NCBI GenBank assembly: GCA_963737445.1
Contig: CAVTSO010000013.1
Coordinates: forward strand, 24,756-88,755
DNA: 64,000 bases
Reading direction: 5' to 3'
Origin: an uncultured Actinomycetes bacterium
Lineage (GTDB): Bacteria > Actinomycetota > Thermoleophilia > Gaiellales > JAICJC01
In this document: one piece after another, positions 1 through 64,000 of the stretch
Layout of the letters: each line of letters starts with the position of its first letter
How positions within the stretch are numbered: position 1 is the stretch's first letter
Notes under the pieces: generated by a model
The model's input: the letters and a program-made list of their open reading frames with translations, nothing else
Told to the model about the DNA's origin: nothing
Database searches by the model: none
Program-made: the position numbers and the translations under genes

Positions 1-15
1 CGGCCCCAGTCACGC

Positions 16-708
16 TTGGCCTCTGACGCAAACCTCGACTCGGTCTGGGCCTCGCAGACCCATGAAGCAGTGTTGATCTGGAAGTCTGGCGTGTTTGAGA
101 CCATCAAACCCTGGGGCTGCCATTGCGACCCAACCGCGCTTCGCAAGATGCCTCACGGCTTTCGCTACCTCAACCTGAACGGCTGGCCCGCCACGACCGC
201 AGCATCCAACCCCGACCAGCGTACCTTTATCGGCCCCGAGTCCAAAGCACAGGAGAAGTACGGCGTCCCAGCCAGCGTCGAAGTCGTCAACAACGGCCTC
301 GACATTACCCTCTACCAGTACGGACGCAACGTGCAGCCGGGGCTACTGGCCGCCGCCGACACGCTGCCCAAACGACCGGCCACCGCACTGACGATCACCT
401 ACCAGCACAACGCATTCCAACACCACAAACTGGTGCTGCTGACTGGCAAACCGCTGTTCCTCTCCTGCGATCCGACAGGCGGAACAATCCCCGACCCAGC
501 GGGAGCCTGCCAGTCAATCCAGAAGAACACGGCCCGCTACGTCGGCAAGACAACCGGCGGTTGCATCGGCGGTGTGATCCGCTGGAACGTCACGATCACC
601 GGCGTCGTTGACGGCAACCCCGTCACGCGCAACTACGACATGTGCGCCAACCAAGCCCGCGCCTGGTCAGCACTTGGAGGCAGCACCGTGCCAGGCGTCG
701 CGGGTTAA
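16..708 (+). CDS. hypothetical (probably secreted) protein with C-terminal subtilisin-inhibitor (SSI)-like domain; possibly 5'-partial
   Basis: The frame stays open from nt 1 to the TTG at 16, so the gene may start left of the window. The C-terminal ~90 aa carry a four-Cys SSI-like pattern (LSCDPTGGTIPDPAGAC...GGC...DMC). By eye it is less GC-rich than the downstream genes. Confidence 0.45.
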   Translation: MASDANLDSVWASQTHEAVLIWKSGVFETIKPWGCHCDPTALRKMPHGFRYLNLNGWPATTAASNPDQRTFIGPESKAQEKYGVPASVEVVNNGLDITLYQYGRNVQPGLLAAADTLPKRPATALTITYQHNAFQHHKLVLLTGKPLFLSCDPTGGTIPDPAGACQSIQKNTARYVGKTTGGCIGGVIRWNVTITGVVDGNPVTRNYDMCANQARAWSALGGSTVPGVAG

Positions 709-944
709 CGCACCAGCCCGGCGGACACGGCAGCAGCCCCTCCGGGTATTGAATGGGGTTGGTGAGGTAGTCGTCGGAGGTGCGGTGACAAGGCTGCCGC
801 GTGGTCGGGATGTGGTAAGCAGCGGTGGGTAACGATGGCGAACCGGCAGCGCCCTACACCGACGAGAACCGCATGAGCTAGCCAAATCGGGCAACCACGG
901 CTAATAACCGAAAAGCGAGCGGGCCGCTTTACACGCAGGGGGTC

Positions 945-969
945 GGCGGTTCGATCCCGTCACCGCCCA
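945..969 (+). other. tRNA-like 3' fragment (T-arm plus 3' acceptor strand) with no matching 5' half
   Basis: GGCGG-TTCGATC-CCGTC forms a T-arm, followed by ACCGCCC and a discriminator A. I found no complementary GGGCGGT 5' acceptor, D-arm or anticodon arm within the preceding ~250 nt. Confidence 0.4.
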
Positions 970-1623
970 TCGCGAGGTCGAGATAGTGACCGCTCCCGGA
1001 CCGCGTAGGTCAGGTGGGTCACCCGCTGCGTCGGCTCCGCGCGGACCGGCTCAAGGGCCACGCGGCCCGCGTCCACGCCCTCGAACAGGCGGACTCCGGA
1101 GCCGAACAGCACGGGTGAGAGCGCGATCGAGAACTCGTCGATCAGGCCGGCGTTCACGTACTCCAGGATCGTCGCGCCGCCGCCCGCGATGCGGACGTCT
1201 CGGTCGCCGGCGGCCTCGCGGGCCCGGTCGAGCGCGGTCTCGATGCCGTCGTTGACGAAGTGGAAGGTGGTCCCGCCCGGCCGCTCCCAGGGGTCACGCT
1301 GCTCGTGCGTCACGACGAAGACCGGCGTGTGGAACGGCGCCTCCTCCGGCCACGCCTGCTCGCCGAGCGTCGAACATGCGCTTGCCCATCACGCTCGCGC
1401 CCGTGCGCTCGAACGTCTCCCGCGCGATGTCGTTGTCGCGCCCCTCCTCGCCGCCCTCGCCGAGCTTCAGGTTCTCCCGGAAGAACCGCTGCGGGAATAT
1501 CCACTGCTGCAGCTCCATCCACTGCGCCATCCAGCGCTGCCCATCCGGGTCGTCCGTGCGCTGCTCGGGCGCGATGAACCCGTCCAGCGACATCGTCACG
1601 CTGAAGAACACCTTGCCGGCCAT
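960..1623 (-). pseudogene. RibD_C-type dihydrofolate reductase family protein, split by an apparent 1-nt frameshift near 1366
   Basis: ORF 1294..1623 (MAGKVFFSVTMSLDGFIAPE...GKRMFD) continues in ORF 960..1313's frame (..LGEQAWPEEAPFHTPVFVVTHEQRDPWERPGGTTFHFV...IAGGGATILEYVNAGLIDEF). Together they make one typical RibD_C protein. Confidence 0.7.
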
Positions 1624-2136
1624 CAGTCCTCGACTCCCTTCCGAACGATCTCGGTGACGTAGGCGGCCAGGTTGCTCAGAGTCTGCTGGCCACCCTCGAT
1701 CGCGTGGTACTTCTCGACCGCCTCGTCGCGCAGCTGCTTGGTGGGGAACACCGTGCGCATCTCGATCCGGGTCGCCGCGCCGTCGGGCGCGAACGTGATG
1801 ACCGACTCGAAGGCGTTCGGGTCGCCGCGGGACTCACCGTGCAGCAGCGCGATCCGCTCCGGCGGGGCGATCTCGGTCCAGGAGATCCACTCCTGGTAGT
1901 CCGTCCCGTCCGGCCCGTGCATCACGAAGTCCCACTCCCCGCCGACGCGGAACTCGAACGCCCGCGTGGTGGTGGTGAACCCCTCCGGTCCCCACCATCG
2001 CGACAGGTGCCGGACCTGCGGTGAACGCCTCGAACACCAGCTCCCGCGGGGCGCCGATGACCCGGGAGATCACGATCTCGCGGTCGGCCGTCGCTGACTG
2101 CGCCGGCGCTCCCGTCCTGTCGCTTCCATCGGTCAC
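1623..2136 (-). pseudogene. SRPBCC / AHSA1 (activator of Hsp90 ATPase-like) family protein, apparent 1-nt frameshift near 2012
   Basis: The N-terminus (VTDGSD...REIVISRVIGAPRELVFEAFT) is in one frame. The remainder (HLSRWWGPEGFTTTTRAFEFRVGGEWDFVMHGPDGTDYQEW...) is in the frame of ORF 1623..1925. The GTG start at 2136 follows GGAGGA and overlaps the arsR stop (GTGA); the stop overlaps the next start (TGATG). Confidence 0.65.
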
Positions 2137-2501
2137 TCCTCCTGCCTTGCCTGCTTGAGGTCCTGCACGTACGCGTCCAGCCGGTCGAAGCTCTCGTTCC
2201 AGAACCGCTCGAACCCGCCGGTCCACTCGTGGACCGGTCGCAGCCCGCGGGCGTCCAGGCCGTACAGGCGCTGCTTGCCGGCCTTGCGGTCCCGCACCAG
2301 CCCGACCTCCCGGAGCACCCGCAGGTGTTTGGACGCCCCCGGCTGGGTCATCCCCAGCTCCCGGGCCAGCTCGGTCACCGGCCGCTCACCCGCCCGCAGC
2401 AGCACCAGGATCTCCCGGCGCTGCGGCTCGGCGATCGCGTTGAAGACGTCCGACGTCGTCGCTGCTCGTGCCATGGCGTCATCATATTCCGATATCGGCA
2501 T
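2133..2501 (-). CDS. ArsR/SmtB family transcriptional regulator
   Basis: Winged-HTH signature FNAIAEPQRREILVLLRAGERPVTELARELGMTQPGASKHLRVLREVGLV. The start is uncertain: ATG at 2501 or ATG at 2474. Confidence 0.85.
   Translation of the reverse strand: MPISEYDDAMARAATTSDVFNAIAEPQRREILVLLRAGERPVTELARELGMTQPGASKHLRVLREVGLVRDRKAGKQRLYGLDARGLRPVHEWTGGFERFWNESFDRLDAYVQDLKQARQEE
2489..2498. promoter_or_regulatory. 10-bp perfect palindrome CCGATATCGG in an AT-rich patch at the arsR 5' end (candidate operator)
   Basis: The palindrome was read directly. It lies upstream of the alternative ATG at 2474, or inside the first codons if 2501 is the true start. Confidence 0.3.
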
Positions 2502-2782
2502 ACGTCAAGCCGGAGGAATCAGGCGGGTGTTGTCAGATCGGTGTCCCTCGACGACCTGTCCCCAGCCCGTTGCACTCGAGCGGTCGCAACGGGGCCGAAC
2601 CGGTGCTGACGCGCAGCAGCCGGCCGCGTCCGCTGTGCGCGATCGCCTATCCGACCGCCCCGTTCGGGACGGTCACGAAGCGCTTCAACGACTTCCGAAG
2701 CGCGTACATGCAGAACCCTTGCCCGGCGGGCTAAGTTGACCTGACCGGCTGGAACCTGCGGCCCGATCACGCGAGGGCTAGG

Positions 2783-3190
2783 CTAAGCTGCCGGGTCGCG
2801 CCCGAAGTCGAGACGCCGCTTGATCAGTTCCCGCAGGTGCTCGGCCGTCTCCGGGGAGCGGCGTTCGATCGCCCACACGTCGCGCTTGAGCAGCGCGATC
2901 AGGCGTACGGGCGAGGTGGCGACGACCGTGGCCATGCGGATCCCGGCCGCCAGCACGGCCACCTCGCCGAAGACGTCGCCTGCACCCAGCGTGGCCAGTC
3001 GCTGGCCGTTCGCGCTCACCTCGACGGTGCCGCTCTCGATCGCGAACATCGCGTGACCGAGATCGCCCTGCGTCGCCAGCGTCTCCCCCTCGGCCGCCTC
3101 CACCTCGACCGCCGCGGCAGCGATCGTGGCCAGATCGGCCTCGTCGAGATCAGCAAACAGCGGGATCGCGGCCAGCCTGGACGTTTCCAT
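2783..3190 (-). CDS. cyclic nucleotide-binding domain protein
   Basis: cNMP-binding fold motifs are present: IPLFADLDEADL...GDLGHAMFAIESGTVEV...LGAGDVFGEVAVL. I chose the METSRL start at 3190. Confidence 0.75.
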   Translation of the reverse strand: METSRLAAIPLFADLDEADLATIAAAAVEVEAAEGETLATQGDLGHAMFAIESGTVEVSANGQRLATLGAGDVFGEVAVLAAGIRMATVVATSPVRLIALLKRDVWAIERRSPETAEHLRELIKRRLDFGRDPAA

Positions 3191-3300
3191 AGCGGACACG
3201 GTAGTGACCGGCCCCGGCCGCGAGGGTGTGCTCCGGTGAACAAGCGGTTGAGAAGTGGTGAAGGCACTCGATGGGATGAGCACCGCGGCTGGCTAGACTC

Positions 3301-3862
3301 GTGTGCATGGCCGACCCGGTTGCCCATCCCGCCACGTCCGCCGACCTGCGCCGGTCGGCCACTCGCCCCACCCGCGAGCAGTACTTCATGCTGCTGGCGG
3401 TGGCCACGCGCGAACGCGCCAACTGCCTGCGGCGGCACGTGGGCGCGGTGCTGGTGGCCGACCAGCGCATCATCGCCACCGGGTACAACGGAACACCCAC
3501 CGGCTTCCCGAACTGCGACGAGGGCGGCTGCCACCGCTGCTCGCACCCCGAGAGCTACGCCGAGGGCCGAGGCTACGACATCTGCATCTGCGTGCACGCC
3601 GAGCAGAACGCGGTGCTGCAGGCGGCGAAGCTCGGCTACTCCGTGCAGGGCGCAGCCTGCTACTCGACGCTGCGGCCCTGCTTCGGCTGCCTCAAGGAGC
3701 TGTACCAGTCCGGCGTCAGCGCCGTTCGCTACCTGAACGAGTGGACGCCGAGCGACCCGGTTGAGGCCGCGGCGTACGACTCGCTGCTGGGCGAGACTGG
3801 CGGGCCGCGGCGTGGTGGTCGCGCCGCTGGAGCTGCCGGCCGAGCTGCTCGATCTGCGCTGA
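3301..3862 (+). pseudogene. dCMP/CMP deaminase (ComEB-like) with apparent +1 frameshift near 3790
   Basis: Zinc motifs VHAEQNA and PCFGCLKEL are present. After ..AAYDSLLG the tracked ORF becomes Arg/Gly/Ala junk to 4008 and overlaps the convergent gene. The +1 frame reads ARLAGRGVVVAPLELPAELLDLR and stops at 3860-3862, just before the neighbour's stop at 3869. Confidence 0.6.
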
Positions 3863-3868
3863 CCGCGG

Positions 3869-4222
3869 TCAGGCGGTGCGGCGGAGCTTGCGCGGCTCGT
3901 CGCCCCAGTCGAACGAGAGCGCCTCGTCCGCGGGGATGGCGGGCTCCATGGGCACGATCGGCGCCACCTCTGCCGGCCTGGCCGGCTGATCCTCCAGGTC
4001 GACCGTGACGACGGCGCGCAGCGGCGTCATCCGCGGTCGGCGGCTGGGGGCGACCTCGCTCGCCCGCGGCGTGCGCTCGATCCGGGCCATGTGCAGGGTG
4101 TGCAGCGAAAAGCGCCAGGCCTGCAGCTCGAGCTCGGCCAGCGGCGGTGCCTGGCAGGCCGGGCAGGGCGTCAGCGGCCGCTTGTCCTGGTTGCACTGAT
4201 GACAGGCGATGGTGATCTGCAT
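3869..4222 (-). CDS. hypothetical protein with N-terminal CxxC...CxxC zinc-ribbon-like motif
   Basis: MQITIACHQCNQDKRPLTPCPACQ. The composition is unlike the shadow ORFs. I recognised no family. Confidence 0.45.
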   Translation of the reverse strand: MQITIACHQCNQDKRPLTPCPACQAPPLAELELQAWRFSLHTLHMARIERTPRASEVAPSRRPRMTPLRAVVTVDLEDQPARPAEVAPIVPMEPAIPADEALSFDWGDEPRKLRRTA

Positions 4223-4302
4223 CCCGATCCTTTCGGCATCCCGCGTCCCGACCTTGAGCCGCCGTCCTCAAGTTTGCGGCCGCGCGAGCCGACGTTTGAA
4301 GC

Positions 4303-5388
4303 ATGCACCGGGATGCCCTACGCCCGCTGCCGCGGTTGTTCGGGGTTGCCTGGGTCGCCATCCTGCTCGCGGTGTGCGCGGCGCTTGCCCACGCCGGCCC
4401 AGCCGCCGCCAACCCCGAGCTGGACCAGAAGAAGGCGCAGCTTGCGAAGGTCCGCCACGAGGTGCAGGCGCTCGACGGTCGCGTCGAGCTGCTGACCGAG
4501 CAGTACGACGGGGCGGTGGTGCGTCTGCACCAGCTGAAGGTGCAGATCAGGCGGGCGACCCGCCGCCTGCGGGCGGCCGAGATCCATCTCGCCTACGAGC
4601 AGAGCGTGCTCGCGAACCTGATGGTGGCCCGCTACAAGGGCCTCGACGCGACCACGCTCGACATCGTGCTGGGCGCGTCGTCGCTCGACCAGGTGACGGG
4701 GTCGCTCGACATCCAGGCGCGCTTCGACGCCGCGGTGACCGAGGCCGTCGACCAGATCCAGATCGCAAAGGACACGATCCAGGCCCAGCGCCTGCAGTTG
4801 ATCGCGACCCGCGTCCAGGTGCTCGCCGAGAAACGGATGATCGCCAAGCGGCGCGACAAGATCACGGGATTGCTCCGCCGCCGCCGGCGCCTGATGCGCT
4901 CGCTGGGCACGCAGGTGCGGATCGGCGAGGCCGCGGATTCGATCGGCCAGGCCCATGTCGCCTTGGAAGCTGCCGCGTGGGTGCGCCAGGACATGAAGCA
5001 GAACCAGGGCGATCCGGGCGCGGTGCTCCGCGATCAGGTGGTGCTGGACGGGCTCGGCCAGATCGGCGTGCCCTACGTGTGGGGCGGCGCATCGCCCCAG
5101 ACCGGGTTTGACTGCTCCGGCCTGGTGATGTGGCTGTGGGCCCGGCACGGCGTGGCGCTGCCGCACTTCGCCGCCTCCCAGTACCACCTCGGCCCGTTCG
5201 TCGCCAAGAGCGACCTTCGGATCGGCGACCTCGTGTTCTTCCACGAGCTCGGGCACGTCGGCATCTACATCGGCCACGGCTACGTGCTGCACGCACCGCA
5301 CACGGGCGCCACGGTGGAGATCGAGTCGTTCAACATCCCCTGGTTCCAGAACACGTACGTCGGCGCCACCCGCCCCGGCCCTCCCTGA
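4303..5388 (+). CDS. secreted NlpC/P60 (C40) peptidoglycan hydrolase with N-terminal coiled-coil (RipA-like architecture)
   Basis: A signal peptide is followed by a long heptad-rich region. The catalytic core reads GVPYVWGGASPQTGFDCSGLVMWLW...GHVGIYIGHGYVLHAP. Confidence 0.85.
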   Translation: MHRDALRPLPRLFGVAWVAILLAVCAALAHAGPAAANPELDQKKAQLAKVRHEVQALDGRVELLTEQYDGAVVRLHQLKVQIRRATRRLRAAEIHLAYEQSVLANLMVARYKGLDATTLDIVLGASSLDQVTGSLDIQARFDAAVTEAVDQIQIAKDTIQAQRLQLIATRVQVLAEKRMIAKRRDKITGLLRRRRRLMRSLGTQVRIGEAADSIGQAHVALEAAAWVRQDMKQNQGDPGAVLRDQVVLDGLGQIGVPYVWGGASPQTGFDCSGLVMWLWARHGVALPHFAASQYHLGPFVAKSDLRIGDLVFFHELGHVGIYIGHGYVLHAPHTGATVEIESFNIPWFQNTYVGATRPGPP

Positions 5389-5429
5389 GAGCGGCCCTCC
5401 CCGCCGCCGCGGTGACGTAGGCTTCGGCG

Positions 5430-6812
5430 GTGCTGTTTCGACAGGTGCTGCATCCCGACCTCGGTTGCGCCTCCTACGTGATCGCGGACACGGCCGCCGG
5501 GCTGGGCGCGGTGGTCGACCCCAAGCGGGATGTCGCCGAGTACCTCGAGCTGGCGAGCGCCCACGGCTTCACGATCACGCACGTGATCGAGACCCACAAC
5601 CATGCCGACCACGTGTCCGGTCGCGCGGGCCTGGTCGAGGCCACCGGCGCGCGATCCTGGGTGAGCCCGCTGGCCGGGGCCGGGTATCCGCACGACCCGT
5701 TCGCAGACGGTGCCGAGATCGAGCTGGGCGAGGTGCGGCTGCGTGCGCTGCACGTGCCCGGCCATCGTCCCGAGCACACCGCCGTGGTGGTGGTCGACGG
5801 TTCCCGGTCCAGCCTGCCGTGCGCCGTTCTGACCGGCGACAGCCTGTTCGTGAACGACGTCGCCCGCCCCGACCTGGCCGTCGAGAAGCACGAGGGAGCG
5901 GCGCAGCTCTACCACGCCATCGGCCGGCTGCTGGAGCTGGACGACGGGGTCGAGGTGTTCCCCGGGCACACCGGTGGATCGCTCTGCGGCAGCGCTCGCA
6001 TGAGCGAGACAACGTCCTCCACGATCGGGTTCGAGCGCGCCAGCAACCCGATGCTGCGGCTGGGCGAGGAGTCCCTGTTCGTGACGGAGCTGATCCACGA
6101 CCTGCCGCCCCAGCCGCCCAACTTCAAGGCCATCGCCGAGGCCAACCGGGCCGGGACACGCGGCGTCGCCTCAGAGGTCGCGCCGTTCCCGCCCGAGCGG
6201 CTGGCCGCGGCCCTCGCCGCCGGCGCGCTGGTGATCGACGGGCGCGCGGCACCGGAGTACGACGCCGCGCACATACCGGGCACGATCGGCATCGACGCCT
6301 CCGTCAACGGGTTCGGGACGAAGGCGGCCTGGATCGCGGAGCCCGGAGGCGAGCTGGTGCTCGTCGCAGACGACGAGCCGCCGGCGCTGCACATGCAGGG
6401 ATTGCTGGAGTCGGTCGGCCTGTCCGCGGACGGCATGCTGGCCGGCGGATTCGCGGCCTGGACGGCGGCCGGGCTCGGCGTCGAGCGGTTCCAGGTGATG
6501 GACGTGGACGAGCTGTACGCCGCCGGCGACCGGGTGCAGATCCTGGACGTGCGCGACCAGCACGAGTGGGACGAGCAGCGCATCACCGGATCGCAGCACG
6601 TGGTCTACCACGACGCCGGGCGGGTGATCCCGCCGCTCGATCGCGACCGGCCGGTGGCCGTGATCTGCACGACCGGGCGCCGCAGCGCGATGGCGGTGGG
6701 ACTGGTGCGCCGATCCGGCTTCGCCGAGGTGATCCACGTCACCGCCGGCGGCGTCGGCACCTGGGCGGCGCGGGGCTACCCGATCGAGCAGACGCAGCCG
6801 GCCGCGGTATGA
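5430..6812 (+). CDS. MBL-fold (ETHE1/persulfide dioxygenase-like) hydrolase fused to two rhodanese domains
   Basis: HNHADHVSG metal motif at the N-terminus. Two C-terminal rhodanese-like modules follow; the second has the active-site loop VAVICTTGRRS. Confidence 0.8.
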   Translation: MLFRQVLHPDLGCASYVIADTAAGLGAVVDPKRDVAEYLELASAHGFTITHVIETHNHADHVSGRAGLVEATGARSWVSPLAGAGYPHDPFADGAEIELGEVRLRALHVPGHRPEHTAVVVVDGSRSSLPCAVLTGDSLFVNDVARPDLAVEKHEGAAQLYHAIGRLLELDDGVEVFPGHTGGSLCGSARMSETTSSTIGFERASNPMLRLGEESLFVTELIHDLPPQPPNFKAIAEANRAGTRGVASEVAPFPPERLAAALAAGALVIDGRAAPEYDAAHIPGTIGIDASVNGFGTKAAWIAEPGGELVLVADDEPPALHMQGLLESVGLSADGMLAGGFAAWTAAGLGVERFQVMDVDELYAAGDRVQILDVRDQHEWDEQRITGSQHVVYHDAGRVIPPLDRDRPVAVICTTGRRSAMAVGLVRRSGFAEVIHVTAGGVGTWAARGYPIEQTQPAAV

Positions 6813-7135
6813 GTGCTCCCGAGCTGTCGGCAACCGACGTGGCGGCCGCGCTGGAGCGCGGCGAGCTGGCCGCCGTCGACGTGCGCGAGCCGGGCGAGTG
6901 GGACGCCGGTCACATTACCGACGCGCTCTGGATCCCGATGGGCGAGTTCGCCGACCGCGTCTCGGAGCTGCCGGAAGGGCGGCTGGCGATCGTCTGCCGC
7001 AGCGGCGCACGCAGCGGGGTGGTGGCAGACTGGCTGGAGCGGTCCGGGGTCGATGCCGTCAACCTGGCCGGTGGCATGCAGGCCTGGCACGCCGCCTCGC
7101 TGCCGATCGAACCGGTGGACGGCTGGATCGCGTGA
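6809..7135 (+). CDS. single-domain rhodanese sulfurtransferase
   Basis: DVREPGEWDAGHI...LAIVCRSGARSG active-site loop. The ATG at 6809 overlaps the upstream stop (ATGA). Confidence 0.8.
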   Translation: MSAPELSATDVAAALERGELAAVDVREPGEWDAGHITDALWIPMGEFADRVSELPEGRLAIVCRSGARSGVVADWLERSGVDAVNLAGGMQAWHAASLPIEPVDGWIA

Positions 7136-8040
7136 GCGTGCGGGTGGGCACCTGCTCCTGGGCGGACGAATCGCTCAGCAAGCTTTGGTACCCGCCCGGT
7201 GTCGGCTCGGCCGAGGCGCGCCTGCGCTGGTACGCGGAGCATTTCGACACGGTCGAGGTCAACTCCAGCTACTACGCCCTGCCCACCGAGGAGATGGCGA
7301 CCGCCTGGGCGCAACGTACGCCGCCCGGGTTCGTGTTCCACGTCAAGGCGTTCGGGATGATGACCCGCCACCCGGTGCGGGTCGAGCAGCTGCCGCCGGA
7401 CATGCGCTCGGAGGCCGAGTTCGACGAGCGGGGCCGGATCGACCGCCCCTCACGGGAGCTGCGAAGCGCGGTTTTCCGGCGCTTCCTGCGCGCCGTCGAG
7501 CCCCTGCGTGAGGCCGGGAAGCTGGGCGGCGTGCTGATGCAGCTGCCCCAATACGTGGTCTTCAAGCCGTCGTCGTTCGCCTATCTGGAGTGGGCGCGGG
7601 AGCAGCTCACCGATCATCACATGCTGGTCGAGTTTCGCCACCGCAGCTGGCTCACCGACGAGCACCGCGAGCAGACGCTGGCCTTCCTGGAGCGGCTGCC
7701 GGCCACCTACGTGATCGTCGACGCACCGCGGGTGACGTCGGACAACGTCGCTCCCACCGTCGTCGCGCGCACGTCGGACACCGCCTACCTGCGGCTGCAC
7801 GGGCGCAACGCGGCGACCTGGAACGCTCGTGGCGGCGGCGCCGCGAAGCGGTTCGACCACCTCTACTCGCAGGACGAGCTCGCGGAGTGGGTGGGGCCGC
7901 TGCGGGAGCTGGCCGGCTGCGCCCGCGAGGTGTTCGCGATGTTCAACAACAACGGCCGCAGCACCGACGTCAACGGCAATCCATTCGCCCAGGCACCGGC
8001 CAACGCCGCTCAGCTGCTGGAGCTGCTGAAGGAGTCATAG
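7132..8040 (+). CDS. DUF72 family protein
   Basis: VRVGTCSWADESL...WYAEHFDTVEVNSSYYALP is the typical DUF72 N-terminus. The GTG at 7132 overlaps the rhodanese stop (GTGA). Confidence 0.8.
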   Translation: MSVRVGTCSWADESLSKLWYPPGVGSAEARLRWYAEHFDTVEVNSSYYALPTEEMATAWAQRTPPGFVFHVKAFGMMTRHPVRVEQLPPDMRSEAEFDERGRIDRPSRELRSAVFRRFLRAVEPLREAGKLGGVLMQLPQYVVFKPSSFAYLEWAREQLTDHHMLVEFRHRSWLTDEHREQTLAFLERLPATYVIVDAPRVTSDNVAPTVVARTSDTAYLRLHGRNAATWNARGGGAAKRFDHLYSQDELAEWVGPLRELAGCAREVFAMFNNNGRSTDVNGNPFAQAPANAAQLLELLKES

Positions 8041-8289
8041 AGGCCGGTCGCGGCCGCCCGGTGAACCTGGGGAGGGCATACCGGGCGGCCGGAGGGAGAC
8101 ACGCCGGCCCGGTCAAGCCGGCGCTTGCGACTGGCGGCCACGGTTGTCTGCGTCGTGACCATTCGAGGGGTCTGATTCCTCGGTCGCAGCTACTGTCCCA
8201 CGCGTACTTTGGTGGAAGATTGGAGCGCCGGACCCGGTCCCTGACGGGCCTGAGGCACGGCCAAGACGACGGCCGTCGCCGATGTCTGC

Positions 8290-10311
8290 TTGACTGTCTC
8301 GATGACCGACCAGACGGTGCTGACCACCTGCCCGCGGGATTGCTACGATGCCTGCGGCATCCTCGTCACCGTCCGGAACGGCGCCATCCGGTCAGTGCGG
8401 GGCGACCCCGACCACCCGGTCAGCCGCGGCAAGCTCTGCCGCAAGTGCTCGATCGGCTACAACGGCGTGTACCTCGATCCGCAGGCGCGGCTGACCACAC
8501 CGCTGCGCCGGGTGGGCGCCAAGGGCGAGGGCCGGTTCACGCCGGTCAGCTGGGACGAGGCGATGGCCGAGATCGCATCGCGCTGGCGTGCGATCATCGA
8601 CGAGACCGGCCCTGACGCGATCCTGAACGCCCACTACACGGGCACCTGCTCGGTGATCGCGTTCGCCTTCGGCTCGCGGTTCTTCCGGCGGCTGGGTGCA
8701 ACCGAGGTCGACCCCGACTCGGTCTGCAACAAGGCCGGCCACGTCGCGCTCGACTACATGTACGGCAGCTCCGTGAACGGCTTCGATCCGCGCAGCGCGC
8801 GGGATGCGGAGTGCATCGTGGTGTGGGGCGCGAACCCCTCGGCATCGGCTCCGCATGCCCACGACCACTGGCTTCCGGAGGCGCCCGGCACGGTGATCGT
8901 GATCGACTCGATCCGCACGCCGACGGCGCAGCAGGCCGACCTGCACCTGCAGCCGTTCCCCGGCAGCGACGCGGCGCTGGCGTTCGCGATGCTGCACGTG
9001 ATCGTGCGCGACGGGCTGGCCGACCGGGAGCTGCTCGAGCGCCACGCGATCGGGTGGGACGAGCTGGAGCCGCAGCTCGAGGCGTGCACGCCGGAGTGGG
9101 CGGAGCCGGTGACCGGCGTGCCGGCGCAGCTGGTCGAGCGGGCGGCGGCGATCTACGGTCGCGGGCCGTCGCTGCTCTGGATCGGCCAGGGCCTGCAGCG
9201 CCAGTCCACCGGCGGGAACGTGATGCGGGCGGTGGCGCTGCTGCCGGCCGTGAGCGGCAACCTGGCCAAGCCCGGGGCCGGGTTCCTGTACCTCAACGAT
9301 CGCTTCGAGATCGACGAGGACTGGCTGGCGGCGCCGCAGCTGGGCGATTCGCCGGAGCCGATCAGCCACATGGACCTGGCCGCACGGCTCGAGCATCCGG
9401 CGCGCAGCCGCAGCCTCTTTTGCTGGAACATCAACATCGCCGCGTCCAACCCCGAGCAGACCAGGCTGCTGGCCGCGCTCGCCCGTGAGGACCTGTTCAC
9501 AGTGGTGGTCGACCTGTTCGCGACCGACACGGGCGACTACGCCGACCTGCTGCTGCCGGCCGCGAGCTTCCTGGAGTTCGACGACCTGGTCGCGTCCTAC
9601 TTCGACCTATCGTTGTCGGCACAGGTGAAGGTGGTCGACCCGGTCGGAGAGGCGCTGTCGAACCAGGAGATCTTCCGCCGGCTGGCGACCGCGATGGGCT
9701 TCACCGAGCCGGAGCTGCACGCTGGCGACCGCGAGATGATCGACGCTATGCTGGCCCAGTCCGGCGTGATCGAAAGCTTCGAGCAGCTGGCGGCGGTGGG
9801 CACGGTGCCGCTGGCGGCGGAGCCGGTGGTGCAGTTCGCCGACCTCGAGTTCGAGACGCCCAGCGGCCGCATCGAGATCGCCTCCGCCGCGGCCGAGGCG
9901 GACGGCCATCCGCGGCTGCCACAGCCTTGGAGCGATCCACGGCCGGCCGCCGGACGTCTGCGGCTGCTGTCGCCGGCCTCGCCCTGGCTGATGAACGACA
10001 GCTTCGCGAACGATCGCAAGATCACGAAGCGGATCGGCCGGCCGAGCGTGACGCTGCACCCGGCCGACGCCGCCAGCCGCGGCCTCGGCGAGGGCGACAT
10101 GGCGCGGCTGTCCAACGCATCCGGCGCGCTCGAGCTGGCGGTGACGGTGTCGGACATCGTGCCGCAGGGAGTGGCCTATTCACCCAAGGGCCGGTGGCTC
10201 AAGCGGGAGCAGCAGCAGGCGAACGTGAACGTCCTGAACGACGGCCGCAAGGCCGACTTCGGCGCCAGCACGTCGGTGCATGGGGTCGAGGTCACCGTCG
10301 AACGGGTTTAG
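8290..10311 (+). CDS. molybdopterin (bis-MGD) oxidoreductase, DMSO reductase superfamily, cytoplasmic type
   Basis: N-terminal Fe-S motif CPRDCYDACG, molybdopterin oxidoreductase core, and a C-terminal molydopterin dinucleotide-binding domain. I saw no Tat signal. The start may be TTG 8290 or ATG 8302. Confidence 0.85.
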   Translation: MTVSMTDQTVLTTCPRDCYDACGILVTVRNGAIRSVRGDPDHPVSRGKLCRKCSIGYNGVYLDPQARLTTPLRRVGAKGEGRFTPVSWDEAMAEIASRWRAIIDETGPDAILNAHYTGTCSVIAFAFGSRFFRRLGATEVDPDSVCNKAGHVALDYMYGSSVNGFDPRSARDAECIVVWGANPSASAPHAHDHWLPEAPGTVIVIDSIRTPTAQQADLHLQPFPGSDAALAFAMLHVIVRDGLADRELLERHAIGWDELEPQLEACTPEWAEPVTGVPAQLVERAAAIYGRGPSLLWIGQGLQRQSTGGNVMRAVALLPAVSGNLAKPGAGFLYLNDRFEIDEDWLAAPQLGDSPEPISHMDLAARLEHPARSRSLFCWNINIAASNPEQTRLLAALAREDLFTVVVDLFATDTGDYADLLLPAASFLEFDDLVASYFDLSLSAQVKVVDPVGEALSNQEIFRRLATAMGFTEPELHAGDREMIDAMLAQSGVIESFEQLAAVGTVPLAAEPVVQFADLEFETPSGRIEIASAAAEADGHPRLPQPWSDPRPAAGRLRLLSPASPWLMNDSFANDRKITKRIGRPSVTLHPADAASRGLGEGDMARLSNASGALELAVTVSDIVPQGVAYSPKGRWLKREQQQANVNVLNDGRKADFGASTSVHGVEVTVERV

Positions 10312-10486
10312 GTCGCAGGCGGGAAGAACCGGTCGCGTTCGCGCGTCTTGACCCTGTAGCCACCACCGGCCCGCGCACTCGCTTCTCCCAGACTGTCCAA
10401 GCGAAATGCGGCTCCTGCGGGCCGGTGGTGGATATGCCCAAGCTCGGTGGGGGTACCCCCTGGCGCGGAAGTACACCAGCCCGCAC

Positions 10487-10690
10487 GCCGCGTTCACGAC
10501 GCTGCTGATGTCGACCGGTCTCACTTTCGGGACGATGGCGTCGCCGTACGGCCTGCAGGCCGGCATCATCGATCGCACCCAGTTCTCGCTGTTGGGGACC
10601 GCGGTGGTGCTGTCGGCGATCATGCCGACGGCGATCGCCCGGCGCTTCTTCACTCCCACCGGGGCGAGCTCGCCGCCGCTGCGGATCCGG
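10487..10690 (+). pseudogene. C-terminal remnant of a cation:proton antiporter (CPA-type)
   Basis: Only ~65 aa (TTLLMSTGLTFGTMASPYGLQAGIIDRTQFSLLGTAVVLSAIMPTAIARRFF) resemble the last TM helices of Kef/NhaP-like antiporters. No upstream body of the gene is present. Confidence 0.5.
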
Positions 10691-10724
10691 CCGAGCGCGG
10701 CAGCCCCAGTCCGCCGCGAGAGGA

Positions 10725-11120
10725 TCATCGCCGTTGCAGCGCCCGGCGAAGCGCGGATCGTTGGTCGGCGAGCTCCACCACGGCGCAACGGAGCCGCTGT
10801 TCGCCTTCGGCCGTCAAGGAGAGCACGGCGGATCGCCGATCCGATGGGTCTTGCGCCTTTTCGACAAGGCCAGCATCGACGCAGCGGGACACAAGGTCTG
10901 AGAGTGTGTTGTGGGGCATCGCGAGGCGCTCGGCCATGGACGTTATTGTCGCCGATTCGCTTCCGTCGGGCGCGCCTTTGATCATCAGTAGCAGGAGGTA
11001 GCGCTGCGGCGTGAGCCGGCACCGGCGCACGACCTTGGCGGTGTCCGCGTCAAAATGGCGAAGGGCGGAGCGGAATCGGGCGACATCCAGAGCCTGCTCC
11101 AGATACGCCCGGTCAGACAT
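10725..11120 (-). CDS. MarR family transcriptional regulator
   Basis: LTPQRYLLLLMIKG...ITSMAERLAMPHNTLSDLVSRCVDAGLVEKAQDPSDRRSAVLSLTAEGE. Confidence 0.85.
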   Translation of the reverse strand: MSDRAYLEQALDVARFRSALRHFDADTAKVVRRCRLTPQRYLLLLMIKGAPDGSESATITSMAERLAMPHNTLSDLVSRCVDAGLVEKAQDPSDRRSAVLSLTAEGEQRLRCAVVELADQRSALRRALQRR

Positions 11121-11564
11121 CTTCTTCGCATTCCATGTCCGGGCAGTCTTACCGCATCACGACCTGCTGGACGCCGTATCGCGCGAGGCTCACCCCCCGC
11201 CTCGGTCCGGGCAGCTTGCCTGCGGCGTGCCTCAGAACGAGCGCGCCGCCTGAGCCAGAAGCCCGCCTGATGTCGGGCCTGAGCCAGAAACCGCCTGCAC
11301 GTCGGGCGCTATCGACGGGCGGCCCGCCAAGCGGTGGGAATGAGCGCACTCGCGGCGCGGCTCGCGCTCTCGAGTCGTCGTAGTCGACTGGTGCTCATCG
11401 CGGTGCATGGCTGTGTTCGAGCCAGACGACCAGCCACTTGAGAAGAGGGTTGCGATGGTCGCCTCGGACAACGGCAAGCATGCCACCCACGAATCCGCCA
11501 CACGGGTCAGCGCACCGGCTGCCGCCACCGCGACGATCACCGCGACTATGCAGTCTTCATTGTG

Positions 11565-11825
11565 TCACCAGCCCGGCACCCTGTCCGTCGACCCGTTGGC
11601 CCCCGAGGGTGCAGCCGCGCCCGCCCAGATCGCCTTTCGCCTGAATCGACCCTGGCTGATCATCACACTCGACCCACACCGGCCACAGCGCCAGGTTGGG
11701 ACGCCGCCAAGGTCACCTCCCGGCGCGAAATCTGCGTTCAGGTGCCCGCGAAGGCCGCACATCGGACAGGAGATCCGGACTTGACGTGCTGGGGACTTGC
11801 CGTCACGAAACAGGATCGTGTCCAC
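11565..11825 (-). CDS. hypothetical small zinc-ribbon protein (CPMC...CGRC)
   Basis: This is the only ORF with protein-like features in an otherwise gene-poor ~1 kb stretch. It has a GTG start and I recognised no family. Confidence 0.25.
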   Translation of the reverse strand: MDTILFRDGKSPARQVRISCPMCGLRGHLNADFAPGGDLGGVPTWRCGRCGSSVMISQGRFRRKAIWAGAAAPSGANGSTDRVPGW

Positions 11826-12107
11826 GCTCGCTCCGTTCCCGCCCGATCGCTACCGGTTAGCAGGGCGATCCAGCGACCTGATGTATCGGGTTACGCCGCA
11901 GTCTTCCCAGTATACTCCGTCGCATCACGACGCATCTCTTTGGTGTCAGCTCTGCTGCGAGCACCAGAGGCGGTGTCAAGATGAATCGGACGTGAACGGC
12001 TCGAAGTCTCGGGACCCCGCGCTTCAAGGGTGGCCGAGCAGCTCGCCACACAAGGGAGGCGCGCGCCAAACACCCGGGCGCTCCGAGGCGTGACGCGAGC
12101 GTCGGGT

Positions 12108-12998
12108 TCAGGCTCGTCGCCCAGCAGGCGGTTCCGACCGCGAAAGCAGTTCGCCGCTGCGACCGTATCTGACCGCCCGGGCGACCCGGTCCGCGGGTAG
12201 TCCGGCGTCGGTCAGCGCGTCGCCGATCTCGCCCTCTCGAAGCCATTTCAGGAACAGCCATGCGAACAGCACGATCGTGACGATGCTGCCCTCCGTCAGC
12301 ATGACGATGCCTGCCAGATTTTGATCCTCCAGCGGTCCGATGCCCCAGAGCCGTGGACGGATCGCCGCGTAGTAGGTGAAGAACACGGTGTGCGACCACA
12401 TGAACGCGAACGCCAGCACGGTGTCGATGAAGCGGACGCCGAGGATGTAGAGCAGCTTGATGCCCGAGCCGAACCACCGGGGCCCGGGGAGCGGTTCGAG
12501 CAAGGCTGACCACAGCAAGATGCCGCAGGCGATGAAGCAGCCGTGCTCGACCGCATGAATCGCATCGTTGCGAAGCGCGGCCTGGTAGGGGCCGGGAAGA
12601 TGCCACGCGTAGAGATCGGCGGCCCACACCGGCAAGGCAACCAGTGGGTGTGCGAGCGCACGCAGCCGTCCCGCCATGGGCAGGGCAAGCACCGGCCTCA
12701 AGAGGGCTCCGTCCAGCCCCGCGACGATTAGCAGGGGACCGATGTCGCCCAGCAGGATGTGTTGCACCATATGCACCATGAAGAGGCGGTGCTCGCCGAT
12801 CCAATCGATCGGCGACACCAAGGCGAGCAGCACAATCGCTAGGCCCGAGAGGAAGCAAGCAACTCGCCAGGTCGGCACGGGATGTCCGCGCGCACGGATC
12901 GTCGCCGCGCGCCGCAGATACAACATGGCGACAGCGACCGCAGGCACGACGTCGAGCGGCTGGAACGTCCACACCCAGACGGAACTCAAGAGCGCCAT
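12108..12998 (-). CDS. cytochrome c oxidase assembly factor CtaG-like (Caa3_CtaG family) membrane protein
   Basis: Polytopic membrane protein with the family-typical HMVQHILLGDIGPLLIVAGL and later HAVEHGCF segments. Confidence 0.7.
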   Translation of the reverse strand: MALLSSVWVWTFQPLDVVPAVAVAMLYLRRAATIRARGHPVPTWRVACFLSGLAIVLLALVSPIDWIGEHRLFMVHMVQHILLGDIGPLLIVAGLDGALLRPVLALPMAGRLRALAHPLVALPVWAADLYAWHLPGPYQAALRNDAIHAVEHGCFIACGILLWSALLEPLPGPRWFGSGIKLLYILGVRFIDTVLAFAFMWSHTVFFTYYAAIRPRLWGIGPLEDQNLAGIVMLTEGSIVTIVLFAWLFLKWLREGEIGDALTDAGLPADRVARAVRYGRSGELLSRSEPPAGRRA

Positions 12999-13267
12999 GA
13001 GCCGCCGCTACCCTCGGGTTGTGAGACGAGCTCGTTCCACCCGCCCCGCGTACTCACGTACGAGTGGCGACCGAATGGCCGCCAGACCTCGATACGGCGA
13101 TTCCAATGGCGTCTCATACCGGTTGGGTTCAACCCATCGCGATCAAGCCCACCCAAAGCTGGCGAACACTGATGAGCCTCACCGCGTCGGGGAGATCTTT
13201 CGCCGATACCGGTGGTCGGCCATCTCATGGCACAAGCACAGACGGGCGTGCGCTCACGTTGGCCAAG

Positions 13268-13286
13268 TATACCGTAATACGGTATA
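13268..13286. promoter_or_regulatory. AT-rich 19-bp palindrome TATACCGTA-a-TACGGTATA upstream of the CtaG-like gene
   Basis: Perfect 9-bp arms, read directly. It lies in the 330-bp gap between two same-strand genes, ~270 bp upstream of the CtaG-like start. Confidence 0.35.
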
Positions 13287-13328
13287 AATCGTCAGCTTCT
13301 CCAAGCCGGGTTGCAGATGCGATCATCA

Positions 13329-14372
13329 TCAGTGCGTCGGCTGCTCGCGGGGCGCGCGCTTGCGTGCCGCAAGATGCCGCGGGTTGACGCGCTGCTGGGG
13401 GGCAACGGCGAGGACGAAGCAGAGCATCGCGCCGATGCCGCAGGCTAGCGACACCGAGGCGGCCGACCGTTCCACCGGGGCCGGCATGGCGGCCATGACG
13501 TATCCGTGTGTGAGCGTGGGTAACAGCACCAGACCCTGGTACAGGCCGAATGCGCCGACCATGAAGCTGGTGAACGGGCGTACGTTTGACCGGACGAATG
13601 CCACCAGGGCGAGCAGCGCCAGTACCACGGTCAAGGCGAGATCCACGCGCTGCCAGGCCGATACGTCCGGATGGCCGTACAGCTCGCGACCGATCCTGCC
13701 GGCCGCCACCGCCGCCACGGTCAGCAGAGCCAGGAGCGCCCCTAGCCTCTGGATGATGCGTTGGTCGCGCGCGCGGATCAGCGCGGCCAGGCAGACCAGG
13801 CAGACCACGGTCGGCCAGAACCACAGCAGCGACGGATCGGCCGCCCGCCAGAGCTGCCCGCTGATTACGTGCTTGGCCCCATTAATCGTGAGCGGTACCG
13901 TCCATGGCCCCACGTCGCCTGCGGCGGCGTTTGGCGACGAGAGGGCCAGCGTGTGCAACCGGTCCTCGTGCCACATGTAGCTGTGTGAGTCGGTCATGTG
14001 CTTCCATGAGGGAGGCGCCGTGGCGTCGGTGCCCTTAGGCGCCGCAATTGGCGTCGCCCGGTTCAGGTAGGTAGTGGGCGAGCGGATGTTTTCGTCAACG
14101 CCGGCCTGGTTAAAGCGCAGGTACGGCTCGCCGAACCGGCCCACCACGATCACGCTCAGCACCGGGTTCACGCTCATCCACAATCGTTGATCGCCGTCGA
14201 CCACGCGCACGGCGATGCCTGGAGGAACCGCGTCGACCTTCGCGAGAAAGCTCGTGGCGACGGGATCGGTGTGTCCCGCGTGGGCGGATGCGGCCGCCGG
14301 CTCTAGCGCCGGCGCGGCGAGGATGCCCGCCACGACCGCGCAACGCAGGGTCCAGCGGGCGGCCAGACTCAA
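13329..14372 (-). CDS. membrane protein: signal peptide, periplasmic domain and 4-5 C-terminal TM helices (function unknown)
   Basis: The TTG start at 14372 overlaps the upstream stop (TTGA). Signal peptide LSLAARWTLRCAVVAGILAAPALEPAAASAHA. The tracked 472-aa ORF's N-terminal extension overlaps the upstream gene and was discarded. Confidence 0.6.
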   Translation of the reverse strand: MSLAARWTLRCAVVAGILAAPALEPAAASAHAGHTDPVATSFLAKVDAVPPGIAVRVVDGDQRLWMSVNPVLSVIVVGRFGEPYLRFNQAGVDENIRSPTTYLNRATPIAAPKGTDATAPPSWKHMTDSHSYMWHEDRLHTLALSSPNAAAGDVGPWTVPLTINGAKHVISGQLWRAADPSLLWFWPTVVCLVCLAALIRARDQRIIQRLGALLALLTVAAVAAGRIGRELYGHPDVSAWQRVDLALTVVLALLALVAFVRSNVRPFTSFMVGAFGLYQGLVLLPTLTHGYVMAAMPAPVERSAASVSLACGIGAMLCFVLAVAPQQRVNPRHLAARKRAPREQPTH

Positions 14373-15769
14373 GCTGGCTCCAGTCGTCGCACGCCGCGGA
14401 TCAAGGAGCCGACCGTGAAGGGGTAGGGGATCACCTGGCGTTCGTCCCCGTTGCGGTCGATCAGATACACCAACTCGGTGTGGGAGATCTCGTGCACCAC
14501 CTGCCCCTCCAGCGTCATCCGTTTCACCTGCACGCCGATCTTGTAGGCGCGCCACACTTGCGCCAGTTGCGCGTGCGACCCGACCGCCCAGCGCCACTGG
14601 TCGCCGACCTGCCAGTTGCGGACGTCTTGAATGAGGTGGGACTGTGCATTGCCCCAGGGATTCACGCTCACCGCCACAACGGCCGGTTTGCTTCGGGCCG
14701 GCAGTCGCCGCTCCATGTCGCCGATCAGGCTGGCTTCCAGCGGACACAGGTTTCGGCAGACGGGATCGACGAACGCCAGGATGACGACGCGGCCGCGGAG
14801 GGCGCGAAGAGAGACCGGCCGGCCTAGCTGGTCACGGAGTGTGAACGGCGGCGCTGGACGCGTTCCGGCCGGCCACGTAAACCCATCGATGCTGGAGGAT
14901 GAGGTGAGCGATCGTGACGCGCCGGTAGACATGTGCGCGGGCAAGAACACCGCTGCGGCGCCACCTGCGATCACGGCGACTGGCACCCCCACCATAAGAA
15001 AGGTCGCAAGTGGAGTCGGACGCCTCAGCTGTGCGGTGAGCCGGCTCGCGGCACGCGCCAGCCGCGCCGCCCGGGCCCGGGGCAACCAGGGCGGTGGTCG
15101 CAGGCGCAGACTGACCGTCCACGCCGCCACGATCAGGATGATGCCGACGCCGAGCACGGCGTCACGAAGCAGATTGAACCCGCCCGCCGGATTCGGCCGG
15201 CTCCGCGCCGTGTCCATTGGCGCAGCCCCGCCGGCCGGTAGCGGATGCCCAGCCGCCGAGGCCAGGGCGCGGACCGCGTTGCCCGCTGCCTTCACCAAAC
15301 CCCCCACGCCCCTGGGGATCGCGATGCCTTGCAGGGCCGCCTGCTTGCTCGTCACCGGCCGCTTTCCGTCGTAGACGCCGAACCCGTTCGGCATCACCAC
15401 CAGCAACGGACCGTGGTAGACGTATGACAACTCGGCCCCTAGGAACCGGGCATACGGCTGTGGCTTTCGCCACAGCGGTGTAATGGAGCCCAGGTCGTAG
15501 GCTGAGCTGATGACGGCGACCTTGATCGGGGCGCCAGCGCGGGTGGACATGGCCACTAGCTGGGCTAGCTGCGCACGCTCGGCCGCCGGCGCGCTGGGCG
15601 TCAGGAACACAGACTGCGAGAACAAGTAGTCGCTGGCCGGGTCGCCGTCGGCGCGTGCGACGGCAGGCGACCAAACGGCCGAAGCGGCGAGCGCGATCAC
15701 AGCGGTCACCAGCGCAAGCCCACTGGCGGCGGCGCGACGGTGCCGTCTCGATGCCGCGGCGTGGCTCAT
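14369..15769 (-). CDS. fusion protein: N-terminal exported domain of unknown function, TM segments, and a C-terminal SCO1/SenC-type thioredoxin-like domain
   Basis: I chose the start MSHAAASRRHRR at 15769. The C-terminal domain has the SCO-type motif ILAFVDPVCRNLCPLE (CxxxC) and a downstream conserved His (HTELVYLID). Confidence 0.7.
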   Translation of the reverse strand: MSHAAASRRHRRAAASGLALVTAVIALAASAVWSPAVARADGDPASDYLFSQSVFLTPSAPAAERAQLAQLVAMSTRAGAPIKVAVISSAYDLGSITPLWRKPQPYARFLGAELSYVYHGPLLVVMPNGFGVYDGKRPVTSKQAALQGIAIPRGVGGLVKAAGNAVRALASAAGHPLPAGGAAPMDTARSRPNPAGGFNLLRDAVLGVGIILIVAAWTVSLRLRPPPWLPRARAARLARAASRLTAQLRRPTPLATFLMVGVPVAVIAGGAAAVFLPAHMSTGASRSLTSSSSIDGFTWPAGTRPAPPFTLRDQLGRPVSLRALRGRVVILAFVDPVCRNLCPLEASLIGDMERRLPARSKPAVVAVSVNPWGNAQSHLIQDVRNWQVGDQWRWAVGSHAQLAQVWRAYKIGVQVKRMTLEGQVVHEISHTELVYLIDRNGDERQVIPYPFTVGSLIRGVRRLEPA

Positions 15770-15948
15770 CCGTGCCTCGGGAAGCCGTAGTTGTCGTGCG
15801 GAGGCACGAACCTGGCCACTTCGATCACGATCTCTTCGTGCTCGAACAAAACCGATGCGGGCCGGCAGCGCCACGCCGAGCCGTTCACGAAGACCCGTAC
15901 GCGGCGACGGAAACCGAGCACGCGGCGTGCCGTGAGCGCATTCCACAC
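15766..15948 (-). CDS. possible small ORF (60 aa), or the true C-terminus of the upstream DyP gene in another frame
   Basis: Its stop overlaps the ATG of the SCO-like gene (ATGA), and GC at third codon positions looks coding-like. I recognised no family. It overlaps the tail of ORF 15885..17288. Confidence 0.25.
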   Translation of the reverse strand: MWNALTARRVLGFRRRVRVFVNGSAWRCRPASVLFEHEEIVIEVARFVPPHDNYGFPRHG

Positions 15949-17219
15949 GGCGAAGAGCCGCCGCCGGCATGGGCCGGGGACCTTGAGGCATCGCTTCCCC
16001 CCACCAGAGGGAACGCCCTGTCTCTTCGCGGCGGCACCGCATAGTTTCCTCGCCGCTCCACGAAGATGAAATCATTGATGCCATTGTTGACCGTCTCGGT
16101 GATGGCCGGGTTCATGTACGGTGCCCTGGCCGCGTTCATGGCACGGCGCGTGGCCACGAAGTCGTCGATCGTCCGCTGCAGCGACACGAAGTGCAGGCCG
16201 GCCTGTCCGCCGTCAACGGTGTTGAAGTCGCGGCGCAGGATACGCGGGCGGCCATTGACTCGGGCGCGCGCCGACGCCTGGGCATGGCCGACCACGCCCA
16301 ACCGGCGCGCGGCCTCGGCCAAGCGATGGGGGTGTGAGGGGGCGTCAACGGTGAACGCGCGGGCCCGCGCCAGCGTGACCTGAGGAGCATACATGCGCGC
16401 CACCCGCCCCGGCTCGTCCAGGAGCCGGTACCAGTCGTCAAGCTGCAGCCGCATATAGCTCACGTGCATCGTGGTGCCCCCGGCCATCACGCCCTCGCGG
16501 ATCGTCACGCCAGGCTCGGTCGCCTGGTTGCGACGCAGCCCGGATCGGAAGCCCATGAACAGCGGCGCGGCCGCGGGCACGACGTTTCCGGCCGGAACGC
16601 CGGCCACTCCCTGGTGCGACGCGGGCAGTCCCGGCCCCACGAACCCGGTACGCGTCTCTCGCCAGTGCAGCACGCCACGCAGGTCGAGCTCGTCGGCCAC
16701 GCCGGCAATCGGCTCGCCCCTCACCAGTGCGGCTTCGACGGCGTCCAGTCGGCCCGGCTCGTCGCAGGCAAGGTGCAGGCAAACGTCGTACTCGTCCAGG
16801 ATGGGCAGCTCGAAGCTCGACAGCGACTCCGCCGGTGGTACTGGAGAGGGCACCCCGAGCCATGAGCGGAAGTAGTGATGCCCCCACGCGACCGCGAATA
16901 GCAGGCCCGACGGCGACCACCGGTAGCGGCGCTCGAGCGCCCGCAGCGCCTGCTCGAGGCGATCGGCTGCCGACCCTGACGGCGGGCCGGCAAGGTCGAA
17001 GAACAGGAGCCGGGCGTGGCTTGGTGGCACGACGTTCCCGTCCACGTCGCGGCGCAGCGGCGCCTCCCACGCGTGCTGTGCGGCGGGCAGGCCGTGCGGC
17101 TGGGGGCCCAACCGCACGGCCTGGCGGCGACGGCCGACGACGTCGGCGACGCCGGCACCGGCGGTCGGCGCCATAGCGGACGCGGCCGCACTCGCCAACA
17201 GCCGTCTGCGCGTCAGCAC
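15885..17219 (-). CDS. Tat-exported DyP-type (EfeB-like) haem peroxidase
   Basis: Twin-arginine signal LTRRRLLASAAAS. DyP-like C-terminal region GLHFVSLQRTIDDFV...NDFIFVERRGNYAVPP. I chose the GTG start at 17219, 4 nt after the upstream stop. The last ~45 aa look low-complexity. Confidence 0.75.
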   Translation of the reverse strand: MLTRRRLLASAAASAMAPTAGAGVADVVGRRRQAVRLGPQPHGLPAAQHAWEAPLRRDVDGNVVPPSHARLLFFDLAGPPSGSAADRLEQALRALERRYRWSPSGLLFAVAWGHHYFRSWLGVPSPVPPAESLSSFELPILDEYDVCLHLACDEPGRLDAVEAALVRGEPIAGVADELDLRGVLHWRETRTGFVGPGLPASHQGVAGVPAGNVVPAAAPLFMGFRSGLRRNQATEPGVTIREGVMAGGTTMHVSYMRLQLDDWYRLLDEPGRVARMYAPQVTLARARAFTVDAPSHPHRLAEAARRLGVVGHAQASARARVNGRPRILRRDFNTVDGGQAGLHFVSLQRTIDDFVATRRAMNAARAPYMNPAITETVNNGINDFIFVERRGNYAVPPRRDRAFPLVGGSDASRSPAHAGGGSSPCGMRSRHAACSVSVAAYGSS

Positions 17220-17223
17220 GCCG

Positions 17224-17841
17224 TCACATCCCCGGCTTCCAGTGGAAGGTGAGCCTGACACGGTGGGGATGCAGCCACACATGCGCATACTCGAGGTGCC
17301 GCGCCGATTCCGGCGGTCCTATAAGCAGGTCAAGCACGTAGCGACCGGCTCCCGGCAAGGCGACGTTGTTCCCGTAATGGACACCCATGCTACGCGACAG
17401 CATCGGCCACTGGCGTGCGTCGTAGACGATCCGGTCATCCTGGCGGATGGTCGCCCACACGGTCGCGTAGGGAATCGGCATGCCGGTTCGCGCGTCGGTC
17501 AGCATAACCATCAGGTGCATGCTGGCCTTCGCGGCGGGGTGGATCGTCCGCTCCGACGTCCCGGTCACGACCACGAACGTCGCCGGCGCGGTCGCCCGCG
17601 CCTGGATGCGCATGCCCTGCCATACCGCCTGGCCAAGCGGGACGATCGGCATGGCCGACATCCCATTCGAGCCGCCGGCGCTCGACCCGACACCGGACAT
17701 GCCGGACATGCCGGACATGCCAGCGTTGCCGGATGAGCCCAGCGACGTGTTCCCGGCCGCCGCGCCGCTGCTGCCACATCCTGCGGACAGCGCAAACAGC
17801 ACCGCCACGCACACTTCCCACCGCACGTCATTCCACCGCAT
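17224..17841 (-). CDS. lipoprotein of the P19/FetP/Tp34 periplasmic Fe/Cu-binding family, with a Met/Gly/Ser-rich linker
   Basis: Lipobox LFALSAGC. The core MHLMVMLTDARTGMPIPYATVWATI...MLSRSMGVHYGNNVALPGAGRYVLDLLIGPP resembles the PF10634-type iron transport proteins. Confidence 0.65.
   Translation of the reverse strand: MRWNDVRWEVCVAVLFALSAGCGSSGAAAGNTSLGSSGNAGMSGMSGMSGVGSSAGGSNGMSAMPIVPLGQAVWQGMRIQARATAPATFVVVTGTSERTIHPAAKASMHLMVMLTDARTGMPIPYATVWATIRQDDRIVYDARQWPMLSRSMGVHYGNNVALPGAGRYVLDLLIGPPESARHLEYAHVWLHPHRVRLTFHWKPGM
17693..17719. repeat. perfect 9-bp tandem repeat CCGGACATG x3, encoding (GMS)3 in the P19-like linker
   Basis: Read directly from the sequence. Confidence 0.9.
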
Positions 17842-17943
17842 CGCTCGACCTTTCGCTCGGCCTGGTGTCGATCACGTGGCGCGAATCGCCCAACTCCGGA
17901 CACGACCGTGTATCCGGCCGGCCGTCGCAGGGAAACGCGTGAC

Positions 17944-18522
17944 CTACAAGGAGGGCAGTGGCACCGGCGGGGCACGGCTGCGCGGCCCCCCAGCGGGTGG
18001 TCGCAGCCGGGGCTCGTGAAGACAGGGTGCGCGGCGCGCCGCGCGGGCGCCTAGGAGCAGCGCCAGGGCGCGGGCGACGGCCTGCGCGACCGCATCTGCA
18101 GCCCCGCCCACGATCCGTCCGACCAGCGCGACGACAAGCGCACCGGCGATCGCCAGCAGCAGGTGAAGCGCGAGGCTGCCCGACGACCCGGTGTGCGCCG
18201 ACACCCCCGCCGATAGCAACGCTACGTGCGCACAGGCCTGGCAGGCCAGCATGACCCCGACCAGCGCCGAGAACCGGATCTCCTCTGCGACATCCGCCGG
18301 GCCGGCCGAGAGCGCCCGCTCGACGTCCACGACGCTTCGCCACAAAGTGACCGCAAACCACAGCGCGACCATGAGTGCTGCCAGTGCGAGTACCGCGCCG
18401 ACCGCCGCCGCCGCCAGCCATCTGCGGTCGACGATACCGGCCGGCCCAGCATGAGCGAACACAGCCCCGACCGCCGACAGCCCCACGATCGCGCCCGCCT
18501 GAACGACCCTTATAAGTCGCAT
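17944..18522 (-). CDS. hypothetical integral membrane protein
   Basis: I chose the MRLIRVVQAG start at 18522, because the longer ORF would run into the tRNA-Glu gene. Several hydrophobic helices are present. No family recognised. Confidence 0.4.
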   Translation of the reverse strand: MRLIRVVQAGAIVGLSAVGAVFAHAGPAGIVDRRWLAAAAVGAVLALAALMVALWFAVTLWRSVVDVERALSAGPADVAEEIRFSALVGVMLACQACAHVALLSAGVSAHTGSSGSLALHLLLAIAGALVVALVGRIVGGAADAVAQAVARALALLLGARAARRAPCLHEPRLRPPAGGPRSRAPPVPLPSL

Positions 18523-18690
18523 CACGACGCAGTATGCCACGGGTTCACAGGCCCTCCAAGGTGGGAGCAGAGGCATGGCCGGTCGGTCGCCGGCTCCGGT
18601 AACCGCGCTGAGCGCGGCACCGCCCATCGTCAACTCGTTTACTTTCCATGCGTTCACGACTGAAGGGTTCGTGCGTGTCGTCCGGGGAAG

Positions 18691-18763
18691 TACCCCCAAC
18701 GGGATTCGAACCCGTGTTGCCGCCTTGAAAGGGCGGAGGCCTAGGCCGCTAGCCGATGGGGGC
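18691..18763 (-). tRNA. tRNA-Glu (anticodon UUC)
   Basis: The reverse complement is GCCCCCATCGGCTAGCGGCCTAGGCCTCCGCCCTTTCAAGGCGGCAACACGGGTTCGAATCCCGTTGGGGGTA. It folds into a cloverleaf with a CTTTCAA anticodon loop. CCA is not encoded. Confidence 0.9.
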
Positions 18764-18804
18764 GCGGCTCGCAGGATACGCCAGCCTGGGATCGCCGCGG
18801 ATGG

Positions 18805-18990
18805 TCAGGCCGCGGGGACGGAGCCCGACGCGGCGCGGGCCAGCATCGCTTGGAGCTGGTCCCAGGCGGCCTCTTCGACCGCGGAGTACTCCTCCGGGCC
18901 GGCATGTCGGATCGTGTCGAGGTATCGCTGCCAGGCCGCCTCGGGAGCGACCGGGAAATACCTCAGCGTGTCGAGTGTCTTCTGGTTCAT
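18805..18990 (-). CDS. small hypothetical protein (61 aa)
   Basis: The ATG at 18990 is preceded by GGAGG at proper spacing. It lies between the two tRNA genes. Confidence 0.45.
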   Translation of the reverse strand: MNQKTLDTLRYFPVAPEAAWQRYLDTIRHAGPEEYSAVEEAAWDQLQAMLARAASGSVPAA

Positions 18991-19087
18991 GGTTGCCTCC
19001 ACTCGATACTACGGACGCGAGCGGCCGTCGGTTCGGTTCCCGCCGCCGCGGCACGGCCGTCGCCGGCCGGGCCGTACAATCGCCGTG

Positions 19088-19160
19088 GGGCCGTTAGCTC
19101 AGCTGGTAGAGCAGGGGACTTTTAATCCCAAGGTCGCAGGTTCGATCCCTGCACGGCCCA
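19088..19160 (+). tRNA. tRNA-Lys (anticodon UUU)
   Basis: GGGCCGTTAGCTCAGCTGGTAGAGCAGGGGACTTTTAATCCCAAGGTCGCAGGTTCGATCCCTGCACGGCCCA. Canonical arms are present. CCA is not encoded. Confidence 0.9.
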
Positions 19161-19254
19161 TTTCCCCGCCCGATCAGGTCGAGGCGTAGAGTCCGCGGCA
19201 CCGCGCGGGTCCGGCGCGGAGGCCACCACGGCCGACCCTCCCATACGAACCGGG

Positions 19255-20691
19255 TTGAACAGCTTGAGTGACGACCCTTTCCTCCGGTCATCTTTCCCGC
19301 GTAGTCCGAGCGCCGGTGGGCTGCGACCCGGACGATTGGTCTGGGTTCCTGTGCTCGTCGCGATGCTCGCGCAGGTGCTGTCCGCGGCTGCTGCCGCTGG
19401 GCCCGACCCTGCCGCTACACCGCCGGTGAGTCCGATCCGACACATCGTCGTCATCCTGCAGGAGAACCACAGCTTCGACAATCTTCTCGGCGGCTGGTGT
19501 CACCGGCACCACCGCTGTGATGGCGTTGTGCGAGGGGAGCTCTCGAACGGGAAGCTGATTCCGTTGCGTGAGCCGGCGGATCGGGTCAGCCTCGTGAATC
19601 ACGGTAACCGGGCGCATCGGCGCTCCTGGGACAAGGGGGCGATGGACGGGTTCGATCGAGTGCCGGGTTGCGGTGCAGCGCAACGCTTCCGCTGCTACGT
19701 CCAGTATCTCCCGCGCGACATTCCGAACTTCGCCCGCCTGGCTCGGCATTTTGTGGTGGCCGACCGTGTCTTCGAGTCGGACGGCATCCCGAGCTGGGGG
19801 TCGCATCTCGAGCTCGCCACGGGCGGGGACCTGGACGGTTTCACCGGGCGAAATCCGGTGCACGTTCCCGGCATACCGCGCAACGGGTGGGGCTGCGATT
19901 CGCTGTTGGACGCGCGTTGGCGACCCGCACCGGGGGCCCCCATACAGTCGGAACCATCCTGCATCCCCGATCGAGCAGGCAATGGGCCATACCGCCCGAG
20001 TCCCGTGCAGTGGGTCCCGACGATCATGGATCGGCTCGCCGCTGCCTCGGACAGTTGGAAGCTGTACACGGTGCTGCCGAGCATGGCATCGCAGGGCCTC
20101 CCGATCGGCGGGTACGGCTGGGCGATCTGTCCGACGTTCGCTGATTGTTTGTACACCGGCCAGGCTGCGAACGACGTGCCACTGTTCGACGTCCTCCAGG
20201 ATGCGTCGGCCGGCACCTTGCCGAACTTCGCCATTGTCACCCCGACGTCCAAGCTCTCTCAACACAACGGCTACTCGATGCTCAATGGCGACAACTACGT
20301 CGGCCAGATCATGTCCGCACTCATGGACGGCCCTGAATGGGACTCCACCGCCGTCATCATCACCTACGACGACTACGGCGGCTTCTACGACCATGTGCCA
20401 TCTCCAGATGGAACCGACGCGATCAGGCTGCCGTTCATCATCGTCTCGCCCTGGGCAAAGCCCGGGTACACCGATCACTCATACGGATCACTGGACAGCA
20501 TTGATGCCTTCGTCGAGCACACGTTCGGCCTTCAGCCGCTGACTGCGCGCGATGCCACCGCCTACAACCTCCACCACGCCTTCGACTTCGCACAATCGCC
20601 ACAGCCGGCCGTGCCGATGACACGGACGCCCGTCCCGAGAGCTGAACTCCGCGCCATCCGGCGCCACCCGCCGCCGGCAGACGTCACCTAA
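19255..20691 (+). CDS. secreted phosphoesterase family protein (phospholipase C / AcpA-type acid phosphatase family)
   Basis: Family signature IRHIVVILQENHSFDNLLG and a C-terminal ITYDDYGGFYDHV. A signal-like N-terminus is present. The exact start is uncertain. Confidence 0.8.
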   Translation: MNSLSDDPFLRSSFPRSPSAGGLRPGRLVWVPVLVAMLAQVLSAAAAAGPDPAATPPVSPIRHIVVILQENHSFDNLLGGWCHRHHRCDGVVRGELSNGKLIPLREPADRVSLVNHGNRAHRRSWDKGAMDGFDRVPGCGAAQRFRCYVQYLPRDIPNFARLARHFVVADRVFESDGIPSWGSHLELATGGDLDGFTGRNPVHVPGIPRNGWGCDSLLDARWRPAPGAPIQSEPSCIPDRAGNGPYRPSPVQWVPTIMDRLAAASDSWKLYTVLPSMASQGLPIGGYGWAICPTFADCLYTGQAANDVPLFDVLQDASAGTLPNFAIVTPTSKLSQHNGYSMLNGDNYVGQIMSALMDGPEWDSTAVIITYDDYGGFYDHVPSPDGTDAIRLPFIIVSPWAKPGYTDHSYGSLDSIDAFVEHTFGLQPLTARDATAYNLHHAFDFAQSPQPAVPMTRTPVPRAELRAIRRHPPPADVT

Positions 20692-21002
20692 GGCGGGCAC
20701 GACCGGCCCGCGGGCTGGGGACTGTCGGTGCCCGCCGCCAGCTTGAGCGTCGACGGCGTGGTCGTGGTAAGCCGCAGCGGCTGCGGAACGCACCCAGAGG
20801 ATCGAGCAGGTGCGCCTCGGCCCCACCAGCGGCCTCGTCGGCGGCTCGGCCGGTGTTCTGTACTTCGACGACTTCGTCTCCACCCGCACCGCCACCATCG
20901 GACCCTGACCGCAGCGATCGGGAGAACCGATCCCGCCCCGCTTCCGAATGGGCACGCAAACCGGCGGCAGATGCCGCCCGCAGCCCTCAGAAAGGGGTCA
21001 CG

Positions 21003-21791
21003 ATGACAGACATGATGGATCGGACGCTGACGCGAGCGTCACTAATCCGAGGCGGCGCCGCCGCGGGTGTCGGGCTCGCGGTGGGTGGCCTCACGGGTGT
21101 GGCGCCGTCGTTTGCGTCGGGAGCCACCCAGGGCGACGTCGACATCCTGATCGCCGCCGAGATCGCCGAGGCACTGGCGGTCACGACGTACTCCAACATC
21201 ATCTTCAACGCGCCATTCTTCACGCGCCTTGCGGACGACGATCAGGGGTATCTGCGGGCGGCACGCCAGGAGGAAATGTCGCATTACCTGCTGGAGAAGT
21301 CGGCAACCGGCAAGGACTCGCCGTACACCGCGTTCTTCTATCCGCACCACATGTTCCACAACGCCCGCGTGACGCTCAACACGCTGGTCTCGCTGGAGGA
21401 CGCCTTCATCGCCGCCTACCTGGTCGGCGTCCGTGACTTCTCGAGTGCCGACCTGCGCGTGACCGCCGCTCGCATCATGGGGATCGAGAGCGACCATCGC
21501 ACGCTGGCACGCGTCGTCGCACCCGGCGTCGCGCCCAGGGACCGGGGCCCGATCGAGCGTGTGAAGGGCATCCAGGGCGTCCGCGAGTCCGTCGACCCGC
21601 CCAACAACAACGGCTACGAGCGCACGCTCGGCCTCACCAACATCAGCCAGGCCGTCCACGCGCTGCTCCCGTTCGTCGATGCCTCGGCCGCGGCCAAGGC
21701 CGGGTTCAACACCCGGACGGCGTTCAAGTTCCATCCGTTCACGCCCCACCTGCCCACCCAGCTGGGCGCGTTCCACAGCTTCGCCGGTTGA
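21003..21791 (+). CDS. exported ferritin-like domain protein
   Basis: The ATG at 21003 follows GAAAGGGG. An N-terminal signal-like region is followed by DVDILIAAEIAEALAVTTY...EEMSHYLLEK (Ferritin_2-like di-iron helices). Confidence 0.7.
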   Translation: MTDMMDRTLTRASLIRGGAAAGVGLAVGGLTGVAPSFASGATQGDVDILIAAEIAEALAVTTYSNIIFNAPFFTRLADDDQGYLRAARQEEMSHYLLEKSATGKDSPYTAFFYPHHMFHNARVTLNTLVSLEDAFIAAYLVGVRDFSSADLRVTAARIMGIESDHRTLARVVAPGVAPRDRGPIERVKGIQGVRESVDPPNNNGYERTLGLTNISQAVHALLPFVDASAAAKAGFNTRTAFKFHPFTPHLPTQLGAFHSFAG

Positions 21792-21852
21792 CCCCAGACG
21801 GTGCCGCGGCACGGAGCCTGACACCGTTCCGTGCCGCGGCCCGTCGTTTCGG

Positions 21853-23106
21853 TCAGGGCATCGGCGGCCGGTAGTTCGTCCGGCCCCAGGCGCGGGCTAC
21901 CGTCTTGGGATCGCTCACGCGCACGTAAGACGGGATCGCGTTCAGGATCCGCCGGTAGTCGTTCCAGCAGTACCGCTCCGCATCATCCGTCCAGTGATCC
22001 TTCCAGTGACGCGCGTTGCAGCGCCACTGCCCCTTGCGGTCGCCGGTCACGAACACGTAGCTCTGCAGCGTCAGCCACTGGTTCGGTGCCAGCCGTTGCA
22101 GCGTCTGGATCAGCGCGACCGGCGAATGGTAGGTGGTCGCGGTTTGCAGCTTCGAGCACGGCAGAGCCGGGTCGTTGCAGCGGCCGCCGCCAACCCCGGT
22201 GGTTCGTTGCCAGTGGGGAAATACCATCGCCTGTGCTCGCGTCGTGGGGCCGCCCGCGTAGCGCCTGCCGAACGCGAAGCACTTGGAGACGACGTCGGTC
22301 TCGACCTCTCCGCTCCACTTGTTGTCCGGGTAGGCGAACAACCCGTCCCCGCTCCAATGCCCGTGGCGCTCGAGATCGAGGAGGCTGCCGCAGGTCTCCG
22401 ACCACCGCTGCTTCGGCGTCATCGAAGCAAGATTGGTTGCGAACGAACGGCCGTGCGACACGAACTTCCAGCCGTAGCGGTCGCGCAGCCGTGCCAGATC
22501 GGCCCACGACCCCGTCAGTGTCCGTTTGTAGTGCACGCAGGCGCGGGTCGCGGCGCGTGTGATGCCGGTCTCGACCGAGCCGGTGGCGGCAATGCCGCGG
22601 CGCGCCAGCGCGGGTGCCACCTGCGTGATCAGGTTGACGGAGCCGGTGCGGTCGGGCCGGCAGTCCGAGGCGTTCATGATCTCCGACCGTGAGAACAGCA
22701 GGGTCAGAAACGGCGTCGCTGGGGACGGACGCTGGACGGCGTCGGCGTCGAACACCAGGCGAAACCGTGAGTGCCCGGTCGCCGCGCGCACCCGCAGCCG
22801 GTAGCGGCCGGGCCGGGCCGAGCGCAGCATCAGGTGCTTGGGGTGGGCACGGCTGACGGCCCGCGCCACCGGCACCCACGTGCCGCTGCGGGTGTGCCTG
22901 GCCAGGTACAGCCGCAGGTTGGCGTCTGCGTTCAGCCAGTGCAGCGTGGCCGTGATGTCTCGCGTGCGCTGTGTATGGAACACGGTGTCGGCCCGGCGCG
23001 GTGCGAGCACGGCGGTCGAGTCCACGCGGCCCGTAATCGTCTGCGCCTGGGCGATGCCGGTCCACGCACAGAACAGAACGAGCGCCGCGGCCAACGTGCG
23101 TCTCAT
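21853..23106 (-). CDS. secreted hypothetical protein (N-terminal PPC-like beta domain plus Cys/Trp-rich C-terminal domain)
   Basis: The ATG at 23106 follows GGAGAAGG. Signal peptide MRRTLAAALVLFCAWTGIAQA. I could not assign a family. Confidence 0.65.
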   Translation of the reverse strand: MRRTLAAALVLFCAWTGIAQAQTITGRVDSTAVLAPRRADTVFHTQRTRDITATLHWLNADANLRLYLARHTRSGTWVPVARAVSRAHPKHLMLRSARPGRYRLRVRAATGHSRFRLVFDADAVQRPSPATPFLTLLFSRSEIMNASDCRPDRTGSVNLITQVAPALARRGIAATGSVETGITRAATRACVHYKRTLTGSWADLARLRDRYGWKFVSHGRSFATNLASMTPKQRWSETCGSLLDLERHGHWSGDGLFAYPDNKWSGEVETDVVSKCFAFGRRYAGGPTTRAQAMVFPHWQRTTGVGGGRCNDPALPCSKLQTATTYHSPVALIQTLQRLAPNQWLTLQSYVFVTGDRKGQWRCNARHWKDHWTDDAERYCWNDYRRILNAIPSYVRVSDPKTVARAWGRTNYRPPMP

Positions 23107-23211
23107 GCCTTCTCCTGGGTTCAGCTGTTCGAGCGGGGACACGGAGCGGCCCGCCACGGATGTCCACCCGACGCTAGCAAGACCGCGCGCGCCAGTAAAC
23201 GGTAAAGATCG

Positions 23212-23955
23212 CTATTTCCGGGAATCGCGTTCGCCGACCATCAGCTGCTCGAGCCGCCTGGCCATCCGCGGCCCCGCGGCCGAGTCCTCGTGCTTGAAGT
23301 AGCAGTAGACGTCGCTGCCGTCGTCCAGCGCAGCCTGGATCCGCCCGGCCCACACGTCGAGCTCGGAGTCGCTGTAGGCAGCGCGTCGCAGTCGCAGGTA
23401 TCCGAACGGCTGCCACACCAGCTCGTCCCCGCGGGCAGCGGCGTCGTCTGTGTCGGCAACACAGCGTGCTATCTGCCGCTCGGCCAGGAATGGCCAGGCT
23501 GCACGCCAGCTGGGGTGGCGGAACTCCATCACCGCCCCGATCCCCGGCGGCAGCCCGTCGGCGAGCGCCGCCAGCAGCGGCTCGTCGTACTCCACGGTCG
23601 GCGGGCACTGGAACAGGACCGGTCCCAGCCGGTCTCCGAGCACGGCCGCCTCGTTCATGAACGCGCGCACCTCCCCGGCCACGCCGCGCAGCCGTCGCAC
23701 GTGCGTGATCCGCTGATTGGCCTTGAGGGTGAACCGAAACCCTTCCGGCGTCTGCTGGAGCCACGAGGTGAGCACCTTCTGCGACGGAAACTTGCGGAAC
23801 GTGTAGTTGATCTCGACCGACCGAAAGATCGTTGCATAGTACGACAACATGCGCGAGGCGGGCAGACCCTCCGGGTAGAAGACGCCGTGGCGCCACTCGT
23901 CGTACCCGAACCCGGAGGTGCCGAGGTAGAGCGTTCCGGCCATGGCTGGCATCAT
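23212..23955 (-). CDS. DUF72 family protein (second paralog)
   Basis: GTLYLGTSGFGYDEWRHGVFYPEGL...YYATIFRSVEINYTFRKFP is the typical DUF72 N-terminus. Confidence 0.8.
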   Translation of the reverse strand: MMPAMAGTLYLGTSGFGYDEWRHGVFYPEGLPASRMLSYYATIFRSVEINYTFRKFPSQKVLTSWLQQTPEGFRFTLKANQRITHVRRLRGVAGEVRAFMNEAAVLGDRLGPVLFQCPPTVEYDEPLLAALADGLPPGIGAVMEFRHPSWRAAWPFLAERQIARCVADTDDAAARGDELVWQPFGYLRLRRAAYSDSELDVWAGRIQAALDDGSDVYCYFKHEDSAAGPRMARRLEQLMVGERDSRK

Positions 23956-23963
23956 CCCACCCC

Positions 23964-24608
23964 GTGGCCGCCGATCACGATCATGAGCTGACGCTGCACC
24001 CGGCCGGAGCGACGGCGATGCTGGTGCTCGGGCACGGCGCCGGATCGTCGATGACGTCGCCGTTCCTGACCGGGTTCAGCGAGCAGATCGCCGAGCTGGG
24101 CGTGGCCACGCACCGCTTCGACTTCCCCTACATGCGGGCCGGTCGCCGGGCGCCCGACCGCGCGCCGGTGCTGATCGAGGCCTACCGGGAGGCGTGGTCG
24201 CGGGCGGTCGAGCTGGCGGCGGGGCTGCCGGTGTTCGCGGGCGGGCGCTCGATGGGCGGTCGCATCGCGTCGATGGCGGCAGCCGAGGGCATGCCTGCCG
24301 CAGGGCTCGTGTTCCTGGCCTACCCGCTGCATCCGCCCGGCCGGCCCGAGAAGATCCGCGATGAGCACCTGTACGGCCTGCGGATGCCGATGCTGTTCCT
24401 CCAGGGCACCCGCGACAGCTTCGCGCAGCCGGCCTTGCTGACCGAGGTGCTGGAGCGCCTGGGCTCGCGTGCCGAGCTCGTCTCGATAGAGGGCGGCGAC
24501 CACTCGTTCGCCCGGGCCGGCGCCAGCCGCGACGGGCGCCGCATCGGAGCGTCGCTGGCGCTGCTCGCCGCCGCCTTCGTGGAGCGCGTGGTGGCCGGCT
24601 CGGGCTGA
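23964..24608 (+). CDS. alpha/beta hydrolase (KANL3/Tex30-type, dienelactone-hydrolase-like)
   Basis: LVLGHGAGSSMTSPFL...FAGGRSMGGRIAS (nucleophile elbow)...FLQGTRDSF...GGDHSF. The GTG start at 23964 is tentative. Confidence 0.75.
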   Translation: MAADHDHELTLHPAGATAMLVLGHGAGSSMTSPFLTGFSEQIAELGVATHRFDFPYMRAGRRAPDRAPVLIEAYREAWSRAVELAAGLPVFAGGRSMGGRIASMAAAEGMPAAGLVFLAYPLHPPGRPEKIRDEHLYGLRMPMLFLQGTRDSFAQPALLTEVLERLGSRAELVSIEGGDHSFARAGASRDGRRIGASLALLAAAFVERVVAGSG

Positions 24609-24652
24609 CGGCTACCGGCGGGCGTTCGCCAGGGCTGCGGTACAGTCGGCCG

Positions 24653-26098
24653 ATGTTCAGCCTTGACACCGGCCGCGACGTGCTCACTCCCGACCAGCTC
24701 GACCAGGTGCACGAGCGGGCGATGACGGTGCTTGAGGAGATCGGCACGGACGTGCGCCACCCGGCGGCGCTCGAGATGCTGGCCGGGCTCGGCCAGAAGA
24801 TCGACGGCGAGCGTGTCCACTGGGATCGCGAGTTCGTGATGGAGATGCTGGCCCAGGCGCCGCATGCGTTCACGCTGCGGGGTCGCAACCCCGAGCGGGC
24901 GGTGCGGCTGGGCGACTCGAAGCCGGTGCTGACGCCGGTGGGCGGCTCGCCCTTCTGCTCCGACCTCGAGCGCGGACGCCGGGACGGCACGTACGCCGAC
25001 CACGTCGAGCTGATCAAGATGGCGCAGGCCGCCGACCTGATCACCTGCAACCAGAGCGGCACCGTCGAGGCCGGCGATCTCGATGAGAACAGCCGCCACA
25101 TGGACATGGACTACTCGGTGCTGCGGTACTCCGACAAGCCGCACGTCTGTTACGGCACCTCCGGGCCGAAGGCGCGGGACGCCGTCGCCCTGGCGGCGAT
25201 CGCGTGCGGCGGTCGCGAGGCGATCGAGCAGACGCCGGCGCTGATGGGGATCGTCAATCCCAACAGCCCGCTGGTCTGGGACTTCCTGATGGTGGATGCG
25301 TTGTCGGAATGGGCATCGGCAGGACAGCCCGTGGTGATCACGCCGTTCCTGCTGGCCGGGGCGACAGCGCCGATCACGATCGCCTCCGGGCTGGTGCTGA
25401 AGGTGGCGGAGGCGTTGTCTGGCGTGGCACTGGTGCAGGCGATCCGGCCCGGTACGCCCGCCCTGTTCGGATCGTTCTTCACCGCCGTGGACATGCGCAC
25501 CGGCGGTCCCGCCTTCGGCACGCCTGAGTCGGTGCTGGGGACGCTGGCCGGGGGCCAGCTGGCACGGCGGTACGGCCTGCCCTACCGGGGCGGCGGCGGC
25601 CTCTGCTCGTCGAACTCGCTGGACATGGCGTCGGCGGCGGAGACGGCCATGACGCTGTGGGCGACGATGCTGTCCGGCTCGCACCTGGTGATGCACGCCG
25701 CCGGCTGGCTCGAGGGCGGCCTGACGGCGTCGTACGAGAAGTTCGCGATCGACCTCGAGATGCTGCGGATGTTCGCGATGATCGACGAGGGCATCGACAC
25801 CAGCGAGGAGCGGTTCGCGATCGACGCGATGCGGGAGGAAGGGCCGGGCGGGATGTTCCTGGCCGCCGACCACACGCTCGCGCACTTCCGGGAGTGGATG
25901 TTCATGAGCCCGCTGTTCCGCTCGCAGGCCTACGTGACCTGGCAGAAGCAGGGCTCGGCCACCACCGCCACGCTGGCCACCGCCGAGTGGAAGAAGCTGC
26001 TCGAGAGCTACGTGGATCCCGGCATCGACCCGGCCGTCGACGAGGAGCTGCAGGAGTACATGCAGCGGCGCAGGGCCGAGATTGAGGCGGCCCTCTGA
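24653..26098 (+). CDS. MttB-superfamily methyltransferase, non-pyrrolysine type (paralog 1; glycine betaine/quaternary amine:corrinoid methyltransferase-like)
   Basis: Full-length 481-aa MttB-like sequence with no in-frame stop (...NPNSPLVWDFLMVDAL...GQPVVITPFLLAGATAPIT...FGTPES...). Confidence 0.85.
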   Translation: MFSLDTGRDVLTPDQLDQVHERAMTVLEEIGTDVRHPAALEMLAGLGQKIDGERVHWDREFVMEMLAQAPHAFTLRGRNPERAVRLGDSKPVLTPVGGSPFCSDLERGRRDGTYADHVELIKMAQAADLITCNQSGTVEAGDLDENSRHMDMDYSVLRYSDKPHVCYGTSGPKARDAVALAAIACGGREAIEQTPALMGIVNPNSPLVWDFLMVDALSEWASAGQPVVITPFLLAGATAPITIASGLVLKVAEALSGVALVQAIRPGTPALFGSFFTAVDMRTGGPAFGTPESVLGTLAGGQLARRYGLPYRGGGGLCSSNSLDMASAAETAMTLWATMLSGSHLVMHAAGWLEGGLTASYEKFAIDLEMLRMFAMIDEGIDTSEERFAIDAMREEGPGGMFLAADHTLAHFREWMFMSPLFRSQAYVTWQKQGSATTATLATAEWKKLLESYVDPGIDPAVDEELQEYMQRRRAEIEAAL

Positions 26099-28194
26099 TG
26101 GGCCGGGAGCACCGTCACGACATCCTGTTCGAGCCGGTGCGGATCGGGCCGAAGACGCTGCGCAACCGGTTCTACCAGGTGCCTCACTGCACCGGCTTCG
26201 GGGTCGAGAAGCCGTGGACGCAGGCGGCGTTCCGAGGGATGAAGGCGGAGGGCGGCTGGGCGGCGGTGTGCACCGAGTACTGCTCGATCAGCCCCGAGTC
26301 CGACGAGACGCCCTACGTGTCGGCGCGGCTGTGGGATGACGAGGACATGCGGGCGCTGCAGATGATGACCGACTGCGCGCACTCCCACGGCGCGCTGGCC
26401 GGGGTCGAGCTGTGGCACGGCGGCGTCTACGCCGAGGGCCGCGAGTCGCGGCTGCCGCAGCTGGCGCCGTCGCAGATCAGCAGCGACCTGGACAGCGTTG
26501 TGGTGCCAAAGACGATGGAGCCGGCCGACATCCGGCGCGCGCAGGGGGAGTGGGTCGCGGCCGCGAAGCGGGCACGCGGCGCCGGGTTCGACATCATCTA
26601 CGTGTACGGGTCACATACCTACCTGCCCACGCAGTTCCTGTCGCCGGTGTACAACCGGCGCACCGACGCATACGGCGGCAGCTTCGAGAACCGCGCGCGC
26701 TTCTGGTTGGAGGCGATCGAGCTGGTCAAGGAGGCGGTCGGCGACGACGTCGCGATCGCCGTGCGGATCGCCGCCGATTCCCTGGAGCTGTCCGGGGTCC
26801 CGATCGAGGAGGGGCTCGAGTTCATCCGCGCGGCCGACCCGATGGTCGACCTATGGGACGTGGTGATCGGCTCGATGTGGGGGGCGGGACGGCTCGACTC
26901 GGGCCCCTCGCGGTTCTTCGACCAGGGCTACCAGATGACCTGGTCGGGCCGGGCCCGCGAGGCGACCGAGAAGCCGATCGTGGTGGTGGGCAGGTTCACC
27001 GACCCCGACCGGATGGCGAACCTGGTGCGTGGCGGCACAGTCGACCTGATCGGCGCGGCGCGGCCGTCGATCTCGGACCCGTTCCTGCCGGAGAAGATCG
27101 AGCAGGGACGCTACGACGAGATCCGCGAGTGCATCGGCTGCAACGCCTGCTACTCGCGGTCGATCTGGGGCCGGCATCTGGGCTGCACGCAGAACGCCAC
27201 CGCAGGCGAGGAGTACCGGCGCGGGTGGCATCCGGAGCGGTTCGATCACGCCGAGAACGCCGACCGGTCGGTGCTGGTGGTGGGCGCCGGCCCGGCCGGC
27301 ATGGAGTGCACCACGGTGCTGGGCAAGCGCGGCATGGAGCTGGTGCACCTGGTGGACGGGGCCGACGACATCGGTGGCTGCATGAGCTGGATCACGCGCA
27401 TGCCGGGACTCGGGACGTGGGGCCACGTGATTGACTACCGGCGTGCACAGATGGACCGGCTGGACAACGTCTCGCTGGGGCTCGGCACGCGGCTGTCGGC
27501 GGCCGACGTGCTCGACTACGGCGCCCAGATCGTGATCGTGGCGACTGGTTCGCACTGGGCCGGAGACGGCATCAGCGGTGTCACGCGGCTGCCGATTCCC
27601 GGCGCGGATGCCACGCTGCCCCACGTGCTGACGCCGGAGCAGGTGATGGTCGAGGGCAAGCGCCCGCCCGGCAGCCGGGTGGCGGTCGTCGACTACGAGG
27701 GCTACTTCGTCGGTTCGGCGCTGGCCGAGCAGCTGCGCAGCGACGGTTACGAGGTCGAGTTCGTGACAAGCCACGAGGCGGTCGCGCCCTACTGCGATCA
27801 GACGCTCGAGGGCCGGCCGGTGCGGGAGCGGCTGAACGCGATCCGGGTGCCGGTGCACCGGGCGGTGGTGGTCGACCGGATCGACGAGGGCGGGATCGAC
27901 CTGGTGGGCGAGTTCCAGGCCACGTCGCGGCTGGCGGTGGACGGCGTGGTGCTGGTCACGCAGCGGCTCTCGGACGAGGCCCTGTACCGCGAGCTGGCGG
28001 GCGACCCGGCCGCCCTCGAGGCGGCCGGGATCGAGGCGGTCTACCGGATCGGCGACTGCGTCGCACCGCGCCTGATCGCGGACGCGATCTTCGACGGCCA
28101 CCGCCTGGCTCGCGAGATCGACTCGCCCGACCCGGAGCGTCCGTTGCCCTACCTACGCGAGCGGCCGCTGATGGCGGGAACGCCGGCCGGCTGA
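26098..28194 (+). CDS. trimethylamine/dimethylamine dehydrogenase-family (DgcA-like) FMN/4Fe-4S/ADP-binding flavoprotein
   Basis: N-terminal OYE-like TIM barrel with YQVPHC, which aligns with the Cys of 6-S-cysteinyl-FMN in TMADH. Cys cluster CIGCNACYSR...C followed by VLVVGAGPAG. The ATG overlaps the MttB1 stop (TGATG). Confidence 0.85.
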   Translation: MGREHRHDILFEPVRIGPKTLRNRFYQVPHCTGFGVEKPWTQAAFRGMKAEGGWAAVCTEYCSISPESDETPYVSARLWDDEDMRALQMMTDCAHSHGALAGVELWHGGVYAEGRESRLPQLAPSQISSDLDSVVVPKTMEPADIRRAQGEWVAAAKRARGAGFDIIYVYGSHTYLPTQFLSPVYNRRTDAYGGSFENRARFWLEAIELVKEAVGDDVAIAVRIAADSLELSGVPIEEGLEFIRAADPMVDLWDVVIGSMWGAGRLDSGPSRFFDQGYQMTWSGRAREATEKPIVVVGRFTDPDRMANLVRGGTVDLIGAARPSISDPFLPEKIEQGRYDEIRECIGCNACYSRSIWGRHLGCTQNATAGEEYRRGWHPERFDHAENADRSVLVVGAGPAGMECTTVLGKRGMELVHLVDGADDIGGCMSWITRMPGLGTWGHVIDYRRAQMDRLDNVSLGLGTRLSAADVLDYGAQIVIVATGSHWAGDGISGVTRLPIPGADATLPHVLTPEQVMVEGKRPPGSRVAVVDYEGYFVGSALAEQLRSDGYEVEFVTSHEAVAPYCDQTLEGRPVRERLNAIRVPVHRAVVVDRIDEGGIDLVGEFQATSRLAVDGVVLVTQRLSDEALYRELAGDPAALEAAGIEAVYRIGDCVAPRLIADAIFDGHRLAREIDSPDPERPLPYLRERPLMAGTPAG

Positions 28195-28438
28195 CCCGTC
28201 ACGGTTCCGTCACGATCTCGCAACGCCGCGGCCAGCCGGGGAGGTGTCAAACACCGAAACGGCGGCCGTTGCAGAGGCGGGGGGTTGCCGTTGCGAAGGT
28301 CACGGGTCTGTGACTGGTGCGCCGGTGGTTGTCACGGGCGGCGTGACCTGGCCGCGATGGTGGCGTGGTGGTTCCTGTGCCCCGGCGTTGCGAAGCGGGG
28401 CATTTCGTGCGCAACGGATCGGTCGCGGCGGCGTGACG

Positions 28439-29254
28439 TCAGCTGGGCGTGATGCCGAGCCGGATCGTGTAGCCGATCAGCATCGGCCGCGGCTCGGGCA
28501 GCCGTTCCCGGGCGATGCGCATGAGCGCGTCCATCGTCTCCTCCAGCTCGGGCGCGCGGCCGTCGAAGATCGCGGTGGGGCCGCCCAGCGAGTGGGCGAG
28601 GTCGATCACCGCTTCCGCGTGGGCCGTCGTCTTGGCGTGGCAGTGCACCTCGCGTGCGAAGGCGAACAGCCCGCTCTCGCGCAGGCGGGCCACGTGCTCG
28701 CACTTCGGCCACTGCGACGCCCCGGCGTGGATGCCCAGCCGCTCCCGCGCCGCCCAGCGCACGTCGATCACCGCCGCGAAAGCCGCGTCGACCTGCGGCT
28801 CGATCACCGGCACGACGTCGTAGTCGTACGCGCCGAACACGCCGCCGGGACGGAGCACCCGCGCAACCTCCGGCAGCACCGCGCCCGGGTCCATCCAGTG
28901 AAACGACTGCGCGCAGGTGACGATGTCGGCCGAGCCGGCCTCGAGGCCGGTCGCGTCGGCGTAGGCCTCCGCGAACGTGACGTTGGCGTCGGCGGTCGTC
29001 GATCGCGCCCGGGCCAGCATCGCCGGGTTCGCCTCCACGCCGACCACCCTCTCGGCGCGGGCTGCCCAGGCTCGGCTCGAGAGCCCCGTTCCGCTGCCCA
29101 GGTCGACAACGAGCCTCGGCCGGCCACCCGCGCAGCGTGTCAGCACGTCGAGCACGACCGCCGGAGGACTGGGACGGGCGCCGTCGTAATGGTCGGCGAA
29201 CCCCTCGTTCGCGTACCCCGACCGCCCTATCAGATCGCGCGAGAAGGTGCTCAC
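28439..29254 (-). CDS. class I SAM-dependent methyltransferase
   Basis: Motif I VVDLGSGTGLSS and post-I/II motifs (..IVTCAQSFHWMD...LRPGGVF). Confidence 0.8.
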   Translation of the reverse strand: MSTFSRDLIGRSGYANEGFADHYDGARPSPPAVVLDVLTRCAGGRPRLVVDLGSGTGLSSRAWAARAERVVGVEANPAMLARARSTTADANVTFAEAYADATGLEAGSADIVTCAQSFHWMDPGAVLPEVARVLRPGGVFGAYDYDVVPVIEPQVDAAFAAVIDVRWAARERLGIHAGASQWPKCEHVARLRESGLFAFAREVHCHAKTTAHAEAVIDLAHSLGGPTAIFDGRAPELEETMDALMRIARERLPEPRPMLIGYTIRLGITPS

Positions 29255-29284
29255 ACAGTAATGCTAGACGGCCACTAGGATCCG

Positions 29285-29572
29285 GTGATGGCGGAGTACC
29301 GGATCACCTACTGGCGCGAGATCCCCTCGATGGTGACCGCCCGCGACGGTGCGGCCACGTCCAAGGCGGCGCTGCCCGGCCGCTTCCAGGAGGCCATCGA
29401 TGAGGCCGCCATGCGCCAGGGCATGGTCGGCTCCGACGCCTACCTGGAGCAGTGGCATCATGGAGAATGGGAGCGGGCGGACGGAACGCCCGACGAGCTG
29501 GTCGCCACTCTGTCGGAGCGGCTCGACAACGACTACGACGCGGCGCGCCTGGAATCGCTGCTGGAGGTGTGA
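29285..29572 (+). CDS. small protein, probably of the 'virulence factor' (PF13769-like) family that accompanies methyltransferase operons
   Basis: YRITYWREIPSMVTARDG...FQEAIDEAAM. Its stop overlaps the next start (TGATG). The family assignment is from memory and is tentative. Confidence 0.5.
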   Translation: MMAEYRITYWREIPSMVTARDGAATSKAALPGRFQEAIDEAAMRQGMVGSDAYLEQWHHGEWERADGTPDELVATLSERLDNDYDAARLESLLEV

Positions 29573-30465
29573 TGGGACAGATCGCGACACTGCTGGGAGA
29601 CACCCGGCCGGCGCTCAGCGACGGCGCCATCGGCACCATGCTGCAGGCGGCCGGTCTCATGCCCGGCGCCTCGCCCGAGATCTGGAACGTCGAGCGCGCC
29701 GATGCCATGCGCGTGATCCACACCGCCTACGCCGATGCCGGGGCGCGTCTGCTCACCACGAACACCTTCGGCGGCACCCGCCCCCGCCTCGCCCTGCACG
29801 GCCACGAGGATCGCGTGCACGAGCTGAACGAGGCCGGAGCCCGCATCGCCCGCGACGTGGCCGACGCCTGCGGTGCGCTGGTGCTCGGCAGCATCGGCCC
29901 TACCGGCGACCTGATGGAGCCGCTGGGGCTGCTCGGCCACAACGACGCCGTCGACCTGTTCGCCGAGCAGGCCGGCGGCCTGGCCGCCGGCGGCGCCCAC
30001 ATCCTGCTGTTCGAGACGTTCAGCGATCTGGGCGAGGTGCGGGCCGGCGTCGAGGGTGCGCGCCGTGCCGCACCCGACGTGCCCGTGGCCGTGACCATGA
30101 CCTTCGACCTGAAGGGCCATACGATGATGGGCGTCAGCCCGTCGCAGGCGCTGGCCGAGATATCCGCGCTCGATGTCGAGCTGATCGGCGGGAACTGCGG
30201 CAGCGGGCCCGACGAGATCGAGGCGGTGATGGTGACCATGTCCGCCGAGCGTCCGGACGGCGTGCTGCTGCTCGCCCAGAGCAACGCCGGCCTGCCGCAG
30301 CTGGTCGGCGACGAGTTCCGCTACGGCGGCACGCCCGAGGTGATGGCCGACTACGCCCTGCGCATGCAGGAGCTGGGTGTCGATGTGATCGGCTCATGCT
30401 GCGGCAGCACGCCGTCGCACACGGCAGCGATGCGCGAGGCGCTCGGCCTGCACGTGCAGACCTAG
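29572..30465 (+). CDS. homocysteine S-methyltransferase domain protein (stand-alone MetH N-terminal-like module)
   Basis: DGAIGTMLQ...TNTFGG...ETFSDL...GGNCGSGP...GSCCGSTP. The Zn-binding Cys, Cys-Cys pattern of the Hcy-binding barrel is present. Confidence 0.8.
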   Translation: MGQIATLLGDTRPALSDGAIGTMLQAAGLMPGASPEIWNVERADAMRVIHTAYADAGARLLTTNTFGGTRPRLALHGHEDRVHELNEAGARIARDVADACGALVLGSIGPTGDLMEPLGLLGHNDAVDLFAEQAGGLAAGGAHILLFETFSDLGEVRAGVEGARRAAPDVPVAVTMTFDLKGHTMMGVSPSQALAEISALDVELIGGNCGSGPDEIEAVMVTMSAERPDGVLLLAQSNAGLPQLVGDEFRYGGTPEVMADYALRMQELGVDVIGSCCGSTPSHTAAMREALGLHVQT

Positions 30466-30481
30466 CCTGATCAACCATCTA
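30466..30481. repeat. solo copy of the GATGGTTGATC terminal motif, on the minus strand directly after the ferredoxin stop
   Basis: CCTGATCAACCATCTA matches 13 of 15 positions of the right terminus of the element at 41250-41264. Confidence 0.4.
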
Positions 30482-30667
30482 GCCCTCGATCGTGATCGAC
30501 ATGGTCGGGCACGCGTCCGCGGCCGCCTCCACGTCGTCGCGCAGCGCCTCGTCCACGTCCGCCTGATAGCGCAGTAGCTGCGGCGACACCAGCTGGAACA
30601 CCTCCGGGCACTCGATCATGCACTGCCCGTGGTGTTGGCAGGTCTGCTCGTCGACCACCACCCTCAT
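30479..30667 (-). CDS. small ferredoxin (P450-associated type)
   Basis: 62 aa, MRVVVDEQTCQHHGQCMIECPEVF...ADACP. The ATG overlaps the P450 stop (ATGA). Confidence 0.75.
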   Translation of the reverse strand: MRVVVDEQTCQHHGQCMIECPEVFQLVSPQLLRYQADVDEALRDDVEAAADACPTMSITIEG

Positions 30668-31881
30668 CCCACGACCTCCCGGTCGAACGCGATCGGCAGC
30701 TCCACCGGCCCCGTCAGCCCGCTCACCGGCCGCACCACCGGCTCCGCGGTGTAGCGCGGGTTCGGCATCCGGCGCGCGATCAGCGGCAGCGCCTCGCGCA
30801 TGTCGATCCGCGCCAGCCAGTGCCCGATGCAGTGGTGCGCGCCACCGCCGAACCCGAAGTGCGGCGGCCGCTCGGCCGTGATGTCGAACCGCCCGCCCTC
30901 GCCCACCGCCAGCGGGTCGGTGTTGGCGGGGTACGACAGCAGGTGCAGCGTCGTGCCCTCCGGCAGCGCCAGCCCGCCGAACTCCATGTCCTCCGTGGTG
31001 CGACGCGTCGCCCACATCACCGTCGGGTTCCAGCGGATCAGCTCCTCGACCGCGTTCGGCGCCAGCTCCGGCCGCTCGGCCAGAAGCGCGCACTGGTCGG
31101 GGTGCTCGACGAACAGCTGCATCGCCAGCCCCAGCTGGTTCTTGGTCGTGTCCATCCCCCCGAACACGATCAGCGACACCATCGCCAGCAGTTCGATGTC
31201 CGACAGCGACCCCTCCTCGGCGTCGTGCGCCTGCACCAAACTCGAGACCACGTCGTCGCGCGGCCGCACCCGCCGGTCGGCGATCAGCTGCTCCGACACC
31301 GCGTACAGGTTCTGCAGCGCATCCTCGATTCGTCCCTGGTCTTCGCGGATCGTGACGCCGAACGACAGCCCCAGATCGGTCGACCATCGCGACAGGTCGT
31401 GCCAGCGCGCCTCGTCCATGCCGATCAGCTTGCACAGCACCCGCGCCGCGTAGGGCTCAGCGAACTGCGAGACGAACTCGCAGCCGCCCTCGGCCGCGTA
31501 CGCGTCGATCAGCTCGTCGGCCAGCGCCCGGAACTCCGGGCTCATCCGCTCGATCAGCGTCCGCGAGAAGGCCGGGTTGGCCAGCTTGCGCAGCCGCCGG
31601 TGGTCGTCGCCCTCCTTGCTGAGCATGATCTCGGCCCACCACTCCGATAGCAGCCCGTCTTCGATGCCGTTCTGGGCCGGCCAGGCGAAGCTGCCCTGCC
31701 GCAGCCGCCGGTCCTTCAGAAGCGCGCTCACCTCGTCGTAGCGGAGCACGGCCAGGCCGAAGTTGGTGCGCGCCCACCAGCTCTGCTCGCGCGCCGCCGC
31801 CACGGCCGCGGACGAGGCGGAGAAGAAGGGATCCGAGATGTCGAACGACGGGACGTCGGCGGTGTCGATCGAGAGCGTCAT
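30664..31881 (-). CDS. cytochrome P450
   Basis: Haem-thiolate loop FGFGGGAHHCIGHWLA, an EELIRW (ExxR) motif and an I-helix-like FGGMDTT. Confidence 0.9.
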   Translation of the reverse strand: MTLSIDTADVPSFDISDPFFSASSAAVAAAREQSWWARTNFGLAVLRYDEVSALLKDRRLRQGSFAWPAQNGIEDGLLSEWWAEIMLSKEGDDHRRLRKLANPAFSRTLIERMSPEFRALADELIDAYAAEGGCEFVSQFAEPYAARVLCKLIGMDEARWHDLSRWSTDLGLSFGVTIREDQGRIEDALQNLYAVSEQLIADRRVRPRDDVVSSLVQAHDAEEGSLSDIELLAMVSLIVFGGMDTTKNQLGLAMQLFVEHPDQCALLAERPELAPNAVEELIRWNPTVMWATRRTTEDMEFGGLALPEGTTLHLLSYPANTDPLAVGEGGRFDITAERPPHFGFGGGAHHCIGHWLARIDMREALPLIARRMPNPRYTAEPVVRPVSGLTGPVELPIAFDREVVG

Positions 31882-31897
31882 GCCCCGGGATTCTGCC

Positions 31898-33337
31898 TCA
31901 GTCGCCGAGCTCTTTCCGGCGCCGGGTGACGAAGTCGGTAAGCTCCTGGCGCAGCTCCGGGTCGATCGCGGGCGGCTCGTACTGCTCCAGCCGCTCGCGC
32001 CAGATCTCGCCGGCCCGCTCCGTCGCGTCCCGCTCGCCCAGCCGCTTCCAGCGCTCGAAGTTCTCTGTCGACGACAGCAGCGGCCGGTAGAAGCAGTCGC
32101 GGAACCGCTCCAGCGTGTGCGCCGCGCCCAGGAAGTGCCCGCCCGGGCCCACCTCCTCGTGCGCCCCGAATGCGAGCGAGGCCTCGTCCACCTCGAGCGG
32201 GGTGAACTCGACCTTCAGCATCCGCAGCACCTCGATGTCGACGATGAACTTCTCGTAGCACGAGACCAGGCCGGACTCCAGCCAGCCGGCCGAGTGCATG
32301 ACCCAGTTGGTGCCGGCCAGGAAGGTCGGGATCATGGTCATGCAGGCCTCGTAGGCCGACTGCGCGTCCACGGTCTGGCTGGACGTGAAGCCGCCGCCGG
32401 ACCGCCACGGCAGGCCGAAGTGGCGGGCGATCTGGCCGGTGCAGAACAGGCCTGTCGCCGACTCCGGGGTGCCGAAGCTGGGCGACCCCGACTGCATGTC
32501 GGTGTTCGAGAGGAACGACCCGAAGATCACCGGCGCGCCCGGCCGCAGCAGCTGCGCCAGCGCGATCCCCGCCAGCGCCTCGGCCATCTGCTGGACGAGC
32601 GTCGCCGGGATCGTTACCGGCGACATCGCGCCCATCAGCAGGAACGGCGTGATCACGACCGGCTGGCCGGCGCGCACGTACTCGAACATGGCCGCCAGCA
32701 TGCGGTCGTCGTAGCGCAGCGGCGAGTTGACGTTGATCAGCCCGATCACGCCCGGCGTGCGCTCGATCGACTCGCGTCCGCCGAGCAGCATCTCGGTCAT
32801 GCGCACCGAGTCGGCCGCGTTGGGCCCGGAGGTGACGGAGCCCATGTAGGGCTTGTCGGTCAGCGTCTGCAGCGCGAACACCATGTCCAGGTGGCGGGAG
32901 TCGAGCGGCCGGTCGTTGGGCTCGCAGATGGTGCCGCCGGCCGAGTCGAGCTCGTCGAACGACTGGGACAGCATGGTCAGCCGCTCGAAGTCCTGCATCG
33001 TGGCGTCGCGGCGGATGTCGCCCTCGCGCACGAACGGCGGCCCGTAGACCGACGCGAACGCCATGTGATCGCCGCCGATGTGGATGTTGTGCTCGGGGTT
33101 GCGGGCCTGCACGTCGAACTCGTGCGGCGCCTTCGCCACCTGTTCGAGCACGAAGTCGGGGTCGAGGAAGACCTTATCGCCGTCGGTCTTCTGGCCGGCC
33201 TTGGCGAACACCTCGACCGCCTCCGGCAGGATGAACTCGACGCCGATCTCCGAGACGATGCGCCGCCAGCCCCCGTCCAGGGTGGCGATCGCCTGCTCTG
33301 ACAGAATCTCGTAGCGCGGCATCCGGTTGACGAACAT
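31898..33337 (-). CDS. MttB-superfamily methyltransferase, non-pyrrolysine type (paralog 2)
   Basis: Full-length MttB-like sequence (..NVNSPLRYDDRMLAAMFEYVRAGQPVVITPFLLMGAMSPVT..FGTPES..) with no in-frame stop. I chose the ATG at 33337, which follows GGGAGAGGG. Confidence 0.85.
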   Translation of the reverse strand: MFVNRMPRYEILSEQAIATLDGGWRRIVSEIGVEFILPEAVEVFAKAGQKTDGDKVFLDPDFVLEQVAKAPHEFDVQARNPEHNIHIGGDHMAFASVYGPPFVREGDIRRDATMQDFERLTMLSQSFDELDSAGGTICEPNDRPLDSRHLDMVFALQTLTDKPYMGSVTSGPNAADSVRMTEMLLGGRESIERTPGVIGLINVNSPLRYDDRMLAAMFEYVRAGQPVVITPFLLMGAMSPVTIPATLVQQMAEALAGIALAQLLRPGAPVIFGSFLSNTDMQSGSPSFGTPESATGLFCTGQIARHFGLPWRSGGGFTSSQTVDAQSAYEACMTMIPTFLAGTNWVMHSAGWLESGLVSCYEKFIVDIEVLRMLKVEFTPLEVDEASLAFGAHEEVGPGGHFLGAAHTLERFRDCFYRPLLSSTENFERWKRLGERDATERAGEIWRERLEQYEPPAIDPELRQELTDFVTRRRKELGD

Positions 33338-33362
33338 TCGCCCTCTCCCTAAGATCTTGGTA

Positions 33363-33382
33363 TGTGGAACAATCGTTCCACA
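33363..33382. promoter_or_regulatory. palindrome TGTGGAAC-aatc-GTTCCACA in the 45-bp divergent region between MttB2 and the IclR gene (candidate IclR operator)
   Basis: Perfect 8-bp arms, read directly. It abuts or overlaps the IclR ATG (33382) and lies 26-45 bp upstream of the MttB2 ATG. Confidence 0.5.
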
Positions 33383-34164
33383 TGATGAGTCGAAAAGCAA
33401 TGACCGGAACCCAGGCGATAGATCGTGCCGCCCAGCTGCTCGTCCTCGTCGTCGAGAACGAGTCGTCGAGCAGCGTCGGCGAGCTGGCCGAGGCCGCCGG
33501 ACTCCCCAAGAGCACCGTGTCGCGCGCCGTGTCGGCGCTCGAGCGGCAGGGCCTGGTGCAGCGGAGCAGCGCCCGCGGCAGCATCCGCCCGGGGCCGGTG
33601 CTGCTGGGCCTGGCCCGGCGGGGCGTCGGCGAGGAGGACATCGCCGAGCTGTGCCGCGAGGCGCTCGACAACCTGGCCGACGCCACCGGCGAGACCATCG
33701 ACCTGGCGGTCGCCGTGCCGGGCGGCTCCGAGCAGTACATCGCCCAGGTCGACAGCCGCCACATCCTGGGCACCACCAACTGGGTGGGACGGCGCCTGCC
33801 CCACCACTGCACCGCGGTCGGCAAGGTGCTGGTCGCGTTCGGCGCGGCGGGCCTCCAGCGGGGCGCGCTGGAGCGGCTCACCCCCGACACCATCACCGAT
33901 CGCGACGCGCTGTCGGCAGAGCTGGATACGGTGCGGGTATGCGGATATGCGACCGCCGTGGGCGAGCTGGAGCCGGGCCTGGTGGCCGTTGCGGCGCCGG
34001 TGCTTGATGCCGATGGCCGGGCCGTGGCTGCGATCAGCATCTCGGGGCCGCAGTTCCGGATACCGAGCGATCGGCTGGACGGGTTTGGCAAACTCCTGAC
34101 GAAGGAGACGGAAACGCTTTCGGCGCGCCTGGGATTCCGGCCGGCCGGGGAGGGAGCAGCATGA
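33382..34164 (+). CDS. IclR family transcriptional regulator
   Basis: N-terminal HTH (VGELAEAAGLPKSTVSRAVSALERQGLV) and a C-terminal IclR effector domain (..GELEPGLVAVAAPVLDADGRAVAAISISGP). Confidence 0.85.
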   Translation: MMSRKAMTGTQAIDRAAQLLVLVVENESSSSVGELAEAAGLPKSTVSRAVSALERQGLVQRSSARGSIRPGPVLLGLARRGVGEEDIAELCREALDNLADATGETIDLAVAVPGGSEQYIAQVDSRHILGTTNWVGRRLPHHCTAVGKVLVAFGAAGLQRGALERLTPDTITDRDALSAELDTVRVCGYATAVGELEPGLVAVAAPVLDADGRAVAAISISGPQFRIPSDRLDGFGKLLTKETETLSARLGFRPAGEGAA

Positions 34165-34829
34165 CCACCGACGAGATCCTGCAAGGGCTGTTCGACAACA
34201 CGCTGATCGGAAACGCGCCGGCCGTCAAGGACCTCACCAACGAGGGGCTGGCCATGGGCATGGATCCCGAGACGCTGCTCTATGACGCCCTGATCCCGTC
34301 GCTGGAGGAGGTGGGCGCCCGCTTCGAGCGCGGCGACTTCTTCGTCCCGGAGATGCTGATTGCCGCGCGGGCAATGCAGGGCGCCCTGGACATCCTGCGC
34401 CCATTGCTGGCCGAGACCGGCGCCAAGCCGATCGGCACGTTCGTGATGGGCACCGTCAAGGGCGACGTGCACGACATCGGCAAGAACCTCGTCAATATCA
34501 TGCTCGAGGGCGCCGGCTTCACCGTATACGACCTGGGCGTGAACGTGGCGCCCGAGAAGTTCGTGGAGCAGGTGCAGGAGCACGAGCCCGACATCGTCGG
34601 CTTCTCGGCCTTCCTGACAACAACCATGCCGATGTTCAAGGCCAACATCAACGCGCTCGAGAAGTCGGGCCTGCGCGACCGCGTGATCGTGATGGTGGGC
34701 GGCGCGCCGGTGACCCAGGAGTACGCCGACGCGGTCGGCGCCGACGGCTACGCCGCCGACGCGTCCACCGCGGTGCGCCTCGCCAAGACCCTGATCGAGA
34801 ACCGCCGATCGGCGGCGACGCCGGCATGA
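34161..34829 (+). CDS. cobalamin (corrinoid)-binding protein, cap plus Rossmann B12 domain
   Basis: B12 lower-ligand motif GDVHDIGKN plus ..SAFLTTTM.. and ..VGGAP.. The ATG overlaps the IclR stop (ATGA). Confidence 0.9.
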   Translation: MTTDEILQGLFDNTLIGNAPAVKDLTNEGLAMGMDPETLLYDALIPSLEEVGARFERGDFFVPEMLIAARAMQGALDILRPLLAETGAKPIGTFVMGTVKGDVHDIGKNLVNIMLEGAGFTVYDLGVNVAPEKFVEQVQEHEPDIVGFSAFLTTTMPMFKANINALEKSGLRDRVIVMVGGAPVTQEYADAVGADGYAADASTAVRLAKTLIENRRSAATPA

Positions 34830-35707
34830 CCCAGGCCGTCTCCGAACGGTTGCGGTCGCTGGCCGCCACGGCCAGCATCGAGGTGACGCCGCGCCACGTG
34901 GCCGCCGTGACCGAGCTCGACGGCGTGTTGCCCGCCGGGACATCGGTCTACATCACAGCGCTTCCGGGAGCCGACCCATGCGACCTGGTGACGGCCGCCG
35001 AGACCATCCGCGCCGCCGGCCACGTGCCGGTGCCGCACCTGACGGCGCGCGCTATCGCCGGCGACGAGGCGCTGGATGCGCTGCTCTCGCAACTCCGCGA
35101 GCGCGCCGCGGTCGACGACGTGCTCGTGATCGCGGGCGGAGGGGCGACGGTCGCCGGCGACTACTACAGCTCTATGGACGTGCTGCGGTCGGGCCTGCTG
35201 GAGCGACACGGCATCTTTCGCGCCGGCGTCGCCGGGCACCCCGAGGGCAGCCCCGACATCTCACCCGAGGCGATCCTCGAGGCCCTCGCCGAGAAGAACG
35301 CCTTCGCCGCCGCATCGGCGATCGAGCTGCGCATCGTCAGCCAGTTCGCGCTGGCGCCCGAGCCGTACGTGACCTGGGAGCGCGGGCTGCGTGAGGCGGG
35401 AAACCGGCTGCCGGTGGTGGCAGGCATCCCCGGCGTGACCTCGCCCCCCTCGCTGCTCAAGTTCGCGCTGGCCTGTGGCATCGGCCCCTCCGTGGAGGTG
35501 CTCCGCAAGCAGTCGGGCGGGTTGCTGAAGCTGGCAACGACCCGGCTGTGGCGGCCCGACCAGCTGGCCGAGGACATCGCGCAATCGACTGTCCACGATC
35601 CCGGCAGCCTGATCGAGGGCCTGCATCTGTTCCCCTTCGGCGGGGTCGAGCGATCGGCCCGATGGCTGGCCGAGATGCGCACCGCGCCGGCTGCGGTGCC
35701 GGGATGA
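34826..35707 (+). CDS. methylenetetrahydrofolate reductase (MetF)-like protein
   Basis: MTHFR-like barrel segments (SIEVTPR...VPHLTAR...VLVIAGG...GVAGHPEG...IVSQFA...IPGV). The ATG overlaps the upstream stop (ATGA). Confidence 0.7.
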   Translation: MTQAVSERLRSLAATASIEVTPRHVAAVTELDGVLPAGTSVYITALPGADPCDLVTAAETIRAAGHVPVPHLTARAIAGDEALDALLSQLRERAAVDDVLVIAGGGATVAGDYYSSMDVLRSGLLERHGIFRAGVAGHPEGSPDISPEAILEALAEKNAFAAASAIELRIVSQFALAPEPYVTWERGLREAGNRLPVVAGIPGVTSPPSLLKFALACGIGPSVEVLRKQSGGLLKLATTRLWRPDQLAEDIAQSTVHDPGSLIEGLHLFPFGGVERSARWLAEMRTAPAAVPG

Positions 35708-35725
35708 GAGCTGAAAGGATGCTGA

Positions 35726-36589
35726 ATGCAGACCACCATTGAGTCGCGGTCGCGCACGGTCGTGATCGGGGACGGCGCGCCGTTCTGCGTGATCGGCGAG
35801 CGCATCAACCCCACCGGCCGCAAGGCCTTCCAGGCGCAGCTGCAGGCCGGCGACCTGTCGCAGCTCGAGATCGACGTGGCCGAGCAGGTGGCCGGCGGCG
35901 CCGACGTGCTCGACGTCAACGTGGGCGATCCGCTGGCCGACGAGATCGAGCTGATGCGGGCTGCCGTGCCGATGGTGCAGGGCCTGACCGACCTGCCGCT
36001 GTGCATCGACTCCTCCATCATCGAGGCGCTCGAGGCCGGCCTCGGGGCGTACGAGGGCAAGGCGCTCGTCAACTCGGTCACCGGTGAGGACGAGCGGCTG
36101 AACCTGATCCTGCCGATCGTGGCCCGCCACGGCGCGGCGGTGATCGGCCTCGCCAACGACGACGAGATCCCGATGGAGCCGGAGCGCCGGCTGGAGGTGG
36201 CCCGCAAGATCGTCTCGGCCGCCGGCGACCACGGCATCCCGCCGCAGGACGTCGTGATCGACCCGCTGGCGATGCCGGTCGGCGCCGAGCCGCGCGCGGT
36301 CACGCTGTTCCTGGAGACGGTGCGGCTGATCCGCGACGACCTGGGCGTGAACATGACCTGCGGCGCCAGCAATACCTCGTTCGGGCTGCCCGGCCGCCAC
36401 ACCCTGGGCGCCGCCTTCCTGGCGGTCTCACAGAGCCACGGGTTGACCAGCGCCATCATGGACGCGCGCGCTCGCGAGTGCGTCGAGTCGGTGCGAGCCA
36501 CCGACTTCCTGCTCGGCCAGGACGAGTGGGGCGCGCGCTGGATCGCCGCGCACCGGGCCAAGCTGGCGGCGCAGGCCGCGACAAGCTAG
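35726..36589 (+). CDS. pterin-binding methyltransferase (methyl-corrinoid:tetrahydrofolate methyltransferase; MetH pterin domain/AcsE-like)
   Basis: VIGERINPTGRK...DVLDVNVG...LCIDSS...ALVNSV...GASNTSFGLP are typical DHPS-like pterin barrel motifs. Confidence 0.8.
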   Translation: MQTTIESRSRTVVIGDGAPFCVIGERINPTGRKAFQAQLQAGDLSQLEIDVAEQVAGGADVLDVNVGDPLADEIELMRAAVPMVQGLTDLPLCIDSSIIEALEAGLGAYEGKALVNSVTGEDERLNLILPIVARHGAAVIGLANDDEIPMEPERRLEVARKIVSAAGDHGIPPQDVVIDPLAMPVGAEPRAVTLFLETVRLIRDDLGVNMTCGASNTSFGLPGRHTLGAAFLAVSQSHGLTSAIMDARARECVESVRATDFLLGQDEWGARWIAAHRAKLAAQAATS

Positions 36590-36591
36590 CG

Positions 36592-38451
36592 GTGTCGGTG
36601 GACGCCGAGACGATCGAGCCAGGAACCGGACGCGTCCGGCTGACGTTCGCGCCCGACGGCGGCGAGGTGCGCGTCCCGGCCGGCACCACCGTGTTCGACG
36701 GGGCCAGCTGGAACGGCATCGCCATCGACTCGACCTGCGGCGGCCACGGCACCTGCAAGAAGTGCAAGGTGCGGATCACCGACGGCGAGGTGCCGGTCGA
36801 CACGCTGGATCCGCGCGCGTTCAGCCCCGACGAGCTGCGCGGCGGCTGGCGGCTGGCCTGCCGCGCGATCGCCACCCACGACCTCGCCGTCGAGGTGCCG
36901 CCGCTGCAGACCCGCCCCAAGGCGGCGCTGGTCGGCGTCGGCCGCCACGTGATCCTGCGCCCGTCCGTGCAGAAACGCTTCCTGGAGCTGGAGGAGCCGT
37001 CGCTCGAGGACCAAGCGGCCGACATGGAGCGCGTGGTGGATGCGGTCGAGGACTTCGAGCTGCGGGTTGAGCTGGGCGCCGCGCGCGGCATCGGCCGCAC
37101 CCTGCGGTCATCCAACTTCAAGGTCACCGCCGTCATCTGCGACGACGTGCTGATCGACGTCGAGCCCGGTGACACCACCGAGCGGCGCCACGCGATCGCC
37201 TTCGACCTGGGCACGACCACGGTGGTGGCGACGCTGCTCGACCTCGCCACGGGCCAGCCGCTGGCCGTGCGCTCGATGCTGAACCGCCAGCAGCCGTTCG
37301 GCGCGGACGTGATCTCGCGCGTCTCGGCCACGATGATGGACCCGGACGCGCTGGAGATGCTCCAGCAGCGGGCGCATGAGACGATGAACGGCCTCGCCGG
37401 CGAGGTCTGCGAGGAGGCCGGCCTGTCCCCGACGGAGGTGTACGAGATCGTGGTCTGCGGCAACGTCACGATGATGCAGCTGGCGCTGGGCATCGACCCC
37501 GAGCCGCTGGGCATGTCACCCTTCATCATCACCGCCCGGCGGCTGCCGCCGGCGGTTGCCTCCGACTTCGGCGTGCGCGTGCACCCGCGCGCGCCGGCCG
37601 CCGTGTTCCCGGCGCTGGGCGCCTACGTGGGCGGAGACATCGTCGCCGGCATGCTCGCCACCGGCCTCACCCGCGACCGCCGCGTGCGCCTGTTCATCGA
37701 CGTCGGCACCAACTCCGAGATCGCGCTCGGCTCGAGCGAGCGGGTGGTCGCAACTGCAGCGCCGGCCGGGCCCGCATTCGAGGCCGCCCAGATCCGCTGC
37801 GGCATGCGTGCCGCCGAGGGCGCGATCGAGGGCGTCGCGATCAGCGGCGAGGAGATGTCCCTTGAGGTGATCGGCGACGCCACGCCGGTCGGCATGTGCG
37901 GCTCCGGCCTGGTGGATGCCGTCGCCCAGCTGGTGGCGGCCGGCCTGCTCGACCACTCCGGCCGCTTCATCCCCGACGCCGCCGCCGCCGAGCTGCACCC
38001 GCAGCTGAGCACGCGTCTGGTGAAGGTGGGCGAGGAGCGGGTGTTCGTGCTGGCATGGCGCGGAGACGACCCCGCGAACTCGATCTACCTGTCGCAGCGC
38101 GACGTGCGCGAGCTGCAGTTCGCCAAGGCCTCGATCGCGACCGGCTGGCGGATCCTGATCAAGGAGCTCGGCCTCGGCGAGGACGAGATCACCCAGGTGC
38201 TGCTGGCGGGCAGCTTCGGCAGCTACCTGTCGCCTGCCAGCGCCGTGCGCATCGGCCTGGTGCCGAAGCTGGCGCTGCCGCGCATCATCTCGGCCGGGAA
38301 CGTGGCCGGTGAGGGCGCCAAGATGGCGGCGCTGTCGCTGCGGGAGCGGGCGGCGGCCGACGCGATTCTGGATGAGGTCGAGTACGTGGAGCTGTCCGGG
38401 CGGGCAGACTTCAACGACATGTTCATGGACGAGCTGGCGTTCCCGGGATGA
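36592..38451 (+). CDS. corrinoid reductive activase (RACo/RamA-like): 2Fe-2S ferredoxin domain plus ASKHA ATPase domain
   Basis: N-terminal [12 protein letters not shown] plant-type ferredoxin motif. ASKHA-like [11 protein letters not shown]...[12 protein letters not shown]...MCGSGL follows. The GTG start is 2 nt after the upstream stop. Confidence 0.8.
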
Positions 38452-39026
38452 CGACGGCCGTGATCGCATGCGGCGCGCTCGCCTTGCACGTGAACGCCAT
38501 CGCCGAGCGGCGCGGCTGGGAGATCGATGTGCACCCGCTGCCGCCGGAGCTGCACAACCGCCCGGAGCAGATCGCACCTGCCGTCGGCCGTCTGGTGGAC
38601 GAGCTGGCCGGCCGCTACCAGCGCGTGGCGGTCGCCTACGCCGACTGCGGCAGCTACGGAGCGCTCGACCACGAGCTCCGTCGCCGCGGCATCGAGCGGC
38701 TGGAGGGCGACCACTGCTACGACGTGTTCGGGAGGCCGGAGGTGGCCGAGGCGCTGGCCGAGCAGCCCGGCACCTACTTCCTGACCGATTTCCTGGCGCG
38801 CACCTTCGACCGCACGGTCTGGCGGTCGCTGGGCCTCGACCGGCATCCCGAGCTGCGCGACGACTACTTCCACTCCTACACCCGGGTGATCTGGCTGGCG
38901 CAGCGGCGAACGCCCGACCTGCTGGAGCTGGCCGAGCGGGCGGCCGCCATGCTGGGGCTGCCGCTGGAGGTGCGCGACGTGGGCGAGTCGGGGCTGGAGG
39001 CACAGCTGGAGCGCCTCGCGGCATGA
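38448..39026 (+). CDS. DUF1638 domain protein
   Basis: [11 protein letters not shown]...[11 protein letters not shown]...GDHCYDVF...YFLTDFLAR. Start and stop both overlap the neighbours (ATGA on both sides). Confidence 0.75.
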
Positions 39027-40153
39027 GCGACGCGACCTCGATGCGCGCGGCACTGCTGCCCGCTCCGGGCACGCCGCTGCGGGTGGTCGAGCTCGAGCTG
39101 GCCGCGCCCGGCCCCGGTGAGGTGCTGGTGCGTCTGCGCTCCAGCGGCGTCTGCCAGGACGACCTGAACCTGCTCGACGGCACGGTCGACGTGCCCGCCC
39201 CGGTCGTGCCCGGCCACGAGGGAGCCGGCGTCGTCGAGGCTCTGGGCGAGGGCGTGCAGGGGCTTGCGCCCGGCGATCACGTGGCGCTGTCCTGGGCCCC
39301 CTACTGCGGCAGGTGCGAGGAGTGCCTGCGCGATCTGCCGCACCTGTGCGGCACGGCCTGGCCGCTGATGCTGGGCGGCGGTCTGCTCGACGGCACCACC
39401 CGCCTCCGCTTCGGCGGGGCGGAGGTGCACCACTACTGCTTCCTGTCCACCTTCGCGGAGCGTGCGGTCGTGCCCGCCCGGTCGTGCGTCCAGATCCCCG
39501 CCGACGTGCCGTTCGAGGTGGCGGCGCTGCTCGGCTGTGCGGTGACGAGCGGCGTCGGCGCCGTCTGGCGCACCGCCGGCGTGCGGCCGGGCGAGCGGGT
39601 GGCGGTGATCGGTACCGGCGGCACCGGGCTCTCGGCTGTGATGGGCGCGGTCGCCTCGGGTGCGTCGCAGGTGATCGCCGTCGACCGCCGGCACGAGCGC
39701 CTCGAGCGCGCCCAGCAGCTCGGGGCCAGCGCCGTCGTGCAGTGGCAGGGTGAGCCGGAGCGGGTCGCCGAGGCGGTGGTGTCGGCCAGCGGCGGCGGCG
39801 TCGACTACGCCATCGACTGCACCGGACGGCCCGGTCCGATGCGGGCCGCGTTCCTGTCCACGCGCAAGCGGGGAGCCGCCGTGATGGCCGGCATCCCGCG
39901 CGCCGAGGCCGAGCTGACGGTGCCCGCGCGGTCGATCCCGCGGATGGAGCGACGGGTGCTGGGATCGATCTACGGGTCGGCCCGGCCCGACCGCGACTTC
40001 CCGCTGATCCTCGACGCCTACCGGCGCGGACGGCTGCCGCTCGACCGGCTGATCTCACACCGGCTGACCCTGGACGAAGTCGGCGCCGGCATCGACGCGG
40101 TGCGCTCGGGCGATGCCACGCGGGTGGTGCTCGACCTGGGAGGCGACGCGTGA
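39023..40153 (+). CDS. zinc-dependent alcohol dehydrogenase family (class III / formaldehyde dehydrogenase-like)
   Basis: GVCQDDL...[16 protein letters not shown]...CGRCEECL (structural Zn Cys cluster)...[12 protein letters not shown] (NAD fold). Confidence 0.8.
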
Positions 40154-40593
40154 GCGAGCCCGCGACCGGCGGCTGCCTGTGCGGCGCAGTGCGTTACGAG
40201 GTGCGGGGGCCGCTGCGCGACATCCTGATCTGCCACTGCGTCGAATGCCGGCGCTGGCACGGCAACGTTGCGGCCAGCACCGCGGCTGCCCGCGGCGATC
40301 TGGTCCTGACCGGGCAGCGCGGGCTGCGCTGGATCGCCGGCCCCGAGAGCGACGCGCACGCACGCCGGGGCTTCTGTGGCGAGTGTGGTTCCAGCCTGTT
40401 CTGGGACGCGCCTGGGCGTGACTACGTCGCGATCGCGGCCGGGTCGCTGGACGGCGAGACCGGGCTGCGCATCGCCGGCCACTGGTTCACCTCCCAGAAA
40501 GGCGACTGGTACGAGCTGCCCGACGATGGCCTGCCACACCACGAGCGCTCGGCCGCGGTCGAGGGCGGCTCGCCGAGTGGTAAAGTGATTTGA
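40150..40593 (+). CDS. GFA (glutathione-dependent formaldehyde-activating enzyme/CENP-V) family protein
   Basis: GGCLCGAVRYEV...CHCVECRRWHG...FCGECGSSLFW. The GTG overlaps the ADH stop (GTGA). Confidence 0.8.
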   Translation: MSEPATGGCLCGAVRYEVRGPLRDILICHCVECRRWHGNVAASTAAARGDLVLTGQRGLRWIAGPESDAHARRGFCGECGSSLFWDAPGRDYVAIAAGSLDGETGLRIAGHWFTSQKGDWYELPDDGLPHHERSAAVEGGSPSGKVI

Positions 40594-40599
40594 CGATAT

Positions 40600-41076
40600 A
40601 TGGAACAGGAGACGTCACAAGGGCGCTTCGCCGATGGCCTTGCAGAGCGCGAGCCGCTGGGCCCGCCGCTGATCGGGGCGCTGCTGCGCATGCCGGTCGA
40701 TGCCGTGCGGCGGCAGATGATCGAGCGGCTGCACGAGCACGGCTTCGCTGACATCGATCCGGCCCACCTGATCGTGCTGCGCTATCCCGGCCCGCAGGGT
40801 GAGCGCCCGTCCGATCTGGCCGCGCAGCTGGGCATGAGCAAGCAGGCGCTCAACTACCAGCTGGGGCAGCTCGAGCGGCGCGGCTACCTCGAGCGGCGTC
40901 CCGATCCTGAGGACATGCGTTCCCGGCGGATCGTGCTGACGCGGCGCGGCGTTGCCGCGGCCCACGTGATCCGTGACGCCGTGGCCGAGCTGGAGACCCT
41001 GTGGGAGCGGGAGCTGGGGGAGAAGCGCTACGCGCAGCTGCGCGGCCTGCTGGTCGAGCTGAATCGCGTGATCTAG
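40600..41076 (+). CDS. MarR family transcriptional regulator
   Basis: PSDLAAQLGMSKQALNYQLGQLERRGYLERRPDPEDMRSRRIVLTRRG. Confidence 0.85.
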   Translation: MEQETSQGRFADGLAEREPLGPPLIGALLRMPVDAVRRQMIERLHEHGFADIDPAHLIVLRYPGPQGERPSDLAAQLGMSKQALNYQLGQLERRGYLERRPDPEDMRSRRIVLTRRGVAAAHVIRDAVAELETLWERELGEKRYAQLRGLLVELNRVI

Positions 41077-41078
41077 CT

Positions 41079-41264
41079 GAGATGGTTGATCGGTTGTTCG
41101 CGAGCCTGGCCGCTGCGAACGGCTTGAAGTCGGAGGAGGCTGGGGTAGCTACGGCTGCGAACCGTCGTCTCCGTCCGCGATCTGCGTGATCGCAGATCGC
41201 TCATGACCGGCGCAAGGCGATGCCTTGCGCCTTGGACACCACGGAGATACCGATCAACCATCTC
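41079..41264. mobile_element. MITE-like 186-bp element, copy A: perfect 15-bp terminal inverted repeats and two internal 10-bp-stem hairpins
   Basis: The TIRs are GAGATGGTTGATCGG (41079-41093) and CCGATCAACCATCTC (41250-41264). The hairpins are GCGATCTGCG-tgat-CGCAGATCGC (41177-41200) and GGCGCAAGGC-gat-GCCTTGCGCC (41209-31). It carries no ORF. Confidence 0.6.
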
Positions 41265-43200
41265 GGTCGATCGACTCGGCCAGCAGTGTGGCCACGTCCG
41301 CCACCCGCAGCGTGCTGCCGCTGGTGCGGACGCCGTCGTCGAGCATCACGGTGCAGAACGGGCAGGCCACCGCCAGCGTCCCGGCGCCGGTCTCATCGGC
41401 CTGCCGCACCCGCTCCTCGTTGATGGCGCTGCCGCGCTCCTCCATCCACATGTGCGCGCCGCCGGCGCCGCAGCAGAACGTGCGCTTGCCGCTGCGCTCC
41501 ATCTCGACCGGCGTGCCCACCGCCGCCACCAGCTGCCGCGGATCCGCCGTCACGTCGTTGTGGCGCGCGAGGTAGCAGGAGTCGTGGTAGGTGATCTGGG
41601 TGTCCCCCGCCTTCGGCTCGATCCGGCCGTCGCGGACCAGCTCGGCCAGCAGCTCGGTGTGGTGCATCACCTCGTAGCGGCCGCCGAAGTCCGGGTACTC
41701 GTTGGCCAGCGTGTTGAAGCAGTGCGGGCAGCTGGCCACGATCTTCGTCACCCCTGAGCCGTTCAGCGTCTCGACGTTCTGCTCCGCGAAGGCCTGGAAC
41801 ACGTACTCGTTTCCCATCCGCCGGGCCGGGTCGCCGGTGCACGACTCGCGCGGGCCCAGGATCGCGAAGTCGACCCCGGCCGCCTGCAAGAGCTTTGCCG
41901 TCGACACCGCCGTCTGCCGGGCGCGCTCGTCGAACGAGGCGGCGCAGCCGACCCAGTAGAGCACCTCGGGCGCCGGGTCGCCCGGCTCGAGCACCGTCAC
42001 GCCCAGCCCCTGCGTCCAGTCGCCGCGCTCCTGCTGGGCCTTGCCCCAGGGGTTGGACGATCGCTCGACGTCCCGCAGCATCGGCTCGGCCTCCGCCGGG
42101 AACCGCGCCTCGGCCATCACCAGGTGGCGGCGCAGGTCGACGATGTGGTCGATGTGCTCGATCGAGACCGGGCACTCGTGGACGCAGGCGCCGCACGTGA
42201 CGCAGTCCCAGACCACGTCGTCGGTGACCGCGTTTGGCACCAGCGGCGGCGGATCGGCTCCCTCGGCACCGGAGAGCAGCTTCGGGCCCTGGTCGAGCAG
42301 GTGATCGCGCAGTCCCATGATCAGCAGCTTGGGCGACAGCTCCTTGCCGGTCGCATAGGCCGGGCAGACGTCCTGGCAGCGACCGCACTCGGTGCAGGTT
42401 GCGGTGTCCACCATCTGCTTCCAGGTCATGTCGGTGAGCGTGCCGGAGCCGAGCCGGATCTCGTCCTCCGGCACCTCCGGGTCGTCGAACACGAGCGGCT
42501 CGAGACGGCCGCGTGCGCGCGTTCGCCCGAAGAACACATTGACCACGGCGGTAATGATGTGCAGGTGCTTCGAGTAGGGCAGGTACGCCAGGAAGCTCAG
42601 GATCAGCAGCACGTGCGTCCACACGAACACGCGCTCGAGCACCTTCGTGCCATCGCCGCCGCCGAACAGGTTGGAGAGCGCGTTTGCGACCGGAGACCAC
42701 GACGCCGGCCACTCGTTCAGCCCCAGCGCGATCCGCGTGGCGTGCCACAGGAGCAGGGTGGTGACGATGCCCGCGATCAGGGCCAGGATGAAGTCGGCCT
42801 CGCCCATGTGGCTGCCCTCGAACCGCGCCGGCCGCTGCACCTTGCGGATGAAGAACGCCGCGCACACGCTCAGCAGCACCAGCAGCGCGAACAGGTCGAC
42901 CAGGAACGCGAACCAGCCCTGGTGGCCGAGCCAGGGCAACGTCGCGTCGCGATCGACGGCCGCGATCATCGCCATGATGATGGTCGGGAACAGCACGATG
43001 AATCCCCAGAAGATCAGCGCGTGCATCACCCCCGGGCCCAGCCGCTGCAGCAGCTTGCGCTGGCCGATCGCGACCACCGCCTCCTGGCGCAGGCGCTGCG
43101 GCACATCGTCGAACCTGGGCGCGGGCCTGCCGAGGCGCATGATCCGGACGAGCAGCCGGGCGCGACGGGCGAAGATGCCGCCGGCCACCGCCAGCGCCAC
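41254..43200 (-). CDS. membrane-anchored Fe-S oxidoreductase (EtfD/DgcB-like; heterodisulfide-reductase-related with CCG domains)
   Basis: N-terminal TM helices, two ferredoxin motifs (CTECGRCQDVCP, CVTCGACVHECP) and two CCG-type Cys-rich domains (..WVGCAAS.., ..TFCCGAGG..). The start is uncertain; I took GTG 43200. The tracked ORF's extension to 43500 overlaps etfA. Confidence 0.8.
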   Translation of the reverse strand: MALAVAGGIFARRARLLVRIMRLGRPAPRFDDVPQRLRQEAVVAIGQRKLLQRLGPGVMHALIFWGFIVLFPTIIMAMIAAVDRDATLPWLGHQGWFAFLVDLFALLVLLSVCAAFFIRKVQRPARFEGSHMGEADFILALIAGIVTTLLLWHATRIALGLNEWPASWSPVANALSNLFGGGDGTKVLERVFVWTHVLLILSFLAYLPYSKHLHIITAVVNVFFGRTRARGRLEPLVFDDPEVPEDEIRLGSGTLTDMTWKQMVDTATCTECGRCQDVCPAYATGKELSPKLLIMGLRDHLLDQGPKLLSGAEGADPPPLVPNAVTDDVVWDCVTCGACVHECPVSIEHIDHIVDLRRHLVMAEARFPAEAEPMLRDVERSSNPWGKAQQERGDWTQGLGVTVLEPGDPAPEVLYWVGCAASFDERARQTAVSTAKLLQAAGVDFAILGPRESCTGDPARRMGNEYVFQAFAEQNVETLNGSGVTKIVASCPHCFNTLANEYPDFGGRYEVMHHTELLAELVRDGRIEPKAGDTQITYHDSCYLARHNDVTADPRQLVAAVGTPVEMERSGKRTFCCGAGGAHMWMEERGSAINEERVRQADETGAGTLAVACPFCTVMLDDGVRTSGSTLRVADVATLLAESIDRDG

Positions 43201-43226
43201 CAGCAGCGCGATCAGGGCGACGGGCT

Positions 43227-44195
43227 CTATCCGGCGCCCGCCTTGCGCAGTTCGGCCGTGATCGCCGGGATCACCTCGTGCAGGTCGCCGATCACGGCGT
43301 AGTCGGCGTTGGCGATGATCGGCGCCTCCGGATCGACGTTGACCGCGATGATCCGCTTGGCGCCCTTGCAGCCGGCCATGTGCTGGGTGGCGCCGCTGAT
43401 GCCGCAGGCCAGGTACACCTCCGGCGCGATCTTGGTGCCGGTCTGACCGACCTGGTCGGTGTGCGACCGCCAGCCGGCGATAGTGACGGCCCGCGAGCAC
43501 CCGACGGCTCCGCCCAGCAGCGCCGCCAGCTCCTCGGCCGGTGCGAAGCCCTCCGGAGAGCCGGCGCCGCGCCCGCAGCTGACCACGAACTTGGCGTCCG
43601 CCAGGTTGACCCCGCCCTCGCTGCTCTGCTGCACGGTCTCGACCACCCGCACCACCAGGTCGGCTTCGCCCAGCGACGGCGAGAAGCGCTCGACGGCCGC
43701 CGGCGCACCGCCCACCTCGGCCGCCTCGACCGTGTGCGGCGCCACCGTCAGCAGCTTGACGGGGCCGTGCAGGCGCGCGTCCTCGAGCAGGCTGCCGCCC
43801 CAGCGGATGCGGGTCACGGTCAACGGGTCGCCCGCCTCTGCGGCGATGCAGTTCGCGGCCAGCGGCAGGTCGCCGATCGCCGCCGCGTGCGCCAGCACCT
43901 CGTTTCCGCGCTCGCTGCCGGCGGCCGCCACGGCCGACGGGGACAGCCGCTCGATCAGCTCGCCGATGCAGCGTGCCAATGCCACGGGCGCATGGGTGGC
44001 GAGCACCTCGTGGTCGGCGATGTGCGCGGTCGCCACCCCGTGGGCGCCCAGCGCGGCGGCGGCGTGCTCGGCGCCGGGACCGGCCAGCAGCGCGTGCAGC
44101 GGTGCGCCGCCGGCGATCTCACGGGTCAGTGCGATCGCCTGCAACGAGGCGTCGTCGGGCCGGCCGTCCTGATGCTCGACGTAGACCAGCGTCAT
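43227..44195 (-). CDS. etfA: electron transfer flavoprotein alpha subunit
   Basis: C-terminal FAD-binding signature ..VVSCGRGAG...GCSRAV...DQVGQTGTKIAPEVYLACGISGATQHMAG... The ATG overlaps the etfB stop (ATGA). Confidence 0.9.
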   Translation of the reverse strand: MTLVYVEHQDGRPDDASLQAIALTREIAGGAPLHALLAGPGAEHAAAALGAHGVATAHIADHEVLATHAPVALARCIGELIERLSPSAVAAAGSERGNEVLAHAAAIGDLPLAANCIAAEAGDPLTVTRIRWGGSLLEDARLHGPVKLLTVAPHTVEAAEVGGAPAAVERFSPSLGEADLVVRVVETVQQSSEGGVNLADAKFVVSCGRGAGSPEGFAPAEELAALLGGAVGCSRAVTIAGWRSHTDQVGQTGTKIAPEVYLACGISGATQHMAGCKGAKRIIAVNVDPEAPIIANADYAVIGDLHEVIPAITAELRKAGAG

Positions 44196-44956
44196 GCCAC
44201 CAGCCCCGCACGGCGCAGCACCTCGACGACCGCCGGCGCAGCTTCGGGCCCGTGGCCCAGGATCTCCGCCTGCTTGCCCTGCCCGGGTGGCAGCCGCAGC
44301 CGCAGCTTCTCGACGCCGGGCTCGCGGCCCGCCGGAGCGATCGTGGCCAGGGGCTTGCGCTTGGCCCGCAGCCGGCCGGGCACCGACGGATAGCGGGGCA
44401 GGTTGAGGCCCTCCTTGACGGTGACCACCGCCGGCAGCGGCACGTCGTAGACGTCGCGGCCGGAGGCCGTCTCCTGCTCGCAGCGGGCGCGGCCGTCCTG
44501 CACCGTGATGCCCTTGACGCCGGTCACGCAGGGCTGCCCCAGGGCGTGGGCGACGCGGATGCCGATCTGGTAGTTGCCGGAGTCGGCCGACTCGTTGCCG
44601 AAGAAGATCAGGTCGAACTCGACGCCGGCGGCCCGCTCGGCCTCGATCGCGGCGACGATCGCCGCGGCCGTGGCCTGGCCATCGAACTCGTCGGCCGTCT
44701 CGAGCAGGCTCGCGCGGTCGATGCCGAGCGCCATCGCGTCGCGGAGCTGCTCCTCGGCCTCGGACGGGCCCAGCGCCAGCACCACGGACTCGCCGCCGTT
44801 CGCCTCGATCAGCCGAACCGCCTCCTCGACGCCGCACTCCTCATGAGGGCTGATGGTGAAGCCGAGGTGGCGCGTCTGGATCGATTGCTCGTCGTCGGTC
44901 AGCACGATCGTGCCGCCGGTCATCGGCACCCGCTTGGCGCAGACGAGGATGTTCAC
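44192..44956 (-). CDS. etfB: electron transfer flavoprotein beta subunit
   Basis: VNILVCAKRVP...ISPHEECGVEEAVRL...DLIFFGNESADSGNYQIG...LNLPRYPS. The GTG overlaps the upstream stop (GTGA). Confidence 0.9.
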   Translation of the reverse strand: MNILVCAKRVPMTGGTIVLTDDEQSIQTRHLGFTISPHEECGVEEAVRLIEANGGESVVLALGPSEAEEQLRDAMALGIDRASLLETADEFDGQATAAAIVAAIEAERAAGVEFDLIFFGNESADSGNYQIGIRVAHALGQPCVTGVKGITVQDGRARCEQETASGRDVYDVPLPAVVTVKEGLNLPRYPSVPGRLRAKRKPLATIAPAGREPGVEKLRLRLPPGQGKQAEILGHGPEAAPAVVEVLRRAGLVA

Positions 44957-47472
44957 GACCGGATCCGCTCGTTCTCGGGGTCGAAGATCGGCGTCGAGCC
45001 TGCCACCGCGACCGTCACCGGGTAGCGCTCGTTCAGGTACTCCACGGCCAGCTCGGTGCCGACCTGCGCCTGCTCCGGCGGCAGGTAGGCCATCAGCAGG
45101 TGCTTGCCGACCGACGGCCCGGCGCCGGCGCTGGTCACGTACGACCGCCGGCCCCTGCTGTCGGTGAGCGGCTGTCCGTCGCGGGTCTGGATCGGCTCGC
45201 GGCCCAGCATGTACCGCTGCACCCCAGAGGTCGATGTGTGGTTGTCGACGGTCAGCGTGGACATGATCGTGGCCGGCTCCTGGTCGCGGTGCCGCAGGTG
45301 GGCCTGCTTGCCGACGAAGTCCTCGTCCTTCACCTTCGGCCCGGCCATGCCGGCCTCGCACACGTTGTATTCGCTCTCCAGCTCGAAGCCGTAGGCGCGA
45401 TAGCACTTCTCGAGCCGCCCGGTGGTGCCGTAGACGCCGATCCCGACCGGCGCGATGCCGTGCGGCCGGCCGGCCTCCGCGATCACGTCCCACAGCTTCT
45501 GGCCCTGCTCGATCGGCACGTACAGCTCCCAGCCGAGGTCGCCCACGTAGGAGATGCGCGAGGCCAGCACCCGCAGCGTGTCGATCTCGATCGTCCGGCA
45601 GCTGCCGAAGCGAAAGCCCTCGTGGGAGACGTCGTCGCGGGTCACCGAGCTCAGGATGTCACGCGCACGCGGCCCCCAGAGGCCGAGCGTCGTCCACGCC
45701 GAAGTAAGGTCGGCGATCTGGGCGGTACCGTCCTGCGGCAGGCGGTCGGCGAACCACTTGCGGTCGGCGGGCCCGTGGGCGCCGCCGGTGACGACCCGGA
45801 ACAGCTCGTCGTCCAGCCGCATGATCGTGAGGTCGGCCTTGAAGCCGCCGCCCGGCGTCAGCACCGGCGTGTAGACGACCCGGCCGATCGGCACGTCCAT
45901 CTGCCGCACCGCCACGCCCTGCACCGCCTCGAGCGCGCCCGGGCCGGCGACGTCGAAGATGGTGAATGCGGACAGGTCGACCATGCCGGCGCGGTCGCGC
46001 ATCGCCAGGTGCTCGGCGTTGATGATCGGAGACCACCAGCGCGCGTCCCACTCGGCCTCGCGCGGGTTGATGCGGTCGGCGTACTCCTCGAGCAGCGGCG
46101 CGTTCGACTCGTACCAGTGCGGCCGTTCCCAGCCTGCGGCCTCGAAGAAGACGGCGTCCAGCTCCTTCTGGCGGGCGTGGAAGGGCGGCAGGCGGACGTC
46201 GCGGTTGGAGGCCCACTGCTCCGACGGGTGGATGATGCCGTAGGTCTTGTTGAAGCCCTCCGAGGTGCGGGCGCGGACGTGGGCGCGGGTCTTCTGGTGG
46301 TCCCAGAAGCGGGCGATATCCGACGAGTGCAGGTCGATCTCCGACTCGCCGTGCGTCATCCACTCGGCCACCGCCTTGGCGATGCCCGGCCCCTCCTTCA
46401 CCCACACGGCCGCGCACGACCAGAGGCCGCGCACCTCGTGCGTCTCGCCCAGGAGCGGCATCCCGTCCGGCGTCAGCGACAGCAGGCCGTTGATCGCGTA
46501 CTTCACGCCCACGCTCTCGTCGCCGACGATCTCGGGCATCAGCTCCAGCGCGTCCTCCATCTGCTTGTCGAAGTCGGCCTGCGTGAAGGGCAGCTCGGTG
46601 GGCGACAGGGCGGCCTGCTCGATGGACGGGATCTCCTCCGGATCGTGCAGGATCGGCCGGTGCGCGTATGAGCCGATCTCGAGGCCGATGCCGTCCTGGC
46701 GCTCGTACATGAAGGTGTCCATGTCGCGCACGATCGGGTACTCGATGTGGCGCGTGGAGCGGGCGAAGCGCGGCACCGGCCCGATGTCGATCATCTGGTG
46801 GACGGCCGGGGTGAGCGGGATCAAGGCGCCGGCCATGTGCGCGATCGCCGGGCTCCAGACGCCGCAGGCGACGACCACGACCTCGGTCTCGATGTCGCCG
46901 CGGGTGGTGCGCACCCGGCGCACACGGCCGCGCTCGACGTCGATGCCGAGCAGCTCGGTGTTGGCCGAGATCGTGAGCGCGCCCGCAGCGACGGCCCGCT
47001 CGCGCATGATCGTACCTGCCCGCAGCGAGTCGACCACGCCCACGCCCGGCGAGCAGAACCCGCCCAGCAGGATCGTCTCGTCGATGAACGGCACCATCTC
47101 CTTGATCTCGGCCGGCGTCACCATCGAGACGCGGTCGATCCCCCAGGCGTGGGCCGACGACATGCGCCGGTGCAGCTCCTGCATGCGCTCCTCCGTGCGG
47201 GCCACCTCGATGCCGCCGCTCTCGGTGAACACGTCGAGGTCCTGATACTGGCGCACGCTGTCGAGCGTCAGCGCCGTCATCTCCTTGGAGTGGTCGACCG
47301 GGAAGATGAAGTTGGATGCGTGGCCGGTTGAGCCGCCGGGGTTGGGGAACGGGCCCTTGTCGAGCAGCACCAGGTCGCGCCAGCCCAGCTCGGACAGGTG
47401 GTAGGAGATGCTGTTTCCGACGATGCCGGCGCCGATCACGACGGCGCGGGCAGATGTGGGCAGATCGCTCAT
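44953..47472 (-). CDS. dimethylglycine/sarcosine dehydrogenase family protein (DAO FAD domain plus GcvT folate-binding aminomethyltransferase domain)
   Basis: 839 aa. VVIGAGIVGNSISYHL dinucleotide fold, GSTGHASNF (the position of the covalent-FAD His in this family) and a C-terminal GcvT-like domain. Confidence 0.9.
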   Translation of the reverse strand: MSDLPTSARAVVIGAGIVGNSISYHLSELGWRDLVLLDKGPFPNPGGSTGHASNFIFPVDHSKEMTALTLDSVRQYQDLDVFTESGGIEVARTEERMQELHRRMSSAHAWGIDRVSMVTPAEIKEMVPFIDETILLGGFCSPGVGVVDSLRAGTIMRERAVAAGALTISANTELLGIDVERGRVRRVRTTRGDIETEVVVVACGVWSPAIAHMAGALIPLTPAVHQMIDIGPVPRFARSTRHIEYPIVRDMDTFMYERQDGIGLEIGSYAHRPILHDPEEIPSIEQAALSPTELPFTQADFDKQMEDALELMPEIVGDESVGVKYAINGLLSLTPDGMPLLGETHEVRGLWSCAAVWVKEGPGIAKAVAEWMTHGESEIDLHSSDIARFWDHQKTRAHVRARTSEGFNKTYGIIHPSEQWASNRDVRLPPFHARQKELDAVFFEAAGWERPHWYESNAPLLEEYADRINPREAEWDARWWSPIINAEHLAMRDRAGMVDLSAFTIFDVAGPGALEAVQGVAVRQMDVPIGRVVYTPVLTPGGGFKADLTIMRLDDELFRVVTGGAHGPADRKWFADRLPQDGTAQIADLTSAWTTLGLWGPRARDILSSVTRDDVSHEGFRFGSCRTIEIDTLRVLASRISYVGDLGWELYVPIEQGQKLWDVIAEAGRPHGIAPVGIGVYGTTGRLEKCYRAYGFELESEYNVCEAGMAGPKVKDEDFVGKQAHLRHRDQEPATIMSTLTVDNHTSTSGVQRYMLGREPIQTRDGQPLTDSRGRRSYVTSAGAGPSVGKHLLMAYLPPEQAQVGTELAVEYLNERYPVTVAVAGSTPIFDPENERIRS

Positions 47473-47520
47473 GTGGTCTCTCCCGCGCAGGTGCGCGTGG
47501 GGGGTTGCCGGGAGGGCTCC

Positions 47521-47549
47521 GGTCTGGTAGACAACTCATATATCAGACC
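47521..47549. promoter_or_regulatory. nested palindromes GGTCTG...CAGACC and GTCT-ggt-AGAC immediately upstream of the GntR gene (candidate GntR operator)
   Basis: Read directly. It lies in the 78-bp divergent region between the DMGDH-family gene and the GntR gene and contains a GT-N-AC type core. Confidence 0.4.
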
Positions 47550-47550
47550 C

Positions 47551-48195
47551 ATGCAGACCCTGCAACTTCCCACTGAGCTGCTCTCCGAACGCGCCTATGC
47601 GGCCCTGCGCGACCGGCTGGTGTCGCTCGAGATCCCGCCCGGCGCGCCGATCGACGAGGAGGCACTGACCGGGCAGCTGGGCGTCGGGCGCACGCCCGTC
47701 CGTGAGGCGATCCGGCGCCTCGCGCTGGAGCGGCTGGTGGTCGTCTACCCGCGCCGCGGCACCTTCGCCGCGACCATCAACATCACCAGCCTGACCGACA
47801 TCACCGACGTGCGCGTGCAGCTCGAGGCGCGCGCCGCCGAGCGCGCCGCGACGCTGGCCGACGCCGACGACCGCCGCGAGGCCGGCGACCTGATCGCAAA
47901 GCTGGACGCGGCCGAGTCCGGCCAGCGGCGGCTGATCGAGCTGGACGCGGAGGTGCACCGGTTCGTCTACCGCTGCTCCCGCAACCCGTACCTGGAGCAG
48001 GATCTCGATCGCTACCTGAACATGTCGCTGCGGATCTGGCACCTCACCTGGGACCGGCTGCCGCCGTTGGAGCAGCGGATGCGGGAGCACGGCGAGCTGC
48101 TGGAAGCGATCCGGCAGGGCGACCCAGAGCGGGCGCGCGAGATCGCAGCGGCGCACGTGCTGGCGTTCGCCGAGGAGATGCGGGCGGCGCTGTGA
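47551..48195 (+). CDS. GntR family (FadR/FCD subfamily) transcriptional regulator
   Basis: N-terminal wHTH (LTGQLGVGRTPVREAIRRLALERLV) and an all-helical FCD-like C-terminal domain. Confidence 0.85.
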   Translation: MQTLQLPTELLSERAYAALRDRLVSLEIPPGAPIDEEALTGQLGVGRTPVREAIRRLALERLVVVYPRRGTFAATINITSLTDITDVRVQLEARAAERAATLADADDRREAGDLIAKLDAAESGQRRLIELDAEVHRFVYRCSRNPYLEQDLDRYLNMSLRIWHLTWDRLPPLEQRMREHGELLEAIRQGDPERAREIAAAHVLAFAEEMRAAL

Positions 48196-49088
48196 CGCTG
48201 CAGGCGGCACCGGACAGCTGGCTTCCCGGCCGCACGCTGTTCCTCAAGCGCGAGGACGGCCACGAGCTGGGCGCGTTCAAGTGGCGGGGTGCGCTGCCGG
48301 CCGTCGAGCAGTACCGCGAGCAGGGCCACGCATCCGTGGTCACCGCCTCGACCGGCAACCACGGCGCCGCCACCGCCTGGGCCGCTGCCCGGAACGGCAT
48401 GACCGCCGTGGTGTTCGTGCCCGAGCAGGCGAGCGCCGCGAAGCTGGAGCTGCTGCGCGGCCTCGGCGCCGAGCTGGTGGTGTGCGGCGCCGACCTGGAC
48501 GAGGCCAAGGCGGCGGGGATCGAACACGCCGGGGCGCAGAAGCTGCCGTTCTTCCAGGACGGCGCGGAGCCCGCCCAGTACGAAGGCTACGGCGACATCG
48601 CGGACGAGATCCTGGCCGAGGTGACGCCGGGTGCGGTGCTGGTGCCTGTGGGAAACGGCGCGCTGCTGGCTGGGATCGGCCTGCGACTGGGCGCGCGGTC
48701 GCCGGCCACGCGGCGGATCGGGGTGGTTGCCGCCGGTGCGCCGGTGATGGCGCGCAGCTTCGACGCAGGCCACGTGGTGGAGTCGTCGCACAGCGACACG
48801 TTTGCGGACGGCATGGCCGTGCGGGTGGCGATCCCCGTCGCCGTGGACGCGCTGGCGACGGCCGCCGACGAGATGGCCGAGGTCACCGATCGCGAAATCG
48901 CCGAGGCGGTGGGAGCGTTCGCGGAGGCCGGCATGCGCGTCGAGGGCTCCGCGGCGGCCGCCCTGGCGGGCGCGCGCCGGCTGGATGGTCGGCTGGAGGG
49001 CGTCGTCGTCCTGATCGTGACCGGGCGCAACATCGACGACCACCTGTGGCAGCGCGCGGTCGAGCGGCCCGAGAGCTTTCCCGGCTGA
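48192..49088 (+). CDS. PLP-dependent enzyme of the tryptophan-synthase-beta fold (serine/threonine dehydratase-like)
   Basis: PLP-lysine motif GAFKWRGA, followed by TASTGNHG. The GTG overlaps the GntR stop (GTGA). Confidence 0.8.
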   Translation: MTLQAAPDSWLPGRTLFLKREDGHELGAFKWRGALPAVEQYREQGHASVVTASTGNHGAATAWAAARNGMTAVVFVPEQASAAKLELLRGLGAELVVCGADLDEAKAAGIEHAGAQKLPFFQDGAEPAQYEGYGDIADEILAEVTPGAVLVPVGNGALLAGIGLRLGARSPATRRIGVVAAGAPVMARSFDAGHVVESSHSDTFADGMAVRVAIPVAVDALATAADEMAEVTDREIAEAVGAFAEAGMRVEGSAAAALAGARRLDGRLEGVVVLIVTGRNIDDHLWQRAVERPESFPG

Positions 49089-49117
49089 TCGTCCCCGGGC
49101 CCTGCTAGCGTCGCCGC

Positions 49118-49777
49118 ATGAGAGTCGGTTCGGCAGGCGTGGTCGTGGTGCTGCTGGCTCTCCTGAGCGCGTGCGGTGGTGGGTCGTCGGCCGGCGACCG
49201 CGTGGCCGCCTGCCAGCAACGGTATCGGGGCGGCCTGACCGACACCCCGGCCGCCCACCACGCCGTGTCCGAACTGTGCACGCAGGCCGAGCAGGCCGGC
49301 CTGCTGGACGACCACGGCGCGACGACGGCCGACCAGCTGCGCACGCTGTTGAAGTCCCATCCGGATGCGCTGTCCCCGCTCTGCCAGCTGAGCCTGCAGG
49401 CGAGCCTCGGCGCCGACACGGCGGCGGCTGCGCGCTACCTGCCGCCGGGCGGCGTCCACGCCCTCACGGCGAAGGCTTGCCAGAACCTCGGCCCCTTCCT
49501 GACCGACGACGGGCTCGACCAGCACGCGCTGTTCCGCGCCCGCGGGCGAGGGGTGCTGGTGCCGGTGTGCGTGGCCGGCTCGCTGGCGTCGCCCCACAAC
49601 CAATCGCTGCCCTACAGCGAGGCCGACACGCGCAAGCTGCTGACGCGCATCTGCCGGCAGGCCTGGTCGCACGGGTTGCTGCACGCCGACGGGTCGGTCG
49701 ACTCGGCCGCACTGGCCGCGCTGGGCACGAAGATCAGCCGCCAGATGCTGGCGTCCGGCCAGATCACCCCTCAGTAG
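49118..49777 (+). CDS. hypothetical lipoprotein
   Basis: Signal peptide with lipobox VVLLALLSAC. No family recognised. Confidence 0.55.
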   Translation: MRVGSAGVVVVLLALLSACGGGSSAGDRVAACQQRYRGGLTDTPAAHHAVSELCTQAEQAGLLDDHGATTADQLRTLLKSHPDALSPLCQLSLQASLGADTAAAARYLPPGGVHALTAKACQNLGPFLTDDGLDQHALFRARGRGVLVPVCVAGSLASPHNQSLPYSEADTRKLLTRICRQAWSHGLLHADGSVDSAALAALGTKISRQMLASGQITPQ

Positions 49778-49786
49778 GAGAGGTGC

Positions 49787-50044
49787 CTAACGAACCAGCT
49801 CAGGCTGGAACTTGCTGACCTCGACCACCTGGTCGACCGGCACGTTGGCGCGCTTGGCTGCGGCGATGATCTGATCCGGCGACGGCGCCTCGTACAGGCA
49901 GTATGACCTGCGGCGGTCGGCGCTCAGGAACGAGAACAGCCAGTTGACACCCTCGTCAGCGTTGATGTCCTCGATCACGCGTACGTCCTCGCCGGTCAGG
50001 TCGAGCTGCTCCGCGAAGCTCCGTTCGATCAAAAAGAGTGCCAT
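49787..50044 (-). CDS. DUF4242 family small protein
   Basis: MALFLIERSF...GVNWLFSFLSADRRRSYCLYEAPSPDQI is typical of DUF4242. Confidence 0.7.
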   Translation of the reverse strand: MALFLIERSFAEQLDLTGEDVRVIEDINADEGVNWLFSFLSADRRRSYCLYEAPSPDQIIAAAKRANVPVDQVVEVSKFQPELVR

Positions 50045-50066
50045 CCGCCCCCGCTTCTGGTTGGAC

Positions 50067-53051
50067 TCACCCGCGCTCCGTCAGGCCGCGCGTGTGCGCA
50101 TAGCTTGCCGCTTCAGTGCGGTTCGCGCAACCGGTCTTACGCAGAATGCTGCGGATGTGGTTTGCAGCCGTGTGCTCGCTGATGTGCAGCGTGCGGCCGA
50201 TCTCCCTGTTCGACCGGCCCTGCGCGACCAGGCGCAGGATCTCCGCTTCGCGCCCGGACAGGCCGTCGGGCAGCCGCGACACCGCCGGTCCGGCCGGCAG
50301 CAGCCCGCGGATGCGGCCCAGCAGGGCCGGCATACCGATCCGCTCGGCCAGGTCGGACGCCTCCGCCAGCGCGGCCTGCGCGGCCGCGTCGCCGGCCCGG
50401 CCCTGCGCGCCCAGCGTGCGCGCGTACTCGTAGTCGGAGTGCGCCAGCCAGGTGATCGCGCCCATGTCGCGGTTGTAGTCGATCGCGCGCTGCAGGTGCA
50501 GCTCCGCCAGCTCCAGCTCACCGTAGGCTGCCGCCAGGGTGCCCAGGTATCGCTCGGACGATCCGTAGCAGGCCACGCCGTGCCCGATCATCACGTTCCG
50601 CTCCGCGATCGACAGCAGCTCCCGGTAGACCTGCTCCGACAGATCGGCGTCGCCCACGGCGACGCAGGCGTCGGCGATGTAGGTCAGCGACCCCACCCAC
50701 AGCGCGTGCCGGTAGACATCGAGGCCGTCGCTCTGGATCAGCGCCAGCTGGGCGCGCGCCTCATCCAGCATCCCCAGCTCGGCCGTGAGCGCCGCCAACC
50801 CGGGGCGCCACGACCCGCCGCGCCGGTCGCCGCCGGCGAGCACCCGCACCACCGGCGCCAGCTCGGCCAGCCGTCCCTGCTCGCGGCGGATGCTGAACAT
50901 CTGCACGCCGTAGACCCCGGATGCGTCGCGCCCCGTCAGCAGCCGGCTCCACTCGCGTGAGCGCTCGGCTGCCTCCTCCGCCTCGGCCAGACGTCCTTCG
51001 CAGAGCGCGATCGCCGAGCGGTAGTGCTCGGCCACGTGGATGATGAACGGCTGGTGCATGCGCCGCGAGATCTCCAGCACCTCGGCCAGCTCGCGGCCGG
51101 CGGTGCGCAGGTCGCCCTTGCCGATCAGCGCCGTGATCCGCCACTCGGACGCCTCCGCCTGCGACTCGATGTCGCCCAGCTCCTCGGCGATGGTGCGGGC
51201 CTCGGCCAGCATCTCCAGCACCTCGTCGTGGGTGTTTGAGCCGCGTGCCCAGTAGCTGCGCATCAGCACCACGGACAGGCCGGGCCGGTAGTCCATGCGC
51301 CGCGCGATTGCGATCGCCTCGTCCCGCAGCTCGGCGCTGCGCTCGGACTCCCCCACGAGCGCGCGCGCCCGGGCCAACCCTGACAGCAGCAGCACGCGCA
51401 TCGTTGAGTCGCCGAGATCGAGCGCCGCCAGCGCCTCCTCCAGCAGCTCGATCGCGCCCTCGTCGAGCATCGCCACCCGCCAGCAGGCGGTCTCCACCCC
51501 GATCGCGGCGCGCGCCAGGAGATCCGGGTTGTGGAGCCGCCTCGCCGTCTCCGCGGCCGCCTGGAACGCCTCCAGCGAGTCGCCGGACTGGCCGGCCCGG
51601 TAATGGGCCGCCCCCAGCTCCAGCTCGATCTCGGCGTGCGCGGTCTCGTTGTCGACGCCCAGCTCGAGCGCAGTCTGCAGCGGGCCGACCGCCTCGCCGA
51701 ACGCCAGCGCGGCGTTGGCGGCGTCGGCCGCCCGCAGGTTGTACTCGACCGCCCGCTGGGGACCGTCGATGGGCGCGGCGGCGGCGAAGTGGTGGGCGAG
51801 GTCGGCCAGTCCGCGCGCCGTGTCGGCGGCGCCGGACGCCTCCATCGACTCCGCCACCTGCAGGTGCAGCTGCGCCCGCCGCAGGCCCGCCAGCCGGTCG
51901 TACAGGGCGCGGCGCACGAGCTCGTGGGAGAACCGGTAGCGCAGCTGCCTGGCCGGGATCTCCTCGATCATGCCGCTGCGCAGCGACTGCTCCAGCGCGG
52001 CCGACAGCGTGGCGTCGGTGAACCCGCCGCCGCGCAGCACGGACAGGTCGAACTCGGGCCCGGTCACCGCGGCCAGCTCCAGCACCAGTGCCGTCTCCGG
52101 CTGCAGCCGCGCCAGCCGCTGGTTGACCACCTCGCGCACGCTCTCGGGAGTGCCCAGGGCGCTCAGCGGCCGGGTCAGGATGGCGACGCCGTCCACGATC
52201 TCGAGCGCTCCCGTCTCCACCAGCTCCCGCCACAGCTCCGTGACCAGGAACACGTTGCCCTGGGTGAGGCTGGTGATGGCGCCCGCCAGCTCCGGTAGCG
52301 CAGGGCCCAGCGGCGCTCCGGCCGCGCGCTCGACGAACTCCGAGACCTGCTCGCCCGTGAGCGCGCCCACGCGCACCCGTACCACCCCCTCCGAGCGACG
52401 CATGTCGATCAGCGCCTCCGACAGCTCGGCCGGCACATCCGCCTCGGTGTCGCGGAACGTGGCGACCAGCAGCATGCGCGCCTCGGTGGCTCCGCCCGCG
52501 AGGTGCCGCAGCAGCAGCAGCGTCGGGGTGTCCGCCCAGTGCCCGTCCTCGAACACCAGCAGCAGCGGTCGCCGGCGACCGGCCGCCACCAGCAGGTCGC
52601 TGACGGCCGCGTTCAGGCGATGCCGCTCGGTGTCCTGGTCGGCCACGACCGGCTCCGGCAGGTCGCCGACGTGGCTGCGCAGGTCCGGCAGCAGCCGGGT
52701 CAGCTCGCCCCCGGCCGGCCCCAGGTCGTCGCGCAGCTCGGCCGGATCGCTGGCCCGCACCAGCTGGTCGAGCGCCTCCACGAACGGCCGGTAGGGGGTG
52801 CGCACCACGGCGTCGCAGGCGCCGTACAGCACCAGCGCGCCGTCCTTCGCAGCCTGGTGGGCGATCTCGCGCACCAGCCGGCTTTTGCCCGACCCGGGCT
52901 CGCCGCCGACCAGGGCGATGCGGCGGCCCTCGCTCTGCGCGCGCGGCAGCAGCGACCGCAGCGTGGCCATCTCCCTGGGACGGTCCACGAACGGGAAGGA
53001 CGGCTGCAGACGCAGCGGCCCGGGCAGCGCGGAGTGGGCGATGACGTCCAT
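50067..53051 (-). CDS. large ATP-binding LuxR-family regulator (LAL/MalT-like: AAA ATPase plus TPR-like repeats plus C-terminal LuxR HTH)
   Basis: Walker A GEPGSGKS. The C-terminal sequence LSGREAEILRLVAQGRSNREIGRTLHISEHTAANHIRSILRK. Confidence 0.85.
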   Translation of the reverse strand: MDVIAHSALPGPLRLQPSFPFVDRPREMATLRSLLPRAQSEGRRIALVGGEPGSGKSRLVREIAHQAAKDGALVLYGACDAVVRTPYRPFVEALDQLVRASDPAELRDDLGPAGGELTRLLPDLRSHVGDLPEPVVADQDTERHRLNAAVSDLLVAAGRRRPLLLVFEDGHWADTPTLLLLRHLAGGATEARMLLVATFRDTEADVPAELSEALIDMRRSEGVVRVRVGALTGEQVSEFVERAAGAPLGPALPELAGAITSLTQGNVFLVTELWRELVETGALEIVDGVAILTRPLSALGTPESVREVVNQRLARLQPETALVLELAAVTGPEFDLSVLRGGGFTDATLSAALEQSLRSGMIEEIPARQLRYRFSHELVRRALYDRLAGLRRAQLHLQVAESMEASGAADTARGLADLAHHFAAAAPIDGPQRAVEYNLRAADAANAALAFGEAVGPLQTALELGVDNETAHAEIELELGAAHYRAGQSGDSLEAFQAAAETARRLHNPDLLARAAIGVETACWRVAMLDEGAIELLEEALAALDLGDSTMRVLLLSGLARARALVGESERSAELRDEAIAIARRMDYRPGLSVVLMRSYWARGSNTHDEVLEMLAEARTIAEELGDIESQAEASEWRITALIGKGDLRTAGRELAEVLEISRRMHQPFIIHVAEHYRSAIALCEGRLAEAEEAAERSREWSRLLTGRDASGVYGVQMFSIRREQGRLAELAPVVRVLAGGDRRGGSWRPGLAALTAELGMLDEARAQLALIQSDGLDVYRHALWVGSLTYIADACVAVGDADLSEQVYRELLSIAERNVMIGHGVACYGSSERYLGTLAAAYGELELAELHLQRAIDYNRDMGAITWLAHSDYEYARTLGAQGRAGDAAAQAALAEASDLAERIGMPALLGRIRGLLPAGPAVSRLPDGLSGREAEILRLVAQGRSNREIGRTLHISEHTAANHIRSILRKTGCANRTEAASYAHTRGLTERG

Positions 53052-53182
53052 AGTCAGGATTGATCATTGCACCCGGCGATCACAGGCGCACGAAGTGGAT
53101 CAATCCCGGTCATGCGATCCCCTACCGCCTTCGATACCGTCAGCCTCCATAGGCACAAGCGATACAGACCATCGGAGGTCAC

Positions 53183-54577
53183 ATGAGCACGATCGCAACA
53201 CTCGCCGCGGAAGCTCGCTCGGCTCTTGCCGGCAGCTTCAACGGCACCCTGACGGGACCGGACGACGCCGGATACGACGAGGCGCGCTCGGTCTACAACG
53301 CGATGATCGACCGGCGGCCGGCCCTGGTGGCCCGCTGCACCTCGGCCGCCGATGTGGCGGCGGTGATCGGCTTCGCCCGCTCGCAGAATGCGCTGATCGC
53401 AGTCCGCGGCGGCGGCCACAACGGCGGCGGCCTGGGCGTCGTCGATGACGGCGTCGTCATCGACCTGGCCGGGATCAACAGCATCGACGTCGATGCCGCC
53501 GCCCGCACGGTGCGGGTCGGCGGCGGCTGCGTCTGGAAGGATGTCGACGCCGCCACGCACGAGGTGGGCGGCACCGTTCCCTGCGGCATCATCGGCACCA
53601 CCGGCGTCGGCGGGCTGACCCTGGGCGGCGGGATCGGGCACATCGCCCGCTCCGGCGGCCTGACGGTCGACAACCTGCTCGAGGCCGAGGTCGTTCTGGC
53701 AGACGGTTCGATCGTGCGCGCATCGGCCGACGAGAACCCGGAGCTGTTCTGGGCGCTCCGCGGCGGCGGCGGCAACTTCGGCGTGGTCACGGCGTTCACG
53801 TTCAAGATGCAGCCGGTGAGCATGGTCGTGGCCGGTCCCACCTTCTGGTCGCTGGACGACGCGGCTGAGGTGATGCGGGCCTACCGGGAGTTCCTCCCGG
53901 CGGCTCCGCGCGAGCTGAACGGCTGGTTCGCGTTCGTGACCGTGCCGCCCGTTCCGGTGTTCCCCGAGGAGCTGCACGGCCGCAAGATGGCGGCCATCGT
54001 GTGGTGCCACACGGGCAGCGAGGAGGAGGCCGCTGCGGCGATGGCGCCGATGCTGGAGGCGGTCGAGCCGGTGCTGCACGCGGCCGGCCCGATGCCGTTC
54101 CCGGTGCTGAACGGGTTCTTCGACGCGCTCTACCCGAAGGGCGACCAGTGGTACTGGAGGGCCGACTTCGTGCGCGAGCTGCCTGACGCCGCCATCGAGC
54201 AGCACGTCAGGTTCGCGAACGAGATGCGCCCCGGCCAGTCGACCATGCATATGTACCCGATCGATGGGGCCGTGCATGACGTCGGCGCGGGTGACACCGC
54301 GTTCAGCTACCGCGACGTGACCTGGGCGCAGGTGATCGTGGGCGTCGACCCCGACCCGGCCAACGCCGAGGCGATCAAGCAGTGGACGATCGACTACTGG
54401 GATGCCACGCACCCCTACTCGGCCGGCGGCGCCTACGTCAACTTCATGATGGACGAAGGCCAGGAGCGGGTGAAGGCCACGTACCGGGACAACTACGACC
54501 GGCTGGCCCGGGCCAAGGCGCAGTACGACCCGCACAACGTCTTCCGCGTCAACCAGAACATCAAGCCCGCAAGCTGA
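53183..54577 (+). CDS. FAD-linked oxidase (FAD_binding_4 plus BBE domain)
   Basis: ..AVRGGGHN..GGGCVW..LTLGGGIGH.. and the C-terminal ..YVNFM...YDPHNVFRVNQNI BBE tail. Confidence 0.85.
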   Translation: MSTIATLAAEARSALAGSFNGTLTGPDDAGYDEARSVYNAMIDRRPALVARCTSAADVAAVIGFARSQNALIAVRGGGHNGGGLGVVDDGVVIDLAGINSIDVDAAARTVRVGGGCVWKDVDAATHEVGGTVPCGIIGTTGVGGLTLGGGIGHIARSGGLTVDNLLEAEVVLADGSIVRASADENPELFWALRGGGGNFGVVTAFTFKMQPVSMVVAGPTFWSLDDAAEVMRAYREFLPAAPRELNGWFAFVTVPPVPVFPEELHGRKMAAIVWCHTGSEEEAAAAMAPMLEAVEPVLHAAGPMPFPVLNGFFDALYPKGDQWYWRADFVRELPDAAIEQHVRFANEMRPGQSTMHMYPIDGAVHDVGAGDTAFSYRDVTWAQVIVGVDPDPANAEAIKQWTIDYWDATHPYSAGGAYVNFMMDEGQERVKATYRDNYDRLARAKAQYDPHNVFRVNQNIKPAS

Positions 54578-54645
54578 GGCAGGCCGTGGCCGGGGGGTGC
54601 GTCGGGCACCCCCCGGCCCTTGGCCATGCGGCGTAGGCTTCCATC

Positions 54646-55716
54646 ATGGATCCCCAGCCAGCCGGCATCAGCCGCGAGGAGCTGCAGCTCGCCGCCCGCA
54701 ACCACGGCATGCTGCTGGAGGCGCTGCGGCACGAGATCACACCGGTGGGACTGCACTACCTGCTGGTGCACTACGACATCCCGGCGGTGGGCGAGGAGTG
54801 GAGGCTGCGGGTGGACGGCCGCGTGCGTCGTCCCCTGGAGCTGGATCTGGACGCCATCCGCGCCCTCCCGTCCGTGACCCTGCCGGTCACGATGGAGTGC
54901 GCCGGCAACGGCCGCGCGACGATGGAGCCGCACGTGACCAGCCAGCCGTGGATCCTGGAGGCGGTGGGCACCGGTCAGTGGACGGGTACGCCGCTGGCGC
55001 CGCTGCTGGAGCAGGCCGCCCTGCTGGACGACGCCGTCGAGATCGTCTTCGAGGGCCTCGATCGCGGCCTGGAGGGCGGCGATGAGCAGACCTACGGGCG
55101 CAGCCTCACGATCGAGCAGGCGGTCAACGACGGCGCGATCCTGGCCTACGAGCTGAACGGCGCCCCATTGCCGTCGCAGCACGGCTACCCGCTGCGGCTG
55201 TTGGTGCCCGGCTGGTACGGCATGACCAACGTCAAGTGGCTGTCATCGATCAGGGCCGTCAGCGAGCCGTTCGCGGGCTACCAGCAGGCGCAGTCCTACC
55301 GCTGGCGCCGGGAAGAGCACGAGGCCGGAAGGCCGGTCACGCGCATGATGCCGCGGGCGCTGATGGCGCCGCCCGGCATCCCCGACTTCATGAGCCGCGA
55401 GCGCACCGTTTCGGCCGCAGAGCCGGTTTCGGTGCAGGGGCGGGCCTGGTCAGGTTGGGGGCCGATCGAGCTGGTGGAGTTCTCGGCCGACGGAGGCGAG
55501 AGCTGGCGGGCGGCGGAACTGGGCGACCAGGGCAGCCCGCACGTCTGGCGGGGCTGGTCGGTCAGCTGGCACCCCGCTGGGGCGGGTCGCTACGAGCTCT
55601 GCTGCCGCGCCACCGACGCGACCGGCGCCACCCAGCCGCTGCACCCGGAGTGGAACCTGGGCGGCTACGAGAACAACGCCGTCCAGCGCGTCCCGGTCAC
55701 TGTTAAGGATGGTTGA
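54646..55716 (+). CDS. sulfite-oxidase-family molybdopterin oxidoreductase (Oxidored_molyb plus Moco dimerisation domain)
   Basis: Moco-Cys motif TMECAGNGR and ..GYPLRLLVPGWYGMTNVKWL.. The stop TGA lies inside the repeat terminus GATGGTTGAT. Confidence 0.85.
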   Translation: MDPQPAGISREELQLAARNHGMLLEALRHEITPVGLHYLLVHYDIPAVGEEWRLRVDGRVRRPLELDLDAIRALPSVTLPVTMECAGNGRATMEPHVTSQPWILEAVGTGQWTGTPLAPLLEQAALLDDAVEIVFEGLDRGLEGGDEQTYGRSLTIEQAVNDGAILAYELNGAPLPSQHGYPLRLLVPGWYGMTNVKWLSSIRAVSEPFAGYQQAQSYRWRREEHEAGRPVTRMMPRALMAPPGIPDFMSRERTVSAAEPVSVQGRAWSGWGPIELVEFSADGGESWRAAELGDQGSPHVWRGWSVSWHPAGAGRYELCCRATDATGATQPLHPEWNLGGYENNAVQRVPVTVKDG

Positions 55717-55933
55717 TTCCACGAGCTACGCGCGGCGCGCCGTCCGCGATCTGCGTCATCGCAGATCGCTCCCGACCGGCGCAAGCCATGGCTTGCGCCC
55801 AGGGGTCTGGGACACGCTGGACGCCACGATCGTCCTTGGCCAGGACATGCCCAGCCTGCCCTGCGGACGCTCTCGACGTCCAGCGCGGCCCATCCTGCGC
55901 CCCGCATCCACGCATCCCGTGGAACCAACCATC
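55706..55933. mobile_element. MITE-like element, copy B (~228 bp): imperfect termini and the same two hairpins as copy A
   Basis: The termini are GGATGGTTGATTCC (55707-55720) and GGAACCAACCATC (55921-55933). The hairpins are GCGATCTGCG-tcat-CGCAGATCGC (55746-69) and GGCGCAAGCC-at-GGCTTGCGCC (55778-99). The shared core is CCGTCCGCGATCTGCGT.ATCGCAGATCGCTC..GACCGGCGCAAG. Confidence 0.55.
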
Positions 55934-55938
55934 GATAG

Positions 55939-57126
55939 TCAGATCGCCTCGCCGGTATCCCGGTCGAAGAAGTGCAACCGGCGGTTGTCCACCTGCAGGG
56001 TGATCGGCTGTCCCCGCTGAGCTGACGTGCGGGGGTTCAGCCGCGCCACGAACGAGGTCTGCGCGCCGCCGTCGACCTCGGGCAACAGCGCGGCGTCTGC
56101 GGCCAGGTCGATCGTGTCGTCGGTGATCACCGGCGGTGCGTCCACGCCGAAGTGCACGTAGACCTCCGAGCCCATCGCCTCACGAATGTCGACGACCACC
56201 CGGATGTCCGACCCTTCCAGGCGGTCGTTGATGAACTGCGGATCCTCGATGTCTTCCGGCCGGATGCCCAGCACCACCTTGCTGCCGTCCCGGGCGGCAA
56301 GCGCCGGCCGCTGCTGGAACGTCTCCTCGGGCACGCGCAGGCTGATGCCTGCGAACTCGACCGCGCCGCCGCTCTCGGAGCGGCGCACCACAGCGTCGAC
56401 CATATTCATGGCCGGCGAGCCGATGAACCCGGCCACGAACAGGTTGGCGGGACGGTCGTACATGTCCTGGGGGGCGTCCACCTGCTGCAGGACGCCGCGG
56501 TTCATCACGGCCACCCTGTCGCCCATCGTCATCGCCTCGGTCTGGTCGTGGGTGACGTAGATCATGGTCGTGCCCAGGTCGCGCTGGATCCGCGAGATCT
56601 CGGTGCGCATCTGGACGCGCAGCTTGGCATCCAGGTTCGACAGCGGCTCGTCCATCAGGAACGCCTGCGGTTCGCGCACGATCGCGCGGCCCATCGCCAC
56701 CCGCTGCCGCTGGCCCCCCGAGAGAGCCCGTGGCTTCTTCTTGAGCTGATCCTCGAGCCCGAGCGTCCTCGCCGTCTCGCGCACGCGGCGGTCGATCTCC
56801 TTGCGCGGCACCTTGCGCAGCTTCAGGCCGAAGGCCATGTTGTCGAAGCAGGTCATGTGCGGGTAGAGGGCGTAGTTCTGGAACACCATCGCCAGGTCGC
56901 GGTTTTTGGCCTCCACGTCGTTGATGACGGCGTCGCCGAGGCGGATGCTGCCGCCGGTGATCTCCTCCAGCCCGGCCACCATCCGCAGCAGCGTGGTCTT
57001 GCCGCAGCCGGACGGGCCGACCAGCACCATCAGCGTGCCGTCCTCGATCGTGAGGTCGACGGAGCGCACGGCCTCCGTGCCGTCCTCGTAGACCTTGGTC
57101 ACCTCGTCGAAGCCGATCTGCGCCAT
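55939..57126 (-). CDS. orphan ABC transporter ATP-binding protein of the MalK/UgpC/MsiK sugar-importer type
   Basis: Walker A GPSGCGKTT, signature LSGGQRQR, Walker B FLMDEPLS and a C-terminal TOBE-like domain. No permease or binding-protein gene is adjacent. Confidence 0.9.
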   Translation of the reverse strand: MAQIGFDEVTKVYEDGTEAVRSVDLTIEDGTLMVLVGPSGCGKTTLLRMVAGLEEITGGSIRLGDAVINDVEAKNRDLAMVFQNYALYPHMTCFDNMAFGLKLRKVPRKEIDRRVRETARTLGLEDQLKKKPRALSGGQRQRVAMGRAIVREPQAFLMDEPLSNLDAKLRVQMRTEISRIQRDLGTTMIYVTHDQTEAMTMGDRVAVMNRGVLQQVDAPQDMYDRPANLFVAGFIGSPAMNMVDAVVRRSESGGAVEFAGISLRVPEETFQQRPALAARDGSKVVLGIRPEDIEDPQFINDRLEGSDIRVVVDIREAMGSEVYVHFGVDAPPVITDDTIDLAADAALLPEVDGGAQTSFVARLNPRTSAQRGQPITLQVDNRRLHFFDRDTGEAI

Positions 57127-57173
57127 TGCGCCCCCATAATACGGTCGCACCGAGTCCACGAGGAGGAGCAGCG

Positions 57174-58340
57174 ATGAGCGCACAGCCGGCCGCCGACGTG
57201 GCCGTTGTCGGATTGGGCGGCCTGGGCAGCGCCGCGGCATGCTGGGCGGCGCGGATGGGCGCGCGGGTGGTCGGCCTCGAGCAGTTCCCGCTCGGCCACG
57301 ATCGGGGCGGGTCGCACGACCATTCGCGGTTGATCCGGCTGGCCTACCACCACCCGGACTACGTGCGGCTGGCGGCCACCGCGTACGACGTGTGGGACGA
57401 GGTCGAGCGCGCCGCCGGCGAGCAGCTGGTGCACCTGACGGGAGGCATCGACATATTCGGCTCGGACGCGCCGCTGGGCCGCGACGTATACGCGGCCGGC
57501 ATGATCGAGGGCGGCGCCGAGGTGGAGCTGCTGACCGGTGCGGACGTGTCGGCCCGCTGGCCGCAGCTGGCGCCGCCCGGCGACGTGCCTGCTCTTGCCC
57601 ACGCGCGGGCCGGGTTCGTCGCCAGCGAGCGCGCCACCGCCGCCCACCAGCGGATGGCGCGGGCGGCCGGCGCGGAGCTGCTGGACGGGTGTGCCGTCAC
57701 CGCCGTGCGACCCTCCGGCCGCGACCTGCTGGTGGAGGCGGACGGGCGCACGATTCGCTGCCGGTCGGTGATTCTCTCGGCGGGAGCGTGGCTGAACGAG
57801 CTCCTGGAGCCGCTGGGCGCGAGCCTGCCGCTCACGATCAGCCAGGAGCAGATCTCCTACCTGGCCGCCGACGACCTCGATCGCTTCCGTCCCGCCCGGT
57901 TCCCGGTCTGGATCTGGCACGGCGCCCGCACGTACTACGGGTTCCCGGCATTCGGTGAGCGGGCGGTCAAGGCGGCGGAGGACCAGGGCGGTGCCGAGGT
58001 GACCGCGCGCACGCGCAGCTTCGACCCCGACCCGGACGCGACCGAGCGCCTGCACCGCTTCGTCTCGGGATTGATTCCCGGGCTGGGGCCGCCGGTGCTG
58101 ACCAAGACCTGCCTGTACACGATGACCCCCGACCGCGACTTCGTGATCTCGGCGCTGCCGCAGCACCCCGGCATCGTGGCGGCGGTGGCCGACGGCCACG
58201 GCTTCAAGTTCGCCTCGCTGCTGGGCAGGATGCTGGGCGAGATCGCCCTGGGCCGCACTCCCTCGCCGGACCTGGAGCGGTTCCGTGCCGACCGGCCGGC
58301 GCTGGCGCCCGGCCGCGACCCCAGTCCCGCCCGCGTGTAG
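57174..58340 (+). CDS. monomeric sarcosine oxidase / N-methyltryptophan oxidase-like FAD oxidoreductase
   Basis: VAVVGLGGLGSAAA dinucleotide fold. TKTCLYTMTPDRDF resembles the covalent-FAD Cys region of the MSOX/SolA family. The ATG follows GAGGAGGAG. Confidence 0.8.
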   Translation: MSAQPAADVAVVGLGGLGSAAACWAARMGARVVGLEQFPLGHDRGGSHDHSRLIRLAYHHPDYVRLAATAYDVWDEVERAAGEQLVHLTGGIDIFGSDAPLGRDVYAAGMIEGGAEVELLTGADVSARWPQLAPPGDVPALAHARAGFVASERATAAHQRMARAAGAELLDGCAVTAVRPSGRDLLVEADGRTIRCRSVILSAGAWLNELLEPLGASLPLTISQEQISYLAADDLDRFRPARFPVWIWHGARTYYGFPAFGERAVKAAEDQGGAEVTARTRSFDPDPDATERLHRFVSGLIPGLGPPVLTKTCLYTMTPDRDFVISALPQHPGIVAAVADGHGFKFASLLGRMLGEIALGRTPSPDLERFRADRPALAPGRDPSPARV

Positions 58341-58349
58341 GAGCTCGCC

Positions 58350-58748
58350 GTGCCACCACTCTTCCGCTCGCTCGACTTCCTCTACGTTCCCGCCGCCGAC
58401 GTGGACGACGCCGCCCGCCGCTACGTCGACCAGCTCGGCGCCGAGCTGGTCTGGAAGGTGCGCGGCATGGGCACCGTCGTCGCCTGCCTGCGCGTTTCGG
58501 GGTCAGGCCCGGCGATCCTGCTCAGCGGCCATCTCGAGGGATCGGCGCCGATCCTCGTCTACCGGGTCGAGAGCTACGGCCAGGCGGTGCGCGAGCTCGA
58601 GCGGCGCGGTGTGGGAGCGCTGCACCGGCTCGAGATCCCGCACGGCCCCTGCGCCAGCTTCACGGCCGCGGGCGGGCAGCGGATCGCGGTGTACGAGCTG
58701 GTGCGCCCCGGTGCGGCCGCGCACTTTGACGGCCGTATGGACGACTAG
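58350..58748 (+). CDS. VOC (glyoxalase/bleomycin-resistance fold) family protein
   Basis: 132 aa with a beta-alpha-beta-beta-beta-like pattern (LDFLYVPAADVDDAARRYVDQLGAELVW...). GTG start. The family call is tentative. Confidence 0.55.
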   Translation: MPPLFRSLDFLYVPAADVDDAARRYVDQLGAELVWKVRGMGTVVACLRVSGSGPAILLSGHLEGSAPILVYRVESYGQAVRELERRGVGALHRLEIPHGPCASFTAAGGQRIAVYELVRPGAAAHFDGRMDD

Positions 58749-60802
58749 CGCTGCCGCGCGAACGCCGCCCAGTCGCCGTACCGGAACACCTCGCGCAGGC
58801 CGGGATCGGCGGACAGCGCCGCAACCGCCCGCGGCGTCGTCTTCGTGTTCACCAACAGGTAGCGGACGTGGAAACGGTCGAGGATGGCCGCGCGCGCGGA
58901 CGGCGACGTGCCCGGCTCAAGCGCGATGTTGACCGCCCGCTTGCGCGCCACCGGCATGTTGCGCGGCTCGCCCCGTGCCCGCTCCAGCGGCAGCGCCATC
59001 GGGTCGACCGTGGCCTCGCCCGCCAGCTGGTAGCCGATGTACGCCTCCGCCAGCACCACGGGGAACGGCGCACCGTCGTGCTGGCGGAAGAACCCGATTA
59101 CCGGCTCGGGCAGCCGCGGCTGCGCCTCGCTGACGCCCGGCCCGTGCCGCAGGTCGGAACCCACTTCGGTCCGCTGCGCCCGCACGGACCCCGCGATCAG
59201 GGCGGCCGCGAGCAGGACAACAGCGCCCAGCGCGGCCGGTGCGGCGGCGTTCATCCGGGCGTTGCGCCCGCGCATCGCCGGCCAGGCCGACACCGCGACC
59301 CCCGCCACCGTCAGCGCGGCGATCGCGAAGGTGAGCGGATCGCCCTCGGGCACGTACGCCTGGTAGCCGAGTGAGGCCACCGCCACGGCCAGCGCGACCG
59401 GGACGGCCATTCTGCCGCCCGTCACGGCTGCCACCTCCACCACCACGATGGCCGCGGTCAGCCCCCAGGGCAGCCCGCTGCGCGGGAACCGCTTGACCTG
59501 GCCGTAGCCGAGCACCGAGGTGAGCAGCGCCGGCACCCACGGGAACGAACAGAGCACCAGCGCGGCGCCCATGATCGCGGCCGGCACCGCGTGGCGCCGC
59601 CGGAACAGCAGCATCAGGGGCACGACGGACAGCACCCCAAAGGCGACTTCGGGCCGGTCGTCGAGCATCCAGCCGGCCCGGGCTATGACCGGGTTCCCGT
59701 GCACCACCACGTACACGGTGTCCAGCACCGGTGGCCGCGGCAGCCTCGTCCCGCCGCGCAGTGCGACCGCCCAGATCACACCGTAGATGACGCCGGTCAG
59801 CGCGACCGACGCACCCAGCAGGCGCCAGCCCCGCAGCATCACGATCACGACCCCCGCGAGGCAGGCCAGCACCAGCACCGTGTAGCTGGCGTGGATCAGC
59901 GTGACGGCAAGCACACCGAGCAGCACCGCCCGGTTCAGCCGCCGGTCGAACCCGCCGCGGGCGCCGGCGGCGAGCAGGGCCAGAAGGGCGGGGATGAGGA
60001 CGTAGAACGTGAACTCGGGCGGCTGCTGCAACACCTCCAGCGACCCCCGCGCGAGCGCATCCCAGCAGGCCAGGAACGCGGCGGCGGCGCCGACCGGGCG
60101 GCCCGCCGCGGCCGAGCCCAGGGCGTAGGCGGCCAAGGGCAGCAGCAGCGCGCACCCGGGCGCCAGGCTGGAGTAGGCCGCCGATGGCTCCGACCCAGTG
60201 ATCCGGATCGCGACCGCCTCGATCGCGTGCAGCACCGGCACCACGTAGCCGGCGTGGGGTGAGCCGTGCCATACCGAGGACAGGCCGCTGAGCGTCAGGT
60301 GCGGCAGGTCGAGCAGCTTGCGCACGCGCCCGGCATGGAACAGCGCGTCGCCGTGCAGGACGGTCTCGTAACGCGATGCCAGCACCGCCATCAGCGCACC
60401 GGCCGCGGCCACGCCTGCCAACTGCACGCCGCTGCCGGACGTGTGGATGCGCGGGGTCGACGCGGCCAGCGCGACGGGGCAGGCCACTCCCACGAGCAGC
60501 GCCAGCGCAGTCAGCGGCAGGCCCACGATCAGCGCCGCCATCAGCGCCAGTGACCAAACGGCGCAGCCCAGCGGGATCGCCGCCGCCAGCAGCACCGGCG
60601 CCTCCAGCTGCTCGTCCACGCCCAGGACGCGCGCGCAGGCAAGGCCGGGCACCAGCAGCACACCCAGCAGGGCGACGGCCAGCGGCAGGCCCAGCGGCAG
60701 CACCTGTGCGGCGCCACGAAGCACCAAGAGGGCGGCCGCCAGCGCCGCCACCAGCAGGGCCGCTCGGATCAGGAACCCGCGGTCGGGCAGCGCCGGCCTC
60801 AT
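58745..60802 (-). CDS. large polytopic membrane protein with C-terminal extracytoplasmic domain (function unknown; glycosyltransferase-C-like architecture)
   Basis: More than 12 hydrophobic segments over ~520 aa, then a ~150-aa soluble tail. I could not assign a family. Confidence 0.65.
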   Translation of the reverse strand: MRPALPDRGFLIRAALLVAALAAALLVLRGAAQVLPLGLPLAVALLGVLLVPGLACARVLGVDEQLEAPVLLAAAIPLGCAVWSLALMAALIVGLPLTALALLVGVACPVALAASTPRIHTSGSGVQLAGVAAAGALMAVLASRYETVLHGDALFHAGRVRKLLDLPHLTLSGLSSVWHGSPHAGYVVPVLHAIEAVAIRITGSEPSAAYSSLAPGCALLLPLAAYALGSAAAGRPVGAAAAFLACWDALARGSLEVLQQPPEFTFYVLIPALLALLAAGARGGFDRRLNRAVLLGVLAVTLIHASYTVLVLACLAGVVIVMLRGWRLLGASVALTGVIYGVIWAVALRGGTRLPRPPVLDTVYVVVHGNPVIARAGWMLDDRPEVAFGVLSVVPLMLLFRRRHAVPAAIMGAALVLCSFPWVPALLTSVLGYGQVKRFPRSGLPWGLTAAIVVVEVAAVTGGRMAVPVALAVAVASLGYQAYVPEGDPLTFAIAALTVAGVAVSAWPAMRGRNARMNAAAPAALGAVVLLAAALIAGSVRAQRTEVGSDLRHGPGVSEAQPRLPEPVIGFFRQHDGAPFPVVLAEAYIGYQLAGEATVDPMALPLERARGEPRNMPVARKRAVNIALEPGTSPSARAAILDRFHVRYLLVNTKTTPRAVAALSADPGLREVFRYGDWAAFARQR

Positions 60803-61004
60803 GTCCGCGCCGGCCCCGCGCCCGGCAGGCAGATCAGCGCGGGGAGCCAGAGCAGATCAGAGGCCACGCCGCGTGACGATACAGCCACACCCGCGGGTCA
60901 GCCGAACGTGAAGGAGTAGAGCGTCGTGCCCCGCCGCCGCGACCCGCGGCCGGGCCCGGCGGCGGCGCGGCCACGAGGGCACGCCACCGCCGAGCCCGGC
61001 CTGC

Positions 61005-61388
61005 TCAGGATTCGCTTCCGATCGTGAGCCCGTAGATCACGAGACCATTGATGATCACAGCGATCATGGCTCCCAGGGGAGCGGTGAAGAGGAAGAAGAA
61101 CCACATGAACATGGCGAACGATGCGACCAGCACGCCGAGCATGTAGCCGCTCGGGTTCCCGCTGAACACCATGAATCCGGCGAACAGCTGCACGATCGCA
61201 ACGATCAGCAGCACCCAGCCCCAGAACTTCAGGTTCTGGAACAGGAATGCGGAGCTGATGTTGTTGGACTGGTGGATGGACGTGAGCCCCTCGACCAGGT
61301 TGAAGGCACCGGCAACGACCAGCCAGATCGCGGAGAACATCGACCAGCCGGTAAGTCCATTGGATCGGTCATAGGTGCTTGACGACAC
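61005..61388 (-). CDS. small 4-TM membrane protein (DUF-type, actinobacterial)
   Basis: 127 aa with four clear hydrophobic helices. The codon usage is noticeably less GC-rich than the neighbours. GTG start. Confidence 0.65.
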   Translation of the reverse strand: MSSSTYDRSNGLTGWSMFSAIWLVVAGAFNLVEGLTSIHQSNNISSAFLFQNLKFWGWVLLIVAIVQLFAGFMVFSGNPSGYMLGVLVASFAMFMWFFFLFTAPLGAMIAVIINGLVIYGLTIGSES

Positions 61389-61513
61389 GTGACACCTCCT
61401 TCCTGTCGACGTCAGCTAGGGGCCGGTTCTCCGGGCGGTGGTGAATTCCTGCGACGCCGGACATGCGATGTCACCGGGGCTCAGCCGTGTGGCAGAGTGT
61501 GGCGGTGGCAACG

Positions 61514-61912
61514 ATGGCCGACCTCGACCAGCTGGCGATGGCGATGCCGCAGACCATCAGGGAGGAGGCCGATGGCCGTCCCCGGTACCTAGTGCACGGC
61601 AAGCTCTACTGCTGCCACCGCGGCCGCCGTCCCGACGCGGTCGACCCGGAGACCGGCGAGTGCATGGACGACGTGCTGATGTTCCGCGTCGCCGACGTCG
61701 GCGTCAAGGAGCTGTTGCTGGCCGACGATCGCGGCGTGTTCTTCACAACGCCCCACTTCGACGGCTACCCGGCCGTGCTGATGCGGATCCCCGACCTCGC
61801 CCGCATCGACCGCGAGGAGCTGGCCGACACCATCGCCGAGGCCTGGCTGACGCGGGCGCAGAAGCGTGTGGCCAGGGCCTGGCTCGAGAAGCAGATGCCC
61901 GCAGACGAGTAG
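61514..61912 (+). CDS. MmcQ/YjbR-like family protein
   Basis: MADLDQL start chosen. ..FRVADVGVKELLLADDRGVFFTTPHFDGYPAVLMRIPDL...ELADTIAEAW resembles the YjbR family. Confidence 0.5.
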   Translation: MADLDQLAMAMPQTIREEADGRPRYLVHGKLYCCHRGRRPDAVDPETGECMDDVLMFRVADVGVKELLLADDRGVFFTTPHFDGYPAVLMRIPDLARIDREELADTIAEAWLTRAQKRVARAWLEKQMPADE

Positions 61913-61978
61913 CCAGCGATGAATTCGCGCGTCCCGGCGGATCTCTGTTGGTGACGAGGATCAACAGGAGGTGCTGAT

Positions 61979-62299
61979 ATGAGACGCGTGATGGTTCGCT
62001 ACACGGTCAGGCCCGACCAGGCCGAGGCCAACGAGGCGCTGGTGCGCGAGGTCTACGACGAGCTGGATCGCACGCGCCCCGACGGGCTGCGCTACGCGAC
62101 CTTCCGGCTTGACGACGGCATCAGCTTCGTACACGTCGCGTCGGTCGAGACGCAGGACGGCCAAAACCCGCTGTCGAATGTGCAGGCATTTCAGCGGTTC
62201 ACGGAGACGATCGGCGAGCGCCGCGACGAGCGCCCGGTGACCGCCGTGCTGCACGAGGTCGGCTCCTACCGCTTCCTTGACGGAGCGGGTGCCGCCTGA
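61979..62299 (+). CDS. small ABM/Dabb-like (ferredoxin-fold) protein
   Basis: 106 aa, MVRYTVRPDQAEANEALVREVYDEL...FVHVASVE. The family call is tentative. Confidence 0.5.
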   Translation: MRRVMVRYTVRPDQAEANEALVREVYDELDRTRPDGLRYATFRLDDGISFVHVASVETQDGQNPLSNVQAFQRFTETIGERRDERPVTAVLHEVGSYRFLDGAGAA

Positions 62300-62300
62300 G

Positions 62301-62666
62301 ATGGAGTCGCAGCGCCATCCGGTCGTACATCTGGAGCTTCACACCGGCGACCTCGCGGGCGCGGCCGGGTACTACTCGCAGCTCCTGTGCTGGCGCCCGA
62401 CCACGGTCGAGGCCGGCTCCGCCTGCTACACGGCCATGGAGCTGGGCGGGCGGCTGGGCGGAGGCATCGTCGAGTGCGGCACCGAGCGCCCGATGTGGCT
62501 GCCCTACGTCCAGGTCGAGAGCGTCGAGCGGGTGACCTCCTGCGCATGGGGGATGGGGGCGACCGTGCTGCTCGAGCCGCGCGAGGGGCCGGCCGGCTGG
62601 CGCAGCGTGGTGTCGGTGCCCGGTGGCGGGGAGCTGGCGCTGTGGCAGCCGAAGGGGGCGAGATGA
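62301..62666 (+). CDS. VOC family protein
   Basis: VVHLELHTGDLAGAAGYYSQLLCW...WLPYVQVESVERV...GGELALWQPK. Confidence 0.6.
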   Translation: MESQRHPVVHLELHTGDLAGAAGYYSQLLCWRPTTVEAGSACYTAMELGGRLGGGIVECGTERPMWLPYVQVESVERVTSCAWGMGATVLLEPREGPAGWRSVVSVPGGGELALWQPKGAR

Positions 62667-63694
62667 GCCTCGCGGGCGCCGAGCTGGAGCTGCTGGAGGC
62701 CGCCCGCCGCGGCGACGAGGATGCCTATGCACGGCTGATCGGGCCCCACCGCGCCCAGCTGCACGCGCACTGCTATCGCATGCTGGCGTCGGCGCCGGAT
62801 GCCGAGGACGCCCTGCAGGAGGCACTGCTGGGGGCGTGGCGGGGGCTGCCCCGGTTCGAAGGGCGGAGCTCGCTGCGATCCTGGCTCTACACGATCGCCA
62901 CCAACGCCTGCCTGAAAGCGATCGAGCGGCGGCCCAAGCGGGTGCTGCCGGTCGACTACGGGCCGGCCGCCGATCCTCACGACGGCCCGGGGACGCCGCT
63001 GGTCGAGTCGGTCTGGGTCAGCCCCTATCTCGACCGTGAGCTCGTGTCCGCCGATCCCTGGGTCGCGCCGGAGGCGCGCTACGAGCAGCGCGAGAGCATC
63101 GAGCTGGCGTTCATCGCGGCGCTGCAGCAGCTGCCGCCGCGCCAGCGCGCGACGCTGATCCTGCGCGACGTGCTGGGATTCTCGGCCCGCGAGGTGGCCG
63201 CGGCGCTCGACACCACTACCGCCTCGGTCAACAGCGCGCTGCAGCGGGCCCACCGGCTGGTCGACGAGCGCCTGCCCGAGCAGAGCCAGCAGGCGGCACT
63301 GCGGGCACTGGGCGATGATGCGCTGAGCGAGATCGTCAACGGCTACGTCGACGCCTGGGAGCGGGGTGACCTGGACGCGGTGGTGGCGATGCTGGCAGAG
63401 GACGTCAGCCTGACGATGCCGCCGATGCCGACCTGGTTCGCCGGGCGGGCGGCTGTCGCGGGCTTCTTCGGCCGTCTGCCGCTGCGGGCCGGCCGCCGCT
63501 GGCGCCTGCTGCCCGTGGGCGCCAACGGCCAGGTCGCGTTTGCCCACTACGGCTGGGACGAGCGCGCCGGCTGCTTCCTGCCGCACGGCGTGAACGTCCT
63601 GGCCCTGAGCGGATCGCGGGTCAGCGAGATCAACGCGTTCCTGTACCCGGAGGACTTCGCGTGGTTCGGCCTGCTTGACCGCCTGCCGGCTTAG
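62663..63694 (+). CDS. ECF-type sigma-70 factor with C-terminal SnoaL/NTF2-like extension (SigJ/ECF41-like architecture)
   Basis: Region 2 (DAEDALQEALLGAWRGLPRFEGRSSLRSWLYTIATNACL), region 4 (LPPRQRATLILRDVLGFSAREVAAALDTTTASVNSALQRA) and a ~140-aa C-terminal domain. The ATG overlaps the upstream stop (ATGA). Confidence 0.85.
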   Translation: MSLAGAELELLEAARRGDEDAYARLIGPHRAQLHAHCYRMLASAPDAEDALQEALLGAWRGLPRFEGRSSLRSWLYTIATNACLKAIERRPKRVLPVDYGPAADPHDGPGTPLVESVWVSPYLDRELVSADPWVAPEARYEQRESIELAFIAALQQLPPRQRATLILRDVLGFSAREVAAALDTTTASVNSALQRAHRLVDERLPEQSQQAALRALGDDALSEIVNGYVDAWERGDLDAVVAMLAEDVSLTMPPMPTWFAGRAAVAGFFGRLPLRAGRRWRLLPVGANGQVAFAHYGWDERAGCFLPHGVNVLALSGSRVSEINAFLYPEDFAWFGLLDRLPA

Positions 63695-64000
63695 AGCAGT
63701 TGCTCGTAGGTGCGCCCGCTGCGGACGCTGGCGGGCTGCTCGGCGGTGATGTCGGAGCCGGGCCGGGCCTGCTCGTCTCTGGCCTTGACCAGGATCCATC
63801 GCCGCTCACCTGTACGGGTCAGTGCAAACCCACCCGCGAGCTTGTGGCCGTGCAGCACGAACGAGAGGTGCCCGGGTTCGTTTCGCACCAGGTCGACCGT
63901 GCCCTCGTCCCAGACGATCACCGCGCCGCTGCCGCGCGCGCTCCCCTCGTGCACGCCCTCGAACTCGCCCGCGGCCATCGAGTGGTCCTCGACCGGCACC
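63691..64000 (-). CDS. LigD 3'-phosphoesterase (PE) domain protein, 5' end outside the window
   Basis: ..VEDHSMAAGEFEGVHEGSARGSGAVIVWDEGT...LSFVLHGHKLAGGFALTRTGERRWILVKARDE matches the PE-domain C-terminal half. The ORF runs off the right edge. Confidence 0.7.
   Translation of the reverse strand, partial: VPVEDHSMAAGEFEGVHEGSARGSGAVIVWDEGTVDLVRNEPGHLSFVLHGHKLAGGFALTRTGERRWILVKARDEQARPGSDITAEQPASVRSGRTYEQLL

Follow-up and report, generated by a model that had tools for sequence, protein, structure and literature searches.

A P450-ferredoxin pair as an optional addition behind an MttB-family methyltransferase gene in soil Gaiellales

Gaiellales are abundant and almost uncultured in soil, where betaines derived from plants and microbes are major sources of nitrogen and carbon. 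In the stretch of DNA analysed here (64 kb, hereafter the window), which comes from a soil bacterium of this actinobacterial order, the gene for a methyltransferase of the MttB superfamily, MttB2, is followed directly by genes for a cytochrome P450 and a small ferredoxin. Do these proteins attack one substrate in two steps, one corrinoid-dependent and the other oxygen-dependent, as a preliminary description of the locus proposed, or did the P450 and its ferredoxin come from elsewhere, bringing their own substrate with them? A search of the literature found no MttB-family gene tied to a P450, in agreement with that description. The linkage, not reported before, is genuine; it is nonetheless an optional extra, confined to a narrow group of relatives.

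MttB2 and the genes packed behind it

The features considered below are these, by position in the window:

24653-26098, plus strand: MttB1, a second MttB paralogue (Pfam match)
26098-28194, plus strand: OYE/TMADH/DgcA-like Fe-S flavoprotein, 698 aa (Pfam match), overlapping MttB1 by one base
29285-30465, plus strand: small PF13769 protein, then a BHMT/MtgE-like homocysteine S-methyltransferase (NF005718, 294 bits, below the cut-off of 338)
30479-30667, minus strand: single-cluster ferredoxin (CxxHxxC...CP), 62 aa (Fer4_13, E 3e-11; Fer4_15, E 7.5e-11)
30664-31881, minus strand: cytochrome P450 of the PipA/MorA/AurH-like (CYP151-type) lineage, 405 aa (PF00067)
31898-33337, minus strand: MttB2, non-pyrrolysine MttB-superfamily methyltransferase, 479 aa (PF06253)
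33327-33355, plus strand: sigma-70-like promoter match TTGACG-17-TAAGAT (consensus match only)
33362-33383, no strand: palindromic operator-like site ATGTGGAAC-N4-GTTCCACAT between MttB2 and IclR, with conserved arms
33382-34164 (alternative start 33400), plus strand: IclR-family regulator, first gene of the corrinoid operon (HTH_IclR, E 1.2e-11; IclR_C, E 6.8e-35)
34161-34829, plus strand: MtgC-like corrinoid protein (B12-binding and B12-binding_2)
34826-35707, plus strand: MetF2-like divergent methylene-THF reductase (weak PF02219 match)
35726-36589, plus strand: MtgD-like methyl-THF:corrinoid methyltransferase (Pterin_bind; NF005719, 295 bits against a cut-off of 259)
36478-38451, plus strand: RACo/RamA-type reductive activase with N-terminal 2Fe-2S domain (Fer2, RACo_linker, Raco_middle, RACo_C_ter)
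38448-39026, plus strand: DUF1638 protein (Pfam match)
39023-40153, plus strand: Zn-dependent alcohol/formaldehyde-type dehydrogenase, ADH (Pfam match)
40150-40593, plus strand: GFA formaldehyde-activating enzyme, end of the corrinoid operon (Pfam match)
41254-43500: Fer4/CCG protein resembling, with the MttB1-OYE pair, oxidative N-demethylases

MttB2 runs from an ATG at 33337, with a Shine-Dalgarno sequence (GGGAGAGGG) just upstream, to a TGA at 31898-31900. The P450 gene starts at 31881, 16 nt past that stop, and its own TGA (30664-30666) overlaps the ferredoxin ATG (30665-30667) within ATGA, all as the preliminary description had it. No intrinsic terminator-like site was found within 30200-33600. 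The short gap, the overlap, and the lack of such a site together support a single transcript, and the packing agrees with the three-gene unit proposed earlier, which would almost certainly be expressed from the regulated promoter of mttB2. On the far side, the homocysteine S-methyltransferase gene converges on the ferredoxin gene, their stops 13 nt apart.

Residues 3-478 of MttB2 cover positions 25-500 of the 500 in PF06253 (E 1.6e-184). A pyrrolysine-containing trimethylamine enzyme is ruled out: the score against the corresponding equivalog, TIGR02369, is 272 bits (cut-off 525), and the reading frame is uninterrupted, with no in-frame amber codon. The closest matches in the PDB are 4YYC and MtgB (2QNE/9YCE), at E about 1e-121. 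MtgB of Desulfitobacterium hafniense contacts its substrate through Y97, R312, H348, and F356 (Picking et al. 2026, PMC13080624). MttB2, which aligns over its full length, has three of the four glycine-betaine contacts (Y98, R312, and H348). It differs from MtgB in its aerobic host and in a glycine in place of F356; nearby W352, in an AGWLESGL motif common to 4YYC, could stand in for the missing side chain. On these grounds, MttB2 is a probable MtgB-type betaine:corrinoid methyltransferase, and its candidate partners (the MtgC-like and MtgD-like proteins and RACo) are encoded in the divergent operon. MttB1 keeps only the arginine and the histidine.

The corrinoid operon and its palindrome

In the divergent operon, the stop of the IclR gene overlaps the start of the MtgC-like gene (ATGA, 34161-34164), whose product has as its top NCBIfam match the glycine betaine-specific corrinoid protein MtgC, under the cut-off of that family. 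RACo probably starts near 36586, because its orthologues are 592-621 aa in length. The order DUF1638-ADH-GFA is repeated in three related loci (L118, L119, and L120).

The nearest known system is the aerobic MtgBCD(E) glycine betaine demethylase, or split methionine synthase, of Ruegeria pomeroyi (Mausz et al. 2025, PMC12478193). The two share a PF06253 MtgB-type protein, MtgC, MtgD, MetF2 (its gene in the same position in both), RamA/RACo, DUF1638, and an MtgE/BHMT-like protein, within an aerobe. They differ in that the window holds one compact island, with an IclR gene, a palindromic operator-like site, two MttB paralogues, ADH and GFA within the operon, and, behind MttB2, a P450 with its ferredoxin; the parts of the Ruegeria account consulted mention no P450.

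The preliminary description had the two operons diverging across 45 bp with a perfect palindrome in the gap. The palindrome is there (TGTGGAAC-AATC-GTTCCACA, 33363-33382, the arms reaching 9 bp if the flanking A...T at 33362-33383 is counted), but the gene facing MttB2 is that of the IclR regulator, and the gap is 44 bp if that gene starts at the ATG at 33382, inside the palindrome, or 62 bp if it starts at 33400. Gene callers pick either type of start among the orthologues. The one promoter-like match in 30200-33600, TTGACG-17-TAAGAT, would place the start of the IclR operon at the palindrome.

When as many as 3 mismatches are allowed, the palindrome still has no second copy in the window (0.10 chance occurrences expected). 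Its arms are kept in all 13 orthologous loci examined, perfectly in 12 and with one mismatch in L107, while the 4-nt spacer and the flanks vary: a phylogenetic footprint rather than chance. As the earlier description supposed, there is thus a conserved operator-like site beside an IclR gene. However, loci that lack the P450 have it too; the palindrome goes with the ancestral control region of IclR and MttB2, not with the P450 in particular.

Origin and distribution of the P450

The P450 (62 bits against PF00067, cut-off 22.8) retains a heme-thiolate loop of the FxxGxxxCxG form (FGFGGGAHHCIG), the acid-alcohol pair of the I-helix (FGGMDTT), and the ExxR motif as EELIR. Its best solved relative is AurH of Streptomyces thioluteus (3P3L/3P3O, E 1.8e-79 over residues 7-400; the runner-up is at 1e-51), a polyketide-tailoring enzyme with no known genomic or functional tie to the metabolism of amines or methyl groups. 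The window P450 shares 53-60% identity with those of GntR-P450-ferredoxin-reductase-GS clusters (GS, glutamine synthetase-like), for example 53% to the P450 adjoining xplB/xplA on pGKT2 of Gordonia KTR9 and 55% to one in a mor-like cluster of Mycolicibacterium chlorophenolicum (L084). Judged by sequence, then, the P450 belongs to the amine-oxidising PipA/MorA/AurH-like lineage, to which, presumably, the CYP151 names (CYP151A for PipA and MorA) apply; the preliminary description had allowed for a family with unrelated substrates, and it does not fall in one.

PipA of M. smegmatis and MorA of Mycobacterium sp. HE5 oxidise N-heterocycles (piperidine, pyrrolidine, and morpholine) and are encoded beside ferredoxin, reductase, and GS genes, in clusters that also carry a GntR regulator. 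The window shares with them the lineage of the P450 and a ferredoxin directly downstream; unlike theirs, its P450 is flanked by no gene for a reductase, a GS-like ligase, an amidase, an aldehyde dehydrogenase, or a GntR regulator. A GS-like ligase, an amidase, a ferredoxin reductase, and a GntR regulator are in fact absent from the entire 64 kb. The window P450 also has WPAQNGI, TKNQ, and WATRR for the WPAHNGV, TRNQ, and WVTRE of the mycobacterial group, so its substrate is probably different.

Among 80 genome loci whose P450s are 53-60% identical, some 55 have genes for GntR, ferredoxin, ferredoxin reductase, a GS-like ligase, an SBP-like protein, Peptidase_C26, and aldehyde dehydrogenase; these GntR-P450-ferredoxin-reductase-GS-like-amidase clusters serve the catabolism of gamma-glutamyl amines. 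Known routes of this kind are Puu, for putrescine, and Ipu, for isopropylamine in Pseudomonas sp. KIE171. The ancestral cassette resembles them in its GS-like ligase, oxidation of the gamma-glutamyl amide, aldehyde dehydrogenase, and Peptidase_C26 hydrolase; in the window, unlike in Puu and Ipu, the oxidation module alone survives.

How widely is the arrangement conserved? At least 12 more independent contigs carry MttB2-P450-ferredoxin, spread over several sub-lineages of the P450. The form without other genes, V1, is seen in L006, L009, L089-L091, L095, L104, L107, L118, L122, and L123, with reading frames intact everywhere except in the error-prone L118. A second form, V2 (MttB2, GS-like, P450, ferredoxin, SBP), is complete in L092 and partial in L004, L005, L094, L096, and L117, and L010 carries a free-standing cassette of GS-like, P450, and ferredoxin genes next to GntR. 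Partner genes of the pip/mor type (GntR, ferredoxin reductase, and GS-like) are present in sister loci (L010 and L092) as well as in the roughly 55 genomes.

The synteny on which the preliminary description relied recurs, then, on many independent Gaiellales contigs. It is absent, however, beside the MttB2 orthologues of L119, L120, and L121, which are 82-89% identical to MttB2 and have the same neighbours and the same palindrome. There, the stop of MttB2 lies 9-13 nt (L119 and L120) or about 400 nt (L121) from the stop of the convergent homocysteine methyltransferase gene. It follows that P450-ferredoxin is an accessory pair, inserted where two genes converge. The longer gap of L121 is filled with hairpin-rich sequence. 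Traffic at the site appears also in L004 and L092, whose flanks are 95-99% identical to those of the window around P450s only 83% identical, which shows exchange of cassettes behind MttB2. In the tree of P450s, those linked to GS are basal, and no fixed residue difference separates them from the P450s of V1, whose monophyly has a bootstrap value of 36%. Both MttB2 and the P450 are under purifying selection (dN/dS of 0.13-0.27 for the P450 at dS about 0.5, matched by the dS of MttB2).

What the P450 may do

We favor the view that an aerobic MtgBCD-type betaine locus captured an amine-oxidising P450 module. Its parts taken jointly (insertion, IclR control, and a substrate other than the product of MttB2), the chance that it is right is about even. 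Gene content, packing, conservation, the polymorphic insertion, and family ties are observed; where it concerns co-transcription, repressor binding, substrates, and chemistry, the account is an inference and runs as follows. The locus would be the Gaiellales form of aerobic cobalamin-dependent betaine demethylation (MtgB/MtgC/MtgD, MetF2, RACo, DUF1638, and an MtgE-like homocysteine methyltransferase), with an IclR-family repressor acting through one palindromic operator between two divergent promoters. MttB2 would move a methyl group from a quaternary amine bearing a carboxylate, most likely glycine betaine, onto Co(I)-MtgC. A P450 and its ferredoxin, taken from a gamma-glutamyl-amine cassette (GntR, GS-like ligase, CYP151-type P450, ferredoxin, and SBP-like protein), would have entered the short convergent gap between mttB2 and the homocysteine methyltransferase gene in one sub-lineage, shedding its own regulator and, in the variant found in the window, the ligase and SBP-like genes as well. 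The pair would now be transcribed by read-through from the betaine-responsive mttB2 promoter. The ferredoxin, whose cluster is predicted to be 3Fe-4S, would feed electrons to the P450 from a reductase encoded elsewhere, and the P450 would hydroxylate the carbon beside an amine nitrogen, the carbinolamine collapsing to an aldehyde or formaldehyde and a dealkylated amine. Its substrate would probably be a small amine or the gamma-glutamyl amide of one, not the direct product of MttB2, and the P450 would be an optional extension of the methylated-amine island with no obligatory partnership with MttB2.

The captured-module view is supported by the match of the component set to the Ruegeria system, by the neighbours and palindrome kept in the loci without P450, by the coexistence of V1, V2, and the free-standing cassette, by the roughly 55 amine clusters with related P450s and the documented chemistry of PipA and MorA, and by the basal position of the GS-linked P450s without fixed differences from those of V1. 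The cassette exchange seen in L004 and L092, the purifying selection, and the packing of the three genes speak for it as well. Other observations weigh against it: the low bootstrap value for V1, the formaldehyde-handling ADH and GFA genes at the end of the divergent operon, and the retention in V1 of P450 and ferredoxin without ligase and SBP-like gene, which suggests a role that needs no gamma-glutamylation. Moreover, at least four P450 sub-lineages have the module behind MttB2, its own regulator gone, and a benefit from co-expression with betaine demethylation would account for this more readily.

A rival is the two-step attack, in which MttB2 takes the first methyl group of a betaine and the P450, with its ferredoxin, oxidatively takes a further N-methyl from the tertiary or secondary amine that results (dimethylglycine, sarcosine, or N-methylproline, for example), ADH and GFA dealing with the formaldehyde. 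In its favor, the genes lie tightly packed and would come under common IclR control, with ADH and GFA in the same regulon; the pairing has lasted in several sub-lineages under purifying selection; V1 has lost the ligase, with none encoded within the 64 kb; and the oxidation next to an amine nitrogen known from this P450 lineage is what N-demethylation calls for. There is also a parallel in the coupling of MttB1 to a flavoprotein resembling oxidative demethylases. DgcAB is a dimethylglycine demethylase and StcD an N-methylproline demethylase; the MttB1-OYE pair and the Fer4/CCG protein resemble these, while the P450 differs from them in cofactors and fold. The MttB1-OYE pair is a precedent within the same window for an MttB paired with an oxidative demethylase.

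Nonetheless, the two-step reading is rather unlikely. MttB2 orthologues in the same locus do without the P450, their substrate-contact residues identical to those of MttB2 with it and only two fixed differences, both conservative, setting the groups apart. V2 places a gamma-glutamyl ligase between MttB2 and a P450 with no fixed difference from that of V1. For the later demethylations, the window has DgcA/DgcB-like, DMGDH-like, and MSOX-like enzymes in any case, conventional oxidases of the dimethylglycine and sarcosine type. Finally, roughly 59 non-Gaiellales relatives of the P450, like the P450s about 70% identical to it, have no MttB gene within 10 kb. With the P450-less orthologues, the gamma-glutamyl relatives, and the resident oxidases, the two-step attack is a possibility and no stronger. 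Unlikely too is the general form of the idea, in which a CYP151-type P450 has taken on O2-dependent N-demethylation downstream of a cobalamin-dependent methyltransferase of the MttB family: a betaine would give up its first methyl through the corrinoid enzyme to the folate pool and a later one through the P450 as formaldehyde.

Perhaps the pair does nothing at all, a degraded remnant of an amine cassette hitch-hiking in a permissive gap between convergent genes. The cassette is indeed partial, with no ligase, SBP-like, reductase, amidase, or regulator gene; close relatives differ in whether they have the insertion; and L121 has its hairpin-rich filler in the same gap. This is quite improbable, however, in view of the intact V1 frames, a dN/dS well constrained over the same dS as MttB2, the full set of P450 catalytic motifs, and the persisting translational coupling of P450 and ferredoxin. 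It is very improbable that the ferredoxin, alone or together with the P450, works for the corrinoid system, for instance as donor to RACo in re-reducing Co(II): corrinoid reactivation in an aerobe needs low-potential electrons and the ferredoxin is presumably co-regulated, but RACo has its own 2Fe-2S domain, the corrinoid set is complete in loci without the P450, and the ferredoxin adjoins the 3' end of the P450 gene in nearly all related loci, including those without corrinoid genes.

A recently recognised aerobic system for B12-dependent demethylation of betaines is thus met in Gaiellales as a compact island, apparently under IclR control, with an amine-oxidising P450 module captured under what may be the same control. 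Should an amine derived from a betaine be the substrate of the P450, the locus would be the first pathway to unite corrinoid and P450 demethylation, a hybrid of B12 and heme chemistry previously undescribed; it would give a physiological substrate to a widespread, poorly understood P450 lineage and a new substrate class to CYP151-type P450s. Even if it is not, the three states of the site (nothing, P450-ferredoxin, or GS-P450-ferredoxin-SBP) are a natural experiment on the shuffling of catabolic modules and their re-wiring to new regulators, and the conserved palindrome offers a candidate operator, directly testable, for an uncharacterised IclR regulator.

Genes of the betaine-demethylation island

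The gene content shows the locus to be an aerobic corrinoid island for betaine demethylation, of a kind already known, and its putative IclR operator is conserved. Its components match the set described in 2025 for Ruegeria pomeroyi (PMC12478193), which comprises an aerobic cobalamin-dependent demethylase of glycine betaine and a split methionine synthase. The preliminary description was accurate in placing MttB2, a P450 beginning 16 nt beyond its stop, and a 62-aa ferredoxin joined by a stop/ATG overlap in one row:

31898-33337, minus strand: MttB2, ATG at 33337 to stop at 31898-31900, 479 uninterrupted codons; Pfam MTTB, E 1.6e-184
30664-31881, minus strand: P450, start at 31881 to TGA at 30664-30666, 405 codons; Pfam p450, 62 bits against a cut-off of 22.8
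30479-30667, minus strand: ferredoxin, ATG at 30665-30667 to 30479, 62 codons; single-cluster type, Fer4_13/Fer4_15 (Pfam)

A ribosome-binding site, GGGAGAGGG, lies upstream of the MttB2 ATG. In the P450, FGFGGGAHHCIG forms the heme loop, FGGMDTT marks the I-helix, and ExxR is also present; the ferredoxin carries CxxHxxC...CP. The whole of 30200-33600 lacks terminator-like hairpins, and the P450 and ferredoxin genes follow mttB2 so closely that nothing but read-through transcription can reasonably be expected. In L118, a contig 98% identical to the window, the calls for MttB, the P450, and a MetF2-like gene are split, most likely by assembly frameshifts rather than because they are pseudogenes.

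Convergent on the ferredoxin, and 13 nt from it, are a small PF13769 protein and a homocysteine methyltransferase similar to BHMT and MtgE. The former ("Virulence factor", 29285-29572, 95 aa) precedes the latter wherever the region was annotated, and could represent an overlooked subunit of the split methionine synthase. Beyond the homocysteine methyltransferase lie a SAM methyltransferase and the second paralogue, MttB1, which overlaps by one base a 698-aa Fe-S flavoprotein resembling OYE, TMADH, and DgcA (the pair at 24653-28194). A DgcB-like Fer4/CCG protein is encoded 13 kb from this pair, at 41254-43500. The window further encodes an 839-aa protein resembling DMGDH and sarcosine dehydrogenase, a serine/threonine dehydratase, and a monomeric sarcosine-oxidase-like enzyme.

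The best solved relatives of MttB2 are 4YYC and D. hafniense MtgB (2QNE/9YCE), with E about 1e-121. Mutagenesis and a ligand-bound structure of MtgB show that Y97, R312, H348, and F356 hold glycine betaine (PMC13080624), and the substrate class of MttB2 was judged from these four experimentally defined contacts. MttB2 retains Y98, R312, and H348, both carboxylate ligands among them, whereas the fourth contact (F356) is replaced by G, with W352 close by. Also, the MttB2 orthologue in the P450-less contig L121 adjoins a GMC (choline-dehydrogenase-like) oxidoreductase and a DMGDH-like gene. These relatives, contacts, and neighbors indicate that MttB2 is most likely of the MtgB type, with a carboxylate betaine (probably glycine betaine) as its substrate. 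A Pyl-type TMA methyltransferase was considered and rejected (TIGR02369, 272 bits against a cut-off of 525). MttB1 has only the R and H of the four MtgB contacts, and the absence of the tyrosine of the aromatic pair suggests that its substrate is probably a different betaine from that of MttB2.

Three arrangements at one site

Locus contexts were gathered through look-ups seeded with the P450, a genome scan with each species represented once, a metagenome scan, and look-ups seeded with MttB2, and the window's proteins served as tblastn queries to annotate all loci. The closest relatives of the P450 (98% identity) and of MttB come from soil metagenomes and bear Gaiellales or Thermoleophilia labels. 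The window's order, MttB2-P450-ferredoxin, was found in contigs whose P450s are 97-98% (L009, L089, L090, L091, L104, L118) or 81-83% (L006, L095, L107) identical to that of the window, and in two whose MttB2 is 89-91% identical (L122, L123). In the second arrangement, a GS-like ligase stands between MttB2 and the P450 and an SBP_bac_3-like gene follows the ferredoxin. This arrangement is complete in L092; in L004, L005, L094, L096, and L117 the contigs run out within it, so it is partial. The third has no P450 at all (L119, L120, and L121, with MttB2 89, 84, and 82% identical, respectively) but shares the window's IclR-MtgC-MetF2-MtgD-RACo-DUF1638 operon and the convergent homocysteine methyltransferase, whose stop in L119 and L120 is 9-13 nt from that of MttB2. 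The synteny first seen in the window recurs across many Gaiellales contigs, with or without the ligase, but is absent in these last three. Among about 59 non-Gaiellales loci, no MttB gene lies within 10 kb of the P450.

In L121, a gap of about 400 nt (9441-9846) occupies the position of the window's P450 and ferredoxin. What fills it are GC-rich palindromes that form perfect hairpins (GGTGTCCGGCAC/GTGCCGGACACC and GGGGTCTGGCAC/GTGCCAGACCCC), whose REP-like character suggests that the convergent gap is a hotspot for insertions.

P450 identities across the two P450-bearing groups are 80-88%. A neighbor-joining tree places the GS-linked P450s (L096, L094, and L010 with L004 and L092) at its base and groups those in the window's arrangement only weakly (36% bootstrap), which makes the GS-linked state look ancestral, as it also is across the family at large. 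The flanking genes of L004 and L092 are 95-99% identical to the window's, but identity is only 83% in the P450 and 77% in the ferredoxin, and the P450 of these two contigs matches that of a free-standing GntR|GS-P450-ferredoxin cassette in L010 at 90-91% identity. Such near-identical flanks around a divergent pair show that the interval between mttB2 and the homocysteine methyltransferase is swapped by recombination among close relatives. Both enzymes are under purifying selection, which is somewhat weaker on the P450: between the window and L006, dS is 0.48 for the P450 and 0.56 for MttB2, with dN/dS of 0.25 and 0.10, and between the window and L104, dN/dS is 0.135 and 0.043. A search for neofunctionalisation found no fixed residue difference between P450s in the window's arrangement and GS-linked P450s. 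P450-linked and P450-less MttB2 differ by only two fixed residues, both conservative.

The palindrome TGTGGAAC-AATC-GTTCCACA (33363-33382, arms extending to 9 bp) does lie, as originally described, between MttB2 and the divergent operon. No second copy occurs in the window when up to three mismatches are tolerated (0.10 matches expected by chance), and the palindrome is present in all three arrangements with invariant arms and variable spacer and flanks, so that it belongs to the ancestral IclR/MttB2 control region. The divergence also stands, and the gene directly across from MttB2 encodes an IclR-family regulator. Its stop and the start codon of the gene after it overlap, so the regulator heads the operon:

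33382 or 33400 (start): IclR-family regulator
MtgC-like corrinoid protein
MetF2-like divergent MTHFR
MtgD-like methyl-THF:corrinoid methyltransferase
RACo activase with 2Fe-2S domain
DUF1638 protein
39023-40593: zinc alcohol/formaldehyde-type dehydrogenase and GFA formaldehyde-activating enzyme

An in-frame IclR ATG within the right arm of the palindrome (33382-33402) is kept in all orthologues, and a second conserved ATG lies 6 codons downstream. The former, with a promoter-like match at 33327-33355 ahead of the gene, suggests an IclR mRNA that may have little or no leader, beginning inside its own operator. The dehydrogenase and GFA close the operon in L118, L119, and L120 as well, which implies that the betaine island makes free formaldehyde even in loci without the P450.

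Lineage of the P450

The best solved relative of the P450 is AurH (3P3L/3P3O; E 1.8e-79, against 1e-51 for the next). The genome scan found P450s 53-60% identical in genera including Streptomyces, Mycobacterium, Mycolicibacterium, Rhodococcus, Nocardioides, and Actinomadura and also in Halomonadaceae, Rhodobacteraceae, and Xanthobacter. About 55 of 80 loci (L084 is one) share most of one set of neighbors: a GntR regulator, a 62-aa ferredoxin, a ferredoxin reductase, a GS-like ligase, an SBP_bac_3-like protein, an aldehyde dehydrogenase, and Peptidase_C26 amidases, of which there are one or two. This layout also fits gamma-glutamylation pathways such as Puu and Ipu. Of the models compared, those of type III GS and gamma-glutamylputrescine synthetase match the cassette-encoded GS-like protein of Gaiellales best. 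The same layout is reported for M. smegmatis pipA and for morA in Mycobacterium sp. HE5, each of which adjoins ferredoxin, reductase, and GS genes and is induced by, or has been shown to oxidise, piperidine, pyrrolidine, or morpholine (PMC9477822). A literature search on CYP151 found no functional detail.

Gordonia sp. KTR9 plasmid pGKT2 (L124, 5395-12406) carries a 53% identical P450, flanked by an FCD/GntR regulator and a cache-domain protein and by an FAD oxidoreductase and a 552-aa P450 (xplB/xplA-like). The former P450 is presumably cyp151C, and the region presumably the xplR-cyp151C-glnA/xplB-xplA region of RDX degradation. The region shows this lineage being carried on plasmids together with other genes for the catabolism of nitrogen compounds.

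Gaiellales P450s about 70% identical to the window's (L001, L007, L008, L013-L025, L098-L116) lie in a conserved operon of cupin, P450, ferredoxin, and a 308-aa unknown protein. Where the upstream region was annotated (L001, L007, L008), this operon diverges from a SAM-cycle operon encoding a homocysteine methyltransferase-SAM methyltransferase fusion, then MetK, a PfkB kinase, and AdoHcy hydrolase, which is a second, separate tie of the P450 group to methyl-group metabolism. Another Gaiellales P450, 79% identical, adjoins a GntR regulator and a proline-racemase-family gene.

The SBP_bac_3-like protein (210-260 aa; L004 2873-3508, L092 3009-3638, L030-L088 about 14000-14900) is encoded after the GS-like ligase in the ligase-bearing Gaiellales arrangement and in most ligase-bearing CYP151-type amine clusters. 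Its N-terminus has no apparent signal peptide. It might, for example, bind a gamma-glutamyl moiety or be an enzyme derived from a binding protein. The 64-kb window was searched for GS-like, SBP-like, Peptidase_C26 amidase, reductase, and aldehyde dehydrogenase genes, and it has none of them.

Role of the P450 and ferredoxin

We give an even chance to the P450 and ferredoxin serving accessory, co-regulated amine oxidation rather than an obligatory second step on the product of MttB2. The P450 would hydroxylate the carbon adjoining nitrogen, leading to C-N cleavage. This reading is favored because the same MttB2 works without the pair, because the sister arrangement retains a gamma-glutamyl ligase, because the window's P450 set is indistinguishable from the GS-linked set, and because the window already has conventional enzymes for dimethylglycine and sarcosine.

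The preliminary description had MttB2 and the P450 attacking one substrate in two steps. Such sequential demethylation is possible but doubtful. In its favor, the pair was retained though ligase and SBP-like gene were lost, it stands repeatedly behind mttB2, and it now has no regulator of its own. Also, the alcohol dehydrogenase and GFA fall within the regulon, and the chemistry of the P450 lineage is compatible with N-demethylation. A hybrid B12/heme demethylation pathway, the boldest reading, is likewise possible but doubtful. The description professed no awareness of a corrinoid-dependent methyltransferase sharing a transcription unit with a P450/ferredoxin pair, and a literature search found no published link between an MttB-family gene and a P450. 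That the pair is a functionless remnant or pseudogene is improbable given the selection signal and the intact motifs, and the ferredoxin is most improbable as donor to RACo in corrinoid reactivation, since it always accompanies the P450.

In one Gaiellales sub-lineage, the island acquired by insertion a P450-ferredoxin module of amine-catabolic ancestry, which shed its own regulator and became tightly packed behind mttB2. Every part of the locus comes from a known family; the combination is a narrow, polymorphic variant.

Follow-up and report, generated by a model that had tools for sequence, protein, structure and literature searches.

A stop-codon-associated 10-mer in Gaiellales as the probable end of small, IS630-like mobile elements

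Several families of bacterial MITEs, among them the Correia elements of Neisseria, RUP of S. pneumoniae and Nezha of cyanobacteria, are derived from the IS630/Tc1-mariner group. Other repeats found beside genes are built differently: REP sequences are imperfect palindromes of 20–40 nt that share a conserved tetranucleotide at the 5′ end and form no unit bounded by terminal inverted repeats (TIRs), and the actinobacterial MIRU lie between genes and reach at their ends into the stop and start codons on either side. With respect to target choice, IS630 inserts at TA, preferably within CTAG (Tenzen & Ohtsubo 1991, as cited in PMC2170065). MITEPsy1 and ISPsy2 of Pseudomonas syringae belong to the IS5 family, and MITEPsy1, a 100-nt MITE, inserts at CTAG or YTAA and duplicates 4 nt (PMC3189936).

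The repeat described here was found in a window, the whole 64,000-nt stretch of Gaiellales DNA that was analyzed (70.5% GC), in which the 10-mer GATGGTTGAT recurs beside stop codons. This 10-mer is probably the outermost part of the TIRs of small, non-coding, multi-copy mobile elements (MITEs) that are spread through Gaiellales/Thermoleophilia and insert in an IS630-like manner. The TIRs, size, copy number, absent coding capacity and insertion polymorphism of the elements all agree with the MITE class. Like Correia, RUP and Nezha, the elements are small and non-coding, carry TIRs, occur in many copies in intergenic positions by genes, form long hairpins and overlap gene ends; with IS630, as portrayed in that secondary account, they appear to share TA in CTAG as a target, to judge from a CTA/G flank consensus (a slash marks a junction between flank and element). 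They differ from all four in having no sequence similarity to them, in their Gaiellales host and in a modular interior with a covarying, sometimes tandem core, and from the IS630/Tc1-mariner group in having TA flanks at ∼45% of ends and no IS630-type partner in the sequences searched. MITEPsy1 is likewise a short MITE with a CTAG target, but its TIR sequences are unrelated, and the invariant first base of the Gaiellales elements (G1), paired with a C across the TA at only 54%, speaks against a 4-nt duplication. REP/BIME repeats (REPINs, mobilized by RAYT) are similar in being structured, in lying downstream of or between convergent genes and in maintaining their hairpins, whereas in Gaiellales non-palindromic TIRs of 11–19 nt bound a unit of 166–375 bp with a CTA/G flank. 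MIRU, also actinobacterial intergenic repeats with ends at codons of neighboring genes, are direct tandem repeats of 40–100 bp in operons and have no TIRs, in contrast to the single TIR-bounded units seen here. By analogy, the closest relatives in behavior would be IS630/Tc1-mariner-style MITEs, with MITEPsy1 as the nearest parallel for the CTAG target. A literature search for the motif in a relevant context, or for Gaiellales combined with MITEs, found no paper, and we therefore regard the repeat as a new family of a known kind of MITE.

Four exact copies of GATGGTTGAT occur in the window, where 0.06 are expected and at least four were reached in 0 of 100 shuffles; a fifth copy, GATGGTTGGT, differs at one position (Table 1). 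All five lie at a stop codon or no more than 5 nt from one. The original prediction had placed the motif at or just after the stop codon of five genes, and every relation that it listed holds on reading the sequence together with its open reading frames. In two genes the letters of the motif themselves, GAT GGT TGA, furnish a ..DG-stop terminus, as had been proposed: the minus-strand Fe-S/CCG oxidoreductase gene ('EtfD-like', stop 41254–41256) and the sulfite-oxidase-like (SUOX-like) gene (aag GAT GGT TGA, stop 55714–55716). In the minus-strand ferredoxin gene, the G of the TAG (the complement of 30479–30481) is also the first G of the motif, the MarR-family gene stops at 41074–41076, 4 nt ahead of a motif copy, and the UgpC/MsiK-like ATPase gene stops at 55939–55941, 5 nt ahead of GATGGTTGGT. 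The further claim that such junctions are always convergent is correct for the window (three of three) but does not extend to the family, in which complete elements scorable on both sides occupy 7–9 convergent, 8 tandem and 0 divergent junctions. Gene identities in the window were checked, and its closest protein relatives stem from soil metagenomes and Gaiellales MAGs; an exact-sequence look-up of the window SUOX protein returned no record.

Table 1. Elements, element parts and motif copies in the window
Feature	Position	Strand	Remarks
Element A, 182-bp MITE-like, type-1 derivative	41081–41262		Inverted motif pair; aligns with Gaiellales type-1 copies
Element A, left TIR GATGGTTGATCGGT	41081–41094	+	A at 41080 before the TIR
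Element A, right TIR	41249–41262	−	GAT GGT TGA gives the last 2 codons (DG) and stop of the Fe-S/CCG gene
Element A, core	41177–41231	+	Hairpin 1, 41177–41200; hairpin 2, 41209–41231
Element B, 226-bp MITE-like, type 2	55708–55933		Inverted motif pair
Element B, left TIR GATGGTTGATTCCACG	55708–55723	+	GAT GGT TGA gives the SUOX-like ..DG-stop
Element B, right TIR GATGGTTGGTTCCACG	55918–55933	−	1 mismatch in the 10-mer
Element B, core	55746–55799	+	Hairpin 1, 55746–55769; hairpin 2, 55778–55799
Solo remnant, one 11-nt TIR end GATGGTTGATC	30469–30479	−	
Unoccupied site upstream of the SUOX start, gcggcgTAGGCT	54625–54640		Occupied in L027, L002 and L001
Exact GATGGTTGAT	30470–30479	−	
Exact GATGGTTGAT	41081–41090	+	
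Exact GATGGTTGAT	41253–41262	−	
Exact GATGGTTGAT	55708–55717	+	
GATGGTTGGT, 1 mismatch to GATGGTTGAT	55924–55933	−	

The window holds two element copies and one remnant per 64 kb. Element A separates the MarR-family gene (40600–41076, plus strand) from the Fe-S/CCG oxidoreductase gene (41254–43500, minus strand), and element B separates the SUOX-like gene (54646–55716, plus strand) from the UgpC/MsiK-like ATPase gene (55939–57126, minus strand). Both contain a core of the general form hairpin 1 (GCGATCTGCG-NNNN-CGCAGATCGC, with the loop TGAT in element A), an 8-nt spacer and hairpin 2 with a 10-bp stem. The two cores are 93% identical over 46 nt and run in the same strand orientation, and outside the core element A shows a weak alignment to element B in reverse complement, from which we take the interior to be modular; within the family the core occurs in both orientations with regard to the surrounding element and can be duplicated in tandem. 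Both strands of the elements fold much more stably than shuffled controls: element A gave z scores of −7.5 and −8.4 on the two strands, and the elements overall ranged from −5.9 to −8.4. A comparison with Rfam 15 returned only two tRNAs at the gathering threshold, and nothing meaningful at E values up to 1 over either element. These divergent tRNA genes (18691–18763, minus strand; 19088–19160, plus strand) are the sole Rfam matches in the window. Another inverted repeat, of 152 nt with 70% complementarity and arms 6.4 kb apart (25620–25771 and 32219–32370), probably reflects paralogous genes on opposite strands; in relatives, MTTB-family genes are present on either side of this cluster.

To collect the family, the pattern of hairpin 1 was scanned in one genome per species, which retrieved 69 loci, almost all from Gaiellales/Thermoleophilia soil MAGs. 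Single MAGs hold up to ∼20 copies, core-bearing copies numbering ∼12–20. The motif precedes and its reverse complement follows 46 of the 78 cores, at preferred distances that define subfamilies of 182–375 bp; in seven loci the core is duplicated in tandem, with cores 82 or 107 nt apart. The 54 distinct elements span 21–375 bp (median 256) and carry TIRs of 11–19 nt that are not themselves palindromic. The family as such is 166–375 bp in size and has an internal two-hairpin core. Such lengths are too short for a transposase, and there are stop codons in both ends. A plasmid collection searched by blastn with element B gave no match.

Counted as GATG[GA]TTGAT in ∼630 kb (the window plus the loci), the motif occurs 104 times: 94 instances have an inverted partner within 460 nt, 6 sit at contig edges and 4 are unpaired, namely the solo copy in the window, the 21-bp mini-element of L001, a deletion derivative in L003 and one instance with a diverged partner. 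Inverted pairs span 21–375 bp. At TIR position 5, where G and A alternate, the two arms agree in 47 of 54 elements. The 10-bp stem of hairpin 2 is kept by compensatory changes at 7 pairs among 59 distinct copies, such as UA replaced by CG (14 sequences) and GC replaced by CG or UA (22); hairpin 1 is uninformative on covariation because the search pattern fixed its sequence.

Most of the loci come from short-read MAGs, in which contigs can be chimeric across a repeat. Many contigs terminate inside an element, and in two pairs of short-read contigs, each pair from the same MAG (L005/L012 and L011/L051), one element flank is 100% identical and the other differs. The repeat breaks or mis-joins assemblies.

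Insertion polymorphism is seen at several sites in relatives, in cross-species comparisons that carry 3–13 nt of differences besides the element. Upstream of the SUOX start, the site is empty in the window and in L003 (gcggcgTAGGCT), holds only the 21-bp mini-element GATGGTTGATCGTCAACCATC in L001, a 166-bp element without a core in L002 and a 221-bp element with a core in L027. At the SUOX 3′ end, occupied by element B in the window, L002 and L004 have no element, and the stops of SUOX and the ATPase gene overlap or abut; in L002 (2170–2185) they overlap in gtcagaTAGcc. In L004 (1205–1225), the 8-mer TCAGATAG (tcagatag) is tandemly duplicated and separates the two stops, which could be an element footprint or plain slippage. 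The locus of element A reads cctgaCTAGatcacg in L074, a 95%-identical orthologue that has no element and in which two convergent TAG stops overlap within one CTAG. Likewise, L019 has an element where L033 has gtCTAGggcgcgccCTAcga.

The solo copy occupies a 13-nt gap between an S-methyltransferase-family gene (stop 30463–30465) and the ferredoxin gene (stop 30479–30481, minus strand), with its outer end adjoining the TA of a CTAG at 30479–32. As originally noted, no hairpin core lies nearby. The window reads accTAGcctGATCAACCATC/TAGccctcg at this position, and L093, in which the protein has the same C-terminus (..GLHVQT), reads acgTAGcgccCTAGccctcg, with the empty-site sequence TAGcgccCTAGccctcg. 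Since the L093 empty site has that CTAG, the solo motif can be recognized as extra sequence abutting its TA. The suggestion that solo copies are decay footprints is borne out by this pair (cgccCTAGccctcg in L093, cctGATCAACCATC/TAGccctcg in the window), and the sequence comparison indicates that 30469–30479 is a truncated remnant in which 11 nt of one TIR are left. In L092, the two stops overlap at gcCTAAtcc. A long-read ENA contig, L083, matches the end of the window methyltransferase gene over its positions 6278–7648 at 97% DNA identity (98% for protein P0242). At the position of the solo motif it carries 216 nt of unrelated sequence, and its gene calls are fragmented and read through, which makes assembly frameshifts likely; with this unrelated insert and many frameshifts, it was set aside as uninformative.

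How the elements insert can be read from their flanks. Over 103 ends, the flank logo from outside inward shows C at −3 (54%), T at −2 (46%) and A at −1 (87–89%), and G1 is invariant in all 94 ends that were detected without using position 1, which together yield a consensus junction CTA/GATGG...CCATC/TAG. This consensus is best understood as insertion at the TA of a rare CTAG. Among 55 elements, TA adjoins one end or both in 36 and both ends in only 10, with no dependence between the two flanks; in the window, neither A (ctgA/Tcgg) nor B (taaG/Gata) is flanked by TA. Across the element ends of the window (outer bases 41080 and 41263 for element A) and of loci L005–L073, conservation of A at −1 equals that of the TIR, whereas T at −2 is much less conserved, also at ends with no inward-reading gene, and so strong an excess of A over T is not what simple TA duplication followed by neutral decay predicts. 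A direct-repeat search at all offsets and for lengths of 2–5 found no target duplication other than TA, and a 3-bp TNA duplication was ruled out, given that TGA flanks are never matched by TCA opposite.

The asymmetry means either that A...T are the outermost TIR bases, with insertion at CT/AG and no duplication, or that junction CTAGs erode through the same influence that makes CTAG scarce across the genome. A mobile element with a mechanism other than IS630-type TA duplication deserves weighing, either one that inserts at the center of CT/AG and ends in A-GATGG...CCATC-T or an IS5-type element that duplicates 4 bp (CTAG). Such a mechanism would account for the TIR-like conservation of A at −1 beside the weak T at −2, for the minority of elements with TA on both sides and for sides that vary independently, and an unusual or non-DDE enzyme that recognizes hairpins may lie behind the compensatory changes in hairpin 2; the IS5-type version has a precedent in the CTAG-targeting MITEPsy1 (PMC3189936). 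That version fits poorly, however, because the duplicate partners G1 (94/94) and C at −3 (54%) should match. Against insertion without duplication, T and A are present or absent together at type-2 right ends (8 TA, 5 non-A), and TIR-bearing elements without any target duplication are unusual. As the target is a palindrome, each of these models predicts the same sequence at CTAG sites. Taken together, we consider a mechanism of this kind unlikely. A somewhat smaller chance still is given to the view that these are not ordinary IS630-type MITEs at all, be it through CT/AG insertion without duplication and a core recognized by a novel enzyme, or through adoption of the core by the host as a bidirectional RNA hairpin for the 3′ ends of convergent genes.

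The preferred reading, TA insertion by an IS630-like enzyme, also offers an account of where the elements lie. CTAG is scarce in these genomes, with 25 occurrences in the window against 173 expected from composition or 57 from a Markov model, and 219 in all related sequence against 1697 (mononucleotide) or 598 (Markov); TA reaches about half its expectation in the window. Of 199 CTAGs surveyed over 554 kb, 34 mark element ends; by heuristic gene calls, 48 of the other 165 share bases with a stop codon and only 36 fall within coding regions. In the mechanism that we propose, a DDE transposase encoded elsewhere would bind the TIRs and insert the element at the TA of CTAG in the IS630/Tc1-mariner manner. 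Within a genome of 70% GC, in which CTAG is 3–8-fold depleted and about one-third of the remaining CTAGs overlap stop codons, such insertion should restore CTAG, and hence TAG, on both sides, since the first base of the element is G and the last is C. All other frames would be closed within three codons. With the stop restored and other frames closed, insertions at gene ends would be harmless and persist, and insertions inside genes or promoters would be lost. The expected outcome is elements that abut or overlap stops and at times add 1–3 residues such as ..DG, while internal deletion could produce solo ends such as 30469–30479.

Several searches for the partner of the elements, covering a small space (loci of ∼630 kb, one metagenome scan and viral contigs), returned no candidate. 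Relaxed TIR pairs 0.5–4 kb apart in all loci (∼630 kb), taken as a sign of an autonomous copy, were spurious only, and an all-against-all comparison of open reading frames in the loci revealed no multi-copy transposase. A metagenome scan with the type-1 TIR plus a base that excludes MITE interiors gave 7 matches and no autonomous element: a further variant of the MITE and six low-GC contigs that are unrelated. Two scans of viral contigs with TIR patterns of 17–19 nt likewise gave no autonomous element, the 60 matches being unrelated low-GC phage coding sequences without a partner TIR.

The sequence of the ends explains how they can terminate a gene in several frames. TA followed by the terminal G is TAG in one frame, GGT-TGA in the TIR closes a second, and in the common variant GATGATTGAT a further TGA arises in the third (A GA/TGA). 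A comparison of the motif with stop codons had been suggested, and in ∼630 kb of related sequence, with genes called by a crude heuristic (open reading frames of at least 70 codons, GC3 of at least 0.8 and first-position GC above second-position GC), 48.5% of element ends have the stop of an inward-reading gene within −12 to +6 nt, as compared with 0.8% for random positions, 1.0% for random non-coding positions, 2.2–3.7% for TA sites and 18.4% for CTAG sites. Among 102 scorable ends, 60 have an inward-reading gene, whose stop is the junction TA/G at 18, a TGA inside the TIR at 10, abutting the TIR at 8, 1–9 nt upstream at 14 and farther upstream at 10; overall, 35% of all ends share bases with a stop codon or directly adjoin one. 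The copies in L002 and L027 lie just upstream of a start codon (SUOX). It had been proposed that the element targets gene 3′ ends and remodels C-termini. It does sit at gene ends, and the tail of SUOX is altered, but the bias appears to stem largely from a rare CTAG/TA target combined with the survival of harmless insertions rather than from recognition of terminators.

With regard to C-termini, most SUOX orthologues end in ..VTVR-stop, and a K/R/Q-DG-stop tail is confined to the window protein and its two nearest relatives, P0001 and P0004, where the DNA reads GATGG(T/G)TGA. P0002 and P0003, which are just as close, end at R (aga TAG) and lack the motif. Because these element-less orthologues end in ..R-stop, the ..DG of the SUOX-like protein is element-derived, and the proposed comparison with orthologues therefore has a clear answer for this gene. 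It is less clean for the Fe-S/CCG protein, because orthologues vary greatly in the tail that follows ..LLAES; that of the nearest (95% identity) ends in ..SEPD, so the RDG tail is not ancestral. In a further case, the gene in L019 ends in ..EGAR-stop by way of the TGA of the TIR, and its counterpart in L033 ends in ..EGV-stop.

A different reading holds that the 10-mer by itself functions as a signal at 3′ ends, where selection would have placed it, either as part of a terminator or as a site to which a host protein or RNA binds. The position of the motif at or beside stop codons far above chance, the very stable folds of the elements on both strands and the covariation of hairpin 2 are what such a signal might show. 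The pairing statistics largely refute this reading: 94 of 104 instances are arms of an inverted pair, so that the motif does not act by itself as a 3′-end signal, binding site or recombination site, and the 4 that stand alone are classed as truncated elements. In addition, the motif is missing from the same gene ends in close relatives and occurs beside gene starts, such as upstream of SUOX in L002 and L027. No intrinsic terminator was found in 40500–41800, where a U-tract is absent, the hairpins of the elements have no T runs, and the Rfam comparison of the elements was likewise empty. We rate a stand-alone signal as very improbable. Given the stop enrichment, stable folds and hairpin 2 covariation, the whole element may nevertheless have a secondary role as a 3′ hairpin.

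The UgpC/MsiK-like ATPase gene beside element B is missing in two close relatives, L001 and L003. The L003 sequence (1475–1535) equals the window minus ∼55718–57127, with the junction exactly after GATGGTTGAT; in L001 (1668–1700), ∼25 nt of the element are kept and are followed by an FAD-oxidoreductase gene. Compared in this way, the losses are two different deletions that both begin in the element. That the motif is instead a site-specific recombination site bounding gene cassettes, which would explain the presence or absence of the ATPase gene and draws on the L003 junction at the inner edge of the 10-mer and on the missing gene in L001, is scarcely credible. The second deletion endpoint shows AT microhomology and no motif, and the endpoint in L001 falls ∼25 nt within the element. 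The ATPase gene is already present in relatives that lack the element, its neighborhood contains no recombinase, and the other motif copies show nothing of the kind.

Read as the probable end of an IS630-like MITE, the striking pattern of a 10-mer at stop codons receives a concrete explanation and leads to a hitherto undescribed family of repeats in the abundant and almost uncultured soil lineage Gaiellales. The finding opens no new mechanism; with its asymmetric flanks and covarying core, the family could yet prove less ordinary than a typical MITE. For annotation, C-termini that are added or altered by elements, with tails in the style of ..DG-stop, are to be expected. For assembly, the repeats break short-read contigs, some of which end there or share one flank only. 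The elements also mark sites of local deletion, as with the ATPase gene lost beside element B in two relatives. For the biology of these bacteria, the family provides a clear example of a TA/CTAG-targeting element that would live harmlessly at the gene ends of a high-GC genome.

Follow-up and report, generated by a model that had tools for sequence, protein, structure and literature searches.

A probable Gaiellales version of aerobic, cobalamin-dependent demethylation of the MtgBCD type

The genome of a member of the Gaiellales (Thermoleophilia) harbors, within the 64,000-nucleotide stretch analyzed here (the window), an eight-gene corrinoid methyl-transfer operon at positions 33363–40593, which raises the question of whether it belongs to a new type of pathway or to a known one. 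The region is a conserved soil actinobacterial (Gaiellales) version of the known aerobic B12-dependent betaine demethylation and not a new type of system. That pathway, lately reported from marine and rhizobial aerobes, moves methyl groups of glycine-betaine-type compounds to folate, and with good confidence the region can be equated with its cobalamin-dependent MtgBCD form. Homology, gene order, translational coupling, and the conservation of the operator and of key residues were observed and are described below.

Operon architecture and regulation

All eight domain assignments of the initial annotation were borne out by Pfam and NCBIfam profile searches, and the seven junctions were as it had stated (−4, −4, +18, +2, −4, −4, and −4 nt), i.e., five 4-nt overlaps and gaps of 2 and 18 nt. 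A GC3 of 0.86–0.97 backed every reading frame of the operon. Conservation was counted over 51 full-length Gaiellales loci, and junctions and operator over 71–72 loci. The −4 nt junction recurred in relatives between the genes for IclR and the corrinoid protein (66/71 loci), the methyl-corrinoid:THF methyltransferase MT2 and the RACo-type activase (59/71), and RACo and DUF1638 (66/72), and the coupling is hence beyond chance. The core order IclR–corrinoid protein–MT2–RACo–DUF1638, together with an MttB gene, was present in 50–51 of the 51 full loci. The system had been thought to be hard-wired to the MTHFR-like gene, DUF1638, and formaldehyde-handling enzymes; however, the MTHFR-like gene was found in 6, the alcohol dehydrogenase (ADH) gene in 15, and the GFA gene after ADH in 4 of the 51, and these three are accessories of the core.

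The transcription units extend beyond the eight genes. The gene for the MT1 (MttB) is divergently placed outside this span (31898–33337, − strand), and an MttB gene was located within or beside the operon in 50/51 full loci. At the other end, a MarR-family regulator identified by domain search (40600–41076, + strand), 6 nt past GFA and limited to the closest relatives (2/51), was added to the description as the probable ninth cistron. Two perfect hairpins with 10-bp stems at 41177–41231, between convergent genes, probably mark the end of the transcription unit; no terminator-like hairpin was found upstream of 41177 within the operon.

The first cistron encodes an IclR-family regulator (33400–34164, + strand; IclR_C 120 bits, plus HTH_IclR). 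A start at ATG 33400 (or 33382) is more likely than at GTG 33364; the conserved operator, a perfect palindrome ATGTGGAAC-AATC-GTTCCACAT in the divergent MttB/IclR intergenic region of 45–60 bp, occupies 33362–33383. It overlaps the only promoter-like site detected by promoter scan in 30.4–41.4 kb (shuffle mean 0.3), a sigma-70-like TTGACG-17-TAAGAT of the IclR-led operon at 33327–33355 (+ strand). The palindrome TGGAAC-N4-GTTCCA was found once in the window and precedes IclR in 61/71 Gaiellales loci, where the arms never change but the spacer does; this conserved operator at the divergent promoter is new here. As it overlaps the divergent promoters, IclR would control both units, probably as an autorepressor. 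The regulator-first arrangement, considered unusual by the initial annotation, was seen in 51/51 full loci and is thus typical of the lineage. A repressor as first cistron is not intrinsically unusual, the ArsR, HrcA, and CtsR operons being organized likewise.

Components of the methyl-transfer module and its neighbors

The divergent MT1, MttB2, is a non-pyrrolysine member of the MttB family (PF06253, 610 bits), matching PDB 4YYC (428 bits) and Desulfitobacterium hafniense MtgB (410 bits), with the MtgB structures 2QNE and 9YCE as homologues. A second paralogue, MttB1 (24653–26098, + strand), showed 555 bits to PF06253. Both ORFs are uninterrupted, and tRNA-Glu and tRNA-Lys were the only tRNAs found in the window, which therefore holds no Pyl tRNA. 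Glycine betaine is bound in D. hafniense-type MtgB by Y97, R312, H348, and F356 (PMC13080624). The first three were retained in MttB2 and in 60/60 orthologues, while F356 was replaced by Gly or Ala in all of them; an operon MttB with three of the four binding residues is new here. An invariant Trp is located four residues before F356, and its role as a substitute is only a guess. In MttB1, R312 and H348 were kept, and Y97 and F356 are both Gly. Hence, MttB2 is probably a glycine betaine:corrinoid methyltransferase, and the substrate of MttB1 probably differs. The two paralogues leave the substrate assignment ambiguous, and no betaine transporter gene was found in the window.

The corrinoid protein (34161–34829, + strand) is a stand-alone MtgC-like protein with a cap (PF02607) and a B12-binding domain (PF02310), in which the DxHxxG motif occurs as GDVHDIGKN. 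It was 46–50% identical to the DUF1638-adjacent cobalamin-binding proteins of Sinorhizobium meliloti and Terrarubrum and scored under the NCBIfam MtgC cutoffs (NF047996, 208.8 vs. 370; NF047995, 172.4 vs. 310). MT2 (35726–36589, + strand; MtgD/MtgA-like) is likewise a stand-alone protein, with a pterin-binding domain (Pterin_bind, 89 bits), a PRK07535 score of 295 bits that exceeds the cutoff (259), and 46% identity to the S. meliloti methyl-THF:cobalamin methyltransferase.

The MTHFR-like protein (34826–35707, + strand) showed just 24 bits to PF02219, yet matched PDB 7XG9 (S6MTHFR) with an E-value of 1.3e-44 and is a homologue of the type-4 (S6MTHFR-like) methylene-THF reductases. It retains Glu21, Gln175, Leu48-Pro49, and Phe215/Cys219 as well as three type-4 signatures, i.e., LPGA (LP of loop β2-α3), LKFALACG (F..C of helix α8), and LFPFGG (aromatic-P-F of loop β8-α11). 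The catalytic triad Glu21/Asp107/Gln175 is incomplete: the window protein has Gly in place of Asp107, and each of the 10 operon copies has either Gly or Ser there; the absent Asp is the catalytic residue in the E. coli and S6 enzymes. A type-4-like MTHFR without the catalytic Asp is new here, and most related operons contain no MTHFR-like gene.

The RACo/RamA-like reductive activase (36592–38451, + strand) comprises an N-terminal 2Fe-2S ferredoxin domain and an ASKHA ATPase, with all four RACo Pfam domains (Fer2, linker, middle, and C_ter) above cutoff and the Cys motif present. It matched PDB 3ZYY in full length (residues 16–614, E-value 1.5e-104) as well as PDB 4C1N. Its partner DUF1638 (38448–39026, + strand; 86 bits) was modeled by AF2 with a pLDDT of 96, and a PDB fold search gave no match. 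Sequence alignment revealed conserved Cys8, Cys67, and Cys90 (plus His36), a site that is new here. The small PF13769 ("virulence factor") protein, identified by domain search (29285–29572, + strand), belongs to a family fused to RACo in Terrarubrum and to DUF1638 in other organisms, fusions that are new here. In S. meliloti and Azoarcus, its gene adjoins the MTHFR genes of the cluster; it may be linked to the corrinoid reactivation module.

The PF13769 gene overlaps by 4 nt an MtgE/Bmt-like gene (29569–30465, + strand) for a homocysteine S-methyltransferase domain protein (PF02574, 208 bits), which contains the Zn-binding Cys motifs, is 43% identical to S. meliloti Bmt, and scored 294 bits to PRK07534, under the cutoff of 338. 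Coupled to MttB1 is a TMADH/DgcA-like OYE/FMN and FAD/NAD-binding flavoprotein (26098–28194, + strand). On the other side, four genes identified by domain searches (41254–47439, − strand) encode an EtfD/DgcB-like membrane Fe-S protein, EtfA, EtfB, and a DAO-FAO_M-GCV_T enzyme of the dimethylglycine/sarcosine dehydrogenase (DMGDH) type, so that the operon is surrounded by such a dehydrogenase, ETF, and an EtfD-like protein. The aerobic setting among O2-dependent oxidases proposed earlier is backed by CtaG (caa3) and SCO1 of oxidase assembly, a P450, and a BBE oxidase in the window. This P450 (30664–31881, − strand), with its heme Cys motif, is encoded 16 nt downstream of MttB2 and, as an accessory, is limited to the closest relatives.

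The accessory Zn-dependent medium-chain ADH, identified by domain search (39023–40153, + strand), scored below every formaldehyde-dehydrogenase cutoff (TIGR03451, 258 vs. 513; TIGR02818, 257 vs. 544; TIGR03989, 307 vs. 440), with class I and class III ADHs scoring equally. The GFA/CENP-V-family Cys-rich accessory protein (40150–40593, + strand; PF04828, 70 bits) had 8AJQ as its sole PDB match (47 bits), and GFA is a broad family. The earlier designation of the two as formaldehyde-handling enzymes is thus unproven.

Proposed methyl flow and alternative readings

The family assignments support the proposal of the initial annotation that a corrinoid three-component system with an ATP-dependent activase delivers methyl groups to methyl-THF. 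From these observations we infer which substrate is used, in which direction the flux runs, that IclR acts as a repressor, and what DUF1638, PF13769, ADH, and GFA do. The substrate would be a quaternary amine bearing a carboxylate, most probably glycine betaine. MttB2 would take one of its N-methyl groups and load it onto the Co(I) of the corrinoid protein, from which MT2 would hand it to tetrahydrofolate; in this lineage, the type-4-like MTHFR would oxidize CH3-THF to CH2-THF. The RACo-type activase would re-reduce the oxidized Co(II) corrinoid in an ATP-driven manner, which should be needed often since the host respires O2; DUF1638 probably aids the activase, and the unlinked PF13769 protein may do so too. 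Dimethylglycine would pass to the neighboring DMGDH-type enzyme, whose electrons would reach the respiratory chain by way of ETF and the EtfD-like protein, and the Bmt/MtgE-like protein may use this corrinoid protein as a methyl source for methionine synthesis. IclR, translated first, would bind the single TGGAAC-N4-GTTCCA palindrome.

The module might instead be mainly a biosynthetic split cobalamin-dependent methionine synthase, running from CH3-THF through MT2 and the corrinoid protein to the MtgE-like homocysteine methyltransferase. The Bmt/MtgE-like and PF13769 genes lie 3 kb upstream, and 19/51 full loci have a homologue no more than 10 kb away, but the homocysteine methyltransferase gene lies outside the IclR operon, whereas MttB is nearly always in or beside it and a DMGDH-like gene occurs within 10 kb in 30/51 (DMGDH/ETF genes, ∼30/51). 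IclR control and an MTHFR of the CH3-THF-oxidizing type also suit catabolism better, which makes this reading unlikely, although the two roles are not exclusive and coexist in Ruegeria. A substrate other than glycine betaine, such as proline betaine, carnitine, γ-butyrobetaine, another betaine, or a methylamine, would fit the missing F356 of all orthologues (MttB1 also lacking Y97), the many specificities of the MttB superfamily (PMC8604678, PMC12155760, PMC13080624), and the P450 and ADH attached in this lineage. It appears doubtful in view of the invariant Y97, R312, and H348 of MttB2, the linkage to a dimethylglycine/sarcosine-type dehydrogenase and ETF, and the glycine betaine transporter genes neighboring the homologous Azoarcus operon.

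It is somewhat easier to envisage, though still rather improbable, that the eight genes do not work together as a unit and that ADH, GFA, and MarR have nothing to do with the corrinoid core, to which they merely happen to be translationally coupled in this lineage. Their low frequencies agree with this, as does the lack of a match of ADH to any formaldehyde-dehydrogenase equivalog. However, wherever present, the ADH gene shares 4 or 8 nt with DUF1638 (19/19), the GFA gene shares 4 nt with ADH (7/7), no terminator-like hairpin precedes 41177, and the DMGDH-type, TMADH/DgcA-like, and P450 neighbors could release formaldehyde.

Comparison with known systems

The window activase shares the four-domain full-length architecture of RACo from Carboxydothermus hydrogenoformans (PDB 3ZYY, 4C1N), but it serves a small corrinoid protein of methyl transfer and not CoFeSP, and DUF1638 always comes after it. 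Aerobic demethylation to CH3-THF coupled to a reverse MTHFR reaction, as proposed for the window, is common to the cmu pathway of Methylobacterium CM4 and to LigM/DesA with the type-4 S6MTHFR of Sphingobium SYK-6 (PMC11868366), whereas the methyl donor and MT1 differ. The window protein shares the LPGA and F..C motifs with S6MTHFR, Asp107 being replaced in the operon copies.

Three-component chemistry is shared with D. hafniense MtgB/MtgC/MtgA and RamA and with Eubacterium limosum MtcB/MtpB/MtyB/MthB. D. hafniense MtgB has Y97, R312, and H348 in common with MttB2 but not F356, and the corrinoid protein falls under the MtgC equivalog cutoffs. The window differs from both in its aerobic context, with DUF1638 and an MTHFR of the CH3-THF-oxidizing type.

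[quoted passage not shown] Every protein family of this aerobic system, published as MtgB (pfam06253), MtgC, MtgD, MetF2, RamA, DUF1638, and MtgE (PMC12478193, PMC5764234), is also present in the window, and the S. meliloti cluster shows 32–46% identity to each part. An O2-respiring host, a tie to dimethylglycine/sarcosine catabolism, a Bmt/MtgE-like gene, and PF13769 are likewise shared. Cultured aerobic Proteobacteria contain operons of nearly identical composition, e.g., Azoarcus pAZKH (corrinoid protein-DUF1638-PF13769-MTHFR-MT2-ASKHA, with genes for a glycine betaine ABC transporter, ETF, and an FAD oxidoreductase on its flanks) and Paracoccus methylovorus (with a divergent MttB). Both have GlxA-family regulators nearby in place of IclR, and in these two and S. 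meliloti, an "MTHFR C-terminal domain" gene comes before the MTHFR gene, whereas the MTHFR of the window resembles type 4 and has lost the catalytic Asp. The window also differs in its phylum, Actinomycetota (Gaiellales, soil), and in having DUF1638 after RACo instead of after the corrinoid protein. The Gaiellales core forms one translationally coupled, IclR-led operon with its own operator, to which ADH, GFA, and P450 are lineage-specific additions.

Organization of the operon and its putative operator

All eight plus-strand genes of the corrinoid operon described in the initial annotation were recovered by GC3-based gene calling, ORF listing, and Pfam/NCBIfam scans. They encode, in order, an IclR regulator (33364/33400–34164), a corrinoid protein (34161–34829), an MTHFR-like protein (34826–35707), the pterin-binding methyl-corrinoid:THF methyltransferase MT2 (35726–36589), the 2Fe-2S/ASKHA activase RACo (36592–38451), a DUF1638 protein (38448–39026), a Zn-ADH (39023–40153), and a GFA protein (40150–40593). 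The junctions of −4, −4, +18, +2, −4, −4, and −4 nt were identical to those described. A MarR gene is present 6 nt after GFA, the first plus-strand hairpins past the operon are located at 41177–41231, and the intrinsic-terminator scan returned no hit on the plus strand. The MT1 gene was found outside the span originally assigned to the operon, at 31898–33337 on the minus strand. Its product, MttB2, belongs to the non-Pyl MttB family (PF06253, 610 bits); the gene is divergent from that of IclR and is followed by a P450 gene. The Rfam search of the window detected only two tRNAs and no riboswitches, and tRNA-Glu and tRNA-Lys are arranged divergently at 18690–19160. Exact-sequence look-ups returned no entry for the corrinoid protein or for P0001, a 100% identical match of the DUF1638 protein.

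The sole sigma-70-like promoter in the 30.4–41.4 kb region, TTGACG-17-TAAGAT, is located at 33327–33355, with the perfect palindrome ATGTGGAAC-AATC-GTTCCACAT directly 3′ of it at 33362–33383. The position of the palindrome argues for ATG 33400 or 33382 as the IclR start, and not GTG 33364. The motif TGGAAC-N4-GTTCCA, with invariant arms and a variable spacer, was present in 61 of 71 loci, those without it being mostly contig ends, and in nearly all 61 carriers it lies 27–55 nt upstream of the start of the IclR alignment. No second copy was found within the window. We infer from the sequence that the palindrome is the IclR operator, through which both divergent units would be controlled. A conserved operator together with a first-cistron IclR offers a regulatory circuit ready for testing.

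Conserved core and accessory genes in Gaiellales

Scanning of the MT2 protein against one genome per species identified 499 relatives, of which the best 80 were all from Gaiellales/Thermoleophilia MAGs (76–99% identity). Locus content was evaluated by tblastn of the window proteins against the related loci, with counts made on the 51 loci having full 10-kb flanks. IclR, the corrinoid protein, and DUF1638 were each found in 51/51 loci and RACo in 50/51. An MttB gene was likewise present in 50/51 loci, downstream on the same strand in 34 and divergent, as in the window, in 16. The MTHFR-like gene was found in six loci, ADH in 15, and GFA after ADH in four. The start/stop overlaps were retained at IclR–corrinoid protein (66/71 loci), MT2–RACo (59/71), and RACo–DUF1638 (66/72). 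These counts and overlaps define the conserved unit as the core five genes plus MttB; the eight-gene form is an elaboration of one lineage. Gaiellales are abundant in soil and almost uncultured. That virtually all related loci retain the core implies that these organisms require a cobamide and occupy a betaine niche, and betaine plus B12 offers a practical clue for their cultivation.

Among the same 51 loci, a DMGDH-like gene occurs within 10 kb in 30, ETF genes in 29, a DgcB/EtfD-like gene in 26, and a homocysteine-methyltransferase gene in 19. The DgcB-like CCG/4Fe-4S protein of the window (41254–43200, 648 aa) has at least four N-terminal hydrophobic membrane segments; it resembles mycobacterial EtfD (ETF:quinone oxidoreductase) and would presumably pass ETF electrons to quinone. 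The initial annotation regarded the last two operon genes as formaldehyde-handling enzymes. Since formaldehyde can be released by DMGDH-type, TMADH-like, and P450 enzymes, such a role is plausible, but the ADH matches no formaldehyde-dehydrogenase equivalog and is as close to class I as to class III ADHs. The sole structural match of GFA was a generic CENP-V/GFA structure.

CtaG and SCO1 in the window indicate an O2-respiring host, and an acetogenic or methanogenic context was rejected in view of the aerobic respiration genes. The region 12000–20700, whose genes include CtaG, SCO1/SenC, DUF7405, an iron-transport-like gene, and a phosphoesterase, shows a GC3 of 0.79–0.84 (≥0.9 elsewhere) and a positive AT skew, and may be of different origin or expression class. 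The window also harbors two DUF72 paralogues (7132–8040 and 23212–23955) and, at 50067–55716, a 994-aa AAA_16 + LuxR-type regulator adjoining a BBE-type FAD oxidase and a sulfite-oxidase-like molybdoenzyme. A SAM-dependent methyltransferase (28439–29254, minus strand), kept in the closest relatives only, matched the "corrinoid protein-associated methyltransferase CpaM" model weakly (43 bits; cutoff 180).

Predicted substrate, MTHFR-like protein, and reactivation proteins

In Desulfitobacterium hafniense MtgB, glycine betaine is bound by Y97, R312, H348, and F356 (JBC 2026, PMC13080624). The first three residues were conserved in MttB2 and in 60/60 Gaiellales orthologues; the F356 position is occupied by Gly or Ala in all of these, with an invariant Trp four residues before. 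The best PDB match of MttB2 was 4YYC, with which it shares the HxAGWLExG motif. A Pyl-dependent trimethylamine methyltransferase was rejected on the absence of an in-frame UAG and a TIGR02369 score of 272 (cutoff 525). Judged from the sequence, and with the DMGDH-type, ETF, and EtfD-like neighbors included, glycine betaine is the leading candidate for the MttB2 substrate, slightly favored over the opposite. The second paralogue, MttB1 (24653–26098, plus strand), is devoid of both aromatic betaine-binding residues, including Y97, and so probably acts on a betaine other than that of MttB2. Its gene overlaps by 1 nt that of a 698-aa OYE/FMN + FAD-binding flavoprotein (TMADH/DgcA-like), and the pair (24653–28194) may constitute a second demethylation route with a different substrate.

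The MTHFR-like protein aligned with Sphingobium SYK-6 MTHFR (S6MTHFR, 7XG9/7XLF) at an E-value of 1.3e-44. S6MTHFR is the founder of the "type 4" MTHFRs, which oxidise CH3-THF without using NADH (PMC11868366). The type-4 signature segments, Glu21, and Gln175 were retained in the window protein, and the catalytic Asp107 (Asp120 in E. coli) is replaced by Gly105; this position is Gly or Ser in 10/10 operon-encoded Gaiellales copies. A type-4-like MTHFR without the catalytic Asp is an enzymological oddity. A distant non-operon paralogue in locus L079 keeps the Asp. The MTHFR-like gene of locus L012 (9100–9927; long-read MAG, 99–100% identical to the window) is broken into three frames, which marks either an artefactual indel introduced in assembly or a pseudogene.

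RACo was found to be a full-length homologue of 3ZYY. DUF1638 matched 1404 cluster representatives (E ≤ 1e-3). In alignment, C67 and C90 were invariant and C8, H36, D66, and D114 nearly so. The AF2 model (pLDDT 96) comprises two α/β lobes, with the conserved residues placed after strand ends, an arrangement that would fit one metal or Fe-S site. No solved structure was matched by sequence, and Foldseek of the model against the PDB gave nothing at E ≤ 1e-3, the top TM-score being 0.42 (PrpR N-terminal domain). In P. inhibens, DUF1638 is genetically required in corrinoid-dependent methionine synthesis (PMC5764234).

The small PF13769 protein (∼95 aa, 29285–29572) overlaps the Bmt/MtgE-like gene (29569–30465) by 4 nt in the window, and its AF2 model (pLDDT 95.6) had zero PDB fold matches. 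PF13769, annotated as "virulence factor," is fused N-terminally to RACo in a RefSeq gene of Terrarubrum flagellatum (L082, 10589–12871), and two metagenomic clusters (P0228 and P0265) carry its fusion to DUF1638. In Sinorhizobium meliloti (L081, 14913–15215) and Azoarcus (L083, 9588–9923), it adjoins DUF1638 or the MTHFR genes of the cluster. The metagenomic RACo–DUF1638 fusions P0254 and P0129 were left out of the evidence because one indel in genes overlapping by 4 nt could yield an artificial fusion. The PF13769 fusions and adjacencies suggest that RACo, DUF1638, and PF13769 form a three-protein reactivation unit, and together with the cross-phylum linkage they provide handles on two proteins of unknown function. 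A broader reading, which we advance tentatively and consider rather less probable than its converse, is that DUF1638 is a Cys3(+His) metal/Fe-S protein that would form, with PF13769 and RACo, a conserved three-protein corrinoid reactivation machine enabling cobalamin methyltransferase systems in bacteria that respire O2, from Proteobacteria to Gaiellales, the Gaiellales operon being betaine-inducible and IclR-autoregulated. If so, B12-dependent betaine demethylation would be a core trait of an order that is among the most abundant uncultured ones of soil actinobacteria.

Relation to known aerobic demethylation systems

The locus had been interpreted as an aerobic or facultative variant of a system of anaerobes. 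A corrinoid system in an O2-respiring host is borne out, but such a variant is not unprecedented. In aerobic Ruegeria pomeroyi, glycine betaine is demethylated by MtgB (pfam06253), MtgC, and MtgD; MetF2, a RamA-like protein, and a DUF1638 protein are higher in abundance on N-osmolytes, and MtgC/MtgD double as a split methionine synthase with MtgE (Mausz et al., PNAS 2025, PMC12478193). The split synthase and its requirement for RamA-like and DUF1638 proteins had earlier been found in P. inhibens (Price et al., PLoS Genet 2018, PMC5764234). The system is also annotated in cultured Proteobacteria. In the S. meliloti record, bmt occurs together with genes for an MttB-family protein, a cobalamin-binding protein, and DUF1638. 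PF13769 is also present, with two MTHFR-related genes after it, and the locus further encodes a methyl-THF:cobalamin methyltransferase and an ASKHA protein, each part being 32–46% identical to the window proteins. On Azoarcus pAZKH, the order is corrinoid protein, DUF1638, PF13769, MTHFR, MT2, and ASKHA; the flanking genes encode a glycine betaine ABC transporter, ETF, and an FAD oxidoreductase. Paracoccus methylovorus has the same operon with MttB divergent.

In the literature searched, no paper ties Gaiellales to MttB, trimethylamine methyltransferase, or a B12-dependent demethylation system. The aerobic B12-dependent glycine betaine pathway, known only recently from marine and rhizobial Proteobacteria, would now extend to Gaiellales/Thermoleophilia. 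The published precedent and the proteobacterial records place the window system within this known aerobic system, of which it represents a new member at the phylum level, with regulation and accessory genes specific to its lineage.
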